Positions 1-64,000 of a DNA stretch of 64,000 nucleotides are shown here, piece by piece. The notes under the pieces are model-generated. The model ran no database searches, was not told where the DNA came from, and saw only the letters and a list, made by a program, of their open reading frames with translations. The stretch is from an uncultured Verrucomicrobia subdivision 3 bacterium. Lineage in GTDB: Bacteria; Verrucomicrobiota; Verrucomicrobiia; Limisphaerales; UBA11358. Location of the stretch: contig CAIKKJ010000034.1 in assembly GCA_903827955.1 (NCBI GenBank), forward strand, positions 2,946 through 66,945. The letters run 5' to 3'. Position numbers and translations under genes: made by a program. How positions within the stretch are numbered: position 1 is the stretch's first letter; the number at the start of each line of letters is the position of its first letter.

Positions 1-164
1 TCACCAGCGAGCGTGCGATTGCGAAGCACCTGCGTCATCGCCTTGTGACCCGCCACACGGCGAAAGCTGCCATCATCCAACAGCACGGGATTAGATTTCG
101 CCCAGGCGTTCCAAGCACGGCGCTGGTCGCGATTCAATTTTTTCCATTCGGTCGATAATTTCAT
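1..164 (-). CDS. hypothetical protein, N-terminal part only (continues beyond window start)
   Basis: ATG at 164-162 overlaps the stop of the upstream portal gene (ATGA at 161-164). Frame is open to position 1 (MKLSTEWKKLNRDQRRAWNAWAKSNPVLLDDG...). No family recognised. Confidence 0.4.
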   Translation of the reverse strand, partial: MKLSTEWKKLNRDQRRAWNAWAKSNPVLLDDGSFRRVAGHKAMTQVLRNRTLAG

Positions 165-1747
165 GGCGTCGTTTGTGGTTGTGCCGGAGGCGTTGCTACG
201 GGCGGGGTAGTGCCAGCATTAGGAAGACCCCCGGTCTGTTTCTCCTGACCGTTTTGAAAATTGCCCGTGCGGCTCGCACTGGGTTGTCCAGCTTTGACGA
301 GATTCTTTTCTTCATCATCCGTGCGTCCAGTGGGCAGGACTTCACCTTTACGGAAGAGATCAAACATGGTGGCCTGAGAGATGGCTCCAGCCTGCCAGGC
401 CGAGACGATGGCAGTGAGTTCCAGACTGGTCAGACCTTTGGCGGTGAAGTCAGTATTGATCTGGAGCAGGACGAGAGATTCACTGATGTCTTCGGGATAC
501 TGTTCAGTGGAGTTCCACCAATAGACCCAGCGAAGGACTTGGCTGATGGAGTCAGAGACAGACAAAGCCAGTGTCATCAAGATGCTATTCTCACCAGCTT
601 GACGGAGTTCAATGGCATCAGCAGTTTCACCGACACGTTTGGTGTCTTCCAGCATCCGGGAGCCGAGGACAGCCATGAGCCGTTCATCACGGTTTTGAGC
701 ATTCTCAAAGGTGGACAGACCATGACCTTTGAATTCAAGGAAGCCGGCGACAGCACCGACCGTGTCCGAGACCCAAGCCGTGCTGCTGCCGATGCGTAGC
801 TCCGAAGTTTTATCAAAGCCAGCGACCCAAGCGGTAGGCAGAGCAGTGAAGTGCAAGCCATGCTTGTAGTCAGCATCCAGACGGTAGTGATCCAGATTGA
901 CGGAGATGATGTCAGCCAGCGGCATCTTGTCCACGTCGGGCAGTGCGTTGCGTGGACCATGAAAGACAAAGGGAATCAGCGGCAGCGTTTTGCCCAGGCG
1001 GAGCGGCACACGGCTTTCCACCAGCGTCCATTTGGTCTTGGCTTGGCTGGCCTTTTGGCCGGGCCAGAAATTACCCATCCAAGAGGATTGGCTGTTCGCA
1101 CGGTGGCCGTCCGCAAGGACTTGCCAGACTTCGACAACGTAACGAGTGCTACCATCGGGCAGCACTTCCAACTTCAGCACGCGCACCGTTTCCGTAATTT
1201 TCACGGCGAACGGATCAGCATCGTCGGGACGTTCCACCATTTCACGGAGCGCCACCATCGTAACCACGTTGCGGCCATTGATGCGGGCAGCTTGCCAATT
1301 CAAAATATCCTCGGCGGCATAGCGGACAACATAAGCACGAGATTCACCATCGGCCTGCCAATCAATCAGCGTGCCACAGCGACCCACAGCAAGGACTTCA
1401 CCGACGACACCCTTGCAGAAAGTGAAGAGCGACGTGCCCATCAAATCCACGTCATCGGTGAAGACACGCAAGGCACCACCGACACCAGCATGGCGGTCAG
1501 GAAGTTTCACTTCGGGATCACGACGAAAGAGCAAACCGAGGAAGCCATCACAGGTGCGCGACGTGGCATTAAAGAAACAAGCACGGGATTTGTAGCCGAG
1601 ATAATCGTCATCCGTTTGGGAATCCAGACGAGGGAGATACATGATGCCACCAAGTTTCACGGCATCTTCACCAGCGATGACATCACGGGCGCGAAGCCAG
1701 GCAGGCAGGCTTGCGTCGTAATCAGGATGTGTCGAGTTCGCTGGCAC
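161..1747 (-). CDS. phage portal protein (DUF4055-like portal family), copy 1
   Basis: 528-aa ORF with GTG start. Roughly 55-60% identical by eye over its full length to ORF 14035-15558, which sits in portal-scaffold-capsid order. Shared blocks: STHPDYDAS..AW.RARDV.AGEDAVK, HYRL.ADYKHG.HFTALPTAWV.GFDK, SAWQAGAISQ.TM. Family name is from memory, not searched. Confidence 0.75.
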   Translation of the reverse strand: MPANSTHPDYDASLPAWLRARDVIAGEDAVKLGGIMYLPRLDSQTDDDYLGYKSRACFFNATSRTCDGFLGLLFRRDPEVKLPDRHAGVGGALRVFTDDVDLMGTSLFTFCKGVVGEVLAVGRCGTLIDWQADGESRAYVVRYAAEDILNWQAARINGRNVVTMVALREMVERPDDADPFAVKITETVRVLKLEVLPDGSTRYVVEVWQVLADGHRANSQSSWMGNFWPGQKASQAKTKWTLVESRVPLRLGKTLPLIPFVFHGPRNALPDVDKMPLADIISVNLDHYRLDADYKHGLHFTALPTAWVAGFDKTSELRIGSSTAWVSDTVGAVAGFLEFKGHGLSTFENAQNRDERLMAVLGSRMLEDTKRVGETADAIELRQAGENSILMTLALSVSDSISQVLRWVYWWNSTEQYPEDISESLVLLQINTDFTAKGLTSLELTAIVSAWQAGAISQATMFDLFRKGEVLPTGRTDDEEKNLVKAGQPSASRTGNFQNGQEKQTGGLPNAGTTPPVATPPAQPQTTP

Positions 1748-1920
1748 GCGGCGACTCTAGCACGGGATTTTTTTGCAATCGGATCACCCCAAAACTCACG
1801 ACTGCCAGAAGATGCCACACGCTGTCACACACCGTCACACGCTGCCAAACAAATTTCTCATTCCCGATTGACGATTATTTTATTTCTCCCGTCGGCAACG
1901 CGCGGCCGTGATGGCAGCAC

Positions 1921-2330
1921 AAAGTTAGTTCGCTGCGCTCAACAAAAATATCAGTTCGCGCTTTGCTCTGCGTCGCGCTCAACAATGACGAATCGCGCTC
2001 AAGTTCACGGTTTCCATTGTTCACGTTGTGCGGAGGTTTTATTGCTCGCTCTGCTCGGAGAATTGAGCCGCACATCAGGCGCGCACGCGGACGCCTGACG
2101 CTCATGCTCGGCAGTCCAGCGGCAGCCCGCTAAAGCGGTCTGCCACTGGCCATGCCGAGCACCGGCACGCCTTCATCGGCTCACGAGTGCCAACTTACGG
2201 CGTGCCTTTCGCTCCATCGCGTGCGCGTAGCACGGTTCAGGTTCGCGAATGTTAACGGCGCGCTTCATCATTCAGGTTCGCCACGCAACGGCGCGCTGGC
2301 AGGCATCGAACCCTCGTCGCTTCGCTCCTC
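1921..2330. repeat. copy A of a three-copy structured non-coding element (candidate ncRNA or att-associated element)
   Basis: Colinear with 4348-4850 and 16986-17388. Starts AAAGTTAGTTCGC. Contains paired segments 2075-2081/2092-2098, 2106-2113/2153-2160, 2116-2125/2140-2149, 2127-2130/2135-2138 and 2164-2171/2199-2206. No conserved ORF. Confidence 0.8.
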
Positions 2331-2395
2331 GACTGTGGTAAATGTATTCGCCGCACATTATGCGGCGATTAAGGCCCCAATTCACCGCACGCATC

Positions 2396-2426
2396 ACTTG
2401 ACTGATAACTTGACTGACACTTGACT
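2396..2426 (+). promoter_or_regulatory. three direct repeats of ACTTGACT (starts 2396, 2408, 2419)
   Basis: Period is 11-12 bp and each unit contains the -35-like hexamer TTGACT. Located between repeat copy A and the HEPN gene. Function (operator, iteron or promoter) is not determinable from sequence. Confidence 0.35.
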
Positions 2427-2555
2427 CATCTTTCTTCGGCTGACGGCGTGACCATATTGCCGCCAGCGATGGTTTCTGTTGCAGACATCATCGGTTTCCG
2501 TGATTCTGTGCCTGACCATAAAACTTTTCGGCTGAAGTTAGCGGGTGATCCATTT

Positions 2556-3095
2556 ATGTCGCGTGCATCCAACACATTTCTCGAAGCCATCAAGGACGCG
2601 GAAATCCTGCTCGCACAATTCGATGCCATCAACACGAAGCCGCCACCGCCCCACGCCGAGGTTCTAAAACGCGCCGGACTCATCATGGCTCTTACCGCCT
2701 GGGAAACTTACGTCGAAGACCGGGCTGCTGAAGCGCTGGAAGAACGCATCAAGGCTTTGTCTGGCAGTCCTTTTGCGGATTTGATCAAAAAGAAATTCCA
2801 GAAAGATTTGAAGCGCTTGAACAATCCCAACTCCACCAAGACCTGCAATTTGTTCATGGACTATTTGGGCATGGATATCGCGCAGCATTGGACCTGGACC
2901 AACATGGACGTGAAGATGGTGAAGCAGCGGCTCGACGACCTGCTTGCGAAGCGTGGCAGCGCGGTGCATCGCTCCAAGGCCGCGGCCGCCAGCCCTCAGA
3001 ATGGTCATTTGGTGAAGCGCGAGGAACTCGACAAGGGCATCAAGTTTTTGAAGACGCTGGTGGAGCGAAGTGAAAAGGCGTTCACTTCCGCCTGA
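2556..3095 (+). CDS. HEPN-domain protein (RiboL-PSP-HEPN-like)
   Basis: ORF is open from TTG 2421, but third-position GC rises only after ATG 2556. KRGSAVHRS fits the HEPN Rx4-6H motif. The WETYVEDR helix resembles RiboL-PSP-type HEPN proteins (recollection). Confidence 0.55.
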   Translation: MSRASNTFLEAIKDAEILLAQFDAINTKPPPPHAEVLKRAGLIMALTAWETYVEDRAAEALEERIKALSGSPFADLIKKKFQKDLKRLNNPNSTKTCNLFMDYLGMDIAQHWTWTNMDVKMVKQRLDDLLAKRGSAVHRSKAAAASPQNGHLVKREELDKGIKFLKTLVERSEKAFTSA

Positions 3096-4257
3096 CTTCA
3101 CTCAAGCTTTCGCCGGGCGTCAGGTGCGCCGGCTCTTCGAGGATGTCCAGCAGGGCATTGGCGCAATACACGCGACCACGTTTAGCGTCACCGACTTGCT
3201 TCACGATTTTCAACCGTTCCAGCCGTTCGATGGCGCGTTGCGCCGTGGTAAAGGCAAACCCCAGTTTTTCCGCCGCACCCTTCGCGGTGATGAACGGATT
3301 CGAGGCCAGCAGTTCCACCACGCGCAGCGGCGCGTGGGTGGAGTCGCCGGAGACTGTTTTCTGCCACTCGGCCAGCAGGGCGTTCATGCGGGTCGCCCGG
3401 CTCAAGGCGTCTTCCGACATGCGGGCCACGCCGAGCAGGAAGTATTCGAGCCATTCATTCCATTCGCCCCGCTCGCTGACACCCCGAAGCCCTTCGTAAT
3501 AATCGCGACGCGCCTCTTCAAAAAATGCTGAAAGATACAGCAGCGGTGTCGGCAGGATGCCGCGTTCGATCAGAAAGAGCGTGATGAGCAAACGCCCCAC
3601 GCGGCCATTGCCGTCAAGGAATGGATGAATGGCTTCGAATTGGTAGTGTGCCAGCGCAACGGTCACCAGTGGCGGCAGATCGGAGTCATGCACAAACTTT
3701 TCCCACGCCGCCAGGCAGGGCTCGATTTCAGCCGGTGGTGGCGGCACAAACGAGGCTGTCTCCGGCGTGCTGCCCGGTTTGCCGATCCAGTTCTGGATTT
3801 TGCGGAAGCGTCCGGGCATGGCCCGTTCGCCGCTGACACCGGTCATGAGTTTTTCATGCAGCTCCCGGATGATGCGGATGCACAGCGGCAGATCCTTCAG
3901 GCGCTTGATGCCATGTTCCAGCGCGATGACGTAGTTTCCCACTTCCCGCAAATCTTCGGGACTGCGTTCCACGACCGCGCCGGCTTCCGCCGCCAGCATT
4001 TCGCCGAGCGTCGCCTGTGTCCCTTCAATCTTGCTCGATAGCACGGCTTCCCGTTTTACGAATGGACGCATCAGCACATGCGGATTCGGCAGACGACCGC
4101 CTTCCCCCGCCAGCTTCCCAACCAGACGATCCGCCTCCGACAACACCCGCATCAGCCGCGGAGTCCAGATGATCTTCGGCGGCAAGGGTGCCGGCACAAA
4201 GGCGGCATATTTGCCCAGCGGCACTTTGCGTCCAGGAATGTTTAATTTGCTGGCCAT
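3082..4257 (-). CDS. Fic family protein (AMPylase-type, with N-terminal inhibitory motif and C-terminal wHTH-like tail)
   Basis: HPFLDGNGRVGRLL matches the Fic motif HxFx(D/E)GNGRxxR. SSKIEG matches the inhibitory (S/T)xxxE(G/N) motif. ATG 4257 (MASKLNIPG...) is preferred over the ORF opening at 4302. The 3' end overlaps the HEPN gene by 14 nt, convergently. Confidence 0.85.
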   Translation of the reverse strand: MASKLNIPGRKVPLGKYAAFVPAPLPPKIIWTPRLMRVLSEADRLVGKLAGEGGRLPNPHVLMRPFVKREAVLSSKIEGTQATLGEMLAAEAGAVVERSPEDLREVGNYVIALEHGIKRLKDLPLCIRIIRELHEKLMTGVSGERAMPGRFRKIQNWIGKPGSTPETASFVPPPPAEIEPCLAAWEKFVHDSDLPPLVTVALAHYQFEAIHPFLDGNGRVGRLLITLFLIERGILPTPLLYLSAFFEEARRDYYEGLRGVSERGEWNEWLEYFLLGVARMSEDALSRATRMNALLAEWQKTVSGDSTHAPLRVVELLASNPFITAKGAAEKLGFAFTTAQRAIERLERLKIVKQVGDAKRGRVYCANALLDILEEPAHLTPGESLSEVRRK

Positions 4258-4273
4258 AACGTTGCTTTCGGTC

Positions 4274-4302
4274 GTGATAATAGCACAACCTGCTATTATC
4301 AC
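4274..4302. promoter_or_regulatory. perfect 12-bp inverted repeat GTGATAATAGCA-caacc-TGCTATTATCAC upstream of fic
   Basis: Read directly from the sequence. Lies 17 nt upstream of the fic ATG (4257). Operator-like geometry. Confidence 0.5.
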
Positions 4303-4347
4303 AAAAGCACAAATACGCTAATAGCGGGATTCCTTGTTTTCACGGCT

Positions 4348-4850
4348 AAAATTGAGTTCGCTGCGCTCGACAGAATTTAAGTTCGCGCTGCACTTCGCTC
4401 GCGTGCTCAACAGGAGAACACGAACGCGCTCGGATTCACGGTCTCCACGCTCGAACGTTGTGCGGAGTAATGTTAGATCGCTCCGCTCACAGAATTGTCC
4501 CGCACATCAGGCGCGTGCGCGGACGCCTGACGCTCATGCTGGCGGCGGCGGCTAACGCCACCGCTACGCCAGCACCGGGCCGCCTTCACAGGTTTACGAA
4601 TGGTTTCTCACGGCGGCCCTTTCGCTTCCGCGCGCACGCGTCGAACGTCGCAGGTCATCGAACGGTTTCCGCGCGATCCAACCATTCGGGTTGGCGGATG
4701 ATTTAAGCGCGCGGCCAGGCGGGGAAAAGTTAGTGGATTGCTGACTCGTCGCTGTCGCTCCTCGCGGGGGGCGAACGCGCACTGCGTTTGCGGTCGCCTT
4801 TTTGTTTTCAGAGGCCGCGAGGCTTCGCCACGGCCAAGACACAGCAATAT
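4348..4850. repeat. copy B of the three-copy structured non-coding element
   Basis: Starts AAAATTGAGTTCGC. Paired segments: 4460-4465/4500-4505, 4507-4513/4524-4530, 4538-4552/4557-4573, 4577-4584/4612-4619, 4628-4635/4707-4714. Shares an extra 3' block (CGCGAGGCTTCGCC...CAGCAATA) with copy C only. Confidence 0.8.
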
Positions 4851-6020
4851 CACGCCCAGGCCGGCGGCTTGGGCGTGCCGGCCATGCAACAGTTCCCGGC
4901 TGTCACAGAGCGGACACTTGCGCTCGTGCCTCGCGCCAAGTATCCGCACTGTTCGGCCCGCGCCCGTGACGGACTCGTCAGTTTGCGCCCAAGCTGCCCG
5001 CCGGCTGTTATTGATGTCACGCACCACCAAAGCGATGGAACTTGCCATGTTGGTCAGCTCACAAATCTCCCCGTCCCCTGGTCTCATTTGATCCAGCCAA
5101 GCCCGCAAATTATCATGAACGGGCACAATTCGACGACTGGCCGTCTTTGATTTGGTGACGCGCACTACCACGTAATCTTTTGCCAATTGCAGGTCCGCCC
5201 ACTCCAGCCGTTGGAGTTCCGCATGGCGCACGCCCGCAAAAGCCCCGATCACCATGAATGGCTTAATCCGCTCCGGCGTGAAGCAAAGAATTTCAACCAG
5301 CTCTGCCGGCGTGAAAAATTCGGTTTCCGTCGGCGGCTCTTTGATCGCCGGCACCGCGCATAATTCGTCATGGTCCCGGGGCAAATACCGCCGCCGCATG
5401 GCGTATATGAATAATGAATTGATGGCCTTGCGCAGGTTGTTTTGCGAACACGCCCCCACACCTAGTCCCCGCAGCCACTCATTAATTTCAGGCCCGCGAA
5501 TATCGGTGATGTTCCCCTTGAACCGCTTTGTGAATTGTCCCAAGGCATGGCGCATGGACTTGATATAGCTGTCGGTCAGCAACGCCTCGTCTTTTGAATT
5601 CAGCAACTCCTCCACCACGTCCGCGACGGGCATTTTCAATCGGCCCGGTGCCCACTCCAGAAAGTAATCCACAGCCTCGTGCAAATGCACTGTGCCCAAT
5701 TTCTTCATGGCCTCCGCATACTCCATCGCCGCCGACTGGACACTCACGCCGAGCGGATCCAGATAGAACCGTGCCGCTTTATAGTCCAGCCGGTCGTTGG
5801 GACTTAATTCGAGCACGAGCCCCTCCTGCTTGTCCAATTTACCAGCTACAAATCTGGCCTCTTTTTTAGCTTTTTCAAAATCAGAAAAAACCGTCCGCTT
5901 GCGCATCCTGCCCAGATAATAACTGACAAAATAATCCACCCGTCCCTTATTCATGCAGCGATAGATTTTAACCTGCACGGAGCCTTTTTGGATCACGACT
6001 GGAAATGTTTCATCGTCCAT
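4608..6020 (-). CDS. tyrosine recombinase/integrase, probably 3'-truncated (reading frame runs into repeat copy B)
   Basis: ATG 6020 (MDDETFPVVIQKG...). Catalytic Arg box AFAGVRHAELQRLEWADL and beta-hairpin Lys (VTKSKTASRRIVPV) are present. No HxxR...GH...Y block follows. The last ~90 codons are antisense to repeat copy B and look non-protein-like. Confidence 0.6.
   Translation of the reverse strand: MDDETFPVVIQKGSVQVKIYRCMNKGRVDYFVSYYLGRMRKRTVFSDFEKAKKEARFVAGKLDKQEGLVLELSPNDRLDYKAARFYLDPLGVSVQSAAMEYAEAMKKLGTVHLHEAVDYFLEWAPGRLKMPVADVVEELLNSKDEALLTDSYIKSMRHALGQFTKRFKGNITDIRGPEINEWLRGLGVGACSQNNLRKAINSLFIYAMRRRYLPRDHDELCAVPAIKEPPTETEFFTPAELVEILCFTPERIKPFMVIGAFAGVRHAELQRLEWADLQLAKDYVVVRVTKSKTASRRIVPVHDNLRAWLDQMRPGDGEICELTNMASSIALVVRDINNSRRAAWAQTDESVTGAGRTVRILGARHERKCPLCDSRELLHGRHAQAAGLGVILLCLGRGEASRPLKTKRRPQTQCAFAPREERQRRVSNPLTFPRLAARLNHPPTRMVGSRGNRSMTCDVRRVRAEAKGPP
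4770..4808 (+). terminator. candidate intrinsic terminator inside copy B
   Basis: GGCGAACGC (4770-4778) pairs with GCGGTCGCC (4790-4798) with one mismatch, followed by TTTTTGTTTT. This segment is an insertion specific to copy B. Confidence 0.45.
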
Positions 6021-6150
6021 GCTTGATTTTACAACGCCGCAACCTCTTTTGCAGCCTGTCCCCAGCACTGGGGACAAGACGAAAATTCCCGCTGTGTTAA
6101 TCTAAAGTCGTTGGGAGTAGTGACCCAACCGAAAAACAAGTGTTGAAGAA

Positions 6151-6182
6151 GCCCGGCGTAGTGTCCGGGCTTTTTTCTTTTT
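6151..6182 (+). terminator. intrinsic terminator (GCCCGG-cgtagtgt-CCGGGC + TTTTTTCTTTTT)
   Basis: Hairpin and T-run read directly. No plus-strand gene lies upstream, only two further hairpins (6058-6075, 6104-6128). Confidence 0.6.
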
Positions 6183-6443
6183 ACGAAGCAGTTGCCACCG
6201 CCGGAAACTTCACTGCATCCCGCCATTGCGCCACATCGTCCACGCGCTCCCGCTGATAAATCTGGTGAATCAGTTCCGACGAATGGTTCACCAGCCGCAA
6301 GCCCACCCGATTATCACACGACCCGGCCCATGCCGCTCATCCGAAAATTCTTCCCTTCGGATTTTCGTCCGGTCCGGGCAGCCGGCGTGTTCAGTTTCCG
6401 CTTTCGCTATTTCCGCGTTGAAAATCTGGCCCGTGCGGCGGTT

Positions 6444-7514
6444 TCAAAAGTGAAACTCCGGTTCCGGCGGCGATCCTTTCCGCCGCTTTGGCACCTTGAG
6501 CTTTTCCGCCTCCGCTTTCCAGCGGGCGATCATCTTCTGGATCTGCCCGCACTGGTAACGCATCCGCAGTAAATCATCCATCAACTCGCGCCGTATCTGC
6601 CCGGCCAGCGTCTCATGATCGCTGCGGCGGGAAAAATCCCACGCCGGTTTCCTGCGCTGCTGGGTGATCTGCCGTTTGATTTCGCGCAAGGAAGTTTTCA
6701 ATTGCGCCGTGATCCGTTGCAGCAGCGAGGCGCTGGTGTTCGCGGTGGTGCCGCTTTCACCAATCTCGCAAAGCGTGAGAATGACTTCCAGTTGCTCCGC
6801 GTCGCCCGCTTCGTAGGCAATCTGCGCCTCATGCCACCATTCGGTCTTCTGTGCCGTCATTTCCTGCTGACTGTCCGGATGCAATTGGCGCACCAGCTTT
6901 CGATAAAGTTCCTTGAGCCGTTTGGACGCATGCGGCGGTGGCATTGGCTCGCCCGGCGGTTCGTCCTCGGGACCGAGATAGTCTCGGGGATGCGCATCCG
7001 CCCCGAAACGACGATGGAATTCTTTCTTAATTTTCTCCAGCAGGGGATCCTCGTCGAAGTCTTCAGATTCCGGTCCCGACCCAAAGGCATCCCGCTTCCC
7101 TTCCGCATTGTCGCCGGCGGGCGGGGGAGGCGACGAGCCGGGGTTTTCACGGCGATCCATTACCCGCTGATAGGCCCGCGCGTCGGAAAACCCGCCGAAC
7201 TGGGCCTCATAATCGACCTGTTCGATGAGCAGACTATCCCTTTCCATCTGCAGATTAAGTTCCCGGAGTTCCGTGAGCAGCGCTCCAAAATGACTGTGCA
7301 TCCAGCGCATGAACTGCGGCTCATCCGTCTGGTGAAATTGGTCGAGCACACTCCGCGATTTTGCCAGATCGCGCAACGCCTTCTCGTAGTCCTTCTTGAT
7401 CTTTTTCCGGATGCCCGTGCCATCCACCCGCACCATCGCGCGGCAATGAATGGCCGGTTTGGCATCATCAACGGCTTGGCTGTTGATCGGTTTTCTAGTC
7501 GCGCGGCGTGGCAT
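6444..7514 (-). CDS. J-domain-like protein
   Basis: 356 aa. KELYRKLVRQLHPDSQQE contains the HPD tripeptide in a J-domain-like helix context. The rest is charged and coiled-coil-like. Start not verified. Confidence 0.45.
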   Translation of the reverse strand: MPRRATRKPINSQAVDDAKPAIHCRAMVRVDGTGIRKKIKKDYEKALRDLAKSRSVLDQFHQTDEPQFMRWMHSHFGALLTELRELNLQMERDSLLIEQVDYEAQFGGFSDARAYQRVMDRRENPGSSPPPPAGDNAEGKRDAFGSGPESEDFDEDPLLEKIKKEFHRRFGADAHPRDYLGPEDEPPGEPMPPPHASKRLKELYRKLVRQLHPDSQQEMTAQKTEWWHEAQIAYEAGDAEQLEVILTLCEIGESGTTANTSASLLQRITAQLKTSLREIKRQITQQRRKPAWDFSRRSDHETLAGQIRRELMDDLLRMRYQCGQIQKMIARWKAEAEKLKVPKRRKGSPPEPEFHF

Positions 7515-7658
7515 TGAAGAAAGCGTGGCAAAGTATCACTTCGCCCCCGGTGCCGCCACCACATTACCACACGCCCCGGACAACGGCATTCCTCCCGAAA
7601 ATCATCATGCGGATTTTCGTATTGTCCGGGCATCTGGTAGCCGATCCGGCACGAGCTT

Positions 7659-9326
7659 TCAGCCTTTCAGCAACTTCAGCAATCGCTTCTTGTCCTTCTG
7701 ATTCTTCTTGCCCGTCATACCCTCGATAATTTTCCGCATCTCCGCTTTCTGTTTATCCGCCTCGGCCTCGGTTGCAAGTGGCGCCGCCACCGACACGACC
7801 TTTTCTTCCTCCGCCCCATAGGTCAGCAGCGCCGGCATTGCCTTGTTCAGCGCCGTTCGGAACGCCTCGCGCCCCGGCTGGAAATAATGTTTCAGCACAA
7901 TGTCAGTCGTCTTGTGCCCTGTCACCTTCTGCACCAGTTCCAGCGCCACCCCGGCCGTCAGCGCCAGCGTCACCCACGTCACGCGGAAGCTGTGGAAATC
8001 CCGCACGCTCGCCGATCGCAAGCCATGTTTCCGTTCCACATACAAACCGGCTTTTTCCATGCCGTCTTTCACGCTGTCGCCTTTGTTCGCGTGGCTGGAG
8101 CCGCGCACAATCAGGCACCCGATGGCCTGTTCAATCTCGTTGAGATAACCCGAGACGCTGCCTTTGCTCACATTGACCGCCGCCATTACAGATTGGATGT
8201 TGTTACCATCCATGTAGTGCCGGAACACCATCGCCATCCGGGATCGTTTCTCGCCTTCCGGCAACGCCGCGATGTATTTCTCGCCTCGCTCCCGCGCCAG
8301 CGCGTCGGAAACTTCCGGCAACGCTTTCGTTTCTTCCCCCGCCTCCACTGGTTTTCTGAGCCCCACCGCCAGAATCTTTTTCACGCGCCAGGTGATGCCA
8401 TCCGGGTTTTCATCATACATCTCCGCTTGGTCAGGAAAAACATAACCGGTGAGTTTCGGCCCTGCCTCTTTTGCCAGCTTTTTCAGCTCCGCTGCCAGCA
8501 TGGGGAAAATGGGGATGCTAACGGTCTGACCGGTCTTCGAGGTTTTTACCGTGATGAAATGGTTTTTCAAATCCACATCCTTCCATTCCAGCAGACAACA
8601 ATCCCCGCGCCGCATGGCGGTGCACATTCCCGTGATGATGATCGGCCGAATGAAATCATCGTCCTTCGCCGCCTCATTGATTGCCCCCAGTTCTTCCGGC
8701 GAGAATGGCTGGCGAAACACAGTTTCCGTTTCCTTCGTCGGTGTGTCGGCAAAATGGTTGATGGCGCCCGCCGGCAGCAGATGCTTAAAAGTTGCCCGTA
8801 GCAGCTTGAGCGTGTCATTCCAGGTTTTGCCCGTGACGTGCCGCCCAGCCTCCTCGTCCAGAAAAGACCGGGCCATCGTTCCCGTAACGAAGGCGATTTC
8901 GACCACCTTGGGATTTTTCTTCTGCACGAATTCTACAAACCGGTTTAAGGTGGATTCGCACTGCTTCGCGTAGCGGGCATTCGGCGCTCGTCGCCGCGCA
9001 ATCTTCCCCCATTCCGCCGCTAGGTTTTCCAACTTCACCGACTTGATGGTTTCTCCAGTCTCATGCTCATACAATTTCTTTATCAAACGCACCGCCCCCT
9101 GTTTTGAGCGCGCCTCCTCGACGATTTGATTCAGCTTCGCTTGGGCGGCAACGCGCGAACATTCAAACGCCGTGTCGCCCGCTTCTTTCAGCGATTGGGA
9201 TTGCGGAGGCGTGCCGGCGATTTTAACGCCGAGATTGGCGCAGAATCGTTTGCCATTAATTTCATAACGGCCATACCAGAAGGGACGCAGTTGGCCGCTT
9301 AATTTCCATCGCAATTCGAGGGGCAT
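7659..9326 (-). CDS. tyrosine recombinase/integrase (phage integrase family) with a long insertion in the catalytic domain
   Basis: Catalytic signature is complete: R (TAMRRGDCCLLEW), K (VKTSKTGQTV), HSFRVTW, TGHKT, KHYF. A ~150-aa insert with an HTH-like segment lies between the K and HxxR boxes. Confidence 0.85.
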   Translation of the reverse strand: MPLELRWKLSGQLRPFWYGRYEINGKRFCANLGVKIAGTPPQSQSLKEAGDTAFECSRVAAQAKLNQIVEEARSKQGAVRLIKKLYEHETGETIKSVKLENLAAEWGKIARRRAPNARYAKQCESTLNRFVEFVQKKNPKVVEIAFVTGTMARSFLDEEAGRHVTGKTWNDTLKLLRATFKHLLPAGAINHFADTPTKETETVFRQPFSPEELGAINEAAKDDDFIRPIIITGMCTAMRRGDCCLLEWKDVDLKNHFITVKTSKTGQTVSIPIFPMLAAELKKLAKEAGPKLTGYVFPDQAEMYDENPDGITWRVKKILAVGLRKPVEAGEETKALPEVSDALARERGEKYIAALPEGEKRSRMAMVFRHYMDGNNIQSVMAAVNVSKGSVSGYLNEIEQAIGCLIVRGSSHANKGDSVKDGMEKAGLYVERKHGLRSASVRDFHSFRVTWVTLALTAGVALELVQKVTGHKTTDIVLKHYFQPGREAFRTALNKAMPALLTYGAEEEKVVSVAAPLATEAEADKQKAEMRKIIEGMTGKKNQKDKKRLLKLLKG

Positions 9327-9329
9327 AAT

Positions 9330-9358
9330 AGGTGTCTTTCAAGGGTTAAGAGACACCT
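9330..9358 (-). promoter_or_regulatory. 8-bp stem hairpin (AGGTGTCT...AGACACCT) abutting the integrase start codon
   Basis: Inverted repeat read directly. Ends 3 nt upstream of the ATG at 9326. Could be an operator or a translational hairpin. Confidence 0.3.
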
Positions 9359-9464
9359 AAAACATACAGCAAAACCCCGAACCGATTCAAGGAAAAAACC
9401 AACCAAACCACCAACCATAAGCCCTAAGCTGACACAAAAAGCCATATAAAGCCCATATTTTGCG

Positions 9465-9522
9465 TAAGCTCGTCAGGCTCATAACCTGAAGGTCGTTGGT
9501 TCAAATCCAGCCCCCGCAACCA
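9465..9522 (+). tRNA. tRNA-Met (CAT) 3' fragment: anticodon arm, variable loop, T arm, acceptor 3' strand and CCA; the 5' acceptor strand and D arm are missing
   Basis: Anticodon stem TCAGG/CCTGA (9473-77/9485-89), loop CTCATAA. T arm GTTGG-TTCAAAT-CCAGC (9495-9511). CCCCGCA-A-CCA ends at 9522. The required 5' strand TGCGGGG is absent upstream. Confidence 0.65.
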
Positions 9523-9528
9523 ATTTCC

Positions 9529-9563
9529 GGCCTTGAGACTCACGTTTCAAGGCCGTTTTTGTT
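9529..9563 (+). terminator. intrinsic terminator after the tRNA fragment
   Basis: GGCCTTGA (9529-36) pairs with TCAAGGCC (9547-54), followed by GTTTTTGTT. Confidence 0.7.
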
Positions 9564-9681
9564 GGGTTTTATGAGATTTCCCCGAATTGGCCTCACGCTT
9601 CTGAAAAGTGCCGAACACCCTGAATTGCGCCGGACAAATCACCCACAACCGCACACACAAATCACCCACACACACAATTCG

Positions 9682-10305
9682 TCACTTCATTTCTTTGTTC
9701 GCATCTGCCAAACCGCGTAATTGGCCGTGACGATGAGCAAAAAACCAAAGGCCAACCGCCGCAGCAACAGCGCCCAAAATCAAAAGCTCGTTACCGACGA
9801 TCAGCGACGGAAGCACCATAAGCGCAATGCCGCCGGCCAGAATTGCAACGCTCGTCGTCACGCTGCCGATGATGACTTGCAACGGAGGATAAAAGATGGA
9901 CGCCAGGCCGAACAGGAACATGGCGACGCCGACCCAAACAATTCCCTTGAGGCTCGCCAGCTTTGCGCTCAATTCGCGCGCCGTGTCTTTTTGAGCCGCG
10001 CCCAATTCCGTCTTGGCCCGCGTTTCTTCATGCTCGACGACCGGCATCGGCGCGCTGACAACCACCACTTGGTTGCTGGCGGACTCGAGCCGCGAACCGG
10101 CCGGCACGGTGTAGCTCCGCGTTTTCACCGTCTCTTGATCCTGCCGCGAGGCTTGCGCCGGGTTGTCGCCTTGCACGACGGTTTGACCGATGACACCGGA
10201 CGTGGAGGCGCGGCCACCCTTCAACGGAGCCAGATTGCAGCCGCAGAGCAAACCCGCCGCCGCGATGACAGCAATATCAATCAGCACAAATTTGGTTTTC
10301 GACAT
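9682..10305 (-). CDS. membrane protein, lipoprotein-like N-terminus, three C-terminal TM helices
   Basis: N-terminal AAGLLCGC lipobox-like signal and hydrophobic C-terminal third. Last gene of the head-module operon. Confidence 0.5.
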   Translation of the reverse strand: MSKTKFVLIDIAVIAAAGLLCGCNLAPLKGGRASTSGVIGQTVVQGDNPAQASRQDQETVKTRSYTVPAGSRLESASNQVVVVSAPMPVVEHEETRAKTELGAAQKDTARELSAKLASLKGIVWVGVAMFLFGLASIFYPPLQVIIGSVTTSVAILAGGIALMVLPSLIVGNELLILGAVAAAVGLWFFAHRHGQLRGLADANKEMK

Positions 10306-10307
10306 AA

Positions 10308-10628
10308 TTATTTTCCTTCCTGAAATCGGCGCAGTTCAAACGCGCAGTCATTAAGCGCCGCCGTGTTGTGGTCAATGCAGACGGCCAACTTCATCGCCGT
10401 CTCATTTTGCTTTTCGATGATTTGCGTCAGGGCCGCATGATGCTCGTCGCGCAACGCCTTGTGATCCGAAATCACGGTTTGAAGCTGTTGCACCAGCCAA
10501 TAAATCACCACGCCGCAAACGAGCAGCAGCAGGCAAAACGCCGCGAGAAACAACCAGCGGTCATTCATGCTGGCAGCGTGATCCACCGCTTGGAGAAAAT
10601 CGGCCGTGTTCATATTGGTCATATTCAA
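10308..10628 (-). CDS. small membrane protein (one TM helix + coiled coil)
   Basis: 106 aa. Has the WLFLAAFCLLLLVCGVVIYWLV helix. Start overlaps the stop of the upstream gene by 4 nt. Confidence 0.5.
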   Translation of the reverse strand: MNMTNMNTADFLQAVDHAASMNDRWLFLAAFCLLLLVCGVVIYWLVQQLQTVISDHKALRDEHHAALTQIIEKQNETAMKLAVCIDHNTAALNDCAFELRRFQEGK

Positions 10629-11179
10629 ACGCGTTGCAGTCGCACCATGCCGCTGGTCGCGCTCATCGGCACACCGTATTTCGCCAGCATCACCTGCGCG
10701 ACTTGCGACAAGACCGGACGGCGATCCGTTTTGTCGTAACCGGTTTGGTTGCCACCGGTGTTTTGATATTTCAATCCCTCACCGGCAGGCGCGGCGGTGC
10801 GGTCGGCAATCAAAAGTTCCCGCGCCATTTCACACGTCGCCTGGACAACGGCTTTCGGCACGCTGTCGAAGCGAACGTAATCCGATGGAATCGGCAGCAA
10901 CGCTTGCAGCGGGACATGAATCGCATCGGGTTCAGGACACCGGGCGCGAGGCCATTGCAAACCTTGCACGGCGTTCGCGCGCGTGCCGTTGAACTGAAAT
11001 TCCGCGTCAACCAACCGCGACGCCATCACGAGCGCCACGGCCTTTTGAGCGTCCGTCGCCGCCGTCCATGCCGAGGCGTAAAGATGGCCGTCGTGATAGG
11101 CGTTGCCATCGGTCAAGTCCGCGTAAGCGTTGGCATCCACCAATCCCGCGCCGGTTTCTTTGATCAGGGTGAGCGACAT
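10625..11179 (-). CDS. phage head-tail adaptor-type protein (DnaT-like / gp6-like family)
   Basis: Pattern ANAYADL..GNAY......AWTAATDAQKAVALVMASRLVD..F.F.G.......LQWPR is as I remember it for this phage family. Lies in the capsid operon. Confidence 0.5.
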   Translation of the reverse strand: MSLTLIKETGAGLVDANAYADLTDGNAYHDGHLYASAWTAATDAQKAVALVMASRLVDAEFQFNGTRANAVQGLQWPRARCPEPDAIHVPLQALLPIPSDYVRFDSVPKAVVQATCEMARELLIADRTAAPAGEGLKYQNTGGNQTGYDKTDRRPVLSQVAQVMLAKYGVPMSATSGMVRLQRV

Positions 11180-11188
11180 AAAGTTTAG

Positions 11189-11845
11189 CTAAATGACCGC
11201 AGACCAAGGCGACCAGACGCCGGCCACCTGATAACAGCAGGTGCAGCTTCCAAATTGCTGCGCGCTTTGCGCCTGTGTCGGCGATAAAACATCGTAGGCA
11301 GCGTTCGACTGATCCGCGCTGTCCGCCCAGCCCTGTATGGAACCGGAACCGTCATAGCCGCCATCGTTTTGAGCGAATCGCCAAACGCTCGTAGCCACCG
11401 GCGCGGTGCCCAAGAAATAACCGCCCACGCTCACCAAAGTGGGAGCATCCAGTGGCGCAGGAGCATCGCTCGGATGCACCGCGTTACTGTGTTGAGTGAT
11501 TTCCTTGCCGTCCGCGTCCACGCCGACGATGTAATGTAGTTCCTCGCCATCCGGCGCAAACTGCCGCGCATCGCCATACATCCAATAGCCGGTCGGCAGG
11601 AAATAAGTCGCGCCGCCGTCGAGACTCAGCCAGACATTCCATTTGTAAGGATTCGGCAAGTCCCAATCCCATTGCAGCAAGTCAGGCCAAGCCGCGCGCA
11701 AGACAGGCGGCGGCAACAAATGTCCTTTGCGCCGTTGCTCCGCCAGCCATGTCCGCCGTTGCAGCGGCGTCCAGGGCGCGTTACGGCGCGGCGGTTTTGG
11801 CAGGGCTTGCGACATCGTCAGGCTTGGAAATTTTGGCCGGTTCAA
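11189..11845 (-). CDS. hypothetical phage protein
   Basis: 218-aa ORF in the head operon. Start uncertain (alternative ATG at 11815). No family recognised. Confidence 0.45.
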   Translation of the reverse strand: MNRPKFPSLTMSQALPKPPRRNAPWTPLQRRTWLAEQRRKGHLLPPPVLRAAWPDLLQWDWDLPNPYKWNVWLSLDGGATYFLPTGYWMYGDARQFAPDGEELHYIVGVDADGKEITQHSNAVHPSDAPAPLDAPTLVSVGGYFLGTAPVATSVWRFAQNDGGYDGSGSIQGWADSADQSNAAYDVLSPTQAQSAQQFGSCTCCYQVAGVWSPWSAVI

Positions 11846-11960
11846 CCGCTGGCGTTTTCACCACAGGTTGAACCGGCGCGGTTTTGGTCGGAAGCGGCGG
11901 CGTGGCCTCGATAAAGGGACGCCGCTTTCGCCGAATGATGGGAAACAATTTGTCCATGAA

Positions 11961-12188
11961 TCAGATCGCGTTAGCGCCGATGGCAATTTGTTTCCAGTTT
12001 GTGCCGTCCGAAATGGCGAGGCACGGCACGGAGCCAGTGCCGCCAACGGACAGATAGATCATGCGGCGCGGAAATTTCGCCGCCGTGACGCCAGCAGCGA
12101 CCGCCGCCGCGACGTTGGTAAATGTCGGAATCTGGATTTGTTCACCCGAACGAATCCGCTCGAAACTGCGAGGTTGAAGTTTGCCCAT
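11961..12188 (-). CDS. small hypothetical phage protein
   Basis: ATG 12188 (MGKLQPRSFERIRSGEQIQIPTF...) avoids overlap with the capsid gene. 75 aa. Confidence 0.45.
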   Translation of the reverse strand: MGKLQPRSFERIRSGEQIQIPTFTNVAAAVAAGVTAAKFPRRMIYLSVGGTGSVPCLAISDGTNWKQIAIGANAI

Positions 12189-12238
12189 AATTTTAATTGG
12201 TAAAGCGGCGTGCCGGCGCGAACCGGCACGCCAATGGT

Positions 12239-13249
12239 TCAGATGTTGTGTGTCACGGCCACGACCGGGACGTTTTTGTTTTCCCACACGCGCACCCAGT
12301 TGGCGGCGGTGGCCAGTTCAGCGTTGGTCGGATTTGCACCGGCCACGCTCGCGCTGGTGAACTTCACACCGCGAGGGTGCAGGATGAAGCGGCGACGATT
12401 GACGAGGAACGTGTCGCTGTTGAGAGCGTCACGCGCCATTTCCATGCCTTCCGTGCCGTGACCGCCTTCGACAGGCGCACCGTTCAGATCGGCAAAGCCC
12501 ATACCGAACGCACCGTTGCCGAATAGATAGGTCGTATAGACCACGCCGTCAGTCGTGCCAGCGCGCGACGGGCAGCCGTCATCCACGATGACCCGACGGC
12601 CTTGGAACGTCTTGATTTGAGTTTCACCCTGGCTGTCCGGGATAAAATCAATCAGGTCGAGCTTGCGCAGCGCGGCTTCCACTGCGGAGTGCATCGCCAC
12701 GGCCACGAGCCGGTCGCCACGGTCGCCGAGGCGTTGCGTCGCATCCACGAAGGTTGCGCCGTTAAGCCGGGTGGCCGAGGTTTGCGCCGCGACGCTTTCG
12801 GATTGGATCGCCAACAGATTGCCCGCCATGCTCGCCGCACCGAAAACGCCGGTGAGGGAGTTGATGAGCATATACTGGTTCTGACGGTTCCAGTAATCGG
12901 CGATAAAGTCCGCCAGCGCCAGCGCCGGATCGTCACCGGCAACTTGCGTCGCCAGATGATTCCACGACCACGCATTGCCGTCGTTGTGGATGCGGGCGAT
13001 GTCCTGGTCAGCGACCAGTTTCGCCGGCACGAGCGGTGCCGAATCGGAAAGCGGCTGGCGGTTGCCCGTCAGATCATTCCAGTGGGGCATGTTGACTTGC
13101 GTGCCGCCGAGGGCCGCGCGCTCGTCATAGTCCGGCGTGCGGATGACAATGCCGGATTGAAACAGGTCGGATTTTTCCGCCGTGCGTTGAAGGACGTAGC
13201 CAGCGAATTGCGCTGGCACGATGATGTCTGCAAGTTGTGTCTTTGCCAT
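12239..13249 (-). CDS. major capsid protein (HK97-fold, N4-gp56/T7-like type)
   Basis: 336 aa, directly after the scaffold gene. The N-terminus MAKTQLADIIVPAQFAGYV resembles this capsid family (recollection). Confidence 0.7.
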   Translation of the reverse strand: MAKTQLADIIVPAQFAGYVLQRTAEKSDLFQSGIVIRTPDYDERAALGGTQVNMPHWNDLTGNRQPLSDSAPLVPAKLVADQDIARIHNDGNAWSWNHLATQVAGDDPALALADFIADYWNRQNQYMLINSLTGVFGAASMAGNLLAIQSESVAAQTSATRLNGATFVDATQRLGDRGDRLVAVAMHSAVEAALRKLDLIDFIPDSQGETQIKTFQGRRVIVDDGCPSRAGTTDGVVYTTYLFGNGAFGMGFADLNGAPVEGGHGTEGMEMARDALNSDTFLVNRRRFILHPRGVKFTSASVAGANPTNAELATAANWVRVWENKNVPVVAVTHNI

Positions 13250-13272
13250 AAACTAATTTTGGTGTTGTGACC

Positions 13273-14028
13273 TCACGCGGCGGCTTTCAAACGGGCAGCC
13301 AGCGCAGGATCGGTTTTCTGCAATTTCATTTGCTCCGTGAGATTCCACGTTTCCTTGCGGAACGGGTTTTTCGCGGACCGGTTGCCAGCCCCACCGGAGC
13401 CGGAGCCGGCAGCACCGCTGCCAGCGTTTGCTTCAAACAGGTGCGGCGCGTCGGACACCAACGCATCCACCCATTCGGCCAAAGTCAAAGCAGCCGCGCC
13501 GTCCTTGCCCGTGCGGGCAGTCTGGCCGTCGGCCTCAAAAGCCTGCGGCACGCCGTTGACGAGCTTGAACGTCTGGCGAGCACGCGAAGTGATGTCAGGA
13601 ATCGCCGTCGGCCGCAGACCACGTTTCGTGGCTTCGGTCACGACGGCTTGATCAATCTGAATTGCCGACAAGCGGCCAAGCAGCGTGTCACGCTCGCCGG
13701 TCACGGCGGAAAATTGTTTGTCCCAATCCGTCTTGGCCGTCTTGAGCCGCGCGTCCAAGACCTCTTGAAATTTGCCGTCCTTCAGCCGTTGTTCATCTTC
13801 CAAACGCTGCTTGTCGGCGGCGAGCTGACGCACGGCGTCAGGGTCAATGCCTTCAAACTTCTTGAGCTGGTTCGTCAGCGTGATGTTGTTCTGGCGGAAC
13901 TCATCCAGCTTGGTTTGACTCACGACGCCATCGGCATCCAGCACGAACGCACCGTCGCGCTCGACGTAAAAGGATTGATGTTCAGCAGGGATTTCCTGCT
14001 TCGTTGCATATTTGAATTTCAGGGGCAT
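13273..14028 (-). CDS. phage scaffolding protein
   Basis: 251 aa, lying between portal and capsid. Charged coiled-coil middle, Gly/Ser-rich segment and basic C-terminus. Confidence 0.65.
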   Translation of the reverse strand: MPLKFKYATKQEIPAEHQSFYVERDGAFVLDADGVVSQTKLDEFRQNNITLTNQLKKFEGIDPDAVRQLAADKQRLEDEQRLKDGKFQEVLDARLKTAKTDWDKQFSAVTGERDTLLGRLSAIQIDQAVVTEATKRGLRPTAIPDITSRARQTFKLVNGVPQAFEADGQTARTGKDGAAALTLAEWVDALVSDAPHLFEANAGSGAAGSGSGGAGNRSAKNPFRKETWNLTEQMKLQKTDPALAARLKAAA

Positions 14029-14034
14029 AAACTT

Positions 14035-15558
14035 TTAATTCACGGTTACAGGGTTGGCGTTCACATCACCGGGAACCGTCGGCGTGACGGGAACAGTTGG
14101 TTTGGTTTTCTTCTCGCTGGCGAGCAAGGCTTGCTCTTCTTCGTTCGTGCGACCGGGAGCGATGACCTCGCCAGCACGGAACAGGTTGAGCATCGTGTCC
14201 TGACTGATGGCGCCAGCTTGCCACGCGGAGACGATGGCGCTGATTTCCTGATACGTCATGCCAGCGAAATTGAAATCCGTGTTCAGGCTGGCAAGCACGA
14301 GGTCCGCACCGATGGCGTCAGGAATCGGCTCGGTCGAGTTCCACCAATAGACCCAGCGAAGCACCTGCGTCAGCGACGCGCTGACGCTCAAGGAAATGGT
14401 GTTCAAGATGGAGTTCTCGCCAGATTGACGGAGTTCGATGGCGGCAGCGGTTTCACCGACACGCTTGCGGGATTCGAGCATCCGCGTGCCGAGGACGGCC
14501 ATCAGTTGCTCGTCACGATCCATCGCACGCTCAAAGGTGGACAGACCTTGACCGTGAAATTCCAAGAAGCCAGCCGTGGCACCAGGAGTTTCCGCGACCC
14601 ATGCCGTGCTGCTACCAATGCGCAGCGTCGAAGCCTTGTCAAAGCCACTCACCCAAGCCGTCGGCAGGGCGGTGAAGTGCATACCATGCTTGTAGTCGGC
14701 ATTGAGACGGTAGTGATCGAGGTTGACGGCGATGATGTCTTCCAGCGGAATCTTGTCCACGTCAGGCAGCGAGTGACGCGGGCCGTGAAAGACAAAGGGA
14801 ATCAGCGGCAGAGATTTTCCAAGACGCAGCGGCGTGACGGTTTCAATCAGCTTCCATTCGAGACGTGTGCGAGCACGTTGACCGGAGGTGACGGGATTCT
14901 TGGGCAGCTTGCGCCAGACATCCACTTGATAAGTCCAATCAGTTTGCTCGTCGTTGCTAGACGATTGCGAAGGGACGAGTTTCAGGACGCGCAGTTGCGG
15001 GTAGGCAGTCGGACAGAAGGAGTCAGTGACCGAGGCAGTGTCTTGAAAAGTTTCTTGCAGGACTACCAGCGTCAGGACGTTGCGACCATTCACGCGCTGC
15101 GTCTGCCAGTTGATGATGTTTTCAGCAGCGTAGGCGACAGCATAGGCGCGTGGTTCAGTCTCGTTGTTCCAGTCAATCAGCGTGCCAGCACGACCGACGT
15201 TGATGATTTCCGTGACGAGCTTCTTCGAGAAGGCAGTCAGTGGCGTGCCAAGCATATCGGCATCGGCGACGAACTCAGCAAGCGAAGAACCGACACCGTT
15301 GGACTTGTCGGGCAGTTTGAAGGTTGGATCACGACGGAAGACCAGACCGACGAAGCCATCAGCCGTGCGAGCAGAAGCGTTGAAGAAAGAAGCACGGTTT
15401 TTGTAAGCGAGATATTCCTTGTCGTCCTGACAGTCCAGACGTGGCAGATACTTTTCAGCAGCAGCTTTGACGGCATCCTCACCGGCGAAGACATCACGGG
15501 CACGTTGCCATGCAGCGATGCTGGCGTCGTAATCAGGATGTGTCGAGTCCACTGGCAC
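14035..15558 (-). CDS. phage portal protein (DUF4055-like portal family), copy 2
   Basis: 507 aa with GTG start. Paralogue of 161-1747. First gene of a portal-scaffold-capsid operon. Confidence 0.8.
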   Translation of the reverse strand: MPVDSTHPDYDASIAAWQRARDVFAGEDAVKAAAEKYLPRLDCQDDKEYLAYKNRASFFNASARTADGFVGLVFRRDPTFKLPDKSNGVGSSLAEFVADADMLGTPLTAFSKKLVTEIINVGRAGTLIDWNNETEPRAYAVAYAAENIINWQTQRVNGRNVLTLVVLQETFQDTASVTDSFCPTAYPQLRVLKLVPSQSSSNDEQTDWTYQVDVWRKLPKNPVTSGQRARTRLEWKLIETVTPLRLGKSLPLIPFVFHGPRHSLPDVDKIPLEDIIAVNLDHYRLNADYKHGMHFTALPTAWVSGFDKASTLRIGSSTAWVAETPGATAGFLEFHGQGLSTFERAMDRDEQLMAVLGTRMLESRKRVGETAAAIELRQSGENSILNTISLSVSASLTQVLRWVYWWNSTEPIPDAIGADLVLASLNTDFNFAGMTYQEISAIVSAWQAGAISQDTMLNLFRAGEVIAPGRTNEEEQALLASEKKTKPTVPVTPTVPGDVNANPVTVN

Positions 15559-15695
15559 GAGCGGACTCTAGCACGGGTTTTACAACGATTTTGCCTGACC
15601 CAAAAGACTCACTAGACGGCTGCTGACACAAGATGTCAGCAGATGACCGATGCAGACGGTTTTTTTAAGATTTTGTATTTGACGGGTTTCAAGAT

Positions 15696-16727
15696 TCACG
15701 GATGCACGAGACGAAAGAATTTATTTCCAGTCGAGACAGGAATCGTGACGGTGACGGTGGAAGCATTGCTGCTGATGTTGCCGGTGTAGGCAGTCCAGTT
15801 GGTAGAGCCAAGATTCGTGGTTTGTTGCAGCGAGAAGCCTGATGCTCCCGAAGGCCAGGACAGTGAGAGGTTGGTTCCATTCGAGACGATTCCAGATAAA
15901 GGCGGTGAGACGACCGGCATCGGTTGACCATCCACTTTGGCACGGAGGACAGCAGCGGTGTATGGCGACAGAGACGAAAAGAATGTATATCCGGTGATGG
16001 TTTGAAGTTGGTTGACCGAGACGAGATAGTTTGTCCAAGGTGCAGACCGGATTCCGGCGATGTTCGGGATGTTGACGGCGATGACACGGGTTGCAGTCGT
16101 GATACGATTGGTTGCCATGTCAGTTCCGTTGGTGACGATGACGATGATTTTCCAGACGTTCGACGGAATATAGACCAGACCAGCAGCATTGATTTGATTC
16201 GTCCCGAATCCACTTGGCCCACAGGTTATCAAGACTTCATTTCCCTGTGAGGCAATCGTCCGACAGTAGGTTTCAAGATTTGCCCACACACCCTGATTGT
16301 TGTCCGGTGTCTGCGGAATGATGTTCGACATGAAGAATACCAGGTCGTTGACTTCGACGCTGACAGTTCGATCTCCAGATGGACACATGTGTCCACGGTC
16401 ATATCCCGATCCACTGTAATCCGTGGGTTTGACCTCATAAAAACTTGATGGCAAGTTCGTGTCCAATAAGAAATTTCCACGTCCACTTGAGCCTACGTCG
16501 TCAGTCGTTAAGTCCCAGCTTGCCCAATTTGGTTCCCGAAGATTGTCGTTGTAGTCTAGGGCTTCGGCGGCGCGTTGAATCAGATAGTGACTGTGGTTAT
16601 TCGTGTCAGACGTGGCGTTGCTGGGATTGCCAAGTTGCATTTGAAATTCGGTCCCGATTTTGGCGTGAGCAGAAAAGACGTTGATGGCAAAGAGAAGCAC
16701 GCTGGCGGTGAGCCAGCTTTTCGTCAT
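15696..16727 (-). CDS. secreted DNA/RNA non-specific endonuclease (Serratia NucA / DRGH family) with C-terminal beta-sandwich-like domain
   Basis: SGYDRGHMCPSGDR carries the DRGH active-site motif and NIIPQ..DNN follows. Signal peptide MTKSWLTASVLLFAINVFSAHA from ATG 16727. GC is visibly lower than in the neighbours. Confidence 0.8.
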   Translation of the reverse strand: MTKSWLTASVLLFAINVFSAHAKIGTEFQMQLGNPSNATSDTNNHSHYLIQRAAEALDYNDNLREPNWASWDLTTDDVGSSGRGNFLLDTNLPSSFYEVKPTDYSGSGYDRGHMCPSGDRTVSVEVNDLVFFMSNIIPQTPDNNQGVWANLETYCRTIASQGNEVLITCGPSGFGTNQINAAGLVYIPSNVWKIIVIVTNGTDMATNRITTATRVIAVNIPNIAGIRSAPWTNYLVSVNQLQTITGYTFFSSLSPYTAAVLRAKVDGQPMPVVSPPLSGIVSNGTNLSLSWPSGASGFSLQQTTNLGSTNWTAYTGNISSNASTVTVTIPVSTGNKFFRLVHP

Positions 16728-16985
16728 TTTGTTTGTGGCGTTTCGGTTCAAGCTGCGAACGATTAGGATAGCACAATTCGCGATGTTGTCTTTAAGCATT
16801 TCGACGATTCAATTTTCGGCAGCAATCGAGAAGTTTGGTTTAAGATTTTTTCATCTTTTGACCCCGGTAATTTTTTTGCGTGTGATAATTCGTGAGACTT
16901 TTATTTTTCGACACGGGCGACCAGATGAAGTTGTGTGTCGTGGGCAATGTGAATGTTTGTGGTAATTCGGATGCGCTCGAAAGAC

Positions 16986-17388
16986 AAAGTTAGTTCGCGT
17001 TGCTCAACAGATAATTCAGTTCGCGCTTTGCTCTGCGACGCACTCATCCAACACGAACGCGCGCAACCATTCACGGTTTCCATTTGCGAACGTCATCAGG
17101 CGCGTGCGCGGATGCCTGACGCTCATGCTGGCGGCGGCGGCTAACGCCACCGCGACGCCAGCACCGGCACGCCTTCACTGGTTTACGAAAGTCACACTCG
17201 GCGTGCCTTTCGCTACAGCGCGCACGCGGCGGACATCGCAGGTTGGCGAATGTTTGCAGCGCGATTTAACCATTCAGGTTGGCGGATGATTTAGCGCGCT
17301 GTCAGGCAATGAAACCTCGTCGCTATCGCCGAAGACGAAAGCATTAGCATCGCGAGGCTTCGCCCGATGCAAGGCATCAGCAATAGTC
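16986..17388. repeat. copy C of the three-copy structured non-coding element
   Basis: Starts AAAGTTAGTTCGC. Paired segments: 17096-17102/17113-17119, 17127-17141/17146-17162, 17166-17173/17200-17207, 17216-17223/17294-17301. Lacks the 46-nt hairpin present in copies A and B. Confidence 0.8.
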
Positions 17389-17812
17389 GCGGCGACGGTC
17401 CAGCTTTCGGTCGCTTCGCTGCTCGCCGGTGCGGCTCGCACCTACGCTCCCGAAACTGGCCGCCCCCGCTGGAAAAACCAAATCAGTCCGAGACCCCGGC
17501 GCAGGGTTTCGTTGGCCTGCTGGCTCAGGTTTGACCCTGTCCCCCGCAAACTGGCCATCATTCCACTAGACCCAACGCCGGGGACTCAGAGAAATTGGCA
17601 CCGCGCTATCGCGACTGTGCCGGGAAACGAAGTGACCCGGCAAAAAAATTGAAGCGGCTCCGCTCACGGGGTTGGCATGACGGAACATCTCCGGCTACGG
17701 TGCTCGTGCCTGCGCGCCTGTGCCTCCGATTTGCTTCCGAGACATTCACACAACACATATTGTGTGTTTGGTCGGTGAAACCACGCCGACACCTCCCACA
17801 TAAATTCTGATC

Positions 17813-18742
17813 GTGCCGACACACCACGAACCTGCCGACATTGACGTCGCCAAAGAAACCTGGGCCGAATTCTTGCGGCAATGTCACCCCGAAGAATTTC
17901 GCAAAGGCGGCAACCGCGTTTGCGTGCCGATGATTGTCGGCGACGAAATCCTTGGCGTCATCATTCTTGGCGACCGCGTGGGTGGCGCGCCGTTCAGCTG
18001 GCAGGATTTTGATTTGCTCAAATGTATCGGCGACCAGGTGGCCGCTGGTCTGCTCAACACACGCCTTTCCCAAAAGCTCGTCCAGGCCAAGGAACTCGAA
18101 GCTTTCCAGACCATGTCCGCGTTTTTTGTGCATGACATGAAAAACACCGCCAATACGCTAAACCTGATGCTGCAAAATTTACCCGTGCATTTCGACAATC
18201 CCGAATTTCGCGCCGACGCCTTGCGCGGAGTCGCCAAAACCGTCGGCCGCATCAACCATCTCATCGGCCGCCTCGGCTCCATCCGCAGCGAACTCCAGAT
18301 CAAACCTGTCGAAGCCGACCTGAACGCCGTCATCGCCAAAGCCCTCGAAGGCTGGGAAGAAATTGCGGGCCTTAATCTCAAAAAGGAATTCACCGCACTG
18401 CCGAAATTCCTTTTTGACCCCGAACAGATGTTGAAAGTCGCTACCAACCTCATCTTCAATGCCCGCGAAGCTGTCGCTCAAGACGGACAGGTGCAAATCC
18501 ATACCGCACAGAAAAACGGCTACATCATTTTGACTGTCACTGACACCGGCTGCGGCATGAGCCCCGAGTTTCTGAATCGCCAGTTGTTCCGCGCCTTTCA
18601 GACCACCAAGAAAAACGGACTAGGCATCGGCATGTTTCAGAGCAAGATGATTGTCGAAGCGCACAAAGGCCGTCTGGAAGTTGAAAGCGAATCCGGCAAA
18701 GGCACCACCTTCCGCGTCGTGCTGCCGTTGAAAACCAAATAA
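17813..18742 (+). CDS. histidine kinase, PrsK-like (PEP-CTERM-system type), 5'-truncated: end of GAF + HisKA + HATPase_c only
   Basis: FFVHDMKNTANTL H-box, NPEF, N-box NLIFNAREA, DTGCGM, GLGIG. An in-frame stop lies at 17808-17810 immediately upstream. No TM or sensor region is present, and the sequence starts in mid-GAF. Confidence 0.7.
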   Translation: MPTHHEPADIDVAKETWAEFLRQCHPEEFRKGGNRVCVPMIVGDEILGVIILGDRVGGAPFSWQDFDLLKCIGDQVAAGLLNTRLSQKLVQAKELEAFQTMSAFFVHDMKNTANTLNLMLQNLPVHFDNPEFRADALRGVAKTVGRINHLIGRLGSIRSELQIKPVEADLNAVIAKALEGWEEIAGLNLKKEFTALPKFLFDPEQMLKVATNLIFNAREAVAQDGQVQIHTAQKNGYIILTVTDTGCGMSPEFLNRQLFRAFQTTKKNGLGIGMFQSKMIVEAHKGRLEVESESGKGTTFRVVLPLKTK

Positions 18743-18873
18743 CTTTCCCCCTGCCCTCCACGTCCGAGTCAACAGCACATCAAGATTGTTCAACAAGTTC
18801 TCCAGATTTTACCCCTCCGCCGGTGCGGAAAAATCCCAACCAAAGTCTTTGGGCCGGATCCACTACAGTCATT

Positions 18874-20148
18874 TTACTTGGCAGCGGGCAGGCCGGACAC
18901 CTCCGCATTTTCCAGTTTGAACAACTCACCATTCGGGACAGTGATGGAAACATTTTTCAACAGCACGCCCCGGGCATTGGAAATGGAAAAAGGTTTCGCG
19001 GCAGAAATGGTCACGTTCTCAAAAATCACGTTTGAGATGCAGCTTTCGGGCAAACCCAAAATCAATCCCGCTGCCTTCGGGCAGGTCGCGGTCAAATTGC
19101 TGATACGGATATTCCGATAGACCGGAATATTGCCGCCGGACACAGCGTTGGTCGGGGCACCGGATTGTTTTTTGTCGCCAGCTGACGTGCCCTGATAAAC
19201 CGTCGTGAACGTAATGGCAGGATTCACGTTCTTCATCGAGATATTGTCACAAAAAATATTTTCCACGATGCCGCCGCGCCGCGTGTCCGACTTGATACGG
19301 ATGCCATTTTCAGTGTTTTCAAACGTGCAATTCTTCACCGTCACATTGCGCACGCCGCCCGCCGTCTCACTGCCGATGCTCATGCCGTGACCGTGCAAAA
19401 ATGTGCAGTCAGTGATGGTGAAATCTTCGCTCTGAAAAATTACATCTTTGTTTTTCTTGCCGGCCTTGATAGCTACATTGTCGTCGCCCACATCAATCTT
19501 GCAATGCGTGATGAGGTAATGGTGTCCGCTCGGATCCATCGCGTCCGTGTTTGCCGCGCGTTCAGGTGCGAGGAAGGTGACATTGGTGATGACCACGTCA
19601 TCGCAATCCGTCGGCACGAAATGGAACTTCGGTGAATTTTGCAGCGTGATATTTTCCACCCGCAAATTTTTGCTGCGCTCGATGACAATCAAATTCGGAC
19701 GCGGCAGTGTGTAGCCGGATTTTATTTGCCGCGCTTTTTCTGCTTCCGGCCACCAGACAAAGCCGTTGCCATCAATCACACCGCTGCCAGTGAAAGTCAC
19801 GTCGGTCAAATCCTTGCCGCTGATGAACGGAATAAAATCACTGCCCTTCGCCTGCCACCAGTCGCCGGGCGTCTTCATGAAATCCATCTGGTTCGTGCTG
19901 GCAAAAAGCGTCGCGCCGGCGTCGAGCTGAAAGATTGTCTTGGAATAAATCCTCAGCGGCTGGCTTAAATAATTGCCCGCCGGAAATTTCACGGTGCCAC
20001 CGGCTTCCTTACAGGCATCAAGCGCCTGCTGAATGGCGGCGGTATCAAACGTCTGGCCGTTGCCCGTCGCACCAAAATCACGGACGCTCACGCTGGCAGC
20101 GAACAACGGCAGACCAAGGGATAAGAAAAGTGCGGCGAAAATTTTCAT
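18874..20148 (-). CDS. glycoside hydrolase family 28 (polygalacturonase-like)
   Basis: NTDAMDP, GDDNVAIKAG, GHGMSIGSE and RIKS motifs are present. Signal peptide runs from ATG 20148. Confidence 0.85.
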   Translation of the reverse strand: MKIFAALFLSLGLPLFAASVSVRDFGATGNGQTFDTAAIQQALDACKEAGGTVKFPAGNYLSQPLRIYSKTIFQLDAGATLFASTNQMDFMKTPGDWWQAKGSDFIPFISGKDLTDVTFTGSGVIDGNGFVWWPEAEKARQIKSGYTLPRPNLIVIERSKNLRVENITLQNSPKFHFVPTDCDDVVITNVTFLAPERAANTDAMDPSGHHYLITHCKIDVGDDNVAIKAGKKNKDVIFQSEDFTITDCTFLHGHGMSIGSETAGGVRNVTVKNCTFENTENGIRIKSDTRRGGIVENIFCDNISMKNVNPAITFTTVYQGTSAGDKKQSGAPTNAVSGGNIPVYRNIRISNLTATCPKAAGLILGLPESCISNVIFENVTISAAKPFSISNARGVLLKNVSITVPNGELFKLENAEVSGLPAAK

Positions 20149-20269
20149 GGAATGAACCAAGGATGCATCAGAAACGCACGCTTTGAAACCGGTGAATTGA
20201 GCAAACCGCCTTGAAAAAATTGCACCGGTAGCTGACCGCGCAGCTTTCAATGCGCGTTTTAACTAAGTT

Positions 20270-20572
20270 TCAAACCAACGCTTCCTCTTCCTTGACCGCC
20301 TGCGTCTTTAATTCCTCCAACGAACGGAAACGGCTGGCGGCGAATCCGGCTTCCACGCCAAGCTTGTTGGTGGGATTGTAGATGCCGGTGAGCAGAATGG
20401 ACTGCTCCAGCACGCGCCGCATGTCCATGATGAGTTCGTCCGCGCGCACGCCCACGCGCACGGCGCGCACGACGTAGACCGTGTCCAGCACCGGCAGTTG
20501 CAGATACAATTCCTTGACCGATTCCGGCCACTTGTCATCCACGAGCACAACTTTTTGTCCGACGTTAAACAT
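20270..20572 (-). CDS. hypothetical protein (100 aa)
   Basis: ATG 20572 lies 2 nt after the glyA-fusion stop. Only this C-terminal part of ORF 20270-21007 looks protein-like. Confidence 0.45.
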   Translation of the reverse strand: MFNVGQKVVLVDDKWPESVKELYLQLPVLDTVYVVRAVRVGVRADELIMDMRRVLEQSILLTGIYNPTNKLGVEAGFAASRFRSLEELKTQAVKEEEALV

Positions 20573-20574
20573 TT

Positions 20575-22749
20575 TCAGTAGGGCAGTGGGAATTTCGCCG
20601 TCAAAGCGCGGACGCGGTCGCGGACTTTGTGGGCGGCATCCACATTTTTCACATCCATCAACACTTCCGAAATCATGTCGGCGATGGCGGCCATCTCCGC
20701 TTCCTTCATGCCGCGCGTGGTGCAGGCGGGCGTGCCGAGACGGATGCCGCTGGCTTGGAATGGCGAGCGCGTCTCGTTCGGGATGGTGTTCTTGTTGACC
20801 GTGATGCCGGCTTCGTCGAGCGCGATTTGCGCGTCTTTGCCGGTGACGTCTTTTGCGCCGACGTCCACGAGCATGAGATGATTGTCCGTGCCGCCGCTGA
20901 TGAGGCGGTAGCCGTTGCGCGTCATGCCGGCGGCGAGCGCGGCGGCGTTCTTCACGATTTGTTGCTGATAGGTTTTGAAGCTCGGCTGCAGCGCTTCGTG
21001 GAAACAAACCGCTTTGCCAGCGATGACGTGCTCGAGCGGGCCACCTTGAATGCCGGGGAAAACCTGCGAGTCAATGGCCTTGGCATATTTTTCCGGGCAG
21101 AGAATCAAACCGCCGCGTGGACCGCGCAACGTCTTGTGCGTCGTGGTCGTCACAAAATCCGCGTGACCCACGGGACTCGGATGAATCCCCGCCGCGACGA
21201 GACCGGCGATGTGCGCGATGTCCGCGAGCAGCATCGCTCCGACTTCGCGGGCGATTTCGCCCATGCGTTGAAAATCAATGATGCGCGGATACGCGCTCGC
21301 GCCGATGGTGATCATCTTCGGCTTGTGCTCGCGCGCCATCGCGGCGACTTGGTCGTAATCAATCCGCTCGGTCTGGAGGTTCACGCCGTAGTGGACGATC
21401 TCAAAAAACTTGCCGGAGAAATTCGCCTTGTTGCCATGCGTCAAGTGACCGCCGTGGCTCAAGTCCATCGTCAGCATCTTGTCGCCGGGTTTCAAGAATG
21501 CAAAATACACCGCCATGTTCGCGCCGGAACCGGAGTGCGGCTGGACGTTCGCGTGTTCTGCGCCGAATAATTTTTTCGCGCGGTCAATCGCGAGTTGCTC
21601 GATGCTGTCCACGTTTTCGCAGCCGCCATACCAGCGCTTCTTCGGATAACCTTCGGCGTATTTGTTCGTCAGCACGGAGCCTTGCGCTTCCATGACGGCC
21701 GGGCTGGTGAAATTTTCCGACGCGATCAACTCGATGTTTTCCTGCTGGCGCGTGCGCTCGAGTTCGATGGCGCTGGCAATTTCAGAATCCACATTCGCGA
21801 TGCGCAGATTGGCGGGCGCGAACTTCGCGTCCATTTTGCGCACGCGACGTTCGTGGCGCCCACCTTCAAACTTCGCGCCAAGGAACGCGTCGAGAATTTT
21901 CTTCGCGAGGTCAGGCGAGGTGGTTTTGCCGGCGAGGCAGAGAACGTTCGCATCGTTGTGCTGGCGCGTCATCGCCGCCGTAGCCGCATCGGTGACGAGC
22001 GCAGCGCGGATGCCGGCAACTTTGTTGGCCGTGATGCTCACGCCAATGCCGGTGGTGCAGACGAGCAAACCGAGTTCTGCCGTGCCCGCCGCGACGGACT
22101 TGGCGACGGCGAGCGCGTAATCGGGATAATCACAGGATTCCTTCGAGTCCGTGCCGTGGTCGGCGATGGTCAAGCCGAGGCTGCGGAGGTGCGTCTTGAG
22201 GACTTCTTTGATTTCAAATCCGCCGTGGTCCGCACCGAGCGCGACGTTGACGGTCGAAGTGTTGGACTGGCTGCCGGATTTTTGCAAAAGGTTGGATTGT
22301 TCCATAAATTTAATCAGCGTGACGATGCCTTGTTCGATTTGATCGCGACATTCCACATAGACATCATACGGGCTGCCTATGGGATCGCTGATGTCTTTTT
22401 CGTAAGGTTCGAGCGTGTCGTCAAATTCACGCAGCAAAAAAGTTTTTTCCACTGCCGACGGGTAAAGCAACAGCACCGTGTCCACATGACTGTGTGTCAT
22501 CCCGAAAATATAATCAGCCGAGCGCACCATCTCCGCCGTAAGGGCGTTGCTGCGCTGCGCAGAGATGTCCAGACCTAGTTCGCGCATCGCCTTGACCGAG
22601 TGATGCGTGGGCGGCTGGCCGTCCATCGCGCCAAGGCCGGCGGACAGCACGCGGAATTCACCGCGCCCTTTAATGGCGTGGCGAAAAAGCCCTTCGGCCA
22701 TCGGACTGCGGCAAACATTGCCCGTGCAGAGAAATAAAATTGTCTTCAT
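20575..22749 (-). CDS. glyA: tri-functional fusion: LMW protein-tyrosine/arginine phosphatase + ribose-5-phosphate isomerase B + serine hydroxymethyltransferase
   Basis: One uninterrupted frame carries [13 protein letters not shown] (LMW-PTP P-loop), [13 protein letters not shown]...CTTGIG (RpiB/LacAB) and [30 protein letters not shown]...[14 protein letters not shown] (SHMT with PLP lysine). Confidence 0.85.
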
Positions 22750-22800
22750 CAAACCCGAGCCGTAAAAGGTGATTGGCCGGAGGCGAATCGTCAATGCGAA

Positions 22801-23478
22801 TCAGCCGCGCGTCGGTTTCAAAATTGCCAGCGCCTTCAGCAAATCCACCGCCCGCGCCAGCGCCGGGTCATGGATGACCGGCTGCGACGACTCTGGGCGC
22901 GGCGATAACGTCTCTTCGTTCGCATCCTCGCCGTCTTTGATTTTGCGATGCACCAGCTCCGCCTCCGTCATGTGATCCACGAACGGGAGCAATTCATTTT
23001 TAGTGGCTGTCGTGAGCAGGCTGCTCGTGGCGGGCGCGGCAAAGGGGTTCTCCAGAAATTTTTTCTCGTCCTCCGCACTTACCGCCACGGTGATATCCGG
23101 CGTAAGTTTCCCCGGCGCGTTGGTGCTGCCGATGACCACGGCCGCGCCCGCCACGCGCAACTGCCGAGCGAGTTCCGCCGCCGCGCCGCGCGTCGGGCCG
23201 TTCACCAGCACGACGAGCCGGGATTTTTTGGCAGCAAAAATAGTTTCCGCCGCGCCCGCCGCCGCTTCGAGGCCATCGGCGAAACGCAGGTCAAGCACCG
23301 TGCCTGCGAGACGGTTCGTCGGCTGGAGTGCGCGCCATTGGTCGGGGAAATTTTCCGTGAGGTGCGCGGCGCGGACGCAAAGGACGTTGCCCTCCAGCAC
23401 CGAGACAAAAAGATTTGTTTCCGCCGCTGGCAACGACGCTGCTAAACCGGTGAAAACCAAAAGGCAAAACCATTTCAT
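22801..23478 (-). CDS. secreted S41-peptidase-like domain protein (probably non-catalytic)
   Basis: Signal peptide from ATG 23478. VLDLRF..G and LVNGPTRGAAAELA resemble the S41 core, but the usual catalytic Ser position is not Ser. Confidence 0.4.
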   Translation of the reverse strand: MKWFCLLVFTGLAASLPAAETNLFVSVLEGNVLCVRAAHLTENFPDQWRALQPTNRLAGTVLDLRFADGLEAAAGAAETIFAAKKSRLVVLVNGPTRGAAAELARQLRVAGAAVVIGSTNAPGKLTPDITVAVSAEDEKKFLENPFAAPATSSLLTTATKNELLPFVDHMTEAELVHRKIKDGEDANEETLSPRPESSQPVIHDPALARAVDLLKALAILKPTRG

Positions 23479-23522
23479 GCGCCGAAACAATGCGTCAGCT
23501 TTGGCGGAAAGTAAAGCGGACA

Positions 23523-24869
23523 TCAGGCGCCAATGCGGGCGAACGACGCGTCCAAAACCTCCAGCAGAAAATCCGCATCCGCCATCGTAATGCACATCGG
23601 CGGCGCGAAACGGATCGTCTGCCCGCGCAAACCCCCTTTGCCGATGAGCAATCCCAGCTCGCGGGCGTGCTCCAGCACGGCGGCGCATTCCGCACTCGCG
23701 GGTTCCTTGGTCACGCGATCTTTCACCATCTCAATGCCAATCATCAAACCTTTGCCGCGCACATCGCCGATGATCTTGTGTTTCTCCTTCAGTTTGGCGA
23801 GCCCGGCGTGGATGTGCGTGCCGAGTTTGTGGGCGTTGGCTTGGAGATTATCGCGCTCGATGACTTCAAGCACGGCTTTGCCAATAGCGCTGACCACGGG
23901 ATTGCCGCCGAACGTATTGAAATGAATTTTGCCGAGGAGCGACTGCGCAATCTTATGCGTCGTCACGACGGCCGCGAGCGGTGCGCCGTTGCCGATGCCC
24001 TTCGCCATCGTCACGATATCGGGAATCACGTCCTGCGTCTCAAAGCCCCAGAAATGCGTGCCGGTGCGGCCAAAACCGGTCTGCACTTCGTCCGCGATGC
24101 ATACGCCGCCCGCCGCGCGGACGTATTCGTAGGTCTGCTTGAGATAACCCTGCGGAAATTCCACGAAGCCGCCAACACCTTGGATGGATTCGGCGATGAA
24201 GCCCGCAACTTTGCCGGGCGTGGCAAAATCAATCACCTCTTTGACATCGTTCGCATACTTCTTGCCCGCGTCCGCGTCGTCGTAGCCGAAGGGCCCGCGA
24301 TATTGATACGGCGCGAGTGCGTGATGCACGCCGAAGCTGTGCGGCACGTTGTATTTCCAGGTGCTGTGCGCCGTGACGCCCATGCCGGACGCGTTGCCGC
24401 CGTGATAGGCGTTACGCAGCGCGATGATGTCAAAATTCTGCGTGTAAGCGCGTGCCATGAGCAGCGCGAGGTCGTTCGCCTCGGAACCGGAGTTCACAAA
24501 ATAAACCGCCTTCAATTCACCCGGCATTTTGGCGGCGAGTTTCTCGGCATACGCGCCGACGTTCGGGTTCAGATAGATTGTTGTGGAATGTTGCAGCAAC
24601 GCGTTCTGCGTGTTCATCGCTTCCAGAACGTGCGGGTGGCAATGCCCGACGCTCACCGTCACGATGCCGCCGAGACCATCGAGATAGCGTTTGCCAGTTT
24701 CGTCCCAGAGATATTGCATCGAACCCTCGACGACCATGAGCGGATTCTTATAGTAGAGAAAAATCCCGGGATTCATGAACTGTTTCCGTTGAGCCAAAAC
24801 ATCGGCGGCGCAAGGTCCGGTGTATTTTTGTGGTTGATGAGTGGTCGGGGGCAGGGTTGGTGTTTTCAT
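23523..24869 (-). CDS. class-III (omega) aminotransferase, candidate beta-alanine aminotransferase
   Basis: [20 protein letters not shown] and TMAKGIGNG (PLP lysine) motifs are present. Lies in the pyrimidine-catabolism cluster. Confidence 0.8.
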
Positions 24870-24894
24870 TTTGCTTCTTCTTTCTTTGGTTAAA

Positions 24895-26400
24895 TCATTT
24901 TTGCGGCGTCGACGCAAGCTTGCGTCCGATGAGATAAACGACGAAGGCCACGGCAAAGCCGATGAACCACGCGTAGTCGTAAAGGTGCGCGAGTGCTGCG
25001 GGAATGCTTTCAGCCGACAATGCTTTGATGTTCACGAGAAATCCGGGTAAGCTCGGCAACGCGCCCAGCACCAGCGCGAGCAGCGACACGAGACTAAAGC
25101 CGTTGGTGAAACGAAATTCTCCATCAGTCTTGTAGAGTGCGGGCACGTCTAGCTTGCATTTGCGGCAGACGAAATAATCCGCGATCAAAATCCCGCCAAT
25201 CGGTCCGAGCAGCGCGCTGTAAGCGATAAGCCAGGTGAAGATGTAACCGCTTGGGTCAGCCACGAGTTTCCACGGCATCATTAGCACACCGATTATGCCG
25301 GTAATGAACCCACCCAGCCGGAAGGAAATTTTGCCGGGCGCGAGATGCGAGAAATCATTCGCCGGCGAAACGACGTTCGCCGCGATGTTCGTTGCCAGCG
25401 TAGCGATGCACAATGCCAGCATCGCCAGCACCAGCACGGCGGGGTTCTGGAATTTCGTGAGCACCTCCACCGGATCCCAAATCGTCTGGCCGAAGATGAT
25501 GGTCGTCGCCGAAGTCACCGCCACGCCGATGAACGCGAAAAGCGCCATCGTCGTCGGCAGACCAAGCGCCTGGCCGATGACCTGGTCGCGCTGCGTTTTG
25601 GCGTAGCGCGAGAAGTCGGGGATGTTCAGCGAAAGCGTCGCCCAGAAACCGACCATGCCCGTCAGCGCGGGGAAAAAGTAGCTCCAGAATTTTCCCGCCT
25701 GCGGCTGCCCTGCGTCGAACTGCGACGGCTGCGATAGGATCGGTCCAAAGCCGCCAGCCGTGCGATACGCCCACCACAACAGCAGCAAACCGAGCGCAAT
25801 GAGCAGCGGCGCCTTGATGTTCAGCAGCCAGCGAATCGTTTCGATGCCGTGATAAATCAACCACATGTTGATGCCCCAGAAAAACAGGAAGCACAAAAAC
25901 TGTCCGCCCGTGATGCCCAGCCAGTTCGTCGCCGGTTCCGGATGCAGGTGAAAGATGACGACACAAATCTTGTAGATCGCCGCGCCACCAATCCACGTCT
26001 GGATGCCGAACCAGCCGCATGCGACGAACGCGCGGAGAACCGCCGGCACGTTCGCTCCCAGCGTGCCGAACGCAGCACGGCAATACACCGGAAACGGAAT
26101 TCCGTATTTCGTCCCGGCATGAGCATTGAGAATCATCGGAATCAGCACGATGACGTTTGCTAGAAAAATCGTCAGCACCGCCTGCCACCAGTTCATGCCG
26201 CCGCTGATGAGCGACGACGCCAGCATGTAGGTCGGGATACAAGCCGACATCGAGATCCACAACGCCGCGAAACTCAACGCGCCCCACTTGCGTCGTGACA
26301 TCGGCACCGGCGCGAGGTCGGCATTGAACAGTCGGCTCTGCGCGATGCCCGCTTCGACATCGGGAGCGTTCTCGGCCAAGCCGGAAGCGTTGGGGTTCAT
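24895..26400 (-). CDS. NCS1 family nucleobase:cation symporter (cytosine/uracil/hydantoin permease type)
   Basis: 501 aa with 12 predicted hydrophobic segments. The N-terminal L.N.DLAPVP...R.W motif is typical of NCS1. Confidence 0.8.
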
Positions 26401-26413
26401 GCGTGGAAAATTT

Positions 26414-26851
26414 TCATACGCCGATGTCCTCGTTCCACAACTGCGGTTTGGCCGCGATGAAATCCTTCATCATCTGGATGCACTCGGCGTTGTTCAGCAC
26501 ATCCACCTTTACGCCGTGCGAGCGCAGGTGTTCCTCGTCGCCCAAGAACGTGACGTTCTCGCCGACCACGACGTGCGGAATCTTGTAGAGCTTGATCGCG
26601 CCCGAACACATCGGACACGGCGACAGCGTGGTGTAAATCGTGCAACGCTCGTAAACCTTGGCGGGCAGACGACCGGCATTTTCGAGCGCGTTCATCTCGC
26701 CGTGATGAATGACGCTGCCGTGCTGCACGCGCTGGTTGTGACCGCGCCCGATAATCTTGCCGTCGCACACAAGGACGGAGCCGATGGGAATGCCGCCCGC
26801 AGCGAGGCCTTTTTTTGCCTCGTCAATTGCTGCTTGTAAGAAGAGGTCCAT
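26414..26851 (-). CDS. cytosine deaminase, Fcy1-type (CMP/dCMP deaminase zinc-binding fold)
   Basis: HGEMNALEN and TLSPCPMCSGAI zinc motifs are present. Close overall resemblance to yeast Fcy1 as I remember it (GRGHN.R...GS..HGE...LEN.GRL...VY...T.YTTLSPC.MC.GAI..Y.IP..VVGEN). Confidence 0.8.
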   Translation of the reverse strand: MDLFLQAAIDEAKKGLAAGGIPIGSVLVCDGKIIGRGHNQRVQHGSVIHHGEMNALENAGRLPAKVYERCTIYTTLSPCPMCSGAIKLYKIPHVVVGENVTFLGDEEHLRSHGVKVDVLNNAECIQMMKDFIAAKPQLWNEDIGV

Positions 26852-26856
26852 AAAAA

Positions 26857-28239
26857 TTAGAAATGACTTGGGTTGCGTTGCAGAAATTTCCCGTGGCCGT
26901 GCTTGCCGACGAATTTGCCATCACGCACGGCTACTTGCCCGCGCACGGTAACGTCGCTCGGGCGACCTTCGAGTTTCCAGCCTTCAAACGCGCTGTAATC
27001 GAGATTCATGTGTTGCGTCTTCACGGAGATTTTACCGCGATAGTCTGGATCGAATACCACAAGGTCGGCGTCTGCGCCGGGCTGGATCGTGCCTTTGCGC
27101 GGGAACAAGTCGAACGTCTTCGCGACCTGCGTGCTGGCGACGTTCACGAACGTGTGCAGGTCAATCTTCCCTGTCTTCACGCCGTAGGTGTAGAGCAGGT
27201 TGATGCGTTCTTCAAGCGACGGAATGCCGTTCGGGATTTTTGTGAAATCATTTTTGCCCATCTCTTTCTGCTTCCGAAAATCAAACGGCGCATGGTCGGT
27301 AGCGACGGTTTGCACGAGGCCGTCGCGGAGGCCGTTCCAGAGAATTTCCTGATTCCGCTTGTCGCGCAGCGGCGGCGACATGACGAATTTCGCGCCTTCA
27401 AACTTCGGCTTCTCCGCGTAAGTTTTATCGAGCGTGAGATACTGGATGAGCGTTTCGACCGCGACGCGCACCCCGCGTTGGCGAGCGGCGATGGCTTGGT
27501 CGAGCGCTTCCTTGCAACTCAAGTGAACAATGTAAGTTGCCGCACCGGTGAGTTCGGCAAAGGTCATCAAATGATGCACGCCTTCGGCTTCGACTTGAAC
27601 GGGCCGGCTCGGCTCGTGAAATTCTGAACCCGTTTTTTTTGCAGCAATCAATTCTTTGCAACGCTCACTGACCAGCGTTTCGTTCTCGCAATGCGCCGTG
27701 ACGATGACGCCAAGTTCCTTCGCCAGTTTGAGTGTGCGATAAAGCTCCGTGTCGTCCACGCCAAACGCGCCCTTGTAGGCGAGGAAGATTTTGAAGGAGC
27801 TGATGCCGCGCTTCACGATCTCGCGGAGTTGTTTCTCCGTCGTGTCGTCGAACTTCGTCACGCCCATGTGAAACGTGAAGTCGCACGCAGACTTGCCGAC
27901 GGCCTGTTTCATCCAAAGCTCAAAACTTTTGAGGGCGTCGTCCTTGCGCGCCGGACAGCACATCTCAATAAGCGTCGTCGTTCCGCCGACCAGCGCGGCC
28001 TCGCTGCCGGTGATGTAATCGTCCTTCGCCATCGTCCCCATAAACGGCAGATAAATGTGGACGTGCGGGTCAATGAAGCCGGGGAAAACAAATTTGCCTT
28101 TCGCATCAATTACCGTCGCGCCTTTCGGTGGCGTGATGCTGCGGTCAATGCGCGTTATGGTTTCGTTCTCGCAGAAGATGTCGGCCACGTAGCGTTCGCT
28201 CGCGGTTACAATTTCGCCGTTCTTGATTAAGAGACTCAT
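26857..28239 (-). CDS. dihydropyrimidinase / D-hydantoinase
   Basis: Amidohydrolase signature GFIDPHVH. Length of 460 aa and overall pattern are typical of dihydropyrimidinases. Confidence 0.85.
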   Translation of the reverse strand: MSLLIKNGEIVTASERYVADIFCENETITRIDRSITPPKGATVIDAKGKFVFPGFIDPHVHIYLPFMGTMAKDDYITGSEAALVGGTTTLIEMCCPARKDDALKSFELWMKQAVGKSACDFTFHMGVTKFDDTTEKQLREIVKRGISSFKIFLAYKGAFGVDDTELYRTLKLAKELGVIVTAHCENETLVSERCKELIAAKKTGSEFHEPSRPVQVEAEGVHHLMTFAELTGAATYIVHLSCKEALDQAIAARQRGVRVAVETLIQYLTLDKTYAEKPKFEGAKFVMSPPLRDKRNQEILWNGLRDGLVQTVATDHAPFDFRKQKEMGKNDFTKIPNGIPSLEERINLLYTYGVKTGKIDLHTFVNVASTQVAKTFDLFPRKGTIQPGADADLVVFDPDYRGKISVKTQHMNLDYSAFEGWKLEGRPSDVTVRGQVAVRDGKFVGKHGHGKFLQRNPSHF

Positions 28240-28250
28240 AATCTTTTTTA

Positions 28251-28330
28251 GACAGGATTAACAGAATTCACAGGATTTAAACCAGCGGACTCATTCGAAA
28301 ACAATCCTGCATAATCCTGTAAACCCTGTC
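28251..28330. repeat. REP-like palindromic element built from CAGGAT(T) units
   Basis: Left arm is GACAGGATTAACAGAATTCACAGGATTT. Right arm is AATCCTGCATAATCCTGTAAACCCTGTC. Lies directly after the mmsA stop. Its arm recurs at 44629-44656. Confidence 0.7.
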
Positions 28331-28331
28331 T

Positions 28332-29831
28332 TCACTTTTTCTCCGTGTGCCAAATATCGCCCTCGCCATAACTGAACCAGCGGCTTGTCGTCACCTTTTG
28401 TTGCGTGAAGAACTGCACGCCTTCGCGGCCTTGCATGTGCAGGTCGCCGAAGAACGATTCGTCCCAGCCGTTGAACGGAAACCACGCCATCGAAGCGGGC
28501 ACGCCGATGTTGATGCCGATCATGCCGGCCTTGGCCCTATGCTTGAACTCGCGCGCGGCCTTGCCACTGCGCGTGAAGATGGACGCGCCGTTGCCATACA
28601 TGGATTTATTCGCCAGCTCGATGGCCGCGCCCAAATCTTCCATGTGCATGACGTTCAGCACCGGGCCGAAAATTTCCTCCTTCGCAACGGTCGTGCCGCT
28701 TTGGACGTGGTCGAGAATTGTTGCGCCGACATAAAATCCATTCGGCGCTTCGGAAACTTTTACGCCGCGACCGTCGGCCAAAACTTTTGCGCCTTGCTGT
28801 TCGCCGATGCTGATCAATTCCTGCACGCGGTCGCGATGCTGGCGCGAAATGACCGCGCCCATGTCCGGCTGCTTCTCACGATCGGTCGGGCCGACTTTGA
28901 TGCGTTTGGTGGCTTCAACCAGCGTGGGCAGAACTAATTTCTCCGCCGCGCCTACTACCACAGCCGTTGAACCCGCCATGCAACGTTCGCCCGCGCAACC
29001 GAACGCAGCTTCGATGACGCCACGCGTGGAATTTTCCACATCGGCGTCAGGCATGATGATGACGTAATTTTTCGCGCCGCCATTGGACTGGACACGCTTG
29101 CCGTGCTTCGTGCCGGTCTCGTAGATGTAGCGTGCGATGGGTGTTGAGCCGACGAATGAAATCGCCTTCACCTTCGGGTGCGTCAGCAGCGCGTCCACGA
29201 CTTCGCGTCCGCCGTGAACGATGTTCAGCACGCCTTTCGGCAGTCCGGCTTTCTCAAAAAGTTTCGCGATCTTCAGAGCAGTGAGCGGAACTTTTTCGCT
29301 CGGCTTGAGGACGAACGTGTTGCCACACGCGATGGCGATGGGATACATCCAGAGCGGGACCATCGCGGGAAAATTGAACGGCGTGATGCCGACACACACG
29401 CCGAGCGGCTGGCGGATCGCTTCACAATCAATGCCACGCGCGATGTTCTCCAGCACTTCGCCCATCATCAGCGACGGCACGCCGAGCGCGAACTCAATGA
29501 CTTCCATGCCGCGCTTCACGTCGCCGCGCGATTCCACGAGCGTCTTGCCATGCTCGCGCGTATTGCTGCGGACGATCTCCTCGAAATGTTCCTCCATCAG
29601 CATCTTGAATTTGCCGAGGATGCGGGCGCGTTCGACTGGGGGCGTTTCCATCCATGCGGGGAATGCAGCCTGCGCGGCTTCGACAGCGGCATTGGCTTCG
29701 GCCACGCTGCCGACGGGACATTCAGAAATCACTTCGCCGATGGAAGGATTGAACACCGGCGTGCGCGCGGTGGAGGATTCAATCCATTCGCCGCCGATGA
29801 AATTGGGACAAGGTTCTAAATTTTTTGACAT
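28332..29831 (-). CDS. mmsA: CoA-acylating methylmalonate/malonate-semialdehyde dehydrogenase
   Basis: ALDH-family protein with FGCAGERCMA catalytic Cys. ATG 29831 (MSKNLEPCPNFIGGEW). Confidence 0.85.
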   Translation of the reverse strand: MSKNLEPCPNFIGGEWIESSTARTPVFNPSIGEVISECPVGSVAEANAAVEAAQAAFPAWMETPPVERARILGKFKMLMEEHFEEIVRSNTREHGKTLVESRGDVKRGMEVIEFALGVPSLMMGEVLENIARGIDCEAIRQPLGVCVGITPFNFPAMVPLWMYPIAIACGNTFVLKPSEKVPLTALKIAKLFEKAGLPKGVLNIVHGGREVVDALLTHPKVKAISFVGSTPIARYIYETGTKHGKRVQSNGGAKNYVIIMPDADVENSTRGVIEAAFGCAGERCMAGSTAVVVGAAEKLVLPTLVEATKRIKVGPTDREKQPDMGAVISRQHRDRVQELISIGEQQGAKVLADGRGVKVSEAPNGFYVGATILDHVQSGTTVAKEEIFGPVLNVMHMEDLGAAIELANKSMYGNGASIFTRSGKAAREFKHRAKAGMIGINIGVPASMAWFPFNGWDESFFGDLHMQGREGVQFFTQQKVTTSRWFSYGEGDIWHTEKK

Positions 29832-29840
29832 AAAAGTTTT

Positions 29841-29909
29841 GCCACAGAGACACCGAGGCACAGAGAATATTTATTTTGGGGAACTCTGCGTCTCTGCGCC
29901 TCTGTGGCT
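29841..29909. repeat. REP-like palindromic element built from CACAGAG units
   Basis: GCCACAGAGACACCGAGGCACAGAGAA ... CTCTGCGTCTCTGCGCCTCTGTGGC. Lies directly after the stop of the PreA-like gene. A second copy is at 41970-42039. Confidence 0.7.
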
Positions 29910-29916
29910 ATTATTT

Positions 29917-31047
29917 TTACCGCGCTAGATCATTTGACTGCTTTACGAAATCATCGCCACTCCATTCACCATCCGCCTGCACCATTTTCTTGGGCGCAGC
30001 AGCGGAGGCGGCTTTTTGCGCGGCTTTACGTTCGGTCTGGCGTTTCACGAGATCGGCGTGCGTGGTGAAATACGGAAGCGCCTTGCCCTTGAAATCGGCC
30101 AGCGTCTCGAACTTATGCTTGGCCATGAACGCGAGCAGTTCGTCGCACATCGGTTTGACGTGTTCGTAACCAAACTTCATCACGCCAGTGCAGACTTGCA
30201 CGGTGTCGCCGCCGAGCAAAATAAATTCCGCCGCGTCGTGGCCGCTTTCCACACCGCCGATGGCCGAGAGCGAGCGTCCGGGAAATTCTTTTTGAATCAG
30301 CGTCGCCACTTCCATCACCATGCGGAGCGCAATGGGCTTCACGGCCTTGGATGAATAACCGCCGGGCGTCGTGTAACCTTCCACGCTCGGCTCGGGGCGC
30401 AGTGTGTCGAGGTTCACACCGATAACGCTGCGGATCGTGTTGATGGCCGCGATGCCGTCCGCGCCGCCGCGCAACGCCGCGCGCGAAGGGTCTTCGATGT
30501 GTGTGATGTTCGGCGTCATCTTCGCCCAGAATGGAATCTTGGTCGCGCCTTTCACCCAGCCGCAAACTTCTTCGAGCACGTCCGGGTCTTGGCCCATCGC
30601 CGCGCCCATCTTGCGTTCCGGCAAACCGTGCGGACAGGAGAAATTCAATTCAAACGCCGCGACGCCACACGCCTGCGAGCGCTCGACCAATTCCACCCAA
30701 CGATCCTTGTTGTATTCTTCCATAATGCTCGCGATGAGCACGCCATCCGGGTGCAGGTCTTTGCAGCGTTTGAATTCGTCCTCCCACAACTTGAACGGGC
30801 GGTCGCTGATCAACTCGATATTTTCCCAGCCTATGACTTCGCCGCTCGTCGCGAGCAGCTTGCCGTAGCGAGGCGTGACGTTGACGACTTTGCTCGCGTC
30901 GAGCGAAACGGTTTTAGCGATGACCGCGCCCCAACCTTCCTTGAAGGCGCGAGAGATCACGTTGAGGTTTGTTCCCGGCGGGCCCGAACCGATGACAAAT
31001 GGATTGGGCAGTTTGAGTCCGTCAACGGTGGTGGCTAATGTCGACAT
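29917..31047 (-). CDS. dihydropyrimidine dehydrogenase catalytic (PreA/DHOD-like, FMN) subunit without Fe-S domain
   Basis: ELNFSCPHG...KMGAAMGQ and GGV.SG motifs of the DPD/DHOD family are present. The C-terminal tail has no Cys clusters. Confidence 0.75.
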   Translation of the reverse strand: MSTLATTVDGLKLPNPFVIGSGPPGTNLNVISRAFKEGWGAVIAKTVSLDASKVVNVTPRYGKLLATSGEVIGWENIELISDRPFKLWEDEFKRCKDLHPDGVLIASIMEEYNKDRWVELVERSQACGVAAFELNFSCPHGLPERKMGAAMGQDPDVLEEVCGWVKGATKIPFWAKMTPNITHIEDPSRAALRGGADGIAAINTIRSVIGVNLDTLRPEPSVEGYTTPGGYSSKAVKPIALRMVMEVATLIQKEFPGRSLSAIGGVESGHDAAEFILLGGDTVQVCTGVMKFGYEHVKPMCDELLAFMAKHKFETLADFKGKALPYFTTHADLVKRQTERKAAQKAASAAAPKKMVQADGEWSGDDFVKQSNDLAR

Positions 31048-31140
31048 ACGTTTAATTCCTTGTTAATCGTGCGTAACTTTTAACTCGCTTTGGCGGCAAT
31101 GGCGACAATAATTTTTCGGAAAAGGAAACCACTGGCGCAC

Positions 31141-32385
31141 ATGAATCCAATACTGAGCCCCAAACGCACCGTCGCCGAACTGAAGGAACTCCGCGCGCTT
31201 ACCGGCGATGCGAACGGCGCGCAACGCGTCGCCTTCACACCGATGTGGGTGAAGACGCGCGCGTGGCTGCGGGAAAAACTCGCCGGGCTGCCGTTGGAAA
31301 TGCACACCGATGCCGCCGGAAATTTTTGGGCCACGCTGCGCGGCGAATCGGAAAAATCCCTGCTCATCGGCGGCCACATGGATTCCGTGCCGAACGGCGG
31401 CTGGTTGGACGGCTGCCTCAATGTTATGGCTGGCGTAGAAATTCTCCGCCGCATCAACGCGCAATATAACGGCAAGCCGCCCGTTACGATTCGCTTGGTG
31501 GATTGGGCCGATGAGGAAGGTGCGCGATTTGGCAAAAGTTTGTTCGGCTCGTCGGCGTGTTCCGGCAATTTGAATCTGGACGAAGCGCGCGGCTTGAAAG
31601 ACAAAAATGGAATCACTTTGCCGGACGCCTTGAAAAATGTCGGCATTGATTTCGAGCGCGTGAAGGACAGCCACAAGGAACTCAAGAACGCCGCCGCTTA
31701 TATCGAATTGCACATCGAGCAAGGCCCGGTGCTGCTGGATTTGGATTTGCCGCTCGGCGCGGTGCTCGGCACGTTCGGCGTCGAGCGGCACGCCATCACG
31801 TTTCACGGCCAAGCCGCGCATTCCGGCAGCACACCGATGAACCGTCGCAAAGACGCATTTCTCGCTGCTGCCAAGATGAGTTCCGAAATTTACGCAATTG
31901 CCGAGCGCAGCGGCAGCGGTGTCTGCACGATTGGTTCTTGCATAACAAAACCAGGAATCGTCACGAGCGTGGTTGAAGAATGTCGCATCACTTTAGATCA
32001 ACGCCATCTGGATGCAGGAAAGCTCGCCTCCATGTTAGCCGAAGCTAAATCTGCCAGCGAAAAATTTGCGAAGGCAGGCAATGTCTTAGTTTCGTGGGAA
32101 CGCCTCTGGCAAATCGCGCCGCGTCCGTTCAACACCGAACTCATCGCGCTGTGCGACGAATCCATCCGCGAAACCTGCGGCCAAGTTCATCGCCTCCCCA
32201 GCGGCCCGTTGCACGACGCCGCCGAAGTCGCCGCCGCCGGTGTGCCGACCGTGATGATGTTCGTCCAAAGTTTGCACGGCATCAGCCACAACAAAATTGA
32301 GGACACGAAGGAGGAGCATCTGGAACTCTGCGTCACCGCCTTCGACAAACTCGCGGAGAAAACGATACGGTGGATTGAAAAATAA
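31141..32385 (+). CDS. M20-family carbamoyl-amidohydrolase (beta-ureidopropionase / allantoate amidohydrolase type)
   Basis: GGHMDSVPNGGWLDG, WADEEGARFG and FHGQAAHSGSTPM motifs are present. ATG 31141. Confidence 0.8.
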   Translation: MNPILSPKRTVAELKELRALTGDANGAQRVAFTPMWVKTRAWLREKLAGLPLEMHTDAAGNFWATLRGESEKSLLIGGHMDSVPNGGWLDGCLNVMAGVEILRRINAQYNGKPPVTIRLVDWADEEGARFGKSLFGSSACSGNLNLDEARGLKDKNGITLPDALKNVGIDFERVKDSHKELKNAAAYIELHIEQGPVLLDLDLPLGAVLGTFGVERHAITFHGQAAHSGSTPMNRRKDAFLAAAKMSSEIYAIAERSGSGVCTIGSCITKPGIVTSVVEECRITLDQRHLDAGKLASMLAEAKSASEKFAKAGNVLVSWERLWQIAPRPFNTELIALCDESIRETCGQVHRLPSGPLHDAAEVAAAGVPTVMMFVQSLHGISHNKIEDTKEEHLELCVTAFDKLAEKTIRWIEK

Positions 32386-32532
32386 CAACCGCAGTAACAC
32401 TAGAGTAGCATCGGAAGCGAGCGCTCCAACTCTGGACTACGACACGATTCCCCTGCCCTACGCCGGCCAGCCGATGCCCAAGAAAAAAACTTTGTCGGAT
32501 TTTCAACGGCGGTGGCGATATGCTTCGTGAGA

Positions 32533-34116
32533 ATGAGCGACCCCACTGCCACGCCCGACCACGAACTGCTCCGGCAATTCACCCGCGACCATTCGCAGGC
32601 CGCCTTCACCGCGCTCGTCCAGCGCCATGTGAATCTGGTCTATTCCGCTGCGCTCCGGCAGGTGCGCTCGCCGCAACTCGCCGAGGAAGTCGCCCAATCC
32701 ACCTTCGCCGATCTCGCGCGGGAGGCCGCCAAGCTCAAGCCCGACACCATCGTCACCGCGTGGCTGTATCAAGTAGCGCGGCGAACCGCCGTGGATGTCG
32801 TCCGCAAAGAATCCCGCCGCCAGTTGCGCGAACAAATCGCCGTGGAGATGAATGCTATGAACGCGACCGCCAACGAATGGACGCAAATCGAACCGCTGCT
32901 CGACGACGCCATGGCCGCGCTCGACGAAGCCGACCGCGCCGCCGTGTTGCTCCGCTATTTCGAGAACCAATCCCTCCGCGACGTCGGCCAGCAACTTGGC
33001 GTGGGCGACGATGCCGCGCAAAAGCGCGTGAGCCGCGCGGTGGAACGACTGCGGGAATTCTTTGCCAAACGCGGCGTCAGCGTCGGCGCGGGCGGATTGG
33101 TCGTCGTCATCTCGGCCAACGCCGTGCAAGCCGCGCCGGTGGGCTTGGCCGTTACCATTTCCGCCGCCGCGCTCGCGGGCACGGCGGCCACCACTTCAAC
33201 CCTCATTGCCGCCACCACCAAAACCATTGCCATGACCACACTCCAAAAAACTCTCGTCACCGCCACCGTGGCCGTGCTTGCCGGCGCGGGTATTTACGAA
33301 GCCCGCCAAGCCTCGCAGCTGCGCGAGCAAGTCCAGACGCTCCAGCAACAGCAAACGCCGCTGGCAGAACAATTGGACAAGTTGCAGAGCAGTTTCACTG
33401 ACGCAACGAACCGACTGGCGGATTTGCTGGCGGAAAATGCGCGGCTGAAATCAAATCCTTATCAGAGCGAGCTTTTGAAGTTACGTGGAGAAGTTGGTGT
33501 TTTGCGAGCTCAACTGGCCGATGCAAACAATACCAAGAAGCAGTCCGAACAACCGCCACTGGCAACGGCGCGTGAGTATTACAATCGGGCAAGTCAGCAT
33601 TCCATGAATCACGAGTATGAAGCGCAACTTGAAGATCTCAATAAAGCCATCGAACTCGACCCAACTATGTCTGAAGCTTACATGGAGCGCGGCAATCTTT
33701 ACTCCTCGAATTTACCGAAAGAAAAAGGTGGCGATGAAATGGCGGTGGCTGACTACACTCGTTGCTTGGAGATAAAACCGGATGATTTTTCGTCGCGCTG
33801 GAATCGAGCAAACCACTACAAAAGTTTGGGGAAACCCGACTTGGCCATCGCTGACTGGACAGCCATCATTCAAGGTGACGTTGATTTTTCACTTCAAGGC
33901 GAAGGGAAAACCAAGTCCATCGCTGGCGGATATTTTTGGCGAGGCGATGTCTATCAATACAGTAAGCGCGATTATTCCAAAGCCATTGCTGACTACACTG
34001 CAGCGTTGCAGCTAGATCCAAACAGGGAGTGGGCGCATCGCGAACGTGGGAAATGTTACGAACAACTTGGAGAGACTGAAAAAGCACAACAGGATTTTGC
34101 AATCGAGCCAAAATAA
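32533..34116 (+). CDS. ECF-type sigma-70 factor fused to TM segment, coiled coil and TPR repeats
   Basis: Region 2 is HVNLVYSAALRQV...; region 4 is AAVLLRYFENQSLRDVGQQLGVGDDAAQKRVSRAVERLR. A hydrophobic stretch, a Q/L-rich coiled coil and TPR-like repeats follow. Confidence 0.8.
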   Translation: MSDPTATPDHELLRQFTRDHSQAAFTALVQRHVNLVYSAALRQVRSPQLAEEVAQSTFADLAREAAKLKPDTIVTAWLYQVARRTAVDVVRKESRRQLREQIAVEMNAMNATANEWTQIEPLLDDAMAALDEADRAAVLLRYFENQSLRDVGQQLGVGDDAAQKRVSRAVERLREFFAKRGVSVGAGGLVVVISANAVQAAPVGLAVTISAAALAGTAATTSTLIAATTKTIAMTTLQKTLVTATVAVLAGAGIYEARQASQLREQVQTLQQQQTPLAEQLDKLQSSFTDATNRLADLLAENARLKSNPYQSELLKLRGEVGVLRAQLADANNTKKQSEQPPLATAREYYNRASQHSMNHEYEAQLEDLNKAIELDPTMSEAYMERGNLYSSNLPKEKGGDEMAVADYTRCLEIKPDDFSSRWNRANHYKSLGKPDLAIADWTAIIQGDVDFSLQGEGKTKSIAGGYFWRGDVYQYSKRDYSKAIADYTAALQLDPNREWAHRERGKCYEQLGETEKAQQDFAIEPK

Positions 34117-34122
34117 ATTCGT

Positions 34123-35412
34123 TCAAAACGCCTTCGCCGCGATGTCGCGGCGGAAATGCGCGCCTTCAAACTGGATGCACTCCACGGCGGCATAGGCGGC
34201 GGCTTGGGCGGTGCGTAAATCTTTGCCGAGCGCGGTCACGCCGAGCACGCGGCCGCCGTTGGTCACGATCTGGCCGTCTTTCAAAGCCGTGCCCGCATGG
34301 AAAACTTTTGTGCCGGGCAATTTGTTCGCGGCATCCAAGCCGGTGATGATTTTGCCCTTGGGATAATTCCCCGGATAACCGCCGCTGGCCATGATGACGC
34401 AGACGCTGGCTTCGGGTTTCCATTTCAATTCGTGTTTGGCCAACGTGCCGCTCGCACTGGCTTCGAGCAATTCCACGAGATCGTTTTCGAGGCGCGTGAG
34501 ATAGACTTGCGTCTCGGGATCGCCGAAGCGCGCGTTGAATTCGAGGATCTTCGGGCCGTTTTTTGTGAGCATCACGCCGGGATAGAGCAAGCCGCGATAA
34601 TCAATGCCCTCGGCCACGCAACCGCGCATGAAGGGTTCGAGCACTTTGTTGGCAACCTCGGCGAGCTGCGTGTCGTTGAGGAATGGCGTGGGCGAATACG
34701 TGCCCATACCGCCGGTATTCAGGCCTTCGTCGTTTTCGAGCGCGCGCTTGTGATCCTGCGATGTGGGAAAAATCTTCGCCGTCGTGCCGTCGCACAACGC
34801 GTGGAGCGACACCTCGATGCCTTCGAGAAATTCCTGGATGACGACGTTTGCGCCCGCAGCGCCGAACGCCTTGCTGACCATGATTTCATCCACCGCCTTC
34901 TCGGCTTCGGCTTGGTTGTGGCAGATCAAAACACCTTTGCCGAGGGCGAGGCCATCGGCTTTCACGACGCACTTGCCGCCGAGCGTGGCGCAAAATTTCT
35001 TCGCAGCGGCGACATCGGAAAAAGTTCCCGCAGCGGCGGTCGGGATGCCGTATTTCTCCATGAACTTCTGCGAGAAAACTTTCGACGCCTCGAACTGCGA
35101 CGCCTTCTGATTCACGCCCCAAATTTTCAGGCCGTGCTGCTGGAACAGATCCACGATGCCGAGCGCGAGCGGGTTGTCCGGACCGACGACGGTGAAATCC
35201 ACGCGCTTCTCCTGCGCGAACGCGAGCAGCTTGGGCAAATCCTCCGCGCTGATGCCGACGCATTCCACGGCGCTGCCGTTCTGAGCGAGGCGTTCCTGTG
35301 CGATGCCGACATTGCCGGGCGCGCACCACATCTGCGTGGCATGCGGCGATTGCGCGAGTTTCCAGACGAGGGCGTGTTCGCGTCCGCCCGAACCGATGAC
35401 CAAAATTTTCAT
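34123..35412 (-). CDS. purD: phosphoribosylamine-glycine ligase
   Basis: MKILVIGSGGREHALVWKL N-terminus with an ATP-grasp pattern. 429 aa. Confidence 0.9.
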   Translation of the reverse strand: MKILVIGSGGREHALVWKLAQSPHATQMWCAPGNVGIAQERLAQNGSAVECVGISAEDLPKLLAFAQEKRVDFTVVGPDNPLALGIVDLFQQHGLKIWGVNQKASQFEASKVFSQKFMEKYGIPTAAAGTFSDVAAAKKFCATLGGKCVVKADGLALGKGVLICHNQAEAEKAVDEIMVSKAFGAAGANVVIQEFLEGIEVSLHALCDGTTAKIFPTSQDHKRALENDEGLNTGGMGTYSPTPFLNDTQLAEVANKVLEPFMRGCVAEGIDYRGLLYPGVMLTKNGPKILEFNARFGDPETQVYLTRLENDLVELLEASASGTLAKHELKWKPEASVCVIMASGGYPGNYPKGKIITGLDAANKLPGTKVFHAGTALKDGQIVTNGGRVLGVTALGKDLRTAQAAAYAAVECIQFEGAHFRRDIAAKAF

Positions 35413-35451
35413 GCGGGCAAATTGAAGCAGGAAGCGGGCGATGAGGCAATT

Positions 35452-37281
35452 TTACTTGCCGGGAGAAACGATCGGCTGCAACTCGACCTCCAGCACGAGG
35501 TTGCCGCTGGCCGGAACCGTCACATTTACGGCGAGCATATTGAAACTGGGGTTCGGCTCGTTCACGCCGTCGTCCGGCGGCTGAGCACTGGCGATTTCAA
35601 ATCTGGCGTTGGCGGGCGAAATAATTTTTGCGGCGAGCGTTTTGCCATTCAGCCGCAGCATGGCCTGATTCATTTTCAAATTGATTTTTGCGGCCGTGAC
35701 CATCTGCCAGCGGATAGAGAGTCCGGGCTGCGCTGAAGTAATTTCATCGCGTATGCGAACGGAGCGGTTTTCGCCGATGAAAAATTGGCGCACGACATTG
35801 CTGGCCTGGCCGGAAAAAATTTCGGAGAGATCAATCGTCGCGGAGTTCGTGGTGAAGCGCGTGATGCGCGCATCGCCTTTCACGTGATGTAACAGCCCGC
35901 CAAGCGTGAGCGTGTTGTGGCTGAAATTATTCAGCCGGAAGACGCGCCACCGGTCGCTGTTCTGTGACATGTTGAAAAGCGCCCAGCCTTTCGATTCAAC
36001 CGAAAGATAATCCTGCGCGCCAAGGTCGCTGGCCCAGCGAACGCCGTCGGCATCGAGCACAAACGAACCAGCGTCCATGTGCGCGTGGTTCAAGCTGGCT
36101 GAACCGCCCTTCACGGCAAGGAACATGGCGTTGGCATCCGTCCACGAACTGCGTAAAATACCAATCGGATTCGGGCCATCACCAAACCATGTAAGTGGAA
36201 ACGTGGGCGCGGGAATTTCTTCGGGCAGCCCTTTGCACCAAAGCGCGAGCAACGGATTCAAGCTGTCATCGTGTCTGCCGTTGGGCGATCCCGAAAGTTT
36301 TTGCCGGAGAATCCGGTTTTGAGAATAAACAATCGTCGGGTCTTTGAGTCGTTGGGCGAACCAGAATATGGTGGGGTCAAAAACTACGCTGTCGTGGCCA
36401 TCGGAAAAATTAAACGCCCGTCCGGTCGGTCCGATTTGCTCGATGAGCGCCGCTGCGCTCGCGAGGAAGCCAAGTGATTTGGAGAGGTTCCAGTCCGTGC
36501 CCAGCGCCGACTCCAGCGCCGAGATCATCAGCACCTGATACGTAGTGCCGTAATTCCAATACCCCGGGCCTTCAGGATAAACGCCGAGCGGCGCATAAGG
36601 TTCCAGTCCGTTGGGGTTGTTTTTCTTGGCGAGAGTGAGCATTTGCCGCGCGATGGCTGGTTCCTCATCAGCGATCGCCAAAGCTCCAAGCGTCAGCCCG
36701 CCGTAACAAACCTGGTTCCAATTCATCGTCGCATGCGTCCAGAAATAGTTCGTGTTGAGTCCCGGTGTGAGTCCCTTTTCAATCATCGCCTGGCGCAACG
36801 TGCTCCGCGTGGCGGACGGCAGGTCAGCAAACAGCCAGTCGTAACCGATCGCCACGGCGGCGGTCATCTCCGCGGTGTCGAGAAAATGCTTCGTGTTCCA
36901 ATCATTGAACGCGGCGACCGTCAGCAAGTCTTTCTCAGCATGGTCGAGAAAAACTTTTTCGCCGGTCACGCGGTAGGCGAAGCTGCACAACTGCACCCGA
37001 CGAAACGTTTCGCGTGATACGGCCAGCAATCGTTTGCCGTCCTTTTTGTAGATGATAGTCGGTCCGGTCAGTGTCGCGCGGGCCTCCTCAACGACGCGCT
37101 TGAGCAACGCGTCGAGTTGCGGGTCGCTTTCGCGACGGTGACGGATGTCGTCCCAATCCGCACCGGTGATGATCAACCGGGGATGTTCGGGACGCAGGCC
37201 AGTCAAAATATCCGGCGCATCCCCGGCCAGCGCCGTGAAGGCCATCAACCCGGCGGAGAGTAACGTAAGAATTTTTTTCAC
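35452..37281 (-). CDS. heparinase II/III-like polysaccharide lyase family protein
   Basis: Signal peptide present. NHAHMDAGSF motif of the Hepar_II_III family, with an alginate-lyase-like N-domain. Confidence 0.7.
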   Translation of the reverse strand: MKKILTLLSAGLMAFTALAGDAPDILTGLRPEHPRLIITGADWDDIRHRRESDPQLDALLKRVVEEARATLTGPTIIYKKDGKRLLAVSRETFRRVQLCSFAYRVTGEKVFLDHAEKDLLTVAAFNDWNTKHFLDTAEMTAAVAIGYDWLFADLPSATRSTLRQAMIEKGLTPGLNTNYFWTHATMNWNQVCYGGLTLGALAIADEEPAIARQMLTLAKKNNPNGLEPYAPLGVYPEGPGYWNYGTTYQVLMISALESALGTDWNLSKSLGFLASAAALIEQIGPTGRAFNFSDGHDSVVFDPTIFWFAQRLKDPTIVYSQNRILRQKLSGSPNGRHDDSLNPLLALWCKGLPEEIPAPTFPLTWFGDGPNPIGILRSSWTDANAMFLAVKGGSASLNHAHMDAGSFVLDADGVRWASDLGAQDYLSVESKGWALFNMSQNSDRWRVFRLNNFSHNTLTLGGLLHHVKGDARITRFTTNSATIDLSEIFSGQASNVVRQFFIGENRSVRIRDEITSAQPGLSIRWQMVTAAKINLKMNQAMLRLNGKTLAAKIISPANARFEIASAQPPDDGVNEPNPSFNMLAVNVTVPASGNLVLEVELQPIVSPGK

Positions 37282-37284
37282 GAG

Positions 37285-39666
37285 TTATTTCAGATCAGCC
37301 CCAAACTTTATTTCCGCACCGCGAGCCAGCATAAATTCTTTTGTGAGATTCCCATTACGAATCTTCACCGGGCCAGTGCCGCTGAGATTTTTGATCTTAG
37401 CCGCGTCGAGTCTGCCGTTTTTCCATTTGATGCCGACCTCGTAACCACCGCGCGCACGCAGGCCGGAAACCGTTCCCTCCGGCCACGCGGCTGGCAGCGC
37501 GGGGAGCAGTTCAATTTCACCCGCCTGACTTTGCAGCAGCATTTCCGCGATGGCTGCCGTGCCACCGAAGTTGCCGTCAATCTGGAACGGCGGATGCGCG
37601 TCGAATAGGTTGGGATAAGTGCCGCCGCCGCTGCCGCCGAAGTCCGTGCCTTTGCCGCCGGCCGGTTGCAACAGGTTTTGCAGCAGCTTGAATGTGCGGT
37701 CGCCGTCGTGCAGCCGCGCCCAGAGCGCCATGCGAAACGCCGTGGCCCAGCCGGTGCTTTTGTCACCGCGCAGATCGAGCGACTTGCGCGCAGCCTCAGC
37801 GAGCGCAGGCGTGGCGGTCGGTGAAATTTCATCGCCCGGATACAAGCCCCATAGATGCGAGACGTGCCGGTGCGTCGGTTCCGGCTCCTGATATTCTTCG
37901 AGCCATTCCATCACGCGCCCGTCGCTGCCGATGCGCGTGGGCGGCAGTCGGTCGCGCTTCGTTTTCAATTCGACAGTAAATTTTTTATCCACGCCGAGGA
38001 TTTCCGCCGACTCGATGACCGCGCCGAAAAGAAAACGCAGCAACTGGTTGTCCAGCGTCGGGCCGAGACAGACATGCGCATTCTGGCCGTTCGTCATCGT
38101 GAACGCGTTCTCCGGCGAATTCGCCGGCGCGGTCACGAGCCAGTGGTGCGACGGCTCCTCGATGAGCGTGTCCGCAAAAAATACCGCCGAGCCGCGCAGC
38201 ACGGGATAGGCACGTTTCAAAAATTCCCTATCTCCGGTAAATCTCCAATGCTCCCACAGGTGATGGCACAGCCAAGCGGCATCGCTCGGCGTGAGTCCCC
38301 ACGCCGCGCTTTCGCCGGGCGAGGTGAAGCCCCAGGCGTTCGCCAAAACGTGTGCTACCCAACCATTGGCATTGTAATATTTTTTTGCCGTGACCGCGCC
38401 CGGCGCTTGTAACGATTCGATGTAGGCGAATAGCGGCTCGTTTAGCTCCGTCAGGTTGCAGACCTCCGCGGGCCAGTAAATCATCTGGAGGTTCACATTC
38501 AGGTGATAGTCCGCGCCCCACGGCGGCGAAACCGTGTCCGCCCACAACCCTTGAAGGTTCGCGGGCATGGAACCGGGCCGTGACGATGAAATCAGCAGGT
38601 AACGACCAAAGTTAAAATACAGAACCGCGAGCGACGGGTCGTGCGCCAAGTCTTTTGCCGCGATGCGCTCCGGCGTGGGCTTCGTGGAAATTTCTGAATT
38701 CGTGGAAGCTAAATCCAGTTTCACGCGATTGTAAAATTTCTGGTAATCCGCAACGTGGGCGGCCAGTAGCGCGGAATAATCGTTCTTCTCCACCGCATTC
38801 AGATCATTCTCCACTGCCACCGCAACATCCCACCGCTTGGTTTTGGCAAAACGCTCATAATCCGTCACAGCCGCGATGAACATAAGAACTTCGTCCGCGC
38901 CGCTCACGACTATTTTTCCATCCGCCGCCGCGATTTTTCCACCGGTGTTTCGCACGCGCAGTCGCGCGGCATATTTCACGCCTTCACCACCCGCGCCGTT
39001 CGTCATGGCACCGGTCATCAGCAATTCGTCATTGCCGACATTTTTGGTTTTGAATCGTTCCGGCCGGTCGAGCATCGCTTCAAAAGAAATTTGCCCCGGC
39101 TTGTCCGCCGTAAGCCGCATGACGATGATCTGATCCGGCGCGCTCACAAAAATCTCGCGGGTGAACTTCACATCGCCGCGCGAAAAATCCGTGCGCGCCG
39201 TGGCCGCGGTCAAATCCAGTTCGCGGCGGTAATCCGTAGCGGCGTTCGTATCGGCATACGAAAATTTCAGGCGCAAATCGCCGAGCGTTTGATACGAGCC
39301 GTAAGGCACTTCGCCCGGATGACCGTTCGCCGAGCCGCGCCCGGCGCAGGTAAAATTGCGATTCACCAACCGCTCGGCTTCGACGTTTTTGCCTTCAAGC
39401 AGCAGCCGGCGGATTTCCGGCAGCGCGGCGGCGGCGTTCGTGCGGTCGGCGTCCTGCACCGAGCCAGACCACAGCGAATTCTCGTTCAACGCCACGCGTT
39501 CGTCCTCGATGCCGCCGAAATCCATCGCGCCAAGGCGTCCGTTGCCGAGGGGCGTGGACTCCAGAAAATTTTTTGCGGGCTTCGCGAGCCAGACGGTGGT
39601 GTCCGGCGAAAGAGCGAAGGCGGATGAAGTCGCAGCGAGCGCGAGCAGCGTCAGGAGTTTTTTCAT
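37285..39666 (-). CDS. glycoside hydrolase family 95 (alpha-L-fucosidase type)
   Basis: Signal peptide present. The [10 protein letters not shown]...NE.SLWSG N-terminus is typical of GH95. 793 aa. Confidence 0.8.
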
Positions 39667-39672
39667 GCTGTA

Positions 39673-41904
39673 TTAATTTCCAGTCTGCTGGACGATTTCG
39701 GCGGACTCAAGTTTCAACACGGTTTCGTTCGTTCCGAAATCTGGACGGTCTTTCGGCTCGATGAAAATGGGCGCGTCTTTGCGCAGCGGCAAAATCTCCA
39801 GCCGCAAATCGCCGGTGAAAATTTCCTGACCGTAGCGATTGAGTCCCAGATCAAACGGTCGGCCGGCGAAGAAATTATCTGCGATCAACTTGCCATTCAG
39901 CGTAAGCCGCGCGGCGTCGCCGATGTAACGGATGCGGAGCAATGGATTTTTCGCGAGGTCGATTTTGGCAGGTAGCTTGATTTGCCAGACGGCGGCGTTC
40001 GTGAAATCGGAATCCGTCGGCGCGGCCGCGATCTGGGATTTGCCAACGAGCGGGATGTCGCGGGCTGGGCCGGCGTTGCGAAGCGAGGTGGCTTCCACTT
40101 TTTGCTTTGCGAACTTCAAGGGCACTTCGATGGAAACCTTGTCGTCAATTTTTTGCAATGCGAGCGAATCAGCTTCGTTCAGCAGATAGATTTGAATCGG
40201 TTTCCCGGACGCACTTTTCAGATTCGTTGGACGTTTGCGATCGGGTTTCAGCCCGAAAAATTCAGCGGGCGATGACTTCAGGCTTTTCGAATCGAAAACA
40301 AATTCTGCGGGCACGCCGGGGGTTTCCGCGAAGAAAAATGTGTTGCCGTGGCGGCAAATCGGTTGGGCGGTAGCATAAATCAATTTCGCGCCGCCAAGGT
40401 CCATGTTGAACGGCCAGAAGTAAAATCCGTCTGCCGGAATCGTCACGGGCTGCTGCGGGAAGACGAGTTCGCCGCCGGGCAGATGCAGTTTGAATTGAAA
40501 ATTGGTTTTGGCAGGCAATGGATGGAGCCGCTGATAATTGTTCACGAACACATAGCCACTGTTGCCATCGGAACGCACGGACCAGCGCAAGGTGGTAAAA
40601 TCATTTTTGTTCGTCACACGCAAGTCGGGCAACGTCGTCGGCATTTGTGCGAGCGGCGCACCGAAGTCGTGAAGGAACAAATGCAGCCGACGTAACCAAT
40701 AGTATTGCGGATTGATCTGGCCGAACTCGCCGATGGGCGCGTTGAAGTCGTAGGACTTCACCGGCAGATCATTCACGTAGCCGGTGGCGGTGGATTCTTG
40801 GAGCGTCGAGAGTTTGCCATCGGGATTTTGGCCGCCGTGATACATGTAATAGCCCAGCAGCGAACTGCCACTGCCGAGTTGCGTGAGCACCACGGCCTCG
40901 ACATCGCGCTCGTCGTAATTGATGCGGCGGTGATACGAAGCAGGCATACCGCCACCGATTTCGCAGGTGAGATGCGGGTATTTTTCCGTGCCGCTGGTAT
41001 CGCCGGCCTTTTCAACTTTCAACGTGTCATTGCCCACGCCGGTGTCGGTGCGCGTGATTTTAAAGGTGAAATTTTCCCAATCGTTGCCGTCCATCGGCTT
41101 GATGTTGCGCGACCAGAAACCGTCGGGATACGCGCCGAAGAGCGGCAGCAATTCACCGAGCGGCACCGGCGTCTTCATCGCGGGCCAGCCGGTCTTGATG
41201 TAGAGCGGCACGTCAAGGCCGGCCTCAATCGCCATTTTTTTCAGCGCCATCAAATAATTTGGCGAGCCGCCGAATTCATTGTCCACCTGGATGCCGATGA
41301 CCGGGCCACCATCTTTCCAAAGTTGGCCGGAAAGTTGTTTGGCGATTTCGGCGTAGAGAATTTTCGTCGCGGCGAGAAAGTTGGTATCCGTCGAGCGCAG
41401 CTTCCAGTCCTTGTGCGCCTGCACCCAGTCGGGAAAACCACCGTTGCGCACTTCGCCGTGACACCACGGGCCACAGCGGACAATCACTTTCAGTCCCAAT
41501 TCACCGCACGTCTGCAAAAATTTTTTCATATCACGCTGGCCACTCCAATCCCATTGACCCTCGATTTCCTCGTGATGAATCCAGAAAACGTAAGTCGCCA
41601 CGATGTCCACGCCGCCGGCTTTCATCTTGCGCAATTCCTCGCGCCACTCGGCTTGCGGCACGCGCGAGTAGTGCATTTCGCCCATCACCGGAAATACGGG
41701 CGCGCCGTCGAAGAGCAGGCTGCGACTGTTCACGGAGATTTCGTGACCAGCGGGATTTTTGGTGGTGCCGAGTTTGAAATAACCCGTCTCAGCCGGCGGC
41801 GGCGTTTGGATACTGGCGGAAACAACTTCAGCGTGAAGCGAAAAGGAAATTGCCAAGCTGGCGCAGACACCGGCCAGCACCAGTTTTGTAGAACGGGAAA
41901 TCAT
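39673..41904 (-). CDS. glycoside hydrolase family 35 beta-galactosidase
   Basis: GEMHYSRVP...W...L.KMKAGG...V.TYVFW..HE and QVDNEFG motifs are present. Confidence 0.8.
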   Translation of the reverse strand: MISRSTKLVLAGVCASLAISFSLHAEVVSASIQTPPPAETGYFKLGTTKNPAGHEISVNSRSLLFDGAPVFPVMGEMHYSRVPQAEWREELRKMKAGGVDIVATYVFWIHHEEIEGQWDWSGQRDMKKFLQTCGELGLKVIVRCGPWCHGEVRNGGFPDWVQAHKDWKLRSTDTNFLAATKILYAEIAKQLSGQLWKDGGPVIGIQVDNEFGGSPNYLMALKKMAIEAGLDVPLYIKTGWPAMKTPVPLGELLPLFGAYPDGFWSRNIKPMDGNDWENFTFKITRTDTGVGNDTLKVEKAGDTSGTEKYPHLTCEIGGGMPASYHRRINYDERDVEAVVLTQLGSGSSLLGYYMYHGGQNPDGKLSTLQESTATGYVNDLPVKSYDFNAPIGEFGQINPQYYWLRRLHLFLHDFGAPLAQMPTTLPDLRVTNKNDFTTLRWSVRSDGNSGYVFVNNYQRLHPLPAKTNFQFKLHLPGGELVFPQQPVTIPADGFYFWPFNMDLGGAKLIYATAQPICRHGNTFFFAETPGVPAEFVFDSKSLKSSPAEFFGLKPDRKRPTNLKSASGKPIQIYLLNEADSLALQKIDDKVSIEVPLKFAKQKVEATSLRNAGPARDIPLVGKSQIAAAPTDSDFTNAAVWQIKLPAKIDLAKNPLLRIRYIGDAARLTLNGKLIADNFFAGRPFDLGLNRYGQEIFTGDLRLEILPLRKDAPIFIEPKDRPDFGTNETVLKLESAEIVQQTGN

Positions 41905-41969
41905 CTCCGCAGATTACGCGGCTGGTGCGAATTTGGAATCCAAAATCTGACGCCAATTCTGGGGATATT

Positions 41970-42039
41970 GCCACAGAGCCACAGCGGTCGCAGAGAAAAA
42001 TGTTTGATTCCGACTCTGTGTTCTCTGTGCCTCTGTGGC
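41970..42039. repeat. REP-like palindromic element built from CACAGAG units (second copy)
   Basis: GCCACAGAGCCACAGCGGTCGCAGAGAAA ... CTCTGTGTTCTCTGTGCCTCTGTGGC. Lies directly after the purM stop. Confidence 0.7.
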
Positions 42040-42046
42040 TAAAAAA

Positions 42047-43096
42047 CTATTCGACGCGTGCCACGCCCTTGCCCTTGACGACTTCGCCGATGATCCAAGC
42101 TTTGTGCTTCTGCGACTTGATGAATTTCAAAACGTCATTCGCTTTTTCCGCCGACACGATGGAAACCATGCCGATGCCCATGTTGAAGACCTGATAGAGT
42201 TCGTCGTCCGGCACGCCGCTTTTTTGCTCGATGATTTTGAAAATCGGCAGCATGTCCCACGAACCTTTTTTGATGACACAATCGAGCGACTTCGGCAGCA
42301 CGCGCGGGATGTTGTCCACGAAACCACCGCCGGTGATGTGGGCAAAGGCGCGCACCAAATCCGATTTGCCGTTGAATTTCTTCAACAACTTCTGCACCAG
42401 CGGCCCGTAGCTGATGTGTTCCGCTAGCAATTCTTCGCCGATGGATTTCTTGAGGCCGGGAACTTTGCTGGACGGTTTGTAGCCGAGCTGCTCGAAGAAA
42501 ATTTTGCGGCCGAGCGAATAGCCGTTCGTGTGCAAGCCGCTCGATTCGATGCCGATGACTACGTCGCCGCGCCGGATGGTTTTCTGGCCGTTCAGCATCT
42601 TGGATTTTTCCACCACGCCGACAATCGTGCCGCTCACATCGTATTCGCCCTTCTGGTAAAAGCCCGGCATCTGCGCCGTCTCGCCGCCGATGAGCGCGCA
42701 GTTGTTTTCCGCGCACGCGCGCGCGAAGCCCTTGATGATGTCCGTGAACACGTGCGGCTCCAGTTTGCCCGTGCCGAGATAATCGAGGAAGAACAGCGGC
42801 TCCGCGCCCAGCACCGCGATGTCGTTCACGCAATGGTTCACGAGGTCCGCGCCGATGGTGTCGTGCTGATCCAGCGCGAAGGCGAGCTTGAGCTTCGTGC
42901 CGACGCCGTCCACGGACGACACGAGGACCGGCTCGCGATATTTTTTCACGTCCAGCGCGAAGAGGCCGCCGAAGCCGCCGACCTTGCCGAGCACCTCGCG
43001 GCGCTGCGTGCTGGCGAGCAATTGCGGCAGCGTGGCCTTGACGCGATTGCCCAGATCAATGTCCACGCCGGCGGCGGCGTAAGCTTTTTGTTTCAT
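42047..43096 (-). CDS. purM: phosphoribosylformylglycinamidine cyclo-ligase
   Basis: ATG 43096 (MKQKAYAAAGVDIDLGN...). DGVGTK and GGETA motifs are present. The ORF-track extension to 43327 is not protein-like. Confidence 0.9.
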   Translation of the reverse strand: MKQKAYAAAGVDIDLGNRVKATLPQLLASTQRREVLGKVGGFGGLFALDVKKYREPVLVSSVDGVGTKLKLAFALDQHDTIGADLVNHCVNDIAVLGAEPLFFLDYLGTGKLEPHVFTDIIKGFARACAENNCALIGGETAQMPGFYQKGEYDVSGTIVGVVEKSKMLNGQKTIRRGDVVIGIESSGLHTNGYSLGRKIFFEQLGYKPSSKVPGLKKSIGEELLAEHISYGPLVQKLLKKFNGKSDLVRAFAHITGGGFVDNIPRVLPKSLDCVIKKGSWDMLPIFKIIEQKSGVPDDELYQVFNMGIGMVSIVSAEKANDVLKFIKSQKHKAWIIGEVVKGKGVARVE

Positions 43097-43142
43097 GCGG
43101 CGGAAAGTAAAACTGTAAAACGCGGCGCGGGCGAGAAAATTT

Positions 43143-44576
43143 CTATTGAGATTGGAAATACAACATATCCTTTGCTCGGCTACGAACATTCGGATCAGGA
43201 TCTTTCTCCGCCAGTTCACGAAGTTTCGGAACCGCTTCGGGAACAATGTGTGGACGCATGACGGGAATTCGAAATTCGTTAAAAACCTCCAAGGTTCCAA
43301 GTCGCACTTGTGCATCAGGGTTCTCAAGACCTTTCAACAAATCTGGTGTATTCGTTCTCATGGTTTGTCCAAGTAAAAATATAGCGCTGTCTTTATAAAT
43401 GCCGTGAATGTTGCCGCTTACCCACTCCTTTGCCATAGTGATGAAAGCCGCTTCAGAATGGCCGGCCATGTTGGCAAGAGTTTCTTCCGCGTCCAAAACT
43501 ACATACTCATTGGAGCTGGAGAGGTTCATTCCTAAAGCAGAAATGTATTCATCTGAAGTTATGCCGATTTCGCTGAGCGTCCGATTGGCATCAATGCGAG
43601 TTTGAGTTTCGGGATGAGAAAGACATTTGAGTAATGCCGGAACGGCCTCGTAGCTATTTGTGCCCAACCTGCCCAATGTGTAAATCGTTTGCTGGCGGAC
43701 ATACATCTCTGGGTTTTCCAAATCTTTGATTAAAGGAGCGAGCGCATTTGGAGTTTCGGGCGCAATTATCTTAACGGCCACAGCCGCGTGCATTCGCAGA
43801 GAGAAATATTGACTGCGACTGGCGACTAAAAGAATGGGGATGGCAGGACGTGCATCATTTCCAAAAGATGCCAGAGCATCGGCGATTCCGTCACGGTATT
43901 CAGTAGCCGTGTTCGTGAATGCAATCATCAATGTCGGAATTATCACTTCCGGCTGATTTTTTCCAACGACTGCCAAAGCTCCGGCTATTGCCCTTCGGTT
44001 TGCATCATCGGTAAGTTTGTCATTGATGACACCTGTTAAGACCGGCAGAAAAATGTCTGCGTAGTTCGTCCCCAATAGAGCCATCGCCCCAGAAATTCCA
44101 CCTCGATTATGCACTGGCGATGAATTGGTGAGCGCATTGATGAGAATCGGAATGATAATTTCCAATTTGTTGCGGCCAACATTCGCCAAAGCTTCTGCCG
44201 CCACATCTTGAGCTCCAATCTCGCCGTTCCTCAAATACTCCGTCAAAATGGGCGCTGCCTTTTCCGCATTCGTTCCCATGCTGCCTAAAGTCTGCATTGC
44301 AAACTGAAGGACGCGGACATTCCGATATGAAATGCGAATCCGGTTCGTTGTATTTTGTTGGGGGTGGAATTTGTTAGTCGTTAGAAATTCAATCAAAACA
44401 GGAATTGCATTTGTCCCAAGATTTTCAACTTTCGGGGGAATTAAAGTTGGCTGGCGTGAACGACTCGACAAAGCGGGAAGCAGCATCGCAGCCAAAACTG
44501 CAATCACACAAATCACCACCAACAATTCAATCAGCGTGAGTCCGCTGACTTTGCCTCTTCCCGAAAGTGCTTTCAT
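43143..44576 (-). CDS. HEAT-repeat protein with prepilin-type N-terminal cleavage/methylation domain
   Basis: GLTLIELLVVICVIAVLAAMLLPAL lies at the N-terminus. It is followed by about ten HEAT/PBS-lyase-like repeats (..AA.ALG..G...IP.L...L...). Confidence 0.7.
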   Translation of the reverse strand: MKALSGRGKVSGLTLIELLVVICVIAVLAAMLLPALSSRSRQPTLIPPKVENLGTNAIPVLIEFLTTNKFHPQQNTTNRIRISYRNVRVLQFAMQTLGSMGTNAEKAAPILTEYLRNGEIGAQDVAAEALANVGRNKLEIIIPILINALTNSSPVHNRGGISGAMALLGTNYADIFLPVLTGVINDKLTDDANRRAIAGALAVVGKNQPEVIIPTLMIAFTNTATEYRDGIADALASFGNDARPAIPILLVASRSQYFSLRMHAAVAVKIIAPETPNALAPLIKDLENPEMYVRQQTIYTLGRLGTNSYEAVPALLKCLSHPETQTRIDANRTLSEIGITSDEYISALGMNLSSSNEYVVLDAEETLANMAGHSEAAFITMAKEWVSGNIHGIYKDSAIFLLGQTMRTNTPDLLKGLENPDAQVRLGTLEVFNEFRIPVMRPHIVPEAVPKLRELAEKDPDPNVRSRAKDMLYFQSQ

Positions 44577-44628
44577 GGCTAATGCCACTGTAACTCCGCC
44601 CGCCCCGGCGACAAGCCGGAAATCTTCA

Positions 44629-44656
44629 GACAGGATTCACAGGATTATGCAGGATT
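44629..44656. repeat. half copy of the CAGGAT(T)-unit REP-like element
   Basis: GACAGGATTCACAGGATTATGCAGGATT. An 18-nt run (ACAGGATTATGCAGGATT) is identical to the reverse complement of 28304-28321. Confidence 0.6.
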
Positions 44657-44884
44657 AAATGGACTCACTCGCTCCCGCTCGTTCGGCCCTGCGGGCCTTC
44701 GGTTTCACCGAATTCCTTTCGCCGTTTCCCAAACGGCTCAAGTCTGTTCATTTTGTTAATTCTGTCTCCTCCGTTTTCGCTCGCACCGCCGCTTGGCGAA
44801 GTTCCTGCTTAACTCCCGTTGGCGGCAAAAAAATTCCGCCCGTCGCAACGTCGCGACGAGATGATTTTAACCAAAATAATTTGC

Positions 44885-47008
44885 ATGGGTGCTTTAAGCG
44901 ATCGGATGCGGGGCTTGCTCAAACACGGTGATTTGTGGCTGATTTTCGGGCTTTTCGGCACGATTCTGCTGCTGATCCTGCCCGTGCCGCCGTTTCTTTT
45001 GGACCTGCTGCTGACGGTGAGCATCGGGCTTTCGCTGCTGACGTTGCTGGTCATTCTTTACCTGCGCACTCCGGCAGAATTTACCGGGTTTCCCACGCTG
45101 CTGCTCTTCATCACGCTTTATCGCCTCGCGCTGAACGTCGCTTCCACGCGCCTGATTTTGCTCGATGGCTACGCGGGGCACATCATCGAGGCGTTCGGAA
45201 ATTTCGTGGTGCGTGGCAATTACGTCGTCGGTCTCGTCGTCTTCGCGATTCTCGTGCTGATCAATTTTATCGTCATCACGAAGGGCGCGGGGCGCATCGC
45301 GGAAGTCGCGGCGCGCTTCACGTTGGACGCGATGCCCGGCAAACAGATGGCGATTGACGCGGAACTCAACGCCGGTCTCATCAACGAATCCGAGGCGCGC
45401 ACTCGCCGCCGCGCGGTCGAGGAAGAAGCGGATTTCTACGGCGCGATGGACGGTGCAAGCAAGTTCGTGCGCGGTGATGCAATCGCGGCGATTTTAATCA
45501 CTTTGATCAATGTTATCGGGGGTTTTGCGGTGGGCATCATGCAAAAGGGCATGACGATGAACGAGGCGCTCTCGCGCTTCACGATGCTGTCCATCGGCGA
45601 CGGTCTGGTCTCGCAAGTGCCCGCGCTCATCACGTCGGTGGCGGCGGGTATTTTGGTGACGCGCGCGACGTCGAAGGCGGATTTGGGACGCGAGTTGAGC
45701 CGGCAACTTTTGTTTTATCCGAAGGCGCTGACGATTCTCGCGGTGATGCTCGGCGTCATGGCGCTGGTTCCCGGTTTGCCGACCGTGCCGTTCCTCACGA
45801 TGGCGGCGGTGGTCGGATTGCTGTCGCACACGATCAACAAAAGCGGGATGCCCGACATGGGCGCGGCTTCAGCGGCGACCGCCGGCGGCATGAACGGCAA
45901 ATCGGCGGACGCAAAAACTCCTGCCGGCGGTTCCGCGACGGCGGCCGAGGCGAAGGCCACGGACAAATTGGAAAATCTCCTCGCGCTCGACACGTTGCAA
46001 ATCGAACTCGGCTACGCGCTCGTGGCGATGGCCGACGGCAAAAAAGGCGGCGACCTTTTGGAGCGCGTCACCGGCGTGCGCAAACAGTTCGCCACAGACA
46101 TGGGTTTGCTGATTCCGCCGATCAAATTGCGCGACAATCTACAACTCGGAAACAACGAATATCGCTTTGTTTTAAAGGGCAATCCCATTGCGCAAGGCCA
46201 GTTGACGCCGAACCACTGGCTCGCGATGAACGCGACGAACAGCAAGGTGACACTCAAGGGAATTCCGACGGTCGAGCCGGTGTTTCAACTGCCGGCGACG
46301 TGGGTTACCGAAGTCGAACGCAAGAACGCCGAGGTCGCGGGCTTCACCGTCGTGGACGCGCCGTCGGTGCTCATCACGCATCTTTCCGAAACCGTGCGCC
46401 GCCACAGCCACGAAATTTTGACGCGGCAGGACGTGCAATCGCTGCTCGATAATTTGAAGCAGACGCATCCGGCGGTGGTGAACGAATTGATCCCCGGCCA
46501 GTTGAGCATCGGCCAGGTGCAACGCATTTTGCAGAATCTTTTGGCGGAAGGAATTTCCATCAAAAACCTCGCAGGCATTTTGGAAAAAGTTGGCGACTTC
46601 GCGTCGCTCACGAAAAATCCGGACGAACTTTCCGAGCACGCCCGCCGCGCGCTCGGCGCGCAGCTCTCGCGGCAATATCAGACGGAAAACGGCAGCGTCC
46701 GCGCCATCACGATTGATCCGAAGCTTGAAGCGCAGCTTGCGCTCGGCGTGCGGCAGTCCGCAAACGAGGTCGCGCTCGTCATCGAGCCGCGCGTGGCGCG
46801 GCACGTCATTGATTCGCTGTCGCGCGTCATCCAGCAGATGCTCGCGGCGGGACAGCAGCCGGTGGTGTTGTGCGCGCCGCAACTGCGACTAGCGTTCCGC
46901 CGATTTTTTGAGAACACCTTCAGCGACCTCGCCGTCTTGTCTTACGCGGAAATTCCGCCGCGCGTGCAGGTGCAAAACGCGGCGGTGATTCCTGGAATTG
47001 AAGCATGA
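44885..47008 (+). CDS. flhA: flagellar type III export apparatus protein FlhA
   Basis: FHIPEP family pattern (PGKQMAIDA, GDG...QVPAL). Start uncertain: the ORF opens at 44819, and ATG 44885 was chosen. Confidence 0.9.
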   Translation: MGALSDRMRGLLKHGDLWLIFGLFGTILLLILPVPPFLLDLLLTVSIGLSLLTLLVILYLRTPAEFTGFPTLLLFITLYRLALNVASTRLILLDGYAGHIIEAFGNFVVRGNYVVGLVVFAILVLINFIVITKGAGRIAEVAARFTLDAMPGKQMAIDAELNAGLINESEARTRRRAVEEEADFYGAMDGASKFVRGDAIAAILITLINVIGGFAVGIMQKGMTMNEALSRFTMLSIGDGLVSQVPALITSVAAGILVTRATSKADLGRELSRQLLFYPKALTILAVMLGVMALVPGLPTVPFLTMAAVVGLLSHTINKSGMPDMGAASAATAGGMNGKSADAKTPAGGSATAAEAKATDKLENLLALDTLQIELGYALVAMADGKKGGDLLERVTGVRKQFATDMGLLIPPIKLRDNLQLGNNEYRFVLKGNPIAQGQLTPNHWLAMNATNSKVTLKGIPTVEPVFQLPATWVTEVERKNAEVAGFTVVDAPSVLITHLSETVRRHSHEILTRQDVQSLLDNLKQTHPAVVNELIPGQLSIGQVQRILQNLLAEGISIKNLAGILEKVGDFASLTKNPDELSEHARRALGAQLSRQYQTENGSVRAITIDPKLEAQLALGVRQSANEVALVIEPRVARHVIDSLSRVIQQMLAAGQQPVVLCAPQLRLAFRRFFENTFSDLAVLSYAEIPPRVQVQNAAVIPGIEA

Positions 47009-48018
47009 AGCTGTCGTCGTTCACCGCTGAAAACGCCAATGATGCCGTGCGTTTGGTGCAAGCCAACCTCGGCCCGGACGCGGTGATCATCAGCGTGCGC
47101 AAATTGCCGGGCAACGGTTTTGCGCGGCTGCTGCATCGCGGCGGACAGATCGAAGTGACGGCTGGTGTGCCGGAAACTTCGCAGCCGCGCCACGTCGTGC
47201 CGGCGGGCGTGAAGGCGTATTCGCCGTTCAACGAAAACGAAGAAGCCCCGGAAATTTCCGTCCGCGCGCCGCACCGCTGGCGCAGCGTGGCTTGGTTGGA
47301 ATCGCTCGGCCTGCTGCCGGAATACGCGGACCGGCTGGAACAAAAAATTATTTCGTCCCACGGCGCGTTGCCACCCGCCAATCCGATCGAGGAATGGCAT
47401 TGGGTGCGCGATTCGCTAGCGACATTCTGGCGTTCGCATCAACACGCAGAAAACGGCACAGGACGGCCGCATGTTTTCATCGGCCCGCCCGGCGTGGGTA
47501 AGACGACGGCAATCTGCAAATGGCTGACGACCGCCGTGCTGCGTAACGGCCAGCGCGCCAGAATTTCGCGGCTGGATGGCGAGACGGTGAACACGGCGGA
47601 ATTTCTCACGCTGCATTCCGAAATGCTCGGCGTGACGTGCGAACGTTTCTGGAGCGAGCCGACGGGCGCGGAGGATTTGCTGTTCGTGGATCTGCCGGGC
47701 GTGGAGCCGCACAATCCGAAGGCGCTGGCGGTGTTGCGCGACGTTTTATTTTCGCTGCCGCAGCCGCACATCCATTTAGTTTTGAACGCGGCCTACGAAA
47801 CGACCCTGCTGTTCGAGCAATTCAATGCGTTTGCGCCGTTGATGCCGGAGGATTTGATTTTCACGCACCTCGACGAGGAGCATCGCCGCGTGAAACTCTG
47901 GAATTTTGTGCTCGGCACAAACTGCCCGTTTGGGTGGCTGGGCGGCGGGCAAAAAATTCCGGGTGAATTCGTGAAAGCGGATTCGAAAATTTTATTTCCA
48001 CACGAAAAGCCCCATTAA
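47005..48018 (+). CDS. flhF: flagellar biosynthesis GTPase FlhF
   Basis: SRP-type GTPase motifs (FIGPPGVGKTT, DLPG) with the typical N-terminus MKL.SF.A....DAV.LV...LGPDAVI. Start overlaps the flhA stop. Confidence 0.8.
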   Translation: MKLSSFTAENANDAVRLVQANLGPDAVIISVRKLPGNGFARLLHRGGQIEVTAGVPETSQPRHVVPAGVKAYSPFNENEEAPEISVRAPHRWRSVAWLESLGLLPEYADRLEQKIISSHGALPPANPIEEWHWVRDSLATFWRSHQHAENGTGRPHVFIGPPGVGKTTAICKWLTTAVLRNGQRARISRLDGETVNTAEFLTLHSEMLGVTCERFWSEPTGAEDLLFVDLPGVEPHNPKALAVLRDVLFSLPQPHIHLVLNAAYETTLLFEQFNAFAPLMPEDLIFTHLDEEHRRVKLWNFVLGTNCPFGWLGGGQKIPGEFVKADSKILFPHEKPH

Positions 48019-48090
48019 AATTGGCGATTCAGGTTTTGTGAAAATCTAAAAACGGGCTGGCAAAGAGCTTGCTAAAGGAGGGGAACGAAG

Positions 48091-48333
48091 ATGAAAGCAA
48101 TAATGATTTTAGGCGCGAACGTGGGTTTTGTCCTCGGCATGAGCGCCAGCATTTGGGGTGATTGTTCCTGGCCGGTCGCGCTGGGACACGCGGGTGCCAC
48201 GGCGCTGGTCGGCGGCATCCTCGGCCGCTGGTGGGGGAAAATCTGGTTCACCGAACTGCACGACGCCCTTGAACAACGCCGCCGCGAACGCGCCGCCGCC
48301 GCCGCCGAATCGAAATCTCCCGCCAAAGCTTGA
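48091..48333 (+). CDS. small membrane protein
   Basis: 80 aa with two hydrophobic helices. Position corresponds to where flhG is usually found, but there is no ATPase motif. Confidence 0.4.
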   Translation: MKAIMILGANVGFVLGMSASIWGDCSWPVALGHAGATALVGGILGRWWGKIWFTELHDALEQRRRERAAAAAESKSPAKA

Positions 48334-48351
48334 TCCGGAATTACCAACCGC

Positions 48352-48657
48352 ATGAAAAAACAAATTTCTAACGAACGCGAGTTGCTCCAGCAGCACACGC
48401 CGCTGGTGTCCGCGCTGGTGAAACAGATTGCCGGCACCATACCGCCGGTGTGCAGCACCGAACACCTGCACGGGCTGGGACTCATCGCGCTGCTCGACGC
48501 AGTGCGGTGCTATCCGCCGGCCTGCCAGCTTTCGTTTGAAACATTCGCCCGCATTCAGATTCACGGTGCGCTCATCAGCGAAATCCGCCGCGCGCAAGAT
48601 TGGTTCCATTCCGAATCAGATTCACCGGCGCTAACCCAAAAACCTATTTTCGCATGA
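48352..48657 (+). CDS. sigma-70 region-2-only protein (FliA-like fragment)
   Basis: LVSALVKQIAG......EHLHGLGLIALLDAVRCY......SFETFARIQIHGALISEIRR resembles sigma-70 region 2.1-2.4. The ORF stops after 101 aa, and no region 3 or 4 is found in any frame downstream. Confidence 0.5.
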   Translation: MKKQISNERELLQQHTPLVSALVKQIAGTIPPVCSTEHLHGLGLIALLDAVRCYPPACQLSFETFARIQIHGALISEIRRAQDWFHSESDSPALTQKPIFA

Positions 48658-48870
48658 AAACTTTGACTGCTCCGACCACTGACACTGCCGCCGCCACGCC
48701 TGCCCGCCGTCAAACTCTGCGACGCGCCGGCGTTTGGAAAAAATTTAATTCTCACCCGCGATCAAATCTCCGAACTGCTCGCCGCCAACGCACCGGCGCT
48801 CGGCACTAATTTTTCCGGCGCCGAGGCCATCAAAATTTCCCGCCGCGCGCGGACGTTCGGCGAATCGGAC

Positions 48871-49488
48871 GTGCTCGGCCTGCTCACCGCTGCGCTGCAA
48901 CAAGATTTCATCAAGGACAAAGGCCAGCTCGAACTGCGCCTCGCCCAGCCGTGGAACCCGCTCGTTTTGCCGGATGAACCGCTCACGCTCGACGTGCAGG
49001 AACTGCCTACCGCCGGCGTCACGCAAAGTTTCATCCTGCGCTTCGCCCTGCGCACGCCGCACGAAACGCTCGGCACTTGGACCGCCAATCTCAAAGCCGG
49101 CGTCTGGCGCGAAGTCTGCGTGGCCAGCCGTCAGGTCAAACGCGGCGAGGCCGTGACGGACAACACATATTCCCGCGAACGCCGCGACATTTTGAACCAG
49201 CGCGAACAGCTCGCCGATCTTTCCGCCAGCGACGACGCGCTCGAATTCACCGAGTCTGTGCCCTCCGGCGTGCCGTTGCTGCTGCGCATGGTCAAGGCGC
49301 GCACTGTCATTCACCGCGGCCAGCAGGCCGATGCGCTCGTGCAGGACGGCGGCTTGAGCGTGAAAACGAAGGTGGAAATTCTGGAAGACGGCGCGCCCGG
49401 CGATTTCATCCACGCCCGCAACTCCGCCACGCACCGCGACCTCACCGGCAAAGTGCTCAATGAAAAAACCATTTTGATCTCGCTATGA
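48871..49488 (+). CDS. flgA: flagellar basal-body P-ring formation chaperone FlgA (5' end uncertain)
   Basis: SAF/ChapFlgA-like C-terminus (V..A.R.I.RG......V......ARN..T.R...G.V). GTG 48871 is the first canonical start, but the frame is open and protein-like from 48667. Confidence 0.65.
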   Translation: MLGLLTAALQQDFIKDKGQLELRLAQPWNPLVLPDEPLTLDVQELPTAGVTQSFILRFALRTPHETLGTWTANLKAGVWREVCVASRQVKRGEAVTDNTYSRERRDILNQREQLADLSASDDALEFTESVPSGVPLLLRMVKARTVIHRGQQADALVQDGGLSVKTKVEILEDGAPGDFIHARNSATHRDLTGKVLNEKTILISL

Positions 49489-50120
49489 AAATGAAATCAC
49501 CCAAAACATTTTTTACCGCCGCCATCGCCGTCATCGCCCTGTCCCAGTTGCCCGCCACTGCGCAATCGCTCTGGCACGACGAGTCCGCGCGGCCAATGCT
49601 GGCCGACAAACGCGCCTGCGCCGTGGGCGACATCCTCACCGTGCTCGTGCAGGAAAACAGCACAGCCACGAAGAAAAATACCACGTCCACGTCCAAGAAC
49701 AGTGCGCAGGACGCCAGTGTCTCGACGTTTTTATACGGCGCCGGCAGTGGCGCCACCGCCCTGCTCTCGCGCGGCGGCCAGATGCCCGCGTTGAAATACA
49801 GTTCCAAAAACAGCTTCGATGGCGGCGGCTCGATTGACAATTCCCAGGCGCTCGTCGCGAGCGTCGCGGTGAAGGTGATTGATGTGCTGCCGAACCGCTG
49901 CCTCGTCATCGAAGGTCAACGCGAAACATCTTTCAGCGGCGAAAAAGAAAGCGCCACGCTCCACGGCATCGTCCGCCCGGAAGACATCTTGGCGAACAAC
50001 ACGATTTACAGCTACAACATCGCCGACGCCAAGGTGGAAATCCTCTCGAAGGGCGTCATCACCGACAACCAGCGCCGCGGCTGGTTCAGCTACGTCTGGA
50101 ACAAAGTCACCCCGTTTTGA
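49485..50120 (+). CDS. flgH: flagellar L-ring protein FlgH
   Basis: Signal peptide present. LW.D...R....D.RA..VGDILTV.V.E and the rest of the FlgH pattern. Confidence 0.85.
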   Translation: MKMKSPKTFFTAAIAVIALSQLPATAQSLWHDESARPMLADKRACAVGDILTVLVQENSTATKKNTTSTSKNSAQDASVSTFLYGAGSGATALLSRGGQMPALKYSSKNSFDGGGSIDNSQALVASVAVKVIDVLPNRCLVIEGQRETSFSGEKESATLHGIVRPEDILANNTIYSYNIADAKVEILSKGVITDNQRRGWFSYVWNKVTPF

Positions 50121-50121
50121 T

Positions 50122-51351
50122 ATGCCACTCGTTCCCCGTTCACTCCGTCCCCGTTCACGCATCGCCAGCGAGGCGCGGGCGTTGCCGCTGGAAAAAACCT
50201 CCTGCTCGGCCGTCAGAAAAAATCCGGACACGGAGTTCAAAAAGATTTTTCCGCTGCCGGCCGCGCTGGGGATTTTTCTCGCCCTACTCATGCCGCTTTC
50301 AAGCTTCGCCACCGGCGTGAAATTGCGGGACCTCGTCATGATTTCCGGTGCGCGCGACAACCAACTCGTCGGCTACGGACTCGTCGTCGGACTCGCGGGC
50401 GATGGCGACAAGGATCAGATTTACACCAAGCAGAGCGTGGCGAACATGCTCTCGCGTTACGGCGTCAACATTCCGGCGGCGACGATTTCCGCCAAAAATG
50501 TCGCCGTGGTGATGATCACCGCCGACATCCCGCCGTTCATCAAGCCCGGCGCGCGGATTGACGTGACCATCGCCTCCATCGGCGATGCCAAATCGCTTTC
50601 CGGCGGCGTGCTGCTGCAAACGCCGATGATCGGCGCGGACAACAAAGTTTATGCCGTCGCGCAAGGCCCGCTCGTGCTCGGCGGCTTTTCCGCCGGCGAA
50701 GGCGGCGGCGGCGGCGCGACCGTCACCAAAAATCATCCGACGACGGCGCAGATCATCAACGGTGCGCTGGTGGAAAAAGAAATTCCCACGCAGTTCGTCC
50801 ACGACAGCTCGCTGCAATTGCTGCTGCGCGAACCGAGTTTCAATTCCGCCGCTGCGATGGCCGTGGCCATCAACGAAGTTTACACCAACGCTGCGCACGC
50901 TGTGGATTCCGCCACCGTGCTCGTGCAGATGCCCGAAGGCACGGAGGGCACGCCGGTGGATTTCATCGCGCAATTAAACAAGATTGTCGTCACGCCCGAT
51001 ATGCCGGCGCGCATCATCATCAATGAGCGCACCGGCACGATTGTCGCCACGGCGGACATCCACATCTCCGCGTGCGCCGTCGCCTGCGGCAACATCACTA
51101 TCAACGTCGCGCAGTCGCTGGATGTTTCGCAGCCCGGCGCGTTCAGCGGCGGCAGCACCGCCGTGACACCGCGCACGGACACGAAAGTTTCCGAAAGCAA
51201 ATCCGGCCTGATTCCGCTGCCGGAATTGCCGACGGTGGAAAAAGTCGCCTCCGCCCTAAACGCGCTCGGCGCGACGCCGCGCGACATGATGTCCATTTTC
51301 CAAGCCATGAAACAGGCCGGCGCGTTGCAGGCCGAACTCGTCACCCGCTGA
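50122..51351 (+). CDS. flgI: flagellar P-ring protein FlgI
   Basis: RDNQLVGYGLVVGLAGDGD and ...QALKQAGAL.AEL pattern. Start uncertain: the signal peptide begins about 40 codons after ATG 50122. Confidence 0.85.
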   Translation: MPLVPRSLRPRSRIASEARALPLEKTSCSAVRKNPDTEFKKIFPLPAALGIFLALLMPLSSFATGVKLRDLVMISGARDNQLVGYGLVVGLAGDGDKDQIYTKQSVANMLSRYGVNIPAATISAKNVAVVMITADIPPFIKPGARIDVTIASIGDAKSLSGGVLLQTPMIGADNKVYAVAQGPLVLGGFSAGEGGGGGATVTKNHPTTAQIINGALVEKEIPTQFVHDSSLQLLLREPSFNSAAAMAVAINEVYTNAAHAVDSATVLVQMPEGTEGTPVDFIAQLNKIVVTPDMPARIIINERTGTIVATADIHISACAVACGNITINVAQSLDVSQPGAFSGGSTAVTPRTDTKVSESKSGLIPLPELPTVEKVASALNALGATPRDMMSIFQAMKQAGALQAELVTR

Positions 51352-51680
51352 TGAACATCACCAACATCCAATCGAAATTCGACGCGAGCAACGTCCCGGT
51401 GGAATCGCTCGCGGGAAATAAAAATTTGTCCGAAGACCAGAAAATCGCCGAGGCCAGCCGGCAGTTCGAGGCGATTCTAGTGCGGCAATTTTTGAACGAG
51501 TCGCAGAAAACCGTCATCCAGTCGTCGTTCTCCGACAATTCTGCGTCTGCCGGCATTTATCAGGACATGGTCACCAACCAACTGGCCGACAGCCTCACCC
51601 GGCATGGCGGCATCGGCCTCGCAAAAACTTTTGAGCAACAGCTCACCCATCATCACACCGTTACGACTCCCAAAACATGA
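51351..51680 (+). CDS. rod-binding protein (FlgJ N-terminal domain only)
   Basis: Rod-binding pattern A.RQFEAILVRQFL. ATG overlaps the flgI stop. No muramidase domain. Confidence 0.65.
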   Translation: MNITNIQSKFDASNVPVESLAGNKNLSEDQKIAEASRQFEAILVRQFLNESQKTVIQSSFSDNSASAGIYQDMVTNQLADSLTRHGGIGLAKTFEQQLTHHHTVTTPKT

Positions 51681-52174
51681 AAGAACTTTTGTCCAACCTC
51701 ATCGAAGCCCTGCGCGAGGAGTTGAAGCAATACGGCGAGATGCTCGCCCTGCTCGACCAGCAGCAGCAACTCGTCATGCGCCGCCAGACCGGCGACTTGC
51801 CCCACAGCGCCAACAGCATCAACGCCCAGGCCGAAATTTTGCGCGGCGCGCGGCACGAACGCGAACAGCGCCAGCGCAATCTCGCCCGCCTGATGGATCT
51901 GCCGGAAGATGCCAATTTCAAAATCCTGCTGCCAAAACTGCCTGCCGATTATCAGCCGCTTCTGGATGCGCTCGTGTCCGAAAACAACGAGCTACTCACC
52001 CGCGTGCAGGCGCGCGCACGGCAAAATCATTTATTGTTGAGTCATTGCGTGGATCTGATGCAGCAGCTCATCCACTCGATTTTTCCGGCAGTGAAACCGG
52101 TGACTTACGACGGCCACGGCCACACGCCGCTGGTCGCGGTTCCGGCGCAGTCACTGTATCAGGCCGTCGGTTGA
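51677..52174 (+). CDS. flgN: FlgN-like flagellar chaperone
   Basis: 165 aa, helical. L..L...L..E...Y..L..LL..Q pattern, directly upstream of flgK. Confidence 0.55.
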   Translation: MKELLSNLIEALREELKQYGEMLALLDQQQQLVMRRQTGDLPHSANSINAQAEILRGARHEREQRQRNLARLMDLPEDANFKILLPKLPADYQPLLDALVSENNELLTRVQARARQNHLLLSHCVDLMQQLIHSIFPAVKPVTYDGHGHTPLVAVPAQSLYQAVG

Positions 52175-52181
52175 ATTTTTT

Positions 52182-53570
52182 ATGCTCGGACTTTTCAGCA
52201 CCCTGGATCTGGCGAAGCGTTCCATGCAGACGCAGATGACCGGCGTGGAGGTGGCGGGGCAGAACATCGCCAACGTCAACACGCCCGGCTATTCGCGCCA
52301 GCGCGTGGACATCGCCACGACCGCTGACATTGCCACGACAGCGGGCATGCAAGGCACCGGCGCGCAGGCCGTCCGCATCCAGCAAATCGTCAGCGACCTG
52401 TTGAACGGCCAGATTCAATCGAACGCCAGCGACCTCGGCTACCAGCAAGGCCGGCAGACTGCATTGCAAAGCACGCAGGACATGCTCGGCGAAATTTTGA
52501 ACAGCACCAACGGCACGAGCAGTTCCGGTTTGTCGAGCCAGTTGAATAATCTGTTCAGCGCGTTTCAAGGCCTGGCAACTTCACCAAATTCCGCTTCCGC
52601 GCGTCAGACACTTCTGGGTGCGGCGCAAAATGTGGCGACTTCGTTCAACCAGATCAGCAAGCACCTTTCCGAGCTGAACACATCGCTCAACACCTCGCTG
52701 ACAAGCGATGTGAATTCCGCGAACAAGCTGCTCGCACAAGTCACGGAACTAAATAAACAGATTTACACCGCCGAATTTTCCGGCGGCGCGGCGAATGATC
52801 TACGCGACCAGCGCGAGCAGGCGCTGGAAAATTTGTCCAAGCTGACAGATTTCACCACCGGCGCGGATTCAAAGGGCGAAATCACCGTGACTATCGGCGG
52901 CCAGACGCTGGTGAACGGCGCGCAGCAACTGGATTCGCTTAAGACTTACGACGGCGGCGGCGGCCAACTCCTCGTGCAGACGGCCACCGGCGCGGTCAAT
53001 CTGTCGCTAACGCGCGGCACGATGCAGGGAACGATTTCCGCGCGCGACAACGAACTCGCCACGATGCAGACCAAGCTGAATTCGCTCGCGGTGCATTTGA
53101 GCGGCGCGGTGAACGGCATCCACAACGTCGGCTTCAGCCCCAGCGGCACGACGGGCGCAAATTTTTTCAACGGTATCAGCGCGGCAACCATTTCCGTCAA
53201 CCCGACGCTGCTGGATGACCCGACGTTGATCCAGACTTCCAACGGCCCGTCGAGTGATAATTCCGTGGCGCTGCAACTGTCGCAGCTGGCATCGTCGCCG
53301 CAGGCGGGTTTGAGCAACGAGACGTTCACGGATTTTTACGGCAGCGCCCTCGCCGGCCTAGGCACGGCGTTGAGCGACGCCAACACGCAGGTCACCAGCC
53401 AGCAGGCGGTCACGAACATGCTCACCACGCAACGCGGCGCCATCAGCGGCGTGAACATTGACGAAGAGATGACGAATCTGCTGACGTTCCAGCGTTCCTA
53501 CGCGGCCTCGGCGGAATTGCTCAAGACCGTTGACCAGATGATCCAGACCACCTTGGGATTGAAGAACTAA
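52182..53570 (+). CDS. flgK: flagellar hook-associated protein 1 FlgK
   Basis: N-terminal TG.EV.GQNIANVNTPGYSRQ and C-terminal ISGVN.DEEM.NLL.FQR.Y.A.A. Confidence 0.9.
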   Translation: MLGLFSTLDLAKRSMQTQMTGVEVAGQNIANVNTPGYSRQRVDIATTADIATTAGMQGTGAQAVRIQQIVSDLLNGQIQSNASDLGYQQGRQTALQSTQDMLGEILNSTNGTSSSGLSSQLNNLFSAFQGLATSPNSASARQTLLGAAQNVATSFNQISKHLSELNTSLNTSLTSDVNSANKLLAQVTELNKQIYTAEFSGGAANDLRDQREQALENLSKLTDFTTGADSKGEITVTIGGQTLVNGAQQLDSLKTYDGGGGQLLVQTATGAVNLSLTRGTMQGTISARDNELATMQTKLNSLAVHLSGAVNGIHNVGFSPSGTTGANFFNGISAATISVNPTLLDDPTLIQTSNGPSSDNSVALQLSQLASSPQAGLSNETFTDFYGSALAGLGTALSDANTQVTSQQAVTNMLTTQRGAISGVNIDEEMTNLLTFQRSYAASAELLKTVDQMIQTTLGLKN

Positions 53571-53578
53571 AATAATTT

Positions 53579-54523
53579 ATGCGCGTCTCCATCCATGCCT
53601 ACACCGACTCGATGTTGAACCAGTTCAATGCGCTCGCTGGCCGGCAATTCAATTTGCAAAACCAGGCCTCGACCGGGCTGCGCGTGCAGTCCGCTTCCGA
53701 CGACCCGGCGGCGATGGCAAACACGCTGGCGCTCATCGCCAAAAAAAATGCAGACACGCAATACGCACAGAACATCACTACCCTGCAAGATCGGGGCAAC
53801 CTGATTTACGGCGTGCTGCAAACGCTCCAAGCTCACACCACCCGCGCCGGTGAACTCGCCACCATCGGCGCGAACGACCCTACCTCCAGCGACGCCTTGA
53901 AAAATTACGCCAAGGAAGTGAACGACATGATCGAGGACACGGTGAAGCAGGCAAATTCGAAAGACACCACCAGCGGGACGTATCTCTTCGGCGGCACTGC
54001 CAGCAATTCGGCGCCGTTTAGTGTGACGCGCAATGCCAACGGCGACATTTCCGGTGTGACCTACAACGGCTCCAGTTCGGTGAATCAATCGGAGATCGGC
54101 GAGAACCAGACGTCTTCAGTGGATGTGCCGGGCGTGAACAACGGCGCGACCGGTGCGCGCGGCCTATTCACCGACAGCCAGTCGGGCGCAGATTTTTTCA
54201 ACCACCTGATTTCGTTGCGCGACCATTTGCTCGCTGGCAACAAGACGGCAATCACCAGCAACGACTCGCCGAACATTCAGAAGGACGAAAACAATCTTGC
54301 CTACCAAGTCGCCAGCAACGGCGTCGCGCAAAACCGGCTCGCCACAGCGGCCTCGTTTATCTCCGACCATTCGCAATCACTCGACAAAGCGATTTCGAAT
54401 CAGTCGTCCGCCGACCTCGTGCAAACGATGGTCGAGTTGAACCGTGCACAAAACGGTTATCAAGCCGCGTTACAGACGAGCGCGAAGGTCATGCAGATGT
54501 CCATCCTGAATTACATTTCATGA
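53579..54523 (+). CDS. flgL: flagellar hook-associated protein 3 FlgL
   Basis: Flagellin-like N and C termini. Follows flgK. Confidence 0.85.
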   Translation: MRVSIHAYTDSMLNQFNALAGRQFNLQNQASTGLRVQSASDDPAAMANTLALIAKKNADTQYAQNITTLQDRGNLIYGVLQTLQAHTTRAGELATIGANDPTSSDALKNYAKEVNDMIEDTVKQANSKDTTSGTYLFGGTASNSAPFSVTRNANGDISGVTYNGSSSVNQSEIGENQTSSVDVPGVNNGATGARGLFTDSQSGADFFNHLISLRDHLLAGNKTAITSNDSPNIQKDENNLAYQVASNGVAQNRLATAASFISDHSQSLDKAISNQSSADLVQTMVELNRAQNGYQAALQTSAKVMQMSILNYIS

Positions 54524-54731
54524 AAACCGAAACCCACTTGGAAATGCGCCGGCTGGCTGACTGGGAAAATCTTTCCCCGGCGGAGCAGATTTTGCCGGGC
54601 GGCTGGGCGGAAAAAGTTTCTACTTGGAATAAAATCGATTCAAAACCAAAAAAATGGCTGTTTTTCGTGAGTTTTCGCGTTAGTGCGCGAAAATTATTAC
54701 GTGGCACGGCCGTTGCTTAAGGATACCTGCA

Positions 54732-55169
54732 ATGAAATGCGCTGAAATGACGGAACCTGAAATCACGGCAAGGACGCCGCACACCAACCATGTGCGAATC
54801 CCCACCGGGCTGTTGGGTTTCGAGCAGATCAAGGACTACGTCCTCACGTCGAACCCCGACGAAGAGCCGTTCGCTTGGCTGCACGTCCAAGACAACTCGG
54901 CGCTGGCCTTCGTGGTCATTGACCCGTTCGTCGCGTTGCCGAGCTACTCGCCGGACATCCCGAAAATGGATGTGGAATTCCTTGGCTTGGCAGATTCCGC
55001 CGACGCCATGTTGCTCGCCATCGTGACCGTCAAAGACGACGGCGCCGCGACGATGAACCTGAAAGGCCCGCTCGTCATCAACCGTCACACGCACACCGGC
55101 AAACAGGTGATCATCAGTAACGCGGGCGATTACTCGATCAAACATCCGCTGCCGGCGGCACAGGAATAA
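54732..55169 (+). CDS. fliW: flagellar assembly factor FliW
   Basis: GLLGFE....Y.L.......PF.WL......LAFVVIDPF pattern. Confidence 0.85.
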   Translation: MKCAEMTEPEITARTPHTNHVRIPTGLLGFEQIKDYVLTSNPDEEPFAWLHVQDNSALAFVVIDPFVALPSYSPDIPKMDVEFLGLADSADAMLLAIVTVKDDGAATMNLKGPLVINRHTHTGKQVIISNAGDYSIKHPLPAAQE

Positions 55170-55181
55170 AAGGGAATAACT

Positions 55182-55424
55182 ATGCTCATCCTCTCGCGCA
55201 AAATCGGTGAAAGCATCGTGATTGATGGACGTATCCACGTCAAAGTCATGCGCGTCGACGGCGAAGTGGTGAAGCTCGGCATCGAGGCCCCGATGGAAGT
55301 GCCCGTGCATCGCCAGGAAGTTTACGAAGAAATCCAGCGCAGCAATCAGGCCGCGCTGACCAAACAAAACGCGCCGCTGCCAAAATTGCCGAAGCTCGGC
55401 GGTGTGTCGAAAAAGTTGAAATGA
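55182..55424 (+). CDS. csrA: carbon storage regulator CsrA
   Basis: MLILSRKIGESIVIDG.I.V.V......VKLGIEAP..V.VHR.EVYE.I. Confidence 0.95.
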   Translation: MLILSRKIGESIVIDGRIHVKVMRVDGEVVKLGIEAPMEVPVHRQEVYEEIQRSNQAALTKQNAPLPKLPKLGGVSKKLK

Positions 55425-55573
55425 ATTTTGCGGCGCAAGCCGCAGCAGTTGTCCAGTGATTATCGTCGTCACTAACCACGATGGCGAGACCACTGGCTCC
55501 TTCCCCGGGCGGGTCAGCAATGGCCCGCCCGGCCTTAAACTCGCACGGATGCGAACTGATTTTATAGCCAAGA

Positions 55574-58500
55574 ATGAACCCTGCATCCAAGCCTGTTCAC
55601 ATTCTGAAACCGCATCGGCCGGAATTTCTCTGGAGCCCCACGCGCACCGAACTCATCACCACCAAATTCATGCGCAACCGCGTGCTCTTCACCACGCTCG
55701 CGCACCAAATGCTTCCGCGGCTGCGAAAGGAAAAGAATCGTCCGCTGCGCCTGCTCTTCTGGGCCTGCTCCACCGGCGCGGAACCTTACACGCTGAAATT
55801 TCTCCTTGGTCCTGACTCGCAAGACGAAATCGTCGGCATTGATTTCGATGCCGGTGCGATCAAGCAGGCGCAATCAGCCGCGTATCATCCGGACACCTGG
55901 ACGATGTTCTTCGACGGCCAGAAGAAACTGCTGACCGAAGCCGAGGTGAACGAATTTTTTGAACCAGCCATGGCAGAACCCACCCGCACCGTCGCGGCCA
56001 AGTATCGCAAAAACGTCCACTTCATGACCGGCGATCTTTTTTCGCTGACGCCAGCGGTTCCCGAAAAAAGTTTTGACCTCGTCGTCTGCAACAACCTCTT
56101 GCTGCATCTCAAAGACGCCACGGCGGATGCCGCGTTTGATTATCTGTTGCGCTATGTCGGCGACGGCGGCCTGCTGCTCACTTCCGGTTGTAATCCCAAG
56201 GTGCGTGCCACGGCGGCCCATCGCCTGAATCTTTTGCCGTTGCCCGAAAAAATCACAGAGATTAGTCAGAACTGGGCGGGCGTCTCCGGCGCATGGCATT
56301 TTGCGCAGCGTCCGGCTTGGGCGTGGCCCGATCTGGTGGAAAGCGACCCCGATTACGCGTTTCAAGCAGGCGAAATCTTCCAGCGCGATCCCGAAAACTC
56401 CGTGGAAATTCAGGCTGAATCTGCTCCTGCTGTCAGCCCGCAAAAATCTTCTCCGAAGAATATCATCATTACCGGCTCGACGTTCTGGAATCCGGGCGAT
56501 GACTTTGTCCGCGAAGGGGTGATCCGCGTGCTACGCGAAACCTTGCCCGGCGAAACGCTTAATTTCCTTTTCTACAATTTTAATCCCGATGCTTTGCCAC
56601 ACGTTGGCGAGCTTCCGCACAGCAACGTTGTCTCTCATGGCGATTTGGAAAGTTTCCGCGACCATGTAGATGCTATCGTCGTTGTCGGCGTCTCAGCGGG
56701 ACACGAGCTGAAACCGCTCTACCGCTGGGTGCTTGCTAATAATCTTGCTCAAAAAGTTTTTCTCATCAGCGGCCATTACGAAAGCCCCTACGCGGCGGAA
56801 CACATTGTGCAGGAACCTGAAGCGTCCATCTTCCGTCAGGCGCGCGTGCTCATTGGTCGCACCACCAAGTATCCCGAATTCATCCGCGATAACAACATTG
56901 CCTATCATCGCGTGAATTGCCCCGCGCTACTGTCTGTGGCGGAAGTCAAAGCTGTTGCTAGTGGGAAAAAAATCGAGCGCATCGGGTTTTCCATCCAGCT
57001 CCCGCCGTCCTTGGGCGGAATCATCAACCAATCCTGCGGCGAGGAACCGTATCGCCTCACGTTGGAAGCGCTGCATTCGTTGGCCAAGGATTACGCGGTC
57101 GAAGTCGTTGCGCATCACAAGACGGAATATTTTCATTTTCTTAAAGAGCTTGCAGGCACCGGAATTCCCGTGGTGTTTTCATCGTTCTATCAGGATCTGT
57201 TTGCGACCTACCGCCGCTACGACTTGGTCGTGACCACGCGGCTGCACACGAGTTTGTTTGCCAACGGCCACGGCATCCCCGGCATCATCATCAACGACAC
57301 TGACCGCCACACGCACGCGCTCGAAGGTTTTCTCCATTCGCCGTGGGTTAATACCCGCGAAACTTTTCAGGCCGCTTTCGCCCGTTGGCAACAGGCTGAC
57401 TTAAGTGCCGTTGCTCTTGAATCACATAATTTCAAATCTGATTTAATTTCCCGCTACGTCCAAATCCTCCGCCCCGCTATGACTGAGCCAACTCAAACTC
57501 CCGTTGCGACTGCCAACACCATTCTCGCGACGGCAAAACATATACCCATCGCGACCAATCTGGACGGCGCGAGCCGCATTCTATTCGTCCGCACGGATTC
57601 CATCGGCGACGCCGTGCTTGCCTCCAGCATGCTGGAGCCGTTGAAGCAGCGTTATCCGAACGCTGAGATTGGCGTGTTGTGCCAGGCGCATGTCGCGGAA
57701 CTATTCGCCGCGTCTCCGTTTGTCAGTTCCGTCATTTGTTACGAGCGTAAACAAGTTGAAACCAATTCTGTCGCCCGCGCAGAAATTCTCGCGGAGATCG
57801 CCGCGTTCAAGCCGGACGTCGTTTTGAATTCCGTCCGCCCGCGTGACAAATTTTCGGATGACCTCACGCTTGCCATCGCAGACACGCTCCACATCGCCAT
57901 CGAAGGCGACCTCTGCAACATCACGCCCGCTGATCGCGCCGCCGCGCGGAACCATTACGAATTTATCATCCCGACGCCGGACGAGCACCGCATCGAACTG
58001 GCTCGTCATTCAGATTTTCTGCGCGGCCTCGGCATCGAAACGTCCTCCTTGCAGCCCGTGACCTGGACCACGCCGGAAGATGAATTGCTCGCGGATGAAT
58101 TCTTCAAAGTGCAGGAATTGAATCCGAATAAAACCATCGCCGTTTTTCCCGGCGCGCAGCACGACGTCCGTGTTTATCGCGGTTATGCGAGCGCTTTAAA
58201 AAATCTTTCCGGCTACCGCTTCCTGATCTTCGGCGACGCTTCGCAGTCCAAGCTGGCTGAAGAAATCGAATTGCAGATGCCCGGCCGCACCGTAAATCTT
58301 TGTGGGCGCTCCACGCTTCGCGAAACGATCGCGCTCGTGCGTCGCTGCCGGCTTTACGTGGGCGCGGAATCCGCCGGGGCGCATATCGCCTGCGCGGTCA
58401 GTGTGCCGAACGTGGTGTTGTTCGGCGGTGGACATTTCGCCCGCTTCATGCCTTACAGCCCGCTGACCTCGTCGGTGGTGTTGCCGCTGAATTGTTTCGG

Positions 58501-59830
58501 TTGCAACTGGCGTTGTTCCTTCAAGCGCCCGCATTGCACGAAAGATCTCGCATCGGATGTCCTCGCCGAAGCCATCCGTCAGACGCTGGAGAAAAAATCC
58601 TCGCGCCCGCGCTTCTTCCTTCAATCCGCGAATTCTTGGAAGGGCGGCATGAACCTGCCGCTTTGGCAGCGACCAGACGCGTGGCTCAAAGGTTTGGACG
58701 CGGAAGTCATCGAAGTGGATAGCACATCAAAAATCACTCCGGATAATTTGGTAGCCGATTTCAAGCTGCCGGTGCCGCCGCCGCCTTCAAACCACGAACG
58801 CGTGGCTTGTCCTTCCTGCGGCGGTCACGATGCCAAGCGCATGCGTCAAAGTGCGGACATTGTGCAGTGCGACACTTGCCAAACCGTTTATCTGCGCACG
58901 CGCCTCACGCGTGACGCAATGCGCAAGCTTTACCAAAGCTACGCCGACGACGGCTCGCACATGGCGTTGCCGAAGTCGCTGGCTGACGCGGAACAAAGCG
59001 GATTGAAGCGCGATTATTTTTTGAATGAAATTTTACAATTCGTGCAACCCGGCGGCGGCTTTCTCGATGTGGGCTGCGGGTGGGGCGCGTTTCTTTTGAA
59101 CGCCCGCAGCAAAGGTTTTTCCCCGCGTGGCATTGAGTTGACGAAAGCCTGCGTGGGCTATGCGAACTCGCAATTGCAGATTCCCGTGACCGATGTGCAA
59201 CTGGATGAATGCGATATCGCGCCCGGCAGCCTGCGCGTGGTAACGATGAACCATGTCTTTGAACATCTTCCGGATCCGCGGGCAGCCTTGAAGAAAATCA
59301 TTGAAGCCTTGGAACCCGGCGGAATGTTCTGCGGCATCGTGCCGAACTTCGATTCCGTCTGCTCGGAAGTCCTCGGTGAAAAATGGTTTTGGCTTGATCC
59401 GAATTATCATTACCAGCATTTCACGCCCGCCACGGTGCGCAAAATCCTGGAAACCGCCGGCCTGGTCGTGGAAAAAATCTATACCGCCACCGGTGATTAC
59501 GGCGTGGAAGCCGTCCGCAAAGTTTGTCAGCAACGCGACCCGCAGTGCGCCGATGATCATTATTTTCAAACCGAACTGGCGCGCTATGAAATAGCCGGGC
59601 ACGGCGAGGAAATTCGTTTCTTCGCCCGCAAACCGGCGACGCCCGCACCTGTTCCGCCCAAAGTCGAGACCATCGCGGATGACAAAATGCTGCTCATCCC
59701 CGAAATCATGCCGGAGCCTGCGCCCGTGGTGTCGGTCAGCCACGCCGAGTTCCACCGCCGCCCGCGGCATCCCGTAAACCACACAGGTTTCCTCGTTCTG
59801 CACGAGGTTGATGGCTCCGGCATTCTTTAA
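55574..59830 (+). CDS. 1418-aa multidomain enzyme: CheR-type SAM methyltransferase + polysaccharide pyruvyl transferase + GT9 (heptosyltransferase-family) glycosyltransferase + zinc-ribbon/class-I SAM methyltransferase
   Basis: FMRNRVLF...LRLLFWACSTGAEPYTL...FDLVVCNNLLLHL (CheR). NPGDDF...TTRLHTSLFANGHGIPGI (PS_pyruv_trans). RILFVRTDSIGDAVLASSMLEPLKQRYP...GAESAGAHIA (GT9). CPSCGG...CDTC, then FLDVGCGWGAF...VTMNHVFEHLPDP (MTase). The last ~65 codons are antisense to cheB. Confidence 0.75.
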   Translation: MNPASKPVHILKPHRPEFLWSPTRTELITTKFMRNRVLFTTLAHQMLPRLRKEKNRPLRLLFWACSTGAEPYTLKFLLGPDSQDEIVGIDFDAGAIKQAQSAAYHPDTWTMFFDGQKKLLTEAEVNEFFEPAMAEPTRTVAAKYRKNVHFMTGDLFSLTPAVPEKSFDLVVCNNLLLHLKDATADAAFDYLLRYVGDGGLLLTSGCNPKVRATAAHRLNLLPLPEKITEISQNWAGVSGAWHFAQRPAWAWPDLVESDPDYAFQAGEIFQRDPENSVEIQAESAPAVSPQKSSPKNIIITGSTFWNPGDDFVREGVIRVLRETLPGETLNFLFYNFNPDALPHVGELPHSNVVSHGDLESFRDHVDAIVVVGVSAGHELKPLYRWVLANNLAQKVFLISGHYESPYAAEHIVQEPEASIFRQARVLIGRTTKYPEFIRDNNIAYHRVNCPALLSVAEVKAVASGKKIERIGFSIQLPPSLGGIINQSCGEEPYRLTLEALHSLAKDYAVEVVAHHKTEYFHFLKELAGTGIPVVFSSFYQDLFATYRRYDLVVTTRLHTSLFANGHGIPGIIINDTDRHTHALEGFLHSPWVNTRETFQAAFARWQQADLSAVALESHNFKSDLISRYVQILRPAMTEPTQTPVATANTILATAKHIPIATNLDGASRILFVRTDSIGDAVLASSMLEPLKQRYPNAEIGVLCQAHVAELFAASPFVSSVICYERKQVETNSVARAEILAEIAAFKPDVVLNSVRPRDKFSDDLTLAIADTLHIAIEGDLCNITPADRAAARNHYEFIIPTPDEHRIELARHSDFLRGLGIETSSLQPVTWTTPEDELLADEFFKVQELNPNKTIAVFPGAQHDVRVYRGYASALKNLSGYRFLIFGDASQSKLAEEIELQMPGRTVNLCGRSTLRETIALVRRCRLYVGAESAGAHIACAVSVPNVVLFGGGHFARFMPYSPLTSSVVLPLNCFGCNWRCSFKRPHCTKDLASDVLAEAIRQTLEKKSSRPRFFLQSANSWKGGMNLPLWQRPDAWLKGLDAEVIEVDSTSKITPDNLVADFKLPVPPPPSNHERVACPSCGGHDAKRMRQSADIVQCDTCQTVYLRTRLTRDAMRKLYQSYADDGSHMALPKSLADAEQSGLKRDYFLNEILQFVQPGGGFLDVGCGWGAFLLNARSKGFSPRGIELTKACVGYANSQLQIPVTDVQLDECDIAPGSLRVVTMNHVFEHLPDPRAALKKIIEALEPGGMFCGIVPNFDSVCSEVLGEKWFWLDPNYHYQHFTPATVRKILETAGLVVEKIYTATGDYGVEAVRKVCQQRDPQCADDHYFQTELARYEIAGHGEEIRFFARKPATPAPVPPKVETIADDKMLLIPEIMPEPAPVVSVSHAEFHRRPRHPVNHTGFLVLHEVDGSGIL

Positions 59831-60721
59831 CTGCTGCATGCCTTGCGCGCCATCGCGCCCCATGCCCGTGAGTAAAACGCCGACGGCATTCGCCCCGGCG
59901 CAACGCGCGGCGGAATTAAACAGCATGTCCACCGCCGGTCGCGTATGGTGTATCGGCGGATCCTGCCGCAACTGAACCCGGTAAGCATTATTTTCCCAAC
60001 CGACGACCATGTGATAGTCGCCCGGGGCAACCAATGCCGTGCCCGGCCGCGCTTCATCGCCATGCACCGCCTCGCGCACTTCCATGGCGCATACCTCATT
60101 CAAGCGGTCGGCAAACGTCTTGGAAAAAATCGGCGGGATGTGCTGCACGATCAAAATGGCCGGCAAACCCTCGGGCAGTCGCATGAGCACGTCCTTGATC
60201 GCTTCGGTGCCGCCGGTGGAGGCGCCAAGCACGATGAGCTGGCGTGACTGATAATTTCCCGCCGCTTCGACGTGGCCGACGGGCGCGGACTTGACCGCCG
60301 GACGCAAATTGGTCAAGCGTGCGCGGATTGCGCCCTTGACGCGACGCGCCAGCTGGTCGCGCAAATCGCCGAGGTTCCAGGCAGACTGCGGCTTGGCCAA
60401 CACGTCCACCGCGCCAAATTCCATCGCGTCCAGTGCGGCCTTGGAGCCAGCCTGGGTCAGCGAGCTGATGATGATGATCGGCATGGGCCGATGCTGCTGC
60501 ATGATGCGGAGGAACGTCAGTCCATCCATGCGTGGCATCTCGATGTCGAGCGTCATCACGTCGGGGTTCAATTCCAGAATTTTTTCGCGTGCCACGAACG
60601 GATCGCACGCGGTGCCGACCACTTCGATTTCTGGATCTTGCGACAAAGCCTCGGTGATCATCCGCCGCACGACGGCAGAATCATCCACAACCAGCACCCG
60701 GATTTTTTTGGCAATGCTCAT
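59033..60721 (-). CDS. cheB: chemotaxis response regulator protein-glutamate methylesterase CheB (recognisable CheB ends near 59735; first in-frame stop only at 59033)
   Basis: REC domain (VLVVDDS...DIEMPRMDG) and methylesterase domain (LGASTGG, VQHIP, TGMGRDGA, VVYGMP). The ~230 codons after GVAD are antisense to the methyltransferase domain of 55574-59830 and are not CheB-like. Confidence 0.8.
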   Translation of the reverse strand: MSIAKKIRVLVVDDSAVVRRMITEALSQDPEIEVVGTACDPFVAREKILELNPDVMTLDIEMPRMDGLTFLRIMQQHRPMPIIIISSLTQAGSKAALDAMEFGAVDVLAKPQSAWNLGDLRDQLARRVKGAIRARLTNLRPAVKSAPVGHVEAAGNYQSRQLIVLGASTGGTEAIKDVLMRLPEGLPAILIVQHIPPIFSKTFADRLNEVCAMEVREAVHGDEARPGTALVAPGDYHMVVGWENNAYRVQLRQDPPIHHTRPAVDMLFNSAARCAGANAVGVLLTGMGRDGAQGMQQLKNAGAINLVQNEETCVVYGMPRAAVELGVADRHHGRRLRHDFGDEQHFVIRDGLDFGRNRCGRRRFAGEETNFLAVPGYFIARQFGLKIMIIGALRVALLTNFADGFHAVITGGGIDFFHDQAGGFQDFAHRGGREMLVMIIRIKPKPFFTEDFRADGIEVRHDAAEHSAGFQGFNDFLQGCPRIRKMFKDMVHRYHAQAAGRDIAFIQLHIGHGNLQLRVRIAHAGFRQLNATRGKTFAAGVQKKRAPPAAHIEKAAAGLHEL

Positions 60722-61593
60722 ACCATGCTCATGAAAGTATCCACCTTATCAAAGGAGGCGCGCACCTCGGCGACCATCGCTTCAAGCCGGTTTTCGTTGA
60801 TGTTCAGCGTAGCGACGGCCTGCGGATTCACGCGCACGGCAAAACCATCCCAGCCCGGCGCGGAACCAGCGAGATGGGCGAGGCAGTTTGCCAGGTGCGT
60901 GACGACGGATAATTTCGGCAGCGGCTCGACCGTGGGGTTATGGTGATTAGCCGTCGCCTCAATGATCTCTTCCGGCAGATGCCATGATTTCAAAAGACAC
61001 GCGCCCACTTCGCCGTGGTCGGTGCCTAAAATGGTCTTTTCCGCCTCGCTGCGGGAAAGTTTCTGCTGCTCGATCAACTGCCGGATGGAAATCTGGAGGT
61101 CCGGCGTGAGCGCCTGGCTCATCACCAGCTTGCCAATGTCGTGCAGCAATCCGACAGTGAACGCGATGGGTTTTTCCACATTCATGCCGGTGGTTTCCAC
61201 CGCGATGATTTCCGCCGCCGAGGCGGTGATGAGCGAATGCCGCCAGAGTTCGCTGGCTTCGACCGCGTAGCCGGGCAGCGGCACGACCATCGCGCTGCCA
61301 AAGGCGAGCGTGAGGACGATGTGCAAAATCTGCTGGTGGCCCAAAATCAAAACGGCCTGATCTACGGAGGTGACCGGTTCATCAAGGCCGAAATACGGCG
61401 AGTTGCAGGCCCGGAGCAATTTCGCGGTGAGAATGTTGTCGCACTTGATAGCGTGGACGATTTCTTCGTTATCGGCCTCCGGCTGATCGAGCAGGTTGAC
61501 GAGCTTGAGCGCGGCCTGCGAAACCGGCGGCAAATTTTTGACGCGAGCGATGAGCTGTTGCGCCGGCGAGGCTGGAGGTAGCGTGGCGGTCAT
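60718..61593 (-). CDS. HDOD domain protein
   Basis: LPPVSQAALKLVNLL.......EIV..I..D..LTAKLLR..NSPYFGL...V.SV.QAV..LG, with an HD-like core LLHDIGKLV. Confidence 0.8.
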   Translation of the reverse strand: MTATLPPASPAQQLIARVKNLPPVSQAALKLVNLLDQPEADNEEIVHAIKCDNILTAKLLRACNSPYFGLDEPVTSVDQAVLILGHQQILHIVLTLAFGSAMVVPLPGYAVEASELWRHSLITASAAEIIAVETTGMNVEKPIAFTVGLLHDIGKLVMSQALTPDLQISIRQLIEQQKLSRSEAEKTILGTDHGEVGACLLKSWHLPEEIIEATANHHNPTVEPLPKLSVVTHLANCLAHLAGSAPGWDGFAVRVNPQAVATLNINENRLEAMVAEVRASFDKVDTFMSMV

Positions 61594-62120
61594 AACGGAT
61601 ATGGGTCGAGGCCCGGAGATTTGATGGTGGTATTGCCGTTGGCGAGGTCGAACCGGATGGTGCGGGACACGAGCCCGCCGGTTTCACCCGCGTGGACGGC
61701 CAGCCCCTGTTGGATCATTAACTTTTTGAACGCGTCCACGTTGCGGATGCCGATGTTGAAAATACCTTTTTCATCCAGCATCTGCGCCCCGCCGGCAACT
61801 TTCACGATGAGCCGCGAGCGATCTGCGCCGAGATTGTAGGCCGCATGGAACAGGCGGGGCACGCCCGTGTCCACAAACATATAGGGCATGGTCACGGCCT
61901 TGGCCGGGTCAATGTTGGAATCAGGCAACATGAGGTGCAACAGTCCGCCAATTTTTTTCAGCGGGTCGTAAATGGTGATGCCGAGACAGGAGCCAAGGGA
62001 GTAAGTCACGATTTCCGCACTGCCGTCGTTGCTCACCGCCATGTCGGCCACGCCAACGACCAAGGTTTTGCGCGGTGGCGGGATGACCCATCTGCTTGTC
62101 GGTGGCATAGTGTAAATCAA
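61590..62120 (-). CDS. cheD: chemoreceptor glutamine deamidase CheD
   Basis: TYSLGSCLGITIYDP....GGLLH.MLP pattern. Stop overlaps the HDOD start. Confidence 0.85.
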   Translation of the reverse strand: MIYTMPPTSRWVIPPPRKTLVVGVADMAVSNDGSAEIVTYSLGSCLGITIYDPLKKIGGLLHLMLPDSNIDPAKAVTMPYMFVDTGVPRLFHAAYNLGADRSRLIVKVAGGAQMLDEKGIFNIGIRNVDAFKKLMIQQGLAVHAGETGGLVSRTIRFDLANGNTTIKSPGLDPYPL

Positions 62121-62396
62121 ATTCGCCGTCCATCCGGGGACGCGTTATCCGTGGCATGTTTTGGCTATCGCCGTTCATGAACCATTTCGTGAAATAAATT
62201 TCGGATTGAACCAGGCGTCCGTGCCGCCCGCCATGTCCAGCCAGTCCAAACTGTCTGGCCAGTGTGGTATCGGCGGCAATCCGCGCCGCTTTAGGAAAGT
62301 TTTGCCGCCGGAAAAAATCTGCCGCCCGCGCTCAAGCTCAGGGCGTTTTCTGCCGAAGAGATGACGGGATGAATTCCCTTTTTGCAGCCATCTGAC

Positions 62397-64000
62397 ATGA
62401 GCGCCATTTTGAACGAGAGCCGACCGGCCACCGTCGCGGAAACCCTTCCGCCGTTGACGCCCAGTCCCGCCAAGCCGCGTGGTGCCGAACAAGAACTGTT
62501 CTGGCAAAACCGCGAGCTGACGGCATTCCACCGCATCTCGGAGGTAATGTTGTCCGGCGAGTCAGAGCAGCTCGTGTTCGACACCATCGCCCGCGAAACG
62601 AGCGGCATGACGGACTTTCCGATGGTCTCCATCGAACTCTGCGATTTTCACCGTGCGGTGATGATCTATCGCGGCGCGCACGGCATCCCGCTGCACGAGA
62701 TGCCCACACCGTTCGAAGTGCCGATGGATGTCACACTCTCCGGCCAGGTCGCGCACACGGGCGAGCCGCTGGTGGAATACAACGTCTCCGACCGCCGCGA
62801 ATACGCCGCGCCCATCCTGCGGCTGTTCGGCGTGCAAACCTTTGTCTGCGTGCCGATCAAGTCAGACGGCAAAATCGTGGGCACACTCTCGCTCGCGCAC
62901 CGCGAAAAAGTTTCCGTCGAGCCGCGCGTGGTGAAAGCCGCATCCAGCCTCGCAAATTATCTCGCCACGCAGTTCGACCGGCTGCTTGCCCGCGAAGCAG
63001 CGCGCCGCAGCGAGGCGGAACTGTCCACGGTCTATGACCGCGTGCCCAATGCGCTGTGCCTGTTCGATGAGGAATTGAACATCATCCGCGCCAACCGCTC
63101 GGCCAATGAATTTGCGGGCCGCAACCGGGAAAAAGATTCACCGGCGCGGCTCGGCGAATTTTTTCGCTGCAAAAACTTTTCCGCCGAACACGGCACCGGC
63201 TGCGGCCAGCCGGCCACCTGCCTCGGCTGCAGCCTGCGGCGCGTGCTGGTGGAAACCCTGACCACCGGCAAAAACTTGCGGCGCGTCAAGATGACCAAAC
63301 CGCTCCAGCGCGCGGACCAGACGGTGCAGGTGGTGCTGCTCGTCTCCACCGAGCGCATCCAGTTTCACAACACCGTCCGCGTGCTGATGTGCCTGGAAGA
63401 CATCACGCAAAATGTCCGCGCCGACGAGCAGATCCGTTCGCAGGCGGCGTTGCTGGACATCACGCGCGACGCAATTTTTGTCCGCGATTTTTCCGACCGC
63501 GTTTTGTATTGGAACGAAGGCGCGCACCGGCTTTACGGCTGGACACCCACCGAGGCGCAGCAGCGCACCAGCACGGAATTGCTGGCGGGCGAAGACCCGG
63601 CGGAAACCGGCCGCGCATTGCAGGCCGTGATGCAGGCCGGCGAATGGACGGGTGAGATGAAACATAAATCCCGGGACGGCCGCACGCTCATCATTCAAAG
63701 CCGTTGGACGCTTATGCGCGAACGCGATGGCAAGCCAAAGGCCATCCTCATCGTCAACGCGGACATCACGGAAAAAAAACAGCTTGAATCGCAGTTGCTC
63801 CGCAGCCAGCGGCTCGAAAGCATCGGCACACTCGCCAGCGGACTGGCCCACGATCTGAACAACGTGCTCGCGCCGATCATGATGGCCGTGCAGTTCATCA
63901 AGGAAAACCACGAGGACGACAGCATCCGCGCGTGTTTCCAAACCCTGGAAACGTGTTCGCGCCGCGGCGCGGACATCATCCGGCAGGTGCTCATGTTCGC
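62397..64000 (+). CDS. GAF-PAS-PAS sensor histidine kinase, 3' end beyond window
   Basis: My own translation from ATG 62397 is open to the window end. A GAF-like segment, two PAS-like segments (a Cys-rich GTGCGQPATCLGC loop in the first) and the H-box ESIGTLASGLAHDLNNVL are present. Confidence 0.8.
   Translation, partial: MSAILNESRPATVAETLPPLTPSPAKPRGAEQELFWQNRELTAFHRISEVMLSGESEQLVFDTIARETSGMTDFPMVSIELCDFHRAVMIYRGAHGIPLHEMPTPFEVPMDVTLSGQVAHTGEPLVEYNVSDRREYAAPILRLFGVQTFVCVPIKSDGKIVGTLSLAHREKVSVEPRVVKAASSLANYLATQFDRLLAREAARRSEAELSTVYDRVPNALCLFDEELNIIRANRSANEFAGRNREKDSPARLGEFFRCKNFSAEHGTGCGQPATCLGCSLRRVLVETLTTGKNLRRVKMTKPLQRADQTVQVVLLVSTERIQFHNTVRVLMCLEDITQNVRADEQIRSQAALLDITRDAIFVRDFSDRVLYWNEGAHRLYGWTPTEAQQRTSTELLAGEDPAETGRALQAVMQAGEWTGEMKHKSRDGRTLIIQSRWTLMRERDGKPKAILIVNADITEKKQLESQLLRSQRLESIGTLASGLAHDLNNVLAPIMMAVQFIKENHEDDSIRACFQTLETCSRRGADIIRQVLMF

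Follow-up and report, generated by a model that had tools for sequence, protein, structure and literature searches.

The window analyzed here, a stretch of 64 kb of DNA, contains three copies (A, B, and C) of an element that probably, judging by comparison of its sequences, encodes on the plus strand a structured non-coding RNA of about 350 to 480 bases that has not been described before. Each copy would consist of a core folded as a four-way junction, a 5' extension, and a conserved tail, followed by a terminator in about half of the cases. That about half of the copies have no terminator counts against the RNA-gene reading. The original prediction had preferred a structured RNA or hairpin-forming DNA to a mosaic of REP/BIME-like palindromes, and this preference is supported by the comparative evidence. 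Several of its helices show the supported covariation that is expected of a structured non-coding RNA in the generic sense.

All coordinates and sequences on which the prediction was built proved exact when the window was rechecked (Table 1), and repeat and motif searches revealed no copies in the 64-kb window other than A, B, and C. The mean column identity in an alignment of the three copies is 71%. H2 reads in copies B and C as had been quoted, and copy A carries another sequence at this place that is complementary all the same: positions 2106 to 2113 pair perfectly with 2153 to 2160, positions 2116 to 2125 pair with 2140 to 2149 with one C/A opposition, and the tip lies at 2127 to 2138. 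As described, H3 is formed by GGCACGCC/GGCGTGCC in copies A and C and by GGGCCGCC/GGCGGCCC in copy B, and H4 by CAGCGCGC/GCGCGCTG in copy C and by CCGCGCGC/GCGCGCGG in copy B. The terminator specific to copy B was also present. A hairpin of 46 nt had been reported for copies A and B and as cleanly missing from copy C; this pattern stands, but the stem is invariant, and therefore the hairpin carries no covariation evidence.

Table 1. Positions of the three copies of the RNA element, their parts, and neighboring genes in the window
Feature	Position	Strand	Remark
Portal gene (DUF4055) of left-hand element	161-1747	-	Divergent from copy A
Copy A of RNA element	1919-2331	+	Covariance-model match, 135.9 bits, E 1.7e-37
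Copy A, 5' boxes	1928-1942 and 1954-1962	+	
Copy A, optional 46-nt hairpin	2028-2073	+	
Copy A, P1 5' strand	2091-2099	+	
Copy A, J1/2 linker	2100-2107	+	GCTCATGC
Copy A, extended H2	2106-2160	+	
Copy A, H3	2164-2206	+	
Copy A, J3/4 linker	2205-2213	+	CCTTTCGCT
Copy A, H4	about 2214-2299	+	
Copy A, P1 3' strand	2298-2306	+	
Copy A, 3' motif	2312-2331	+	Without canonical terminator
Cargo region between copies A and B	2421-4302		
HEPN RiboL-PSP gene	2421-3095	+	Cargo between copies A and B
SoFic-type Fic defense gene	3082-4302	-	Cargo between copies A and B; PADLOC E 1.7e-115, full-length match
Copy B of RNA element	4345-4808	+	Covariance-model match, 242.1 bits
Copy B, box 1	4356-4370	+	
Copy B, split box 2	4381-4411	+	
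Copy B, 46-nt hairpin	4460-4505	+	
Copy B, P1 5' strand	4523-4531	+	
Copy B, H2	4538-4573	+	
Copy B, H3	4577-4619	+	
Copy B, H4	4627-4714	+	
Copy B, P1 3' strand	4714-4722	+	
Copy B, 3' motif	4744-4764	+	
Copy B, intrinsic terminator	4770-4808	+	
Block X	4895-4986		Conserved, follows the RNA in most loci; 99% identical to L206
Inserted prophage-like/satellite-like element	4987-17322	-	12.3 kb; ends in copy C
Truncated integrase-like ORF (489 aa)	to 6077		Left edge of inserted element; extends across block X and copy B by chance
Intact tyrosine integrase (555 aa)	7659-9326		Within inserted element
Capsid gene	12239-13249		Inserted element
Scaffold gene	13273-14028		Inserted element
Portal gene	14035-15558		Inserted element
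NS endonuclease gene	15696-16799		Inserted element
Copy C of RNA element	16984-17329	+	Covariance-model match, 241.6 bits
Copy C, box 1	16993-17007	+	46-nt hairpin absent from copy C
Copy C, box 2a	17019-17027	+	
Copy C, P1 5' strand	17112-17120	+	
Copy C, H2	17127-17162	+	
Copy C, H3	17166-17207	+	
Copy C, H4	17215-17302	+	
Copy C, P1 3' strand	17301-17309	+	
Copy C, truncated 3' motif	17315-17329	+	Host-side flank joined from about 17323

Approximately 100 homologous copies with 67 distinct cores were collected from bog, lake, and soil metagenomes, IMG/VR viral contigs, and MAGs of Verrucomicrobia subdivision 3. A scan of genome contigs with an invariant 16-mer was unspecific: 5 matches were real, and most of the 120 matches listed were due to chance. 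The true relatives found in this way lay in IMG/VR viral contigs and MAGs, two of which were labelled Verrucomicrobia subdivision 3. A search with a gapped pattern gave 78 metagenome loci (bogs, lakes, and soils), and homologues of the portal protein led to 11 additional viral loci. Over all collected loci, nhmmer returned 106 hits, with 55 unique near-full-length copies. Covariance model R1 (218 positions, 61 pairs) yielded 79 matches, 67 of them distinct, and full copies scored between 60 and 259 bits.

Applied to 49 distinct cores, RNAalifold recovered H2, H3, and H4 together with a long-range helix, P1, which the original prediction had not seen. P1 pairs CGCCUG with CAGGCG directly after H4 (GUCAGGCG) and closes a four-way junction, P1/H2/H3/H4. 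It encloses the hairpin arms H2 and H3 and the large H4 in a core of about 215 to 235 nt, in which the unpaired junction linkers GCUCAU, ACC, and UUUCGCU are highly conserved. In the R1 alignment of the 67 distinct sequences, 93.2% of cells are joined by standard pairs, and changes on both sides were found in 33 of the 61 pairs (217 cells). When partners were slid by 1 to 3 columns, pairing fell to 30 to 45%, with no more than 21 pairs and 52 cells double-changed, and 0 of 500 shuffles reached the observed measures of pairing and covariation. The claim that compensatory substitutions keep several helices paired, made from the three copies, was thus upheld on an alignment enlarged with homologues retrieved by the covariance model.

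Among the 67 sequences, P1, H2, H3, and the outer part of H4 are each 97 to 99% paired, and double-sided changes are numerous in H2, H3, and outer H4. Fully complementary sequence versions number four for H3 and at least six for H4, and H2 is longer and rewritten in A-type copies. P1 itself is 97.8% paired, with double changes in three of its six pairs; a C-G to U-A covariation occurs in 12 sequences, and the helix is completely rewritten in the L219 and L172_5996 types. This was not the case for H1 (TCAGGCG/CGCCTGA), which had been described as conserved. Its pairing of 79.6% is indistinguishable from that of shuffles, and the outer three pairs are broken in 16 to 32 of the 67 sequences. H1 was therefore rejected as a conserved helix, and its 3' strand pairs instead in P1. 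Likewise, the G-T pair that copy C had been thought to have in H1 turned out to be a compensated U-A pair of P1, in which positions 17113 to 17120 (TGCCTGAC) pair with 17301 to 17308 (GTCAGGCA).

It should be noted that the folding energy of a single copy did not differ significantly from that of shuffles (z of -0.48 for the plus strand and -1.24 for the minus strand), so that the evidence for the fold is comparative and not thermodynamic. The element is non-coding. Variable columns show no codon periodicity (P = 0.90), and 266 of the 286 indels are not multiples of three. Larger insertions were observed in several relatives. Divergent copies in L145 (6835 to 7118) and L146 (8279 to 8560) carry 64 additional nt between P1 and H2, repeating the linker motif CCCATGC/CTCATGC, and the usual 3' motif is missing from them. 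In a Verrucomicrobia subdivision 3 MAG (L031, 1377 to 1643 and 2621 to 2885), the RNA gene is split by approximately 1 kb of inserted DNA, and an insertion in L163 (4098 to 4308) cuts it inside H4.

Upstream of the core lies a conserved 5' extension of about 130 to 180 nt with two to three boxes of the form GYUCGC-N3-GCUCRA, and an additional GYTCGC-N3-GCTCRA box is located in the loop of the optional 46-nt hairpin. The second box of the extension is split by an insertion of 18 to 60 nt in many copies; an insertion of variable length within a box argues against a fixed operator in double-stranded DNA. On the plus strand, box 2a (GUUCGCGC) is able to pair with GCGCGGAC just 5' of P1. Since the changes in this pairing are one-sided and of the wobble type only, it is compatible with a helix and stops short of proving one. 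Pairing of the 5' boxes with the 3' motif was considered and rejected, the two being alike and not complementary. Downstream of P1, the conserved tail reads CCUCGUCGCU-nn-CGCUCCUCG. Of 48 unique copies, 22 have a Rho-independent terminator, a hairpin followed by a U-run, which starts 1 to 5 nt past the 3' motif and occurs in several stem variants. The stretch that separates box 1 from the portal or nuclease gene contains a conserved leader, TTCGACRCAGGCRRCCAGRTGAAGTYGTG, at positions 16800 to 16990 and in the upstream leaders of many loci, and the same region holds four spaced GGYAAT(T/G)NG repeats. Leader and repeats are candidate regulator sites for divergent promoters.

The RNA gene is part of a family of temperate, phage-like elements found in Verrucomicrobia subdivision 3, where it heads a region of variable accessory genes; it is also found beside ordinary host genes. 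Across dozens of loci, it is always oriented divergently to a DUF4055 portal gene, after which come scaffold and Gp13-like capsid genes, and a nuclease or Fic gene is sometimes placed between the RNA element and the portal gene. On viral contigs, the genes for AAA_25, TerS, and TerL are followed by a block on the opposite strand, headed by the RNA, and then by the portal gene; in L149 and L155, the sequence is TerS, TerL, cargo and RNA on the opposite strand, and portal. Many loci contain two or three copies that are 1.3 to 5 kb apart with unrelated cargo between them. Here and elsewhere, this cargo includes SoFic-type Fic, HEPN RiboL-PSP, DUF4172-Fic, DUF1349-like, Big_7, and DUF5615. Two copies are host flanked: L096 has a short-chain dehydrogenase (SDR) gene upstream and shares its downstream histidine-kinase flank with the window, and L163 has a rhamnosidase gene upstream.

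Several further sequence features were observed around the copies. The start region of the Fic gene (4274 to 4302) contains a perfect inverted repeat, GTGATAATAGC-N7-GCTATTATCAC, which overlaps a promoter-like site and is probably an operator. Three CTTGACT direct repeats with a spacing of 11 to 12 nt (2397 to 2426) lie just before the HEPN gene, about 65 nt past the 3' motif of copy A, and a CTTGACT triplet also occurs upstream of RNA2 in L204; these repeats could be binding sites for a regulator or arm-type sites for a recombinase. Downstream of the RNA, another 90 to 450 nt of sequence, blocks X and Y, are kept in host-flanked as well as phage-borne loci (L206, 7571 to 7966; L149, about 8700 to 9128). 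They appear to be non-coding because their homologues differ by frame-shifting indels.

The two portal genes of the window are paralogous, with 67 to 76% DNA identity over aligned stretches, and thus point to two different, related elements in tandem. The inserted 12.3-kb element carries head-completion genes and two tyrosine-recombinase genes, and no terminase, tail, or replication genes were found among its genes. It resembles a satellite able to form capsids or a prophage in decay. Its intact integrase has an unusually long insertion of approximately 100 aa or more in the catalytic domain. The portalX type found elsewhere is always followed by RNA1, cargo, and RNA2. Three alternative gene assignments were discarded. 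The region or block X was rejected as coding for the C terminus of the adjacent integrase, as catalytic motifs are absent in every frame and homologues carry frame-shifting indels. The same motif and indel evidence led us to reject an integrase ORF completed across a circular junction (SSV-type split). The ORF at 17606 to 18133 was not accepted as a gene; it overlaps the histidine-kinase gene, and its tblastn hits are conserved flank DNA.

Immediately after CTCCTCG, the sequences diverge sharply into at least four flank classes. In 14 loci, the 3' motif of 21 to 23 nt is repeated alone 190 to 480 nt downstream with about 95% identity, followed by a variant hairpin; as at integration targets, inserted DNA is thus flanked by a direct repeat of the 3' end. 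Relative to L206, the window contains an insertion, the 12.3-kb element, which separates block X from the host flank. The right end of this element is copy C, fused inside its tail to host-side sequence. The left junction (4986/4987) shares only CTCGTC with the right junction and is not reciprocal, and the adjacent integrase ORF is truncated. Of the attL and attR junctions of this element, the right one alone is clean. Integrase genes lie 4 to 11 kb from the RNA in L170, L189, and L227; in L189, about 5 kb separate the RNA from both the integrase and the host junction. It is established that tyrosine integrases target the 3' ends of tRNA, tmRNA, and some sRNA genes (PMC3603311). By analogy, our findings suggest that the 3' tail of the RNA gene doubles as a recombination or attachment hot spot for mobile DNA and defense genes, and CCTCGTCGCTnnCGCTCCTCG may be the attP/attB crossover segment for elements such as the one at 4987 to 17322. 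We infer this role, which is probably not universal given the nonreciprocal left junction and the distance of integrase and host junction from the RNA in L189. Successive elements or their remnants would pile up at the tail, each bringing its own copy of the RNA, which would explain why the window has three copies and why RNA-cargo-RNA arrays occur elsewhere.

The same arrangement could arise if pairing took place at the DNA level. The element would then be an oversized relative of attP or attC, a recombination site folded as single-stranded DNA or as a cruciform and recognized by the tyrosine recombinases of the elements, and it would mark cassette boundaries instead of encoding an RNA. We consider this explanation unlikely. 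It would account for copies that bracket variable cargo in RNA-cargo-RNA arrays, for the 3' motif acting as a direct repeat, and for the presence of tyrosine recombinase genes nearby, but the integrases differ among loci and are often kilobases off. The composition of the helices is also consistent with it. The four robust helices are nearly purely Watson-Crick, G.U and A.C being equally rare (9 and 8, respectively, of about 2,270 cells), as if both strands or DNA paired, and H2 keeps an unpaired C/A. However, the lack of G.U is weak evidence, because most double changes are transversion flips that have no wobble intermediate, and other helices are strand specific and rich in G.U. A terminator on the plus strand directly after the element would also be unexpected for a DNA site, as would the long-range P1 and a four-way junction with conserved linkers; we know of no att sites in which a long-range helix of 190 to 260 nt closes a four-way junction with conserved unpaired linkers. 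A broader role in recombination, which we regard as slightly more doubtful still, is that of a cassette platform for phages, built around a structured RNA gene beside the portal gene. The tail, possibly together with the junction folded as RNA or single-stranded DNA, would then be the site where tyrosine recombinases capture and shuffle accessory or defense cassettes (SoFic, HEPN, and others) and whole satellite-like elements by integron-like or RNA-specified recombination.

If an RNA is made, its strand has to be assigned. The original prediction had called the strand ambiguous, with the terminator leaning toward plus. That lean was borne out, although the C.A mismatch in H2 and the energies point toward minus. 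The mismatch is conserved in 43 of 62 sequences and would be a G.U pair on the minus strand, and for 36 of 49 sequences the minus-strand fold is the more stable one by a small margin, with slightly better alifold energies too. Neither the counts of G.U versus A.C nor the alifold energies decided the matter. A promoter search and upstream alignments revealed no convincing sigma-70 promoter upstream of the element. In the inner H4 helix and in a 5' helix, P0, switches between G.U and G-C or A-U are seen on the plus strand only. Together with the unidirectional terminator and with host-flanked copies that have no minus-strand gene to lead, these switches distinctly favor the plus strand over the minus strand.

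A functional minus strand would provide a structured leader of the portal/head-gene operon, with an antitermination or regulatory role, or an independent minus-strand RNA. The element is always upstream of a portal or nuclease gene and faces it, and on the minus strand the C.A of H2 turns into G.U to G-C covariation; the alifold and minimum free energies are also slightly better, the minus strand being the more stable one in the 36 sequences mentioned. Nevertheless, this possibility appears about as slim as that of a cassette platform. The terminator works in the plus direction only, the host-flanked copies L096 and L163 have no minus-strand gene downstream and face the 3' end of the upstream gene, and copy B faces the Fic gene, which appears to have its own promoter and operator. 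Furthermore, pairs in P0 and inner H4 would become C.A mismatches in tens of sequences.

Given a structured domain followed by an intrinsic terminator, a cis-acting leader, in which a riboswitch or attenuator (aptamer plus terminator) controls the downstream cargo, was also considered, and we judge it very improbable. H1 and P1 are mutually exclusive in A-, B-, and C-type sequences, but most homologues lack H1. Several genes downstream run in the same direction as the element (the HEPN gene after copy A, and genes in L149 and L189), whereas downstream genes as a whole are mutually unrelated and often on the opposite strand, a pattern that does not fit a cis regulator, and no co-oriented gene lies downstream of copy B or of the host-flanked copies. 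A REP/BIME-like mosaic of palindromes, or a chance or recently duplicated repeat devoid of function, can practically be dismissed in spite of the GC-rich palindromic segments and the three copies within 16 kb, because dispersed copies of the kind that were to count against a structured RNA are absent from the window (three in 64 kb, all in prophage-like DNA and none in the 46 kb that belong to the host), about 100 copies from many environments share a fixed order, spacing, and synteny, and the copies, 71% identical, nonetheless keep their pairing, the long-range helix, and the conserved linkers.

A plus-strand RNA gene thus remains the preferred explanation. With low confidence, we propose that the RNA may work in trans for the phage or lysogen, by binding proteins or serving as a scaffold; alternatively, and equally tentatively, its C/U-rich single-stranded tail could pair with ribosome-binding sites. 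The element would add a well-supported family of structured RNAs of fairly large size, from a phylum that, like its phages, has been little studied. Its clean four-way junction and conserved linkers, together with approximately 70 diverse sequences, make it suited to structure determination. It bears on the role of large orphan prophage RNAs and on the way in which accessory and anti-phage defense genes gather at fixed hot spots of phage genomes. Should the 3' tail prove to be a genuine attachment site, mobile elements would carry a complete, structurally maintained copy of their own RNA target, which would imply that the RNA is useful to the element itself.

Comparison to known RNAs gave no relatives. 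The 4,227 models of Rfam 15, including tmRNA, RNase P, 6S, SRP, ROOL, GOLLD, pRNA, and riboswitches, produced no match at gathering score anywhere in the window; with E values of up to 10 allowed, only chance-level hits were obtained on copies B and C (E of 1.7 to 4.4, far below the gathering score). ARAGORN found no tRNA or tmRNA in the window, nothing similar was present in INPHARED phage DNA, and a full-text literature search revealed no prior description of the RNA element. The pRNA of phi29, a three-way junction RNA of approximately 120 to 174 nt, binds the portal connector in packaging. Like pRNA, the RNA described here would be a structured RNA encoded by phages, and it is genetically linked to the portal gene; unlike pRNA, it has host-flanked copies, it does not match the Rfam model, and its link to the portal is one of synteny.

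The attC sites of integrons are single imperfect hairpins of 57 to 141 bp that act as folded bottom-strand DNA. They resemble the element in that structure is conserved more than sequence, in a conserved unpaired base, and in units placed between variable cassettes near a tyrosine recombinase. In contrast, the unit described here measures 350 to 480 nt, is highly conserved in sequence, and combines a four-way junction with conserved linkers and a terminator of its own. The element sequence contains no GTTRRRY/RYYYAAC pair of attC boxes, and no IntI-type integrase was identified.

ROOL and GOLLD are large multi-helix non-coding RNAs of phage and prophage DNA that are supported by covariation and have no assigned function. 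The likeness lies in a large structured non-coding RNA located in phage or prophage DNA. The element differs from them in its smaller size, its architecture, its host phylum, the lack of a match to their Rfam models, its fixed synteny with the portal gene, and the multiple copies that flank cargo. The genes for tRNA, tmRNA (ssrA), and the sRNAs ryeB and ryeE that serve as att sites likewise have their 3' end duplicated as a short direct repeat and show tandem accretion of elements or remnants, with mobile elements carrying homologous sequence (PMC3603311). Whereas such elements carry a 3' fragment only, those described here carry a complete, diverged, and structurally maintained copy, which comprises a four-way junction of approximately 220 nt with long extensions and would be a putative att site. 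The RNA element belongs neither to the att-site RNA genes of the tRNA/tmRNA kind nor to ROOL and GOLLD, and by its behavior these two groups are its closest counterparts.

Follow-up and report, generated by a model that had tools for sequence, protein, structure and literature searches.

Phage satellites and temperate phages carry defence hotspots, such as those of the P4/P2 type and the accessory slots of PICIs. Large structured RNAs of phages and satellites include the P4 CI RNA and leader, HK022 put, phi29 pRNA and GOLLD/ROOL. In plasmid leading regions, copies of Frpo/ssi precede anti-defence and establishment cassettes, an Frpo being one long hairpin that imitates a double-stranded promoter (PMC11541004). 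Among capsid-encoding satellites, the described hosts of cfPICI are Proteobacteria and Firmicutes (PMC10085698). The window analysed here, a stretch of 64,000 nucleotides from an uncultured Verrucomicrobia subdivision 3 bacterium (GCA_903827955.1, contig CAIKKJ010000034.1), contains three copies (A, B and C) of a conserved, intrastrand-folded non-coding element of ~380 nt. Sequence comparison identifies this element as an internal part of small (~17–20 kb) integrative islands that encode capsids and are found in Limisphaerales (Verrucomicrobiota). We consider it likely that the whole picture, comprising a folded element internal to capsid islands, a tandem decayed array, a tRNA attachment site and a structured-RNA role, is correct.

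Copies A (1902–2327; nhmmer 264.6 bits, model positions 11–378), B (4333–4760; 310.6 bits) and C (16960–17331; 375.5 bits, model positions 4–378) are direct repeats of ~380–430 nt in the same orientation. A 36-nt core pattern occurs three times, with none expected from shuffles, which together with the nhmmer matches confirms the three direct repeats described in an earlier note on this DNA. The gene order given there for the surroundings of the copies agrees with our annotation, and copy A does lie close to the start of portal-1, its conserved block beginning at 1919, 172 nt away. The copies do show the reported mosaic similarity: B and C share 96% identity in one hairpin, an optional hairpin is common to A and B and missing from C, and in the 5′ block, where the direct repeats GTTCGC...GCTCAAC are present twice, A and C are the closest pair. 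Copy B, the distal copy of island 1, is 86–88% identical to distal copies in other genomes (L045, L031 and L134), compared with 63–71% to A and 65–78% to C. Copy A is the portal-proximal copy of the same island and is most closely related to portal-proximal copies elsewhere and to L037 (alignments A1, A2 and A5 cover A). Copy C belongs to island 2 and is 79% identical to L003, L048 and L018.

Related loci were gathered via three independent routes (portal protein, DNA pattern and p207 protein). Among 46 portal homologs with at least 2.5 kb upstream, from Limisphaerales MAGs, viral contigs and metagenomes, 40 have the element no more than 3 kb upstream (130–2748 nt) in constant relative orientation; the fallback reading of the earlier note, a phage-like family carrying its own structured element beside the portal gene, is thereby upheld. 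An intact island consists of the tRNA (attachment site), p207, p106, adaptor, p218, p108, capsid, scaffold, portal and a cargo slot, followed by the element, ~700 nt of non-coding sequence, a long hairpin, e137 and DUF6573 early genes, and then by TerL, TerS, a primase-like gene, integrase and a tRNA fragment. Locus L013 runs from portal and element through 1.5 kb of non-coding sequence to e137/e153, TerL, TerS, the primase-like gene and integrase, and the order TerS/TerL, e153/e137, element is repeated in more than 15 loci. Within the island, the element separates the terminase/early block from the portal gene, and a gene for a PurA-like ssDNA/RNA-binding protein often adjoins it. It had been supposed to adjoin the integrase; the two are ~8 kb apart in L013, the one relative showing both, and in more than 15 other loci e137/e153 early genes and terminase stand beyond the element instead. 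The island stretches of 8–20 kb examined showed no tail genes.

On the island 1 side, portal-1 (161–1747, minus strand; Pfam DUF4055) is 60% identical to portal-2, and an identical protein is encoded on independent contigs L050/L051, where scaffold and capsid genes follow. The cargo between A and B comprises a HEPN (RiboL-PSP) gene (2421–3095, plus strand; PF18735, E 1e-21) and a Fic-domain gene (3082–4302, minus strand; Pfam Fic_N + Fic), the latter matching the PADLOC SoFic model over its full length (E 1.7e-115) as a SoFic-type defence protein. Copy B is followed by NC′ (4761–4997), where the conserved non-coding sequence that flanks the element is kept for its first ~240 nt; this stretch holds a covarying hairpin block (4895–4986) and a terminator-like site on the plus strand (4781–4806). 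NC′ is collinear with L031, L045, L027, L041 and L046 as far as CAGTTTGCGCCC and diverges beyond it, and Logan contigs L052–L054 terminate at this breakpoint, at ~4997. The integrase-1 placed next to B by the earlier note exists as an integrase-like ORF (4608–6077, minus strand), but only ~aa 1–360 are integrase: the gene is truncated (int-1′, 4998–6077, minus strand), and its frame stays open through NC′ into copy B by chance. Its partial Pfam Phage_integrase match covers profile positions 3–81 of 172, and its alignment to the L013 integrase ends at aa 348 (L013 aa 340 of 420), without the HxxR and Tyr boxes, so that the catalytic C-terminus is missing. Next come a 356-aa protein (6444–7514, minus strand) with a weak DnaJ-like stretch (Pfam DnaJ 9.7e-05, under the curated cut-off), whose gene order is matched in independent assemblies, and int-2 (7659–9326, minus strand; Pfam Phage_integrase 1.1e-12, PHROG integrase 1.1e-35), an apparently intact tyrosine integrase adjoining the attachment site.

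The head module of island 2 (9682–15558, minus strand; Pfam and PHROGs) encodes p207 (lipoprotein/membrane) and then p106, the head-tail adaptor Ad1 (10625–11179), p218 and then p108, the major capsid protein (12239–13249), the scaffold (13273–14028) and portal-2 (14035–15558), in an order kept in more than 40 loci. The membrane proteins p106 and p207 could represent candidate lysis genes. A secreted DNA/RNA non-specific endonuclease (15696–16799, minus strand; Pfam Endonuclease_NS 3.8e-47) occupies the portal-element slot as cargo, and L001 has a homolog in the same slot. The sequence to the right of C, previously described as non-coding DNA, indeed contains ~480 nt with no ORF, but it is island and not host sequence: this conserved island non-coding stretch, NC″ (17323–17826; alignment A4), has blastn matches to more than 25 island loci. 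It ends midway through a long covarying hairpin, at its apex (alignment A8: 32 pairs, 10 covarying), and the 5′ arm alone is retained (17698–17826; nhmmer match limited to model positions 2–117). Island similarity ends at ~17826, at a host histidine kinase lacking its N-terminus (17813–18742, plus strand), in which a partial GAF match (profile positions 75–131 only) is followed by HATPase_c.

A 56-nt 3′ fragment of tRNA-Met(CAT) (9467–9522, plus strand) separates int-2 from the last gene of the head module. It is identical to the corresponding stretch of the complete L033 tRNA-Met (5720–5796); being partial, it receives no ARAGORN call. The earlier note had missed both this fragment and int-2 in the B–C interval. 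In three relatives (L033, L072 and L079) a complete tRNA-Met lies beside p207 with host genes beyond, and tRNA-Asn (L126) and tRNA-Ser (L136) occupy the corresponding junction. The fragment is followed by a terminator-like hairpin and T-run (9527–9561, plus strand, by sequence reading), nearly identical in L033, L079 and L072. These comparisons place the attachment site of the islands at the far end of the head module, in the 3′ end of a tRNA gene; the earlier note had given this role to the element.

The window is thus largely established as two islands, related but distinct, arranged in tandem and meeting at the tRNA-Met fragment, with 9467–9522 as the attP-like junction between them. Island 1 comprises portal-1, copy A, the SoFic and HEPN cargo, copy B, NC′, the breakpoint, int-1′, the DnaJ-like gene and int-2, and island 2 runs from p207 to portal-2, the nuclease, copy C, NC″, the second breakpoint and the truncated kinase. 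TerL, TerS, primase and e137/e153 homologs were found nowhere in the window. Compared with relatives that are ~70–90% identical, the breakpoints at 4997 and 17826 appear to be deletions. The one at 4997 would have taken the early/terminase/primase block of island 1, and the one at 17826 that of island 2 together with the attachment end and some host DNA, which would explain the truncated kinase. The left part of island 1, with the expected complete tRNA, lies outside the window, as do the array's outer ends. A metagenome assembly is the probable source, and chimeric joins can arise at repeats; in other assemblies the order from int-1 to portal-2 matches and breaks fall at repeats, the single long independent contig (34.5 kb) being compared by gene order alone.

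Pairing in the element is strongly conserved. In its 3′ domain 97% of the cells of 46 pairs are paired, compared with 32–48% when the partners are slid, and 108 cells carry double changes versus 29 ± 4 in shuffles. Over a 1.3-kb module, 62 of 149 pairs show double changes (278 cells), while the portal coding control yields nine such pairs (22 cells). The covariation shows that intrastrand base pairing is under selection, and the alignments identify the element as part of a ~1.3-kb structured non-coding module; no Rfam family is matched by the element in sequence or structure. Pairs are predicted on both strands with no G.U/A.C bias. MFE z-scores favour the window minus strand in 14 of 17 sequences and likewise in copy A, as does one informative C.A/U.G position; this is the strand co-directional with the portal gene, towards which we lean. 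On that strand each copy lies 30–190 nt upstream of a gene (A/portal-1, B/Fic, C/nuclease); on the opposite strand the element would head e137/e153 genes, and a terminator-like site follows B. We hypothesize that the intergenic region separating the terminase/early block from the portal gene is transcribed into a structured RNA of up to ~1.3 kb, in which the element would be the domain with the highest conservation. Tentatively, the element may act in cis on the expression of adjacent cargo and head genes; one such role would be that of a leader governing termination/antitermination, processing or stability.

Doublets like A/B were found in 11 loci and bracket different contents (SoFic and HEPN, SRAP, a PDC-S27-like ATPase, another Fic, or e137/e153 genes), which supports the earlier claim that copies tend to bracket small gene cassettes. 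Cargo proteins include SoFic, PDC-S27-like, type IV REase-like and nuclease proteins. Across genomes, proximal copies are 89–95% identical to each other and distal copies 86–92%, compared with 63–80% for doublet partners within one locus. Since proximal and distal copies are each orthologous across genomes, the duplication is an old one and the copies do not represent hybrid attachment sites. The A/B doublet is therefore an old position-specific duplication, common to other genomes, around a variable defence/accessory cargo slot. As a side effect, conserved copies would offer homology for exchanging cargo between copies.

The interpretation originally advanced was that the element holds the attachment site, with B and C as hybrid attL/attR copies bounding a 12-kb mobile unit and serial integrations building the array. 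Full-length copies do stand at both ends of an interval containing integrases and a head module, their similarity is mosaic, and B adjoins the 3′ end of an integrase-like ORF. However, the tRNA-Met fragment and the intact integrase lie within this interval, and B–C spans parts of two decayed islands and includes their junction. Neither copy is a boundary: the true left breakpoint, at 4997, is ~240 nt past B and cuts the int-1 gene, and ~500 nt of island sequence continues past C. Moreover, intact relatives carry a single copy distant from the integrase, the doublets are old and orthologous, and the mosaic is family-wide. Among 30 genomic loci found by a gene-independent DNA pattern there was no empty site or host copy, and every copy found in the whole analysis stands by recognisable island genes, conserved island non-coding sequence or a contig end. 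We regard this explanation as extremely improbable; of the original interpretation, the fallback reading and the bracketing of cassettes stand, and the attachment site, the B–C unit and the hybrid copies fall. The same idea can be applied at the A–B scale, where a circle made up of cargo and one copy would integrate at a resident copy, either through a site-specific recombinase or by homologous recombination, and create a doublet. The 11 doublet loci with differing contents, the uniform orientation of copies and the shuffling of element segments among lineages fit such a scheme. It nevertheless appears very unlikely, as proximal copies and distal copies each belong to an orthologous lineage of their own (86–95%, versus 63–80% for same-locus partners), so that insertions are not recent and copies not homogenised; in addition, no recombinase is consistently linked to doublets, and exchange of cargo in the portal-element slot is seen in single-copy islands too.

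The element might instead act as a DNA-level site, single- or double-stranded, namely a replication origin or a site at which the primase-like protein primes, a pac/cos packaging site or a folded Frpo/ssi-type single-strand promoter for the cassette genes beside it. Covariation reports intrastrand pairing, equally of RNA or ssDNA, and the frequent PurA-like neighbour, the 5′-block repeats as candidate protein-binding sites and the position between terminase and portal genes would all suit this explanation, as would the e137/DUF6573 neighbours, which we take to be of a type seen on conjugative elements. Single-orientation copies ahead of cassettes also recall Frpo arrays (PMC11541004). Against it, the fold is multi-branched with long-range helices and not one long hairpin with −35/−10 boxes, a search in and next to the copies found no sigma-70-like promoter, and the primase-like gene is 4–5 kb distant. 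Capsid-packaged islands are expected to enter as double-stranded DNA, and pac/cos sites, to our knowledge, need no ~150 conserved base pairs over 1.3 kb. We consider a DNA-level site unlikely and favour the structured RNA.

In its integration, the locus resembles known systems: an integrase lies beside a duplicated tRNA 3′ fragment, as in tRNA-gene integration by tyrosine integrases; the complete tRNA is at the opposite island end in relatives, as in tRNA-integrated islands; and an attP-like junction separates two units, as in tandem islands or prophages with one attachment site. It differs from otherwise ordinary tandem tRNA arrays in that both units lack their terminase/replication halves. 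By gene content (integrase, primase-like, TerS, TerL, portal, scaffold, capsid and adaptor) the islands resemble cfPICI (PMC10085698), and they too are small integrative islands with accessory/defence cargo and no tail genes seen here. They differ in host phylum, here Verrucomicrobiota, and in gene order, and no HNH or protease gene was identified in the islands compared. We know of no described cfPICI in which a structured non-coding module of 1.3 kb separates terL from the portal gene. Like P4 CI, HK022 put, phi29 pRNA and GOLLD/ROOL, the element is a base-paired non-coding region on a mobile element, heads an operon and adjoins the portal gene, and the module falls within the size range of large 'ornate' RNAs; it differs in matching no Rfam family. 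With Frpo/ssi (PMC11541004) it shares a folded structure of a few hundred nt and several same-orientation copies ahead of gene cassettes. Its multi-branched form without recognisable −35/−10 boxes sets it apart. Unlike the Frpo/ssi setting, capsid-borne islands have, as far as we know, no single-stranded entry stage. Finally, as in the defence hotspots of P4/P2-type elements and PICI accessory slots, variable defence genes occupy a fixed slot, whose flank or flanks are here copies of a structured non-coding element and not protein-coding genes.

The window carries three copies of a non-coding element, recovered by repeat search, alignment and nhmmer as direct repeats of ~380–430 nt each. Copies A (1902–2327), B (4333–4760) and C (16960–17331) were located by nhmmer with the family profile, and a 36-nt core occurs three times in the window and in none of 100 shuffles. 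Portal-1 (161–1747, minus strand) precedes copy A, and a HEPN RiboL-PSP gene (2421–3095, plus strand) and a Fic gene (3082–4302, minus strand) lie between A and B. Copy B is followed by an integrase-like ORF (int-1; 4608–6077, minus strand), a gene for a 356-aa protein, a second integrase (int-2; 7659–9326, minus strand) and a head module (9682–15558) encoding p207, p106, the head–tail adaptor Ad1, p218, p108, major capsid, scaffold and portal-2. A secreted Endonuclease_NS (15696–16799, minus strand) stands before copy C, to the right of which lie ~480 nt without an ORF and a histidine kinase gene lacking its N-terminus (17813–18742, plus strand). On the three copies and the genes surrounding them, nhmmer, repeat and gene annotation agree with the earlier note. 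Within the head module, the p108 ORF (11961–12287) and the 3′ end of the major capsid gene (12239–13249) share ~46 nt. The same overlap was found by tblastn in most relatives having both genes; it may reflect a true gene overlap or a product of frameshifting.

Loci of the island family were gathered by three independent routes. The portal protein searched against viral contigs yielded L001–L011; a gene-independent DNA pattern built from the element core found 32 loci on one-genome-per-species contigs and seven viral ones; and the p207 protein searched against metagenome contigs yielded L067–L146, a further 115 metagenome stretches being p207-positive as well. Among the 32 pattern loci, drawn from 185,579 species genomes, 30 are true element copies, and in most cases they come from Verrucomicrobia subdivision 3/Limisphaerales MAGs. 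The family is narrow, since a looser DNA pattern applied to viral contigs added a single member (L147) and three chance matches. Upstream sequence of 2.5 kb or more is available for 46 portal homologs, and in 40 of these the element lies within 3 kb upstream of the portal (130–2748 nt), always in the same relative orientation. Copies with no portal in the fetched stretch are at contig ends or belong to remnants or island variants. Two contigs from MAGs binned as Bifidobacteriaceae (L025, L029) carry a Limisphaerales-type island, with element and portal at 59–67% identity; this assignment is probably due to mis-binning.

The clearest intact layout is provided by the 39.9-kb viral contig L013. 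It encodes, in order, capsid, scaffold, portal and cargo, followed by the element, ~1.5 kb without convincing ORFs, four small genes (among them the early genes e137 and e153, the latter DUF6573), convergent TerL, TerS, a primase-like gene, a 354-aa gene and a complete tyrosine integrase situated ~8 kb away from the element. The order TerS/TerL, e153/e137, non-coding DNA, element, optional cargo and portal recurs in more than 15 loci; together with L013, it places the element inside the island and ~8 kb from the integrase. Profile matches support the integrase, TerL (Terminase_6N), portal, scaffold, capsid and Ad1 adaptor; the putative TerS and the putative primase-like gene have no Pfam match and are named from position and reading alone. 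No tail genes were found between the adaptor/p207 and the tRNA/host junction, or between integrase and terminase, in the available stretches of L013, L033, L072, L079, L004 and the window, which are partial, no island being complete in one piece. The membrane proteins p106 and p207 carry no functional assignment.

A gene for a PurA-like (PF04845) ssDNA/RNA-binding protein abuts the element in at least eight loci, on the portal side in L024, L035, L038, L040, L048 and L112 and on the other side in L031 and L026. Copies A, B and C of the window are without such a neighbour. In L040 (866–6901), next to the element come the PurA-like gene and a gene for a 582-aa large serine recombinase, beyond which lie nitrogenase-like host genes; this arrangement suggests a variant with a different integration module and site.

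Nucleotides 9467–9522 of the window, between int-2 and p207, are the 3′ 56 nt of tRNA-Met(CAT), identical to the gene in the related locus L033. This fragment, 141 nt from the int-2 start codon, was recognised solely when the spacer between int-2 and p207 was aligned with L033; ARAGORN missed it and reported zero tRNA genes in the whole window. Directly after the fragment (to window position 9561) follows a shared terminator-like hairpin with a T-run. A complete tRNA-Met adjoins the p207 homolog in L033, L072 and L079, with host genes on its opposite side (FtsY and RecG in L033, an MsrA-like gene in L072), and the same junction is occupied by tRNA-Asn in L126 and by tRNA-Ser in L136. The fragment beside int-2 and the complete tRNAs at the junctions of relatives indicate that the family uses the 3′ end of a tRNA gene as its att site, on the p207 side of the head module; the arrangement of int-2, tRNA fragment and p207 in the window is best described as attP-like. 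Two different portal/capsid sets flank the fragment: portal-1 and portal-2 are 60% identical, and in L050 a scaffold and a capsid gene follow portal-1. The simplest reading of this gene order makes the int-2/p207 junction the internal joint of a two-island tandem array. At the window locus two decayed islands stand in tandem, an ordinary case of tRNA targeting, with copies A and B in island 1 and copy C in island 2. No close relatives of int-2 were found in the viral collection, and leftward extension via portal-1 gave only contigs of 5–7.6 kb, all breaking inside copy B.

The decay is visible at two breakpoints. Five relatives (L031, L045, L027, L041, L046) carry, downstream of the element and in fixed order, three stretches matching window positions 4770–4811, 4895–4990 (a ~90-nt block at up to 99% identity) and 17323–17825. 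Around copy B the window is collinear with these relatives up to ...CAGTTTGCGCCC (~4997), about 240 nt outside the copy, and then passes into int-1 coding sequence. The alignment of int-1 to the L013 integrase ends at residue 348 (residue 340 of 420 in L013), the HxxR and Tyr boxes are missing, and the rest of the 489-aa ORF comes from reading through non-coding sequence and copy B. The frame stays open for ~125 codons across non-coding island sequence into copy B (4608–4997), and this read-through gives rise to spurious tblastn "integrase" matches on element copies in many loci. Copy C continues directly into 17323–17826, ~500 nt conserved in more than 25 island loci. Here the island sequence ends at the apex of a long covarying hairpin, of which the window keeps the 5′ arm only (17698–17826), and the truncated kinase ORF begins where the hairpin is cut; eight aligned relatives all lack a junction at this apex. 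No homologs of TerL, TerS, the primase-like protein, e137 or e153 were found anywhere in the window. We infer two deletions behind these breakpoints: one would have run from the non-coding flank of B into int-1, and the other would have begun at the hairpin apex, taken away what followed of island 2 together with its att end, and reached into the kinase gene. The gene order from int-1 to portal-2 is the same in independent assemblies, which break at the repeats (Logan contigs at int-1 aa ~354–357; a 34.5-kb contig, L050 and L051 in copy B).

Two copies of the element occur together in 11 loci and take two forms. In the first, the order is element, cargo, element, portal (window, L031, L041, L134, L139), the cargo being SoFic with HEPN, a PDC-S27-like ATPase, SRAP or another Fic. 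In the second, e137/e153 lie between the copies (L077/L078, L079, L109/L113, L136, L140), and the distal copy is without the first ~60 nt of the element. Over its whole length, copy B is 88%, 84% and 83% identical to copies in L045, L031 (L031a) and L039, vs 63% to A and 65% to C; compared with distal copies elsewhere it reaches 86–88%, vs 63–71% with A and 65–78% with C. Across loci, proximal copies share 89–95% and distal copies 86–92% identity, and partners within one locus share 63–80%. Since the proximal and distal lineages are orthologous and same-locus partners divergent, the doublet duplication is old and position-specific, and did not arise by integration in this genome. B and C are 96% identical in one hairpin, which is the commonest variant in the family; the hairpin of B recurs with 100% identity in four other genomes.

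The interval between the copies of the first form behaves as a cargo slot. In the window, the Fic protein matches the PADLOC SoFic defence model along the full length (E 1.7e-115), and its gene overlaps the convergent HEPN RiboL-PSP gene by 14 nt. Relatives hold in the same slot a PDC-S27-like ATPase (L031), a type IV REase-like gene (L039), SRAP (L041) or a nuclease. Because the contents vary among defence-type genes, the slot looks like a defence hotspot.

The earlier note had proposed that the element contains the attachment site and that B and C are hybrid copies directly bounding a 12-kb mobile element. The breakpoints speak against this: the left one (4997) falls outside B, and island sequence runs on for ~500 nt after C, to 17826. 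The kinase to the right of C is truncated, as had been said; the non-coding DNA before it is conserved island sequence. Nor does the element stand beside the integrase, from which ~8 kb separate it in L013, and more than 15 other loci have portal or cargo on one side of it and non-coding DNA, e137/e153 and TerL on the other. An empty site with a lone host copy was seen at none of the 30 true loci, all of which are island context, contig ends or remnants. The mosaic similarity that had been taken to fit hybrid att sites gives way to the orthologous proximal and distal lineages, B being nearer to distal copies of other genomes, and the idea of a structured RNA gene as integration hotspot fails with the tRNA 3′ end as att. 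What survives is the note's fallback, that the island family carries its own structured element beside the portal, as 40 of the 46 portal homologs attest.

Intrastrand base pairing in the element is under selection. Its 220-nt 3′ domain folds into nine helices with 46 pairs over 33 distinct copies: 97% of cells are paired, compared with 32–48% when partners are slid by 1–3 columns, and changes on both sides of a pair occur in 108 cells vs 29 ± 4 in shuffles. The 5′ ~100 nt are less structured and contain two direct repeats, GTTCGC...GCTCAAC. The same strand carries, at a distance of about 700 nt, a ~150-nt hairpin in which 10 pairs covary (window 17698–17826, cut; L031 1075–1277; 22 other loci), and the sequence between element and hairpin holds more covarying helices. 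For the resulting ~1.3-kb module, RNAalifold on 20 complete modules predicted 149 pairs, 62 with double changes in 278 cells; in a comparably diverged portal coding control, 123 pairs were predicted, nine with double changes in 22 cells, so that double-change cells are about 12-fold more numerous in the module. Rfam 15 gave no gathering-score match to any family over the whole window, and only chance-level matches (E ≥ 1.9) when the copies and two intact modules were searched at permissive E-values. We found no description of the element or of DUF6573 in the literature.

The strand of a transcript would be somewhat more probably the minus strand, co-directional with the portal. MFE z-scores favour it for 14 of 17 cores (220-nt core) and also for copy A, and at one position of a robust hairpin a C-G/C.A alternation on the plus strand reads as C-G/U.G on the minus strand. 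A call for the plus strand from G.U:A.C = 48:7 was withdrawn, being biased by a structure predicted on that same strand; pairs predicted on both strands display no such asymmetry. On the minus strand, A lies ~170 nt from portal-1, the gene downstream of it, B less than 100 nt from Fic and C ~160–185 nt from the nuclease. A scan for sigma-70 promoters and terminators gave nothing over shuffle expectation except one terminator-like site after B.

The position of the element is fixed between the terminase/early block and the portal, adjoining the variable defence-type slot. We tentatively propose, at slightly less than even chances, that it is the best-conserved domain of a structured RNA acting in cis on the adjacent cargo and head genes. 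A role in cassette recombination we regard as very improbable. The conserved copies would, we infer, supply homology for cargo exchange in any case. The integron attC site is a 57–141-nt imperfect palindrome recognised by the IntI integrase; the element, at ~380 nt, has a complex fold, is highly conserved in sequence and stands in linkage with no IntI-type gene. A role at the DNA level, as origin, packaging site or Frpo-like single-strand promoter, is unlikely in our estimate. Frpo/ssi is a single long hairpin with −35 and −10 boxes in the stem (PMC11541004), but the fold of the element is multi-branched and its copies hold no promoter-like site. The element thus lacks the defining features of att hybrids, Frpo and integron attC alike; membership in pRNA and a host ncRNA gene serving as attB were also considered and rejected.

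Beyond the cis-acting RNA that we favour, the element and its ~900-nt flank could speculatively form one ~1.3-kb multi-domain RNA, a new "ornate" class of the capsid-forming islands of Verrucomicrobiota, which we consider rather doubtful. Such an RNA might serve in pRNA-like head assembly or DNA packaging, helper-phage take-over, anti-defence or late-operon control, and it might act with the PurA-like nucleic-acid-binding protein often encoded alongside. A functional large RNA would mean a new class associated with capsid-forming satellites, and would give a handle on how the islands time the expression of head genes and cargo.

What is new here is a strongly covarying non-coding element belonging to no described RNA family, within a ~1.3-kb structured module that is present in most members of the island family, adjoins the portal and flanks a defence-gene slot. 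The islands themselves, judged by gene content, look like capsid-forming satellites of the cfPICI type, apparently tail-less, and would represent such a family in Verrucomicrobiota. In the SatelliteFinder survey, Proteobacteria and Firmicutes hold most satellites (PMC10085698). Compared with the cfPICI described there, the islands are alike in gene content, but belong to a different phylum, and their tail-lessness and their dependence on the tails of a helper phage are putative; those of the window are without terS, terL and the primase-like gene of the cfPICI set. They integrate in the classical way, by tRNA targeting, and stand in a tandem array.

What the first reader, a model, noticed from the sequence alone, without database searches (positions are those of the whole stretch)
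9682..15558. Head-only phage module (portal, scaffold, capsid, adaptor) with no terminase, protease, tail or replication genes
A single minus-strand operon encodes portal, scaffold, major capsid, three small or unknown proteins, a DnaT/gp6-like adaptor and two membrane proteins, then stops at the tRNA fragment. Upstream of the portal there is a nuclease rather than a terminase. The whole B-C interval is only ~12 kb. This is either a heavily decayed prophage or a capsid-encoding satellite comparable in logic to capsid-forming PICIs, which make their own small capsids and borrow tails and packaging functions from a helper. The genes are intact, tightly spaced, long ORFs with overlapping stop/start codons, which argues against simple decay.
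Basis: inference. Interest (0 to 1): 0.6.

Follow-up and report, generated by a model that had tools for sequence, protein, structure and literature searches.

The report
Truncated tail-less capsid island copy
The head-only gene cluster is real and intact, but it is the surviving half of a broken copy of a mobile island family in Verrucomicrobia whose complete members build and fill their own virus heads and never carry tail genes.

Summary
Window 9682-15558 (minus strand) encodes portal, scaffold, major capsid protein, a 75-aa protein, a modular 218-aa protein, an Ad1 head-tail adaptor and two membrane proteins. All are intact and end at a tRNA-Met 3' fragment.

It is not a self-contained head-only satellite. 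Its other end is a deletion joint (17775-17813) that fuses a decayed island gene to the last 309 codons of a host histidine kinase of about 710 aa. Integrase, replication genes and TerS/TerL are missing.

The genome holds at least four diverged copies. About 65 related loci in Verrucomicrobia MAGs and IMG/VR contigs share one order: TerS-TerL, a ~4-kb reverse-strand block, a structured non-coding repeat, a cargo slot, then portal through the lipoprotein gene, then att/tRNA. Tail genes never follow. A compact ~19-kb member adds integrase, a weak xis-like match, primase and helicase, which is the layout of capsid-forming PICIs. A real siphovirus relative (capsid 58% identical) has the full neck and tail, and none of those genes has a homologue in the islands.

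So this is a remnant of a cf-PICI-like family that I could not find described. The scan met the family before on other DNA (e1-3238497). Satellite behaviour is inferred, not shown.

The parts
9462..9522 (+). 3' 61 nt of a tRNA-Met gene (anticodon arm to CCA). It is the att junction between the neighbouring int555 element on the left and the head-module element R on the right.
   Evidence: 56 nt are identical to the full tRNA-Met on C152 (contig end) and C5. The Rfam tRNA match scores 27 bits, below the gathering threshold. ARAGORN finds no tRNA in the window.
9528..9555 (+). 12-bp-stem terminator-like hairpin just after the tRNA fragment; the conserved arm of the element on its lipoprotein-gene side.
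   Evidence: The same sequence follows the intact tRNA-Met on C5.
9682..10305 (-). p207: lipoprotein (invariant G-C lipobox, Cys23) with a conserved periplasmic segment and three C-terminal TM helices. It is the last gene of the element. Spanin-like or exclusion-like by inference only.
   Evidence: Alignment of 16 homologues, 76% mean column identity. dN/dS 0.11-0.20. 2679 NR90 clusters in metagenomes, all named hypothetical, no Pfam domain. No Pfam, PHROG or NCBIfam match.
10308..10628 (-). p106: single-pass membrane protein (TM about residues 24-46) with a helical C-terminal part. Always paired with the lipoprotein gene.
   Evidence: The sequence itself. 19 homologues down to 34% identity. 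dN/dS 0.05-0.09. Only sub-threshold NCBIfam matches, confined to the TM segment.
10625..11179 (-). Head-tail adaptor Ad1
   Evidence: PHROG_477 E=1e-28; Pfam DnaT_2 E=2e-21. Homologous to the Ad1 of the true siphovirus L084.
11189..11845 (-). p218: modular beta-rich protein in a hypervariable slot (114-655 aa in relatives), with shuffled domains of about 90 aa. Probably a head decoration or fibre protein.
   Evidence: Slot survey and domain shuffling. AF2 model pLDDT 57, mostly beta. Weak BFVD matches to FN3-type phage proteins, TM-score 0.2-0.3. No terminase or tail fold.
11961..12188 (-). p75: very conserved 75-aa protein with an invariant S-D-G-x-x-W motif, placed directly after the capsid gene.
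   Evidence: 25-sequence alignment, 77% mean column identity, including the 73-aa gene that follows the capsid gene in phage L084 at 41% identity. AF2 pLDDT 80. No significant fold match.
12239..13249 (-). Major capsid protein (SPP1 gp13-like, scaffold-dependent type)
   Evidence: PHROG_247 E=2e-92. About 48% identical to capsid proteins of cultured siphoviruses. dN/dS 0.06-0.13.
13273..14028 (-). Head scaffolding protein
   Evidence: PHROG_206 E=3e-39
14035..15558 (-). Portal protein
   Evidence: PHROG_145 E=1e-116; DUF4055
15696..16799 (-). Secreted non-specific DNA/RNA endonuclease; a cargo gene in the variable slot between the non-coding repeat and the portal.
   Evidence: Endonuclease_NS E=4e-47 plus an N-terminal signal peptide. 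A 68%-identical homologue sits in the same slot in L073. Other copies carry a 245-aa, a 429-aa, an SRAP or a HEPN/Fic gene there instead.
16984..17329 (.). Copy C of a conserved, hairpin-rich non-coding repeat. Copies A (1919-2265) and B (4349-4705) lie in the neighbouring element. In complete elements it sits between the reverse-strand block and the cargo slot.
   Evidence: A 9-sequence RNAalifold run gives 52 pairs, 7 with compensatory changes. No Rfam family. Earlier scan notes e1-2839261 and e1-2839262.
17323..17774 (-). Decayed remnant of the island's 209-aa gene (N-terminal part missing, frameshifted).
   Evidence: tblastn and blastn against C200:23075-23704 and C55:5588-5854.
17775..17813 (.). 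Deletion joint. Island homology ends at 17774 and host kinase homology begins at about 17814.
17813..18742 (+). 3' fragment (309 codons) of a host GAF histidine-kinase gene.
   Evidence: Same-genus orthologues, 80-85% identical, have open frames of 704-722 aa. The N-terminal 394 aa have no match anywhere in the assembly.
7659..9326 (-). Tyrosine integrase (555 aa) of the neighbouring element, not of the head module in question.
   Evidence: PHROG_1 E=1e-35. It lies on the other side of the tRNA-Met fragment. No homologue appears in the ~65 related loci.
161..1747 (-). Portal of a second, diverged head module (61% identical) that belongs to the neighbouring element and runs off the contig.
   Evidence: DUF4055 E=2e-36. 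Its capsid and scaffold genes lie on C34:666-2471.

Best explanation
Window 9523 to about 17790 is the att-proximal, structural half of one copy (R) of a family of tRNA-integrating islands of Verrucomicrobia (subdivision 3 / Limisphaerales-type MAGs).

Complete members encode integrase, an excisionase-like protein, primase and helicase. After these come TerS and TerL, a reverse-strand block of small genes, a structured non-coding element and a variable cargo slot. The element then ends with the operon seen here: portal, scaffold, major capsid protein, p75, a variable beta-rich protein, Ad1 adaptor, a membrane protein and a lipoprotein. The att site follows directly, so the family has no neck-closure or tail genes by design.

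Inferred mechanism for a complete member, by analogy with cf-PICIs:
- It excises, replicates, builds its own scaffold-type heads and fills them with its own terminase.
- It needs tails, and probably an inducing signal, from a helper phage.
- The terminal membrane pair may help release or exclusion.

Copy R has lost everything upstream of the non-coding element through a deletion that also removed the 5' 1.2 kb of a host histidine-kinase gene. It has no integrase, no second att site, no replication genes and no terminase. It can at most express head proteins and cannot move or package on its own. Its eight structural genes are still intact, most simply because the deletion is young. They could be used in trans by, or recombine with, the intact sister copy on contig C200.
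For: Shown:
1. Gene identities.
2. Deletion joint. Island homology ends at 17774 inside a decayed gene, and kinase homology starts at about 17814. Orthologous kinases are 704-722 aa against 309 here, and the missing N-terminus is nowhere in the assembly. The same arrangement occurs in at least three independent assemblies.
3. At least four diverged copies in this genome. Only the C200 copy keeps an intact TerS/TerL, and it is the only TerL match in the genome. C55 keeps a TerL C-terminal remnant.
4. The C200 element is bounded by an exact 23-bp direct repeat of the tRNA-Gly 3' end, with its head module abutting one repeat.
5. Conserved order in about 65 related loci. TerS/TerL is present in most loci that have enough upstream sequence. 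A tRNA gene (Met, Gly, Leu, Cys or Ala) lies within ~0.2-2.7 kb downstream of the last mapped membrane-protein gene; the compact member has tRNA-Pro at its integrase end.
6. A compact ~19-kb member runs tRNA-Pro, integrase, xis-like gene, primase, AAA_25 helicase, TerS, TerL, then the head genes.
7. Positive control. The siphovirus contig L084 (capsid 58% identical) has MuF, Hc1, Neck1, tail terminator, tail tube, chaperone and tape measure. Its TerL, portal, scaffold, capsid, p73 and Ad1 find homologues in 24-65 of the fetched loci. Its MuF, neck and tail proteins find none (MuF hits only the non-island viral contig L086), apart from one Hc1 hit in L049, and none in this genome.
8. No tape-measure, sheath, HK97-capsid or S78-protease Pfam match in the genome, and HNH only on unrelated contigs.
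9. dN/dS is 0.05-0.3 for all eight genes.
10. Patchy distribution: 15 of 61 same-genus genomes, with 1-4 copies each.

Inferred: helper dependence, tail borrowing, and the role of the membrane pair.
Against:
- Many island genes have no recognisable family, so a very unusual attachment or delivery device cannot be excluded.
- The family lacks three cf-PICI core genes (HNH, prohead protease, head-closure connector). It ends with possible lysis-type membrane proteins, which cf-PICI definitions exclude.
- Element boundaries were proven by repeats only for the C200 copy and for the int555 neighbour. The compact ~19-kb member is bounded by the tRNA/integrase on one side and by ORFs with no island homology, assumed to be host genes, on the other, without a detected repeat.
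- The intactness of all eight genes in a copy that cannot move is also what selection for a trans-acting or host-serving role would produce.
Confidence: 0.7

Rival explanations
1. R is a functional minimal 'head-only' satellite. It supplies only capsid parts and borrows integrase, replication, terminase and tails from other elements or phages.
For: All eight genes are intact and tightly spaced. The upstream non-coding element and cargo slot are retained. An intact sister element with TerS/TerL is in the same genome. The neighbouring element also has a complete head module without a terminase.
Against: The right end is an illegitimate deletion joint that also truncates a host gene. There is no second att site in the assembly. 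Most related loci with enough upstream sequence have TerS/TerL, and the exceptions are visibly broken in different ways. The same-genus genomes that hold this kinase orthologue (G010, G014, G017, G019, G020) carry it full-length, so none of them shares the deletion. There is therefore no sign that this form is inherited or spread.
Confidence: 0.08
2. The whole family consists of ordinary defective prophages that lost their tails by decay. R is just a more eroded example, and nothing in the family is satellite-like.
For: Truncated and rearranged copies are common: L037, L045, L051, L061, C55 and both copies in the window. The capsid genes clearly derive from siphoviruses.
Against: In every locus where the downstream end is visible, the same break point recurs: Ad1, then the membrane pair, with the att/tRNA close behind. 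This holds across two clades whose capsid proteins are only 63-64% identical and across six tRNA targets, which random decay would not produce. All genes are under purifying selection. Copies in different genomes and at different sites are 92-96% identical in capsid protein, while a housekeeping SHMT is 85-89% identical, so the tail-less form appears to be the form that spreads. The compact member has a PICI-type int-xis-pri-helicase left arm.
Confidence: 0.1
3. The head module is kept by the host for a cellular purpose, for example a GTA-like transfer agent, a capsid decoy that interferes with infecting phages, or a reservoir for recombination with active copies.
For: Intact genes persist in at least two copies that cannot mobilise themselves. 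Defence-type cargo rides on these islands: HEPN/Fic, AbiEii, SNF2-PLD with an Eco57I-type methylase, and a secreted nuclease. One public assembly has a mosaic with an R-type right half and a C200-type left half.
Against: Distribution is patchy (15 of 61 genus members). Integrases and att sites are present, and copy number is variable, all unlike domesticated GTAs. There are no tail genes for a GTA. The mosaic could be an assembly chimera and no DNA was available for it. There is no direct evidence of expression.
Confidence: 0.07
4. The arrangement is an artefact of metagenome assembly or binning, with repeats joined wrongly.
For: The genome is a 213-contig MAG. Contigs break at the repeated modules (C5, C55, C27, the start of C34). 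One variant assembly differs upstream.
Against: The order from GH28 and the truncated kinase through the nuclease and head module to int555 is reproduced in at least three independent assemblies, including a 175-kb scaffold. The copies are only 60-83% identical in DNA over most of their length.
Confidence: 0.03

Closest known systems
Capsid-forming PICIs (cf-PICIs, e.g. EcCIEDL933, KpCIDSM30104; de Sousa et al. 2023, PMC10085698; He et al. 2025, bioRxiv 10.1101/2025.02.11.637232)
   Same: At family level these are integrative islands with an integrase, an AlpA/xis-type gene and a primase-helicase. They have their own TerS and TerL, portal, major capsid protein and head-tail adaptor, and no tail module. 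The compact member is about 19 kb. Several copies can occur per genome, and they carry defence-type cargo.
   Different: - The head is scaffold-dependent and SPP1 gp13-like, not an HK97-type head with a prohead protease.
- There is no HNH, and no head-closure 'connector' in the window's clade.
- About 4-6 kb (reverse-strand genes, a large structured non-coding element and a cargo slot) is wedged between TerL and the portal.
- The operon ends with a conserved membrane protein plus lipoprotein pair that may be lysis-related.
- The host phylum is Verrucomicrobiota, whereas cf-PICIs are reported from Proteobacteria and Firmicutes.
- Some members reach 32-39 kb.
- The copy in this window lacks integrase, replication genes and terminase altogether.
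- No helper phage is known.
Classical PICIs/SaPIs and P4
   Same: The left-arm logic (int, regulators, xis, pri-rep) and tRNA or att integration. They depend on a helper for virion parts.
   Different: These use the helper's capsid proteins and only remodel them (CpmAB, Sid, TerS). The present family has a complete head gene set and a large terminase.
Siphovirus head modules of the SPP1 gp13 / DUF4055-portal type, e.g. IMG/VR contig 3300027917_000108 (locus L084) and Enterococcus phage phiFL3A
   Same: Homologous TerL, portal, scaffold, capsid (58% and 48% identity), the small post-capsid protein and Ad1, in the same order.
   Different: The phages continue with Hc1, Neck1, tail terminator, tube, chaperone, tape measure and distal tail genes. 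They also carry a MuF-like minor head protein, and TerL directly abuts the portal. None of this is found in the islands.
Defective prophage remnants at tRNA genes
   Same: Copy R itself fits: one att side only, a truncated flanking host gene, a decayed internal gene, and loss of the integrase and packaging genes.
   Different: The parent was not a tailed prophage but an element that was already tail-less.
Earlier scan finding e1-3238497 (tail-less capsid-making island at a tRNA-Pro gene in another Verrucomicrobia genome)
   Same: The same family by shared capsid-gene words and the same reading.
   Different: That copy was reported as complete (about 32 kb, with packaging genes). This one is truncated.

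Membership tests
cf-PICI (capsid-forming phage-inducible chromosomal island) | Integrase and flanking att repeats (site-specific integration) | tested here: not met
   Copy R has only the tRNA-Met fragment on one side, no integrase of its own and a deletion joint on the other side. At family level the feature is met: the C200 copy has an integrase next to tRNA-Gly and an exact 23-bp direct repeat.
cf-PICI (capsid-forming phage-inducible chromosomal island) | Regulator (AlpA/MerR/Stl type) and primase-replicase module | tested here: not met
   Absent from R. In the compact relative G001:C7 there is a primase (PHROG_2597 E=5e-15), an AAA_25 helicase (E=1e-17) and a weak excisionase-like match (E=0.002). 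The AlpA/xis-like ORFs next to the integrase in the 64% clade were judged by eye only.
cf-PICI (capsid-forming phage-inducible chromosomal island) | Own small and large terminase | tested here: not met
   There is none in window 9.5-17.8 kb. The only TerL in the genome is on C200, plus a remnant on C55. Most related loci with enough upstream sequence have both subunits.
cf-PICI (capsid-forming phage-inducible chromosomal island) | Portal and major capsid protein | tested here: met
   PHROG_145 and PHROG_247
cf-PICI (capsid-forming phage-inducible chromosomal island) | Prohead serine protease and HNH nuclease | tested here: not met
   A scaffold protein (PHROG_206) stands in their place. There is no Peptidase_S78 match in the genome, and HNH matches occur only on unrelated contigs C104 and C52.
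cf-PICI (capsid-forming phage-inducible chromosomal island) | Head-tail adaptor plus head-tail connector (head closure) | tested here: inconclusive
   The Ad1 adaptor is present (PHROG_477). No Hc1-type connector was found in R or its clade. One divergent relative (L049) has an Hc1-like gene.
cf-PICI (capsid-forming phage-inducible chromosomal island) | No tail module and no lysis genes | tested here: inconclusive
   Tails are absent. The terminal membrane protein and lipoprotein pair has a spanin-like topology, which could count as lysis genes. No family match decides this.
cf-PICI (capsid-forming phage-inducible chromosomal island) | Induction by a helper phage and transfer in particles that carry helper tails | not testable with these tools
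   The organism is uncultured.
Defective prophage / island remnant | Loss of mobility and packaging genes by deletion, with a broken gene at the boundary | tested here: met
   A decayed 209-aa-gene remnant is fused to a kinase fragment of 309 aa out of about 710.
Gene transfer agent | Vertically inherited, non-mobile cluster with head and tail genes, and no integrase or att sites | tested here: not met
   Present in 15 of 61 same-genus genomes at variable copy number. Integrases and att sites are present. No tail genes.

The most novel reading that the evidence does not exclude
In this family the neck and tail genes of the ancestral siphovirus were replaced, at exactly the same position, by a conserved membrane protein plus lipoprotein pair. 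That pair is often more conserved than the portal and represents about 2,700 distinct sequence clusters in metagenomes. The islands might therefore make DNA-filled tail-less heads that leave or enter cells by a membrane-associated route, without borrowing tails. Terminase-less copies such as R might then be serviced in trans by an intact sister island, making them satellites of a satellite.
Probability: 0.1. Interest if true: 0.85.

Novelty: new variant of a known kind. Interest (0 to 1): 0.45.

Why it matters
Capsid-forming satellites are known from Proteobacteria and Firmicutes, where they arose from phages more than once. This family would be a further independent origin in a different phylum, Verrucomicrobiota. 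It uses a different head-assembly system (scaffold rather than protease). It also carries extra conserved parts of unknown role: a large structured non-coding element in front of the head operon, and a terminal membrane pair.

The family is abundant in soil, peat and freshwater metagenomes and occurs in several copies per genome. It carries defence and nuclease cargo, so it is probably a major route of gene flow and phage interference in these uncultured bacteria.

The copy examined here is useful mainly as a natural deletion series. It shows where the elements break and that head modules outlive the rest.

Tried and rejected
- Hidden terminase, tail or decoration folds in the four unknown ORFs. 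Pfam, PHROG and NCBIfam scans gave nothing above noise, and PDB sequence searches of p75 and p218 gave nothing.
- p75: the AF2 model is decent (pLDDT 80) but had no fold match at E<=0.001 in PDB or BFVD. There was only weak resemblance to N-terminal parts of fibre or spike proteins.
- p218: the AF2 model is poor (pLDDT 57). The FN3-like matches have TM-scores of 0.2-0.3 and are only suggestive.
- Promoter and terminator scan: no excess over shuffles.
- Rfam: no family for the repeat.
- A resident helper prophage: no tape-measure, sheath, HK97-capsid or second TerL match in the 95%-complete MAG.
- att repeats for the relatives in G001, G004 and G005: none of 12 nt or more, only an 11-nt match that could be chance.
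- Terminal repeats on whole IMG/VR contigs, as a sign of excised circles: none.
- The left end of the neighbouring element: public contigs that carry its portal are too short. The join of C5 or C27 to the start of C34 therefore stays unproven.
- Rejected: the nuclease as a packaging enzyme, because it has a signal peptide and sits in a variable slot.
- Rejected: int555 as the integrase of this module, because it lies across the att junction and is absent from all related loci.
- Rejected: the lack of a protease as an anomaly, because this is a scaffold-type head.

Full report
OBSERVATION

- Portal, 14035-15558: PHROG_145 E=1e-116; DUF4055.
- Scaffold, 13273-14028: PHROG_206 E=3e-39.
- Major capsid protein, 12239-13249: PHROG_247 E=2e-92; Pfam Gp13-like.
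- A small ORF, best read as 75 aa from 12188.
- A 218-aa ORF, 11189-11845.
- Ad1 head-tail adaptor, 10625-11179: PHROG_477 E=1e-28; the 'DnaT_2' Pfam model.
- A 106-aa single-pass membrane protein, 10308-10628.
- A 207-aa lipoprotein with three C-terminal TM helices, 9682-10305.

Gaps between genes run from -4 to 115 nt. Upstream of the portal lies an Endonuclease_NS gene with a signal peptide (15696-16799). Downstream lies the 3' 61 nt of a tRNA-Met gene (9462-9522). Of these, 56 nt are identical to the complete tRNA-Met found at the end of contig C152 and on C5. At least three independent public assemblies, one a 175-kb scaffold, show the same order, so this is not an assembly artefact.

WHAT SURROUNDS IT

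The window is C34:2946-66945 of a 3.86-Mb, 213-contig genome. Left of the tRNA fragment lie, in order going left:
- a 555-aa tyrosine integrase (7659-9326);
- a J-domain-like protein;
- a second integrase whose frame runs out of recombinase homology into a repeat (4608-6077);
- a HEPN/Fic pair;
- a second portal, 61% identical (161-1747), whose scaffold and capsid genes continue to the contig start.

Three copies of a hairpin-rich non-coding repeat (A 1919-2265, B 4349-4705, C 16984-17329) lie upstream of the two portals and at the broken integrase.

The tRNA gene is on the plus strand, so islands inserted in it lie to its right. The head module examined here (R) is therefore one element that starts at 9523. 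The genes to the left, int555 included, belong to a later-inserted neighbour, and the fragment at 9462-9522 is that neighbour's right att site.

THE RIGHT END OF R IS A DELETION

DNA and protein homology of R to its sister copies continues past the nuclease and through repeat C. It then runs into a remnant of a 209-aa island gene that lacks its N-terminus and is frameshifted, and it stops at 17774. From about 17814 the sequence is the last 309 codons of a GAF histidine kinase. Same-genus orthologues of that kinase, 80-85% identical, have open frames of 704-722 aa. The missing 394 N-terminal residues match nothing in the assembly. No second tRNA-Met fragment exists. R has therefore lost one whole side.

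WHAT WAS LOST

The genome contains at least four diverged copies of the head module. The closest copy (C200; capsid protein 95% identical, portal 76%, 83% DNA identity over 5.9 kb) has TerS and TerL about 4 kb upstream of its portal. This is the only TerL in the genome. Between TerL and the portal lie a reverse-strand block (DUF6573 and small ORFs), the 209-aa gene, the non-coding repeat and a 245-aa cargo gene.

That element is bounded by an exact 23-bp direct repeat of the 3' end of tRNA-Gly (15356-15378 and 54741-54763). The integrase sits next to the tRNA, and the lipoprotein gene sits next to the other repeat. Its 39 kb also hold two ParB-like genes, a serine recombinase, an exonuclease and defence-type cargo (SNF2-PLD helicase, Eco57I-type methylase, AbiEii). 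It has no tail genes. Copy C55 retains only a C-terminal TerL remnant.

THE FAMILY

I recovered 51 loci from species-representative genomes, nearly all of them MAGs labelled Verrucomicrobia subdivision 3, Limisphaerales, Verrucomicrobiales or a broader Verrucomicrobia rank (a few carry other or no phylum label, likely mis-binned), plus 14 IMG/VR contigs. Mapping all genes by tblastn shows one conserved order:
- TerS, TerL;
- the reverse-strand block;
- the 209-aa gene;
- the non-coding repeat;
- a cargo slot;
- portal, scaffold, capsid, p75;
- a variable gene;
- Ad1, the membrane protein, the lipoprotein.

Where the downstream flank is visible, a tRNA gene (Met, Gly, Leu, Cys or Ala) follows within ~0.2-2.7 kb of the last mapped membrane-protein gene. 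TerS/TerL is present in most loci with enough upstream sequence. The exceptions (L037, L045, L051, L061) are broken in different places.

Several genomes hold 4-5 copies. Within the genus, 15 of 61 genomes have the capsid gene, in 1-4 copies.

A compact member in a long-read MAG (G001:C7) spans about 19 kb. It runs tRNA-Pro, integrase, a 326-aa gene, small divergent ORFs, a weak excisionase-like match, a primase and an AAA_25 helicase. It continues with TerS, TerL, the block and repeat, an SRAP cargo gene, the head operon, and then ORFs with no island homology that I take to be host genes. That is the PICI/cf-PICI layout, and it leaves no room for a tail module.

In the second clade (capsid 63-64% identical) the operon also ends with the membrane protein and an analogous lipoprotein with a TM helix. 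In the loci inspected, an AlpA/xis-like ORF (judged by eye) comes next. An integrase and then the tRNA follow in L053; L059 has an integrase-like hit and a tRNA-Ala downstream, and L046 a tRNA-Leu.

POSITIVE CONTROL FOR 'NO TAIL'

An IMG/VR contig (L084; capsid 58% identical) is a true siphovirus. Its order is TerS, TerL, portal, MuF-like protein, scaffold, capsid, a 73-aa homologue of p75, Ad1, Hc1, Neck1, tail terminator, tube, chaperone, tape measure and distal tail proteins.

I used its proteins as tblastn queries against the fetched loci and this genome. TerL, portal, scaffold, capsid, p73 and Ad1 hit 24-65 loci. The MuF, neck and tail proteins hit none of the island loci (MuF matched only the non-island viral contig L086), apart from one Hc1 hit in the divergent L049. 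Pfam models for tape measure, sheath, HK97 capsid and S78 protease find nothing in this genome, and HNH occurs only on unrelated contigs. Cultured siphoviruses with about 48%-identical capsids show the usual head-neck-tail order.

THE UNKNOWN ORFS

All eight genes of R have dN/dS of 0.05-0.3 against four to five relatives, and none has a disabling mutation.

- p75 is exactly 75 aa in about 50 loci, with an invariant SDGxxW motif. Its AF2 model (pLDDT 80) has no significant fold match. It shows only weak similarity to N-terminal parts of fibre or spike proteins.
- p218 occupies a hypervariable slot (114-655 aa in relatives). It is built from a short conserved leader and shuffled beta domains of about 90 aa. 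Its model is poor (pLDDT 57) and resembles tandem FN3/Ig domains only loosely. A decoration or fibre role is plausible but unproven.
- p207 has an invariant lipobox and a strongly conserved body. It has 2,679 homologue clusters in public data, all unnamed.
- With p106 (N-terminal TM, helical remainder), p207 resembles a spanin pair or an exclusion device in topology. No family match supports either.

None of the four looks like a terminase or a tail protein.

INTERPRETATION

The family is tail-less by design rather than by decay. Three observations support this:
- The same end point recurs across two deep clades and six tRNA targets.
- Selection is purifying.
- Capsid proteins are 92-96% identical between copies in different genomes and sites, whereas a housekeeping SHMT is 85-89% identical.

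Its gene set matches the logic of capsid-forming PICIs as defined in PMC10085698 and in bioRxiv 10.1101/2025.02.11.637232. It differs from them in several ways:
- a scaffold instead of a protease;
- no HNH;
- no head-closure connector in this clade;
- a 4-6-kb insertion with a structured non-coding element between TerL and the portal;
- a terminal membrane pair;
- a different host phylum.

I found no description of such elements in Verrucomicrobia. The marine VEIMEs reported from that phylum encode no capsid genes. The scan itself met the family once before on other DNA (e1-3238497).

Helper dependence and tail borrowing are inference. Copy R is a non-autonomous remnant of this family. Its intact genes are most simply explained by a recent deletion, although trans-use by the intact C200 copy cannot be excluded. 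One public assembly shows an R-type right half behind a C200-type left half with TerL. This is either a real recombinant or an assembly chimera, and no DNA was available to decide.

LIMITS

- The left boundary of the neighbouring element is unresolved, because contigs break at the repeats.
- att repeats were proven for only two elements.
- Many island ORFs remain unannotated.

Noticed in passing
window 1919-2265, 4349-4705, 16984-17329; L007:2467-2904; L009:4640-5240: A conserved, GC-rich, hairpin-dense non-coding element of about 350-450 nt sits upstream of every head operon of the family. In my 9-sequence RNAalifold run, 7 of 52 pairs showed compensatory changes. It has no Rfam family. Different cargo genes (nuclease, HEPN/Fic, SRAP, 245-aa, 429-aa) are inserted on its portal-facing side.
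   Followed up: partly
L007 (C200:23075-25600) and equivalent positions in about 30 loci: A ~4-kb block lies between TerL and the portal, mostly on the opposite strand (DUF6573 protein, three or four small ORFs, a 209-aa protein). In the true phage relative, TerL abuts the portal. In the 64%-identity clade, homologues of some block genes (DUF6573 and one or two small ORFs) lie far upstream of TerS instead.
   Followed up: partly
L013/L007 (C200:36163-44842): The complete sister island carries a defence-like cassette: a 1105-aa PLD-SNF2 helicase, a 1418-aa Eco57I/MmeI-type methylase with DUF6577, and an AbiEii toxin. It also has two ParB/RepB-like genes and a serine recombinase next to the tyrosine integrase.
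   Followed up: no
window 4608-6077: An integrase-like ORF keeps the N-terminal and Arg/Lys parts of a tyrosine recombinase. From about residue 365 it reads through repeat copy B, so the catalytic His/Tyr region is gone. It looks like a recombination scar.
   Followed up: partly
window 2421-4302: A convergent HEPN_RiboL-PSP (208 aa) and Fic (391-406 aa) pair fills the gap between repeat copies A and B. The same pair appears in two other public assemblies.
   Followed up: partly
window 20575-22794: A single 739-aa frame fuses a low-molecular-weight phosphatase, RpiB and serine hydroxymethyltransferase. The open frames in four of five other Verrucomicrobia genomes are similar in length (717-729 aa), so the fusion seems conserved.
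   Followed up: no
L049:13235-14882: A divergent family member keeps an Hc1-like head-closure gene and a 387-aa gene between Ad1 and the membrane protein. It may be an intermediate between phage and island.
   Followed up: no
G000 contigs C20, C115, C32, C6, C69: Several further fragments of the tRNA-Gly 3' end (23-44 nt) are scattered in the genome. This suggests many more islands or island scars at tRNA-Gly genes.
   Followed up: no
C34:2471-3109 (left of the window) and L096:4470-5072: The neighbouring head module has an extra 200-aa gene between portal and scaffold that is absent from copy R.
   Followed up: no
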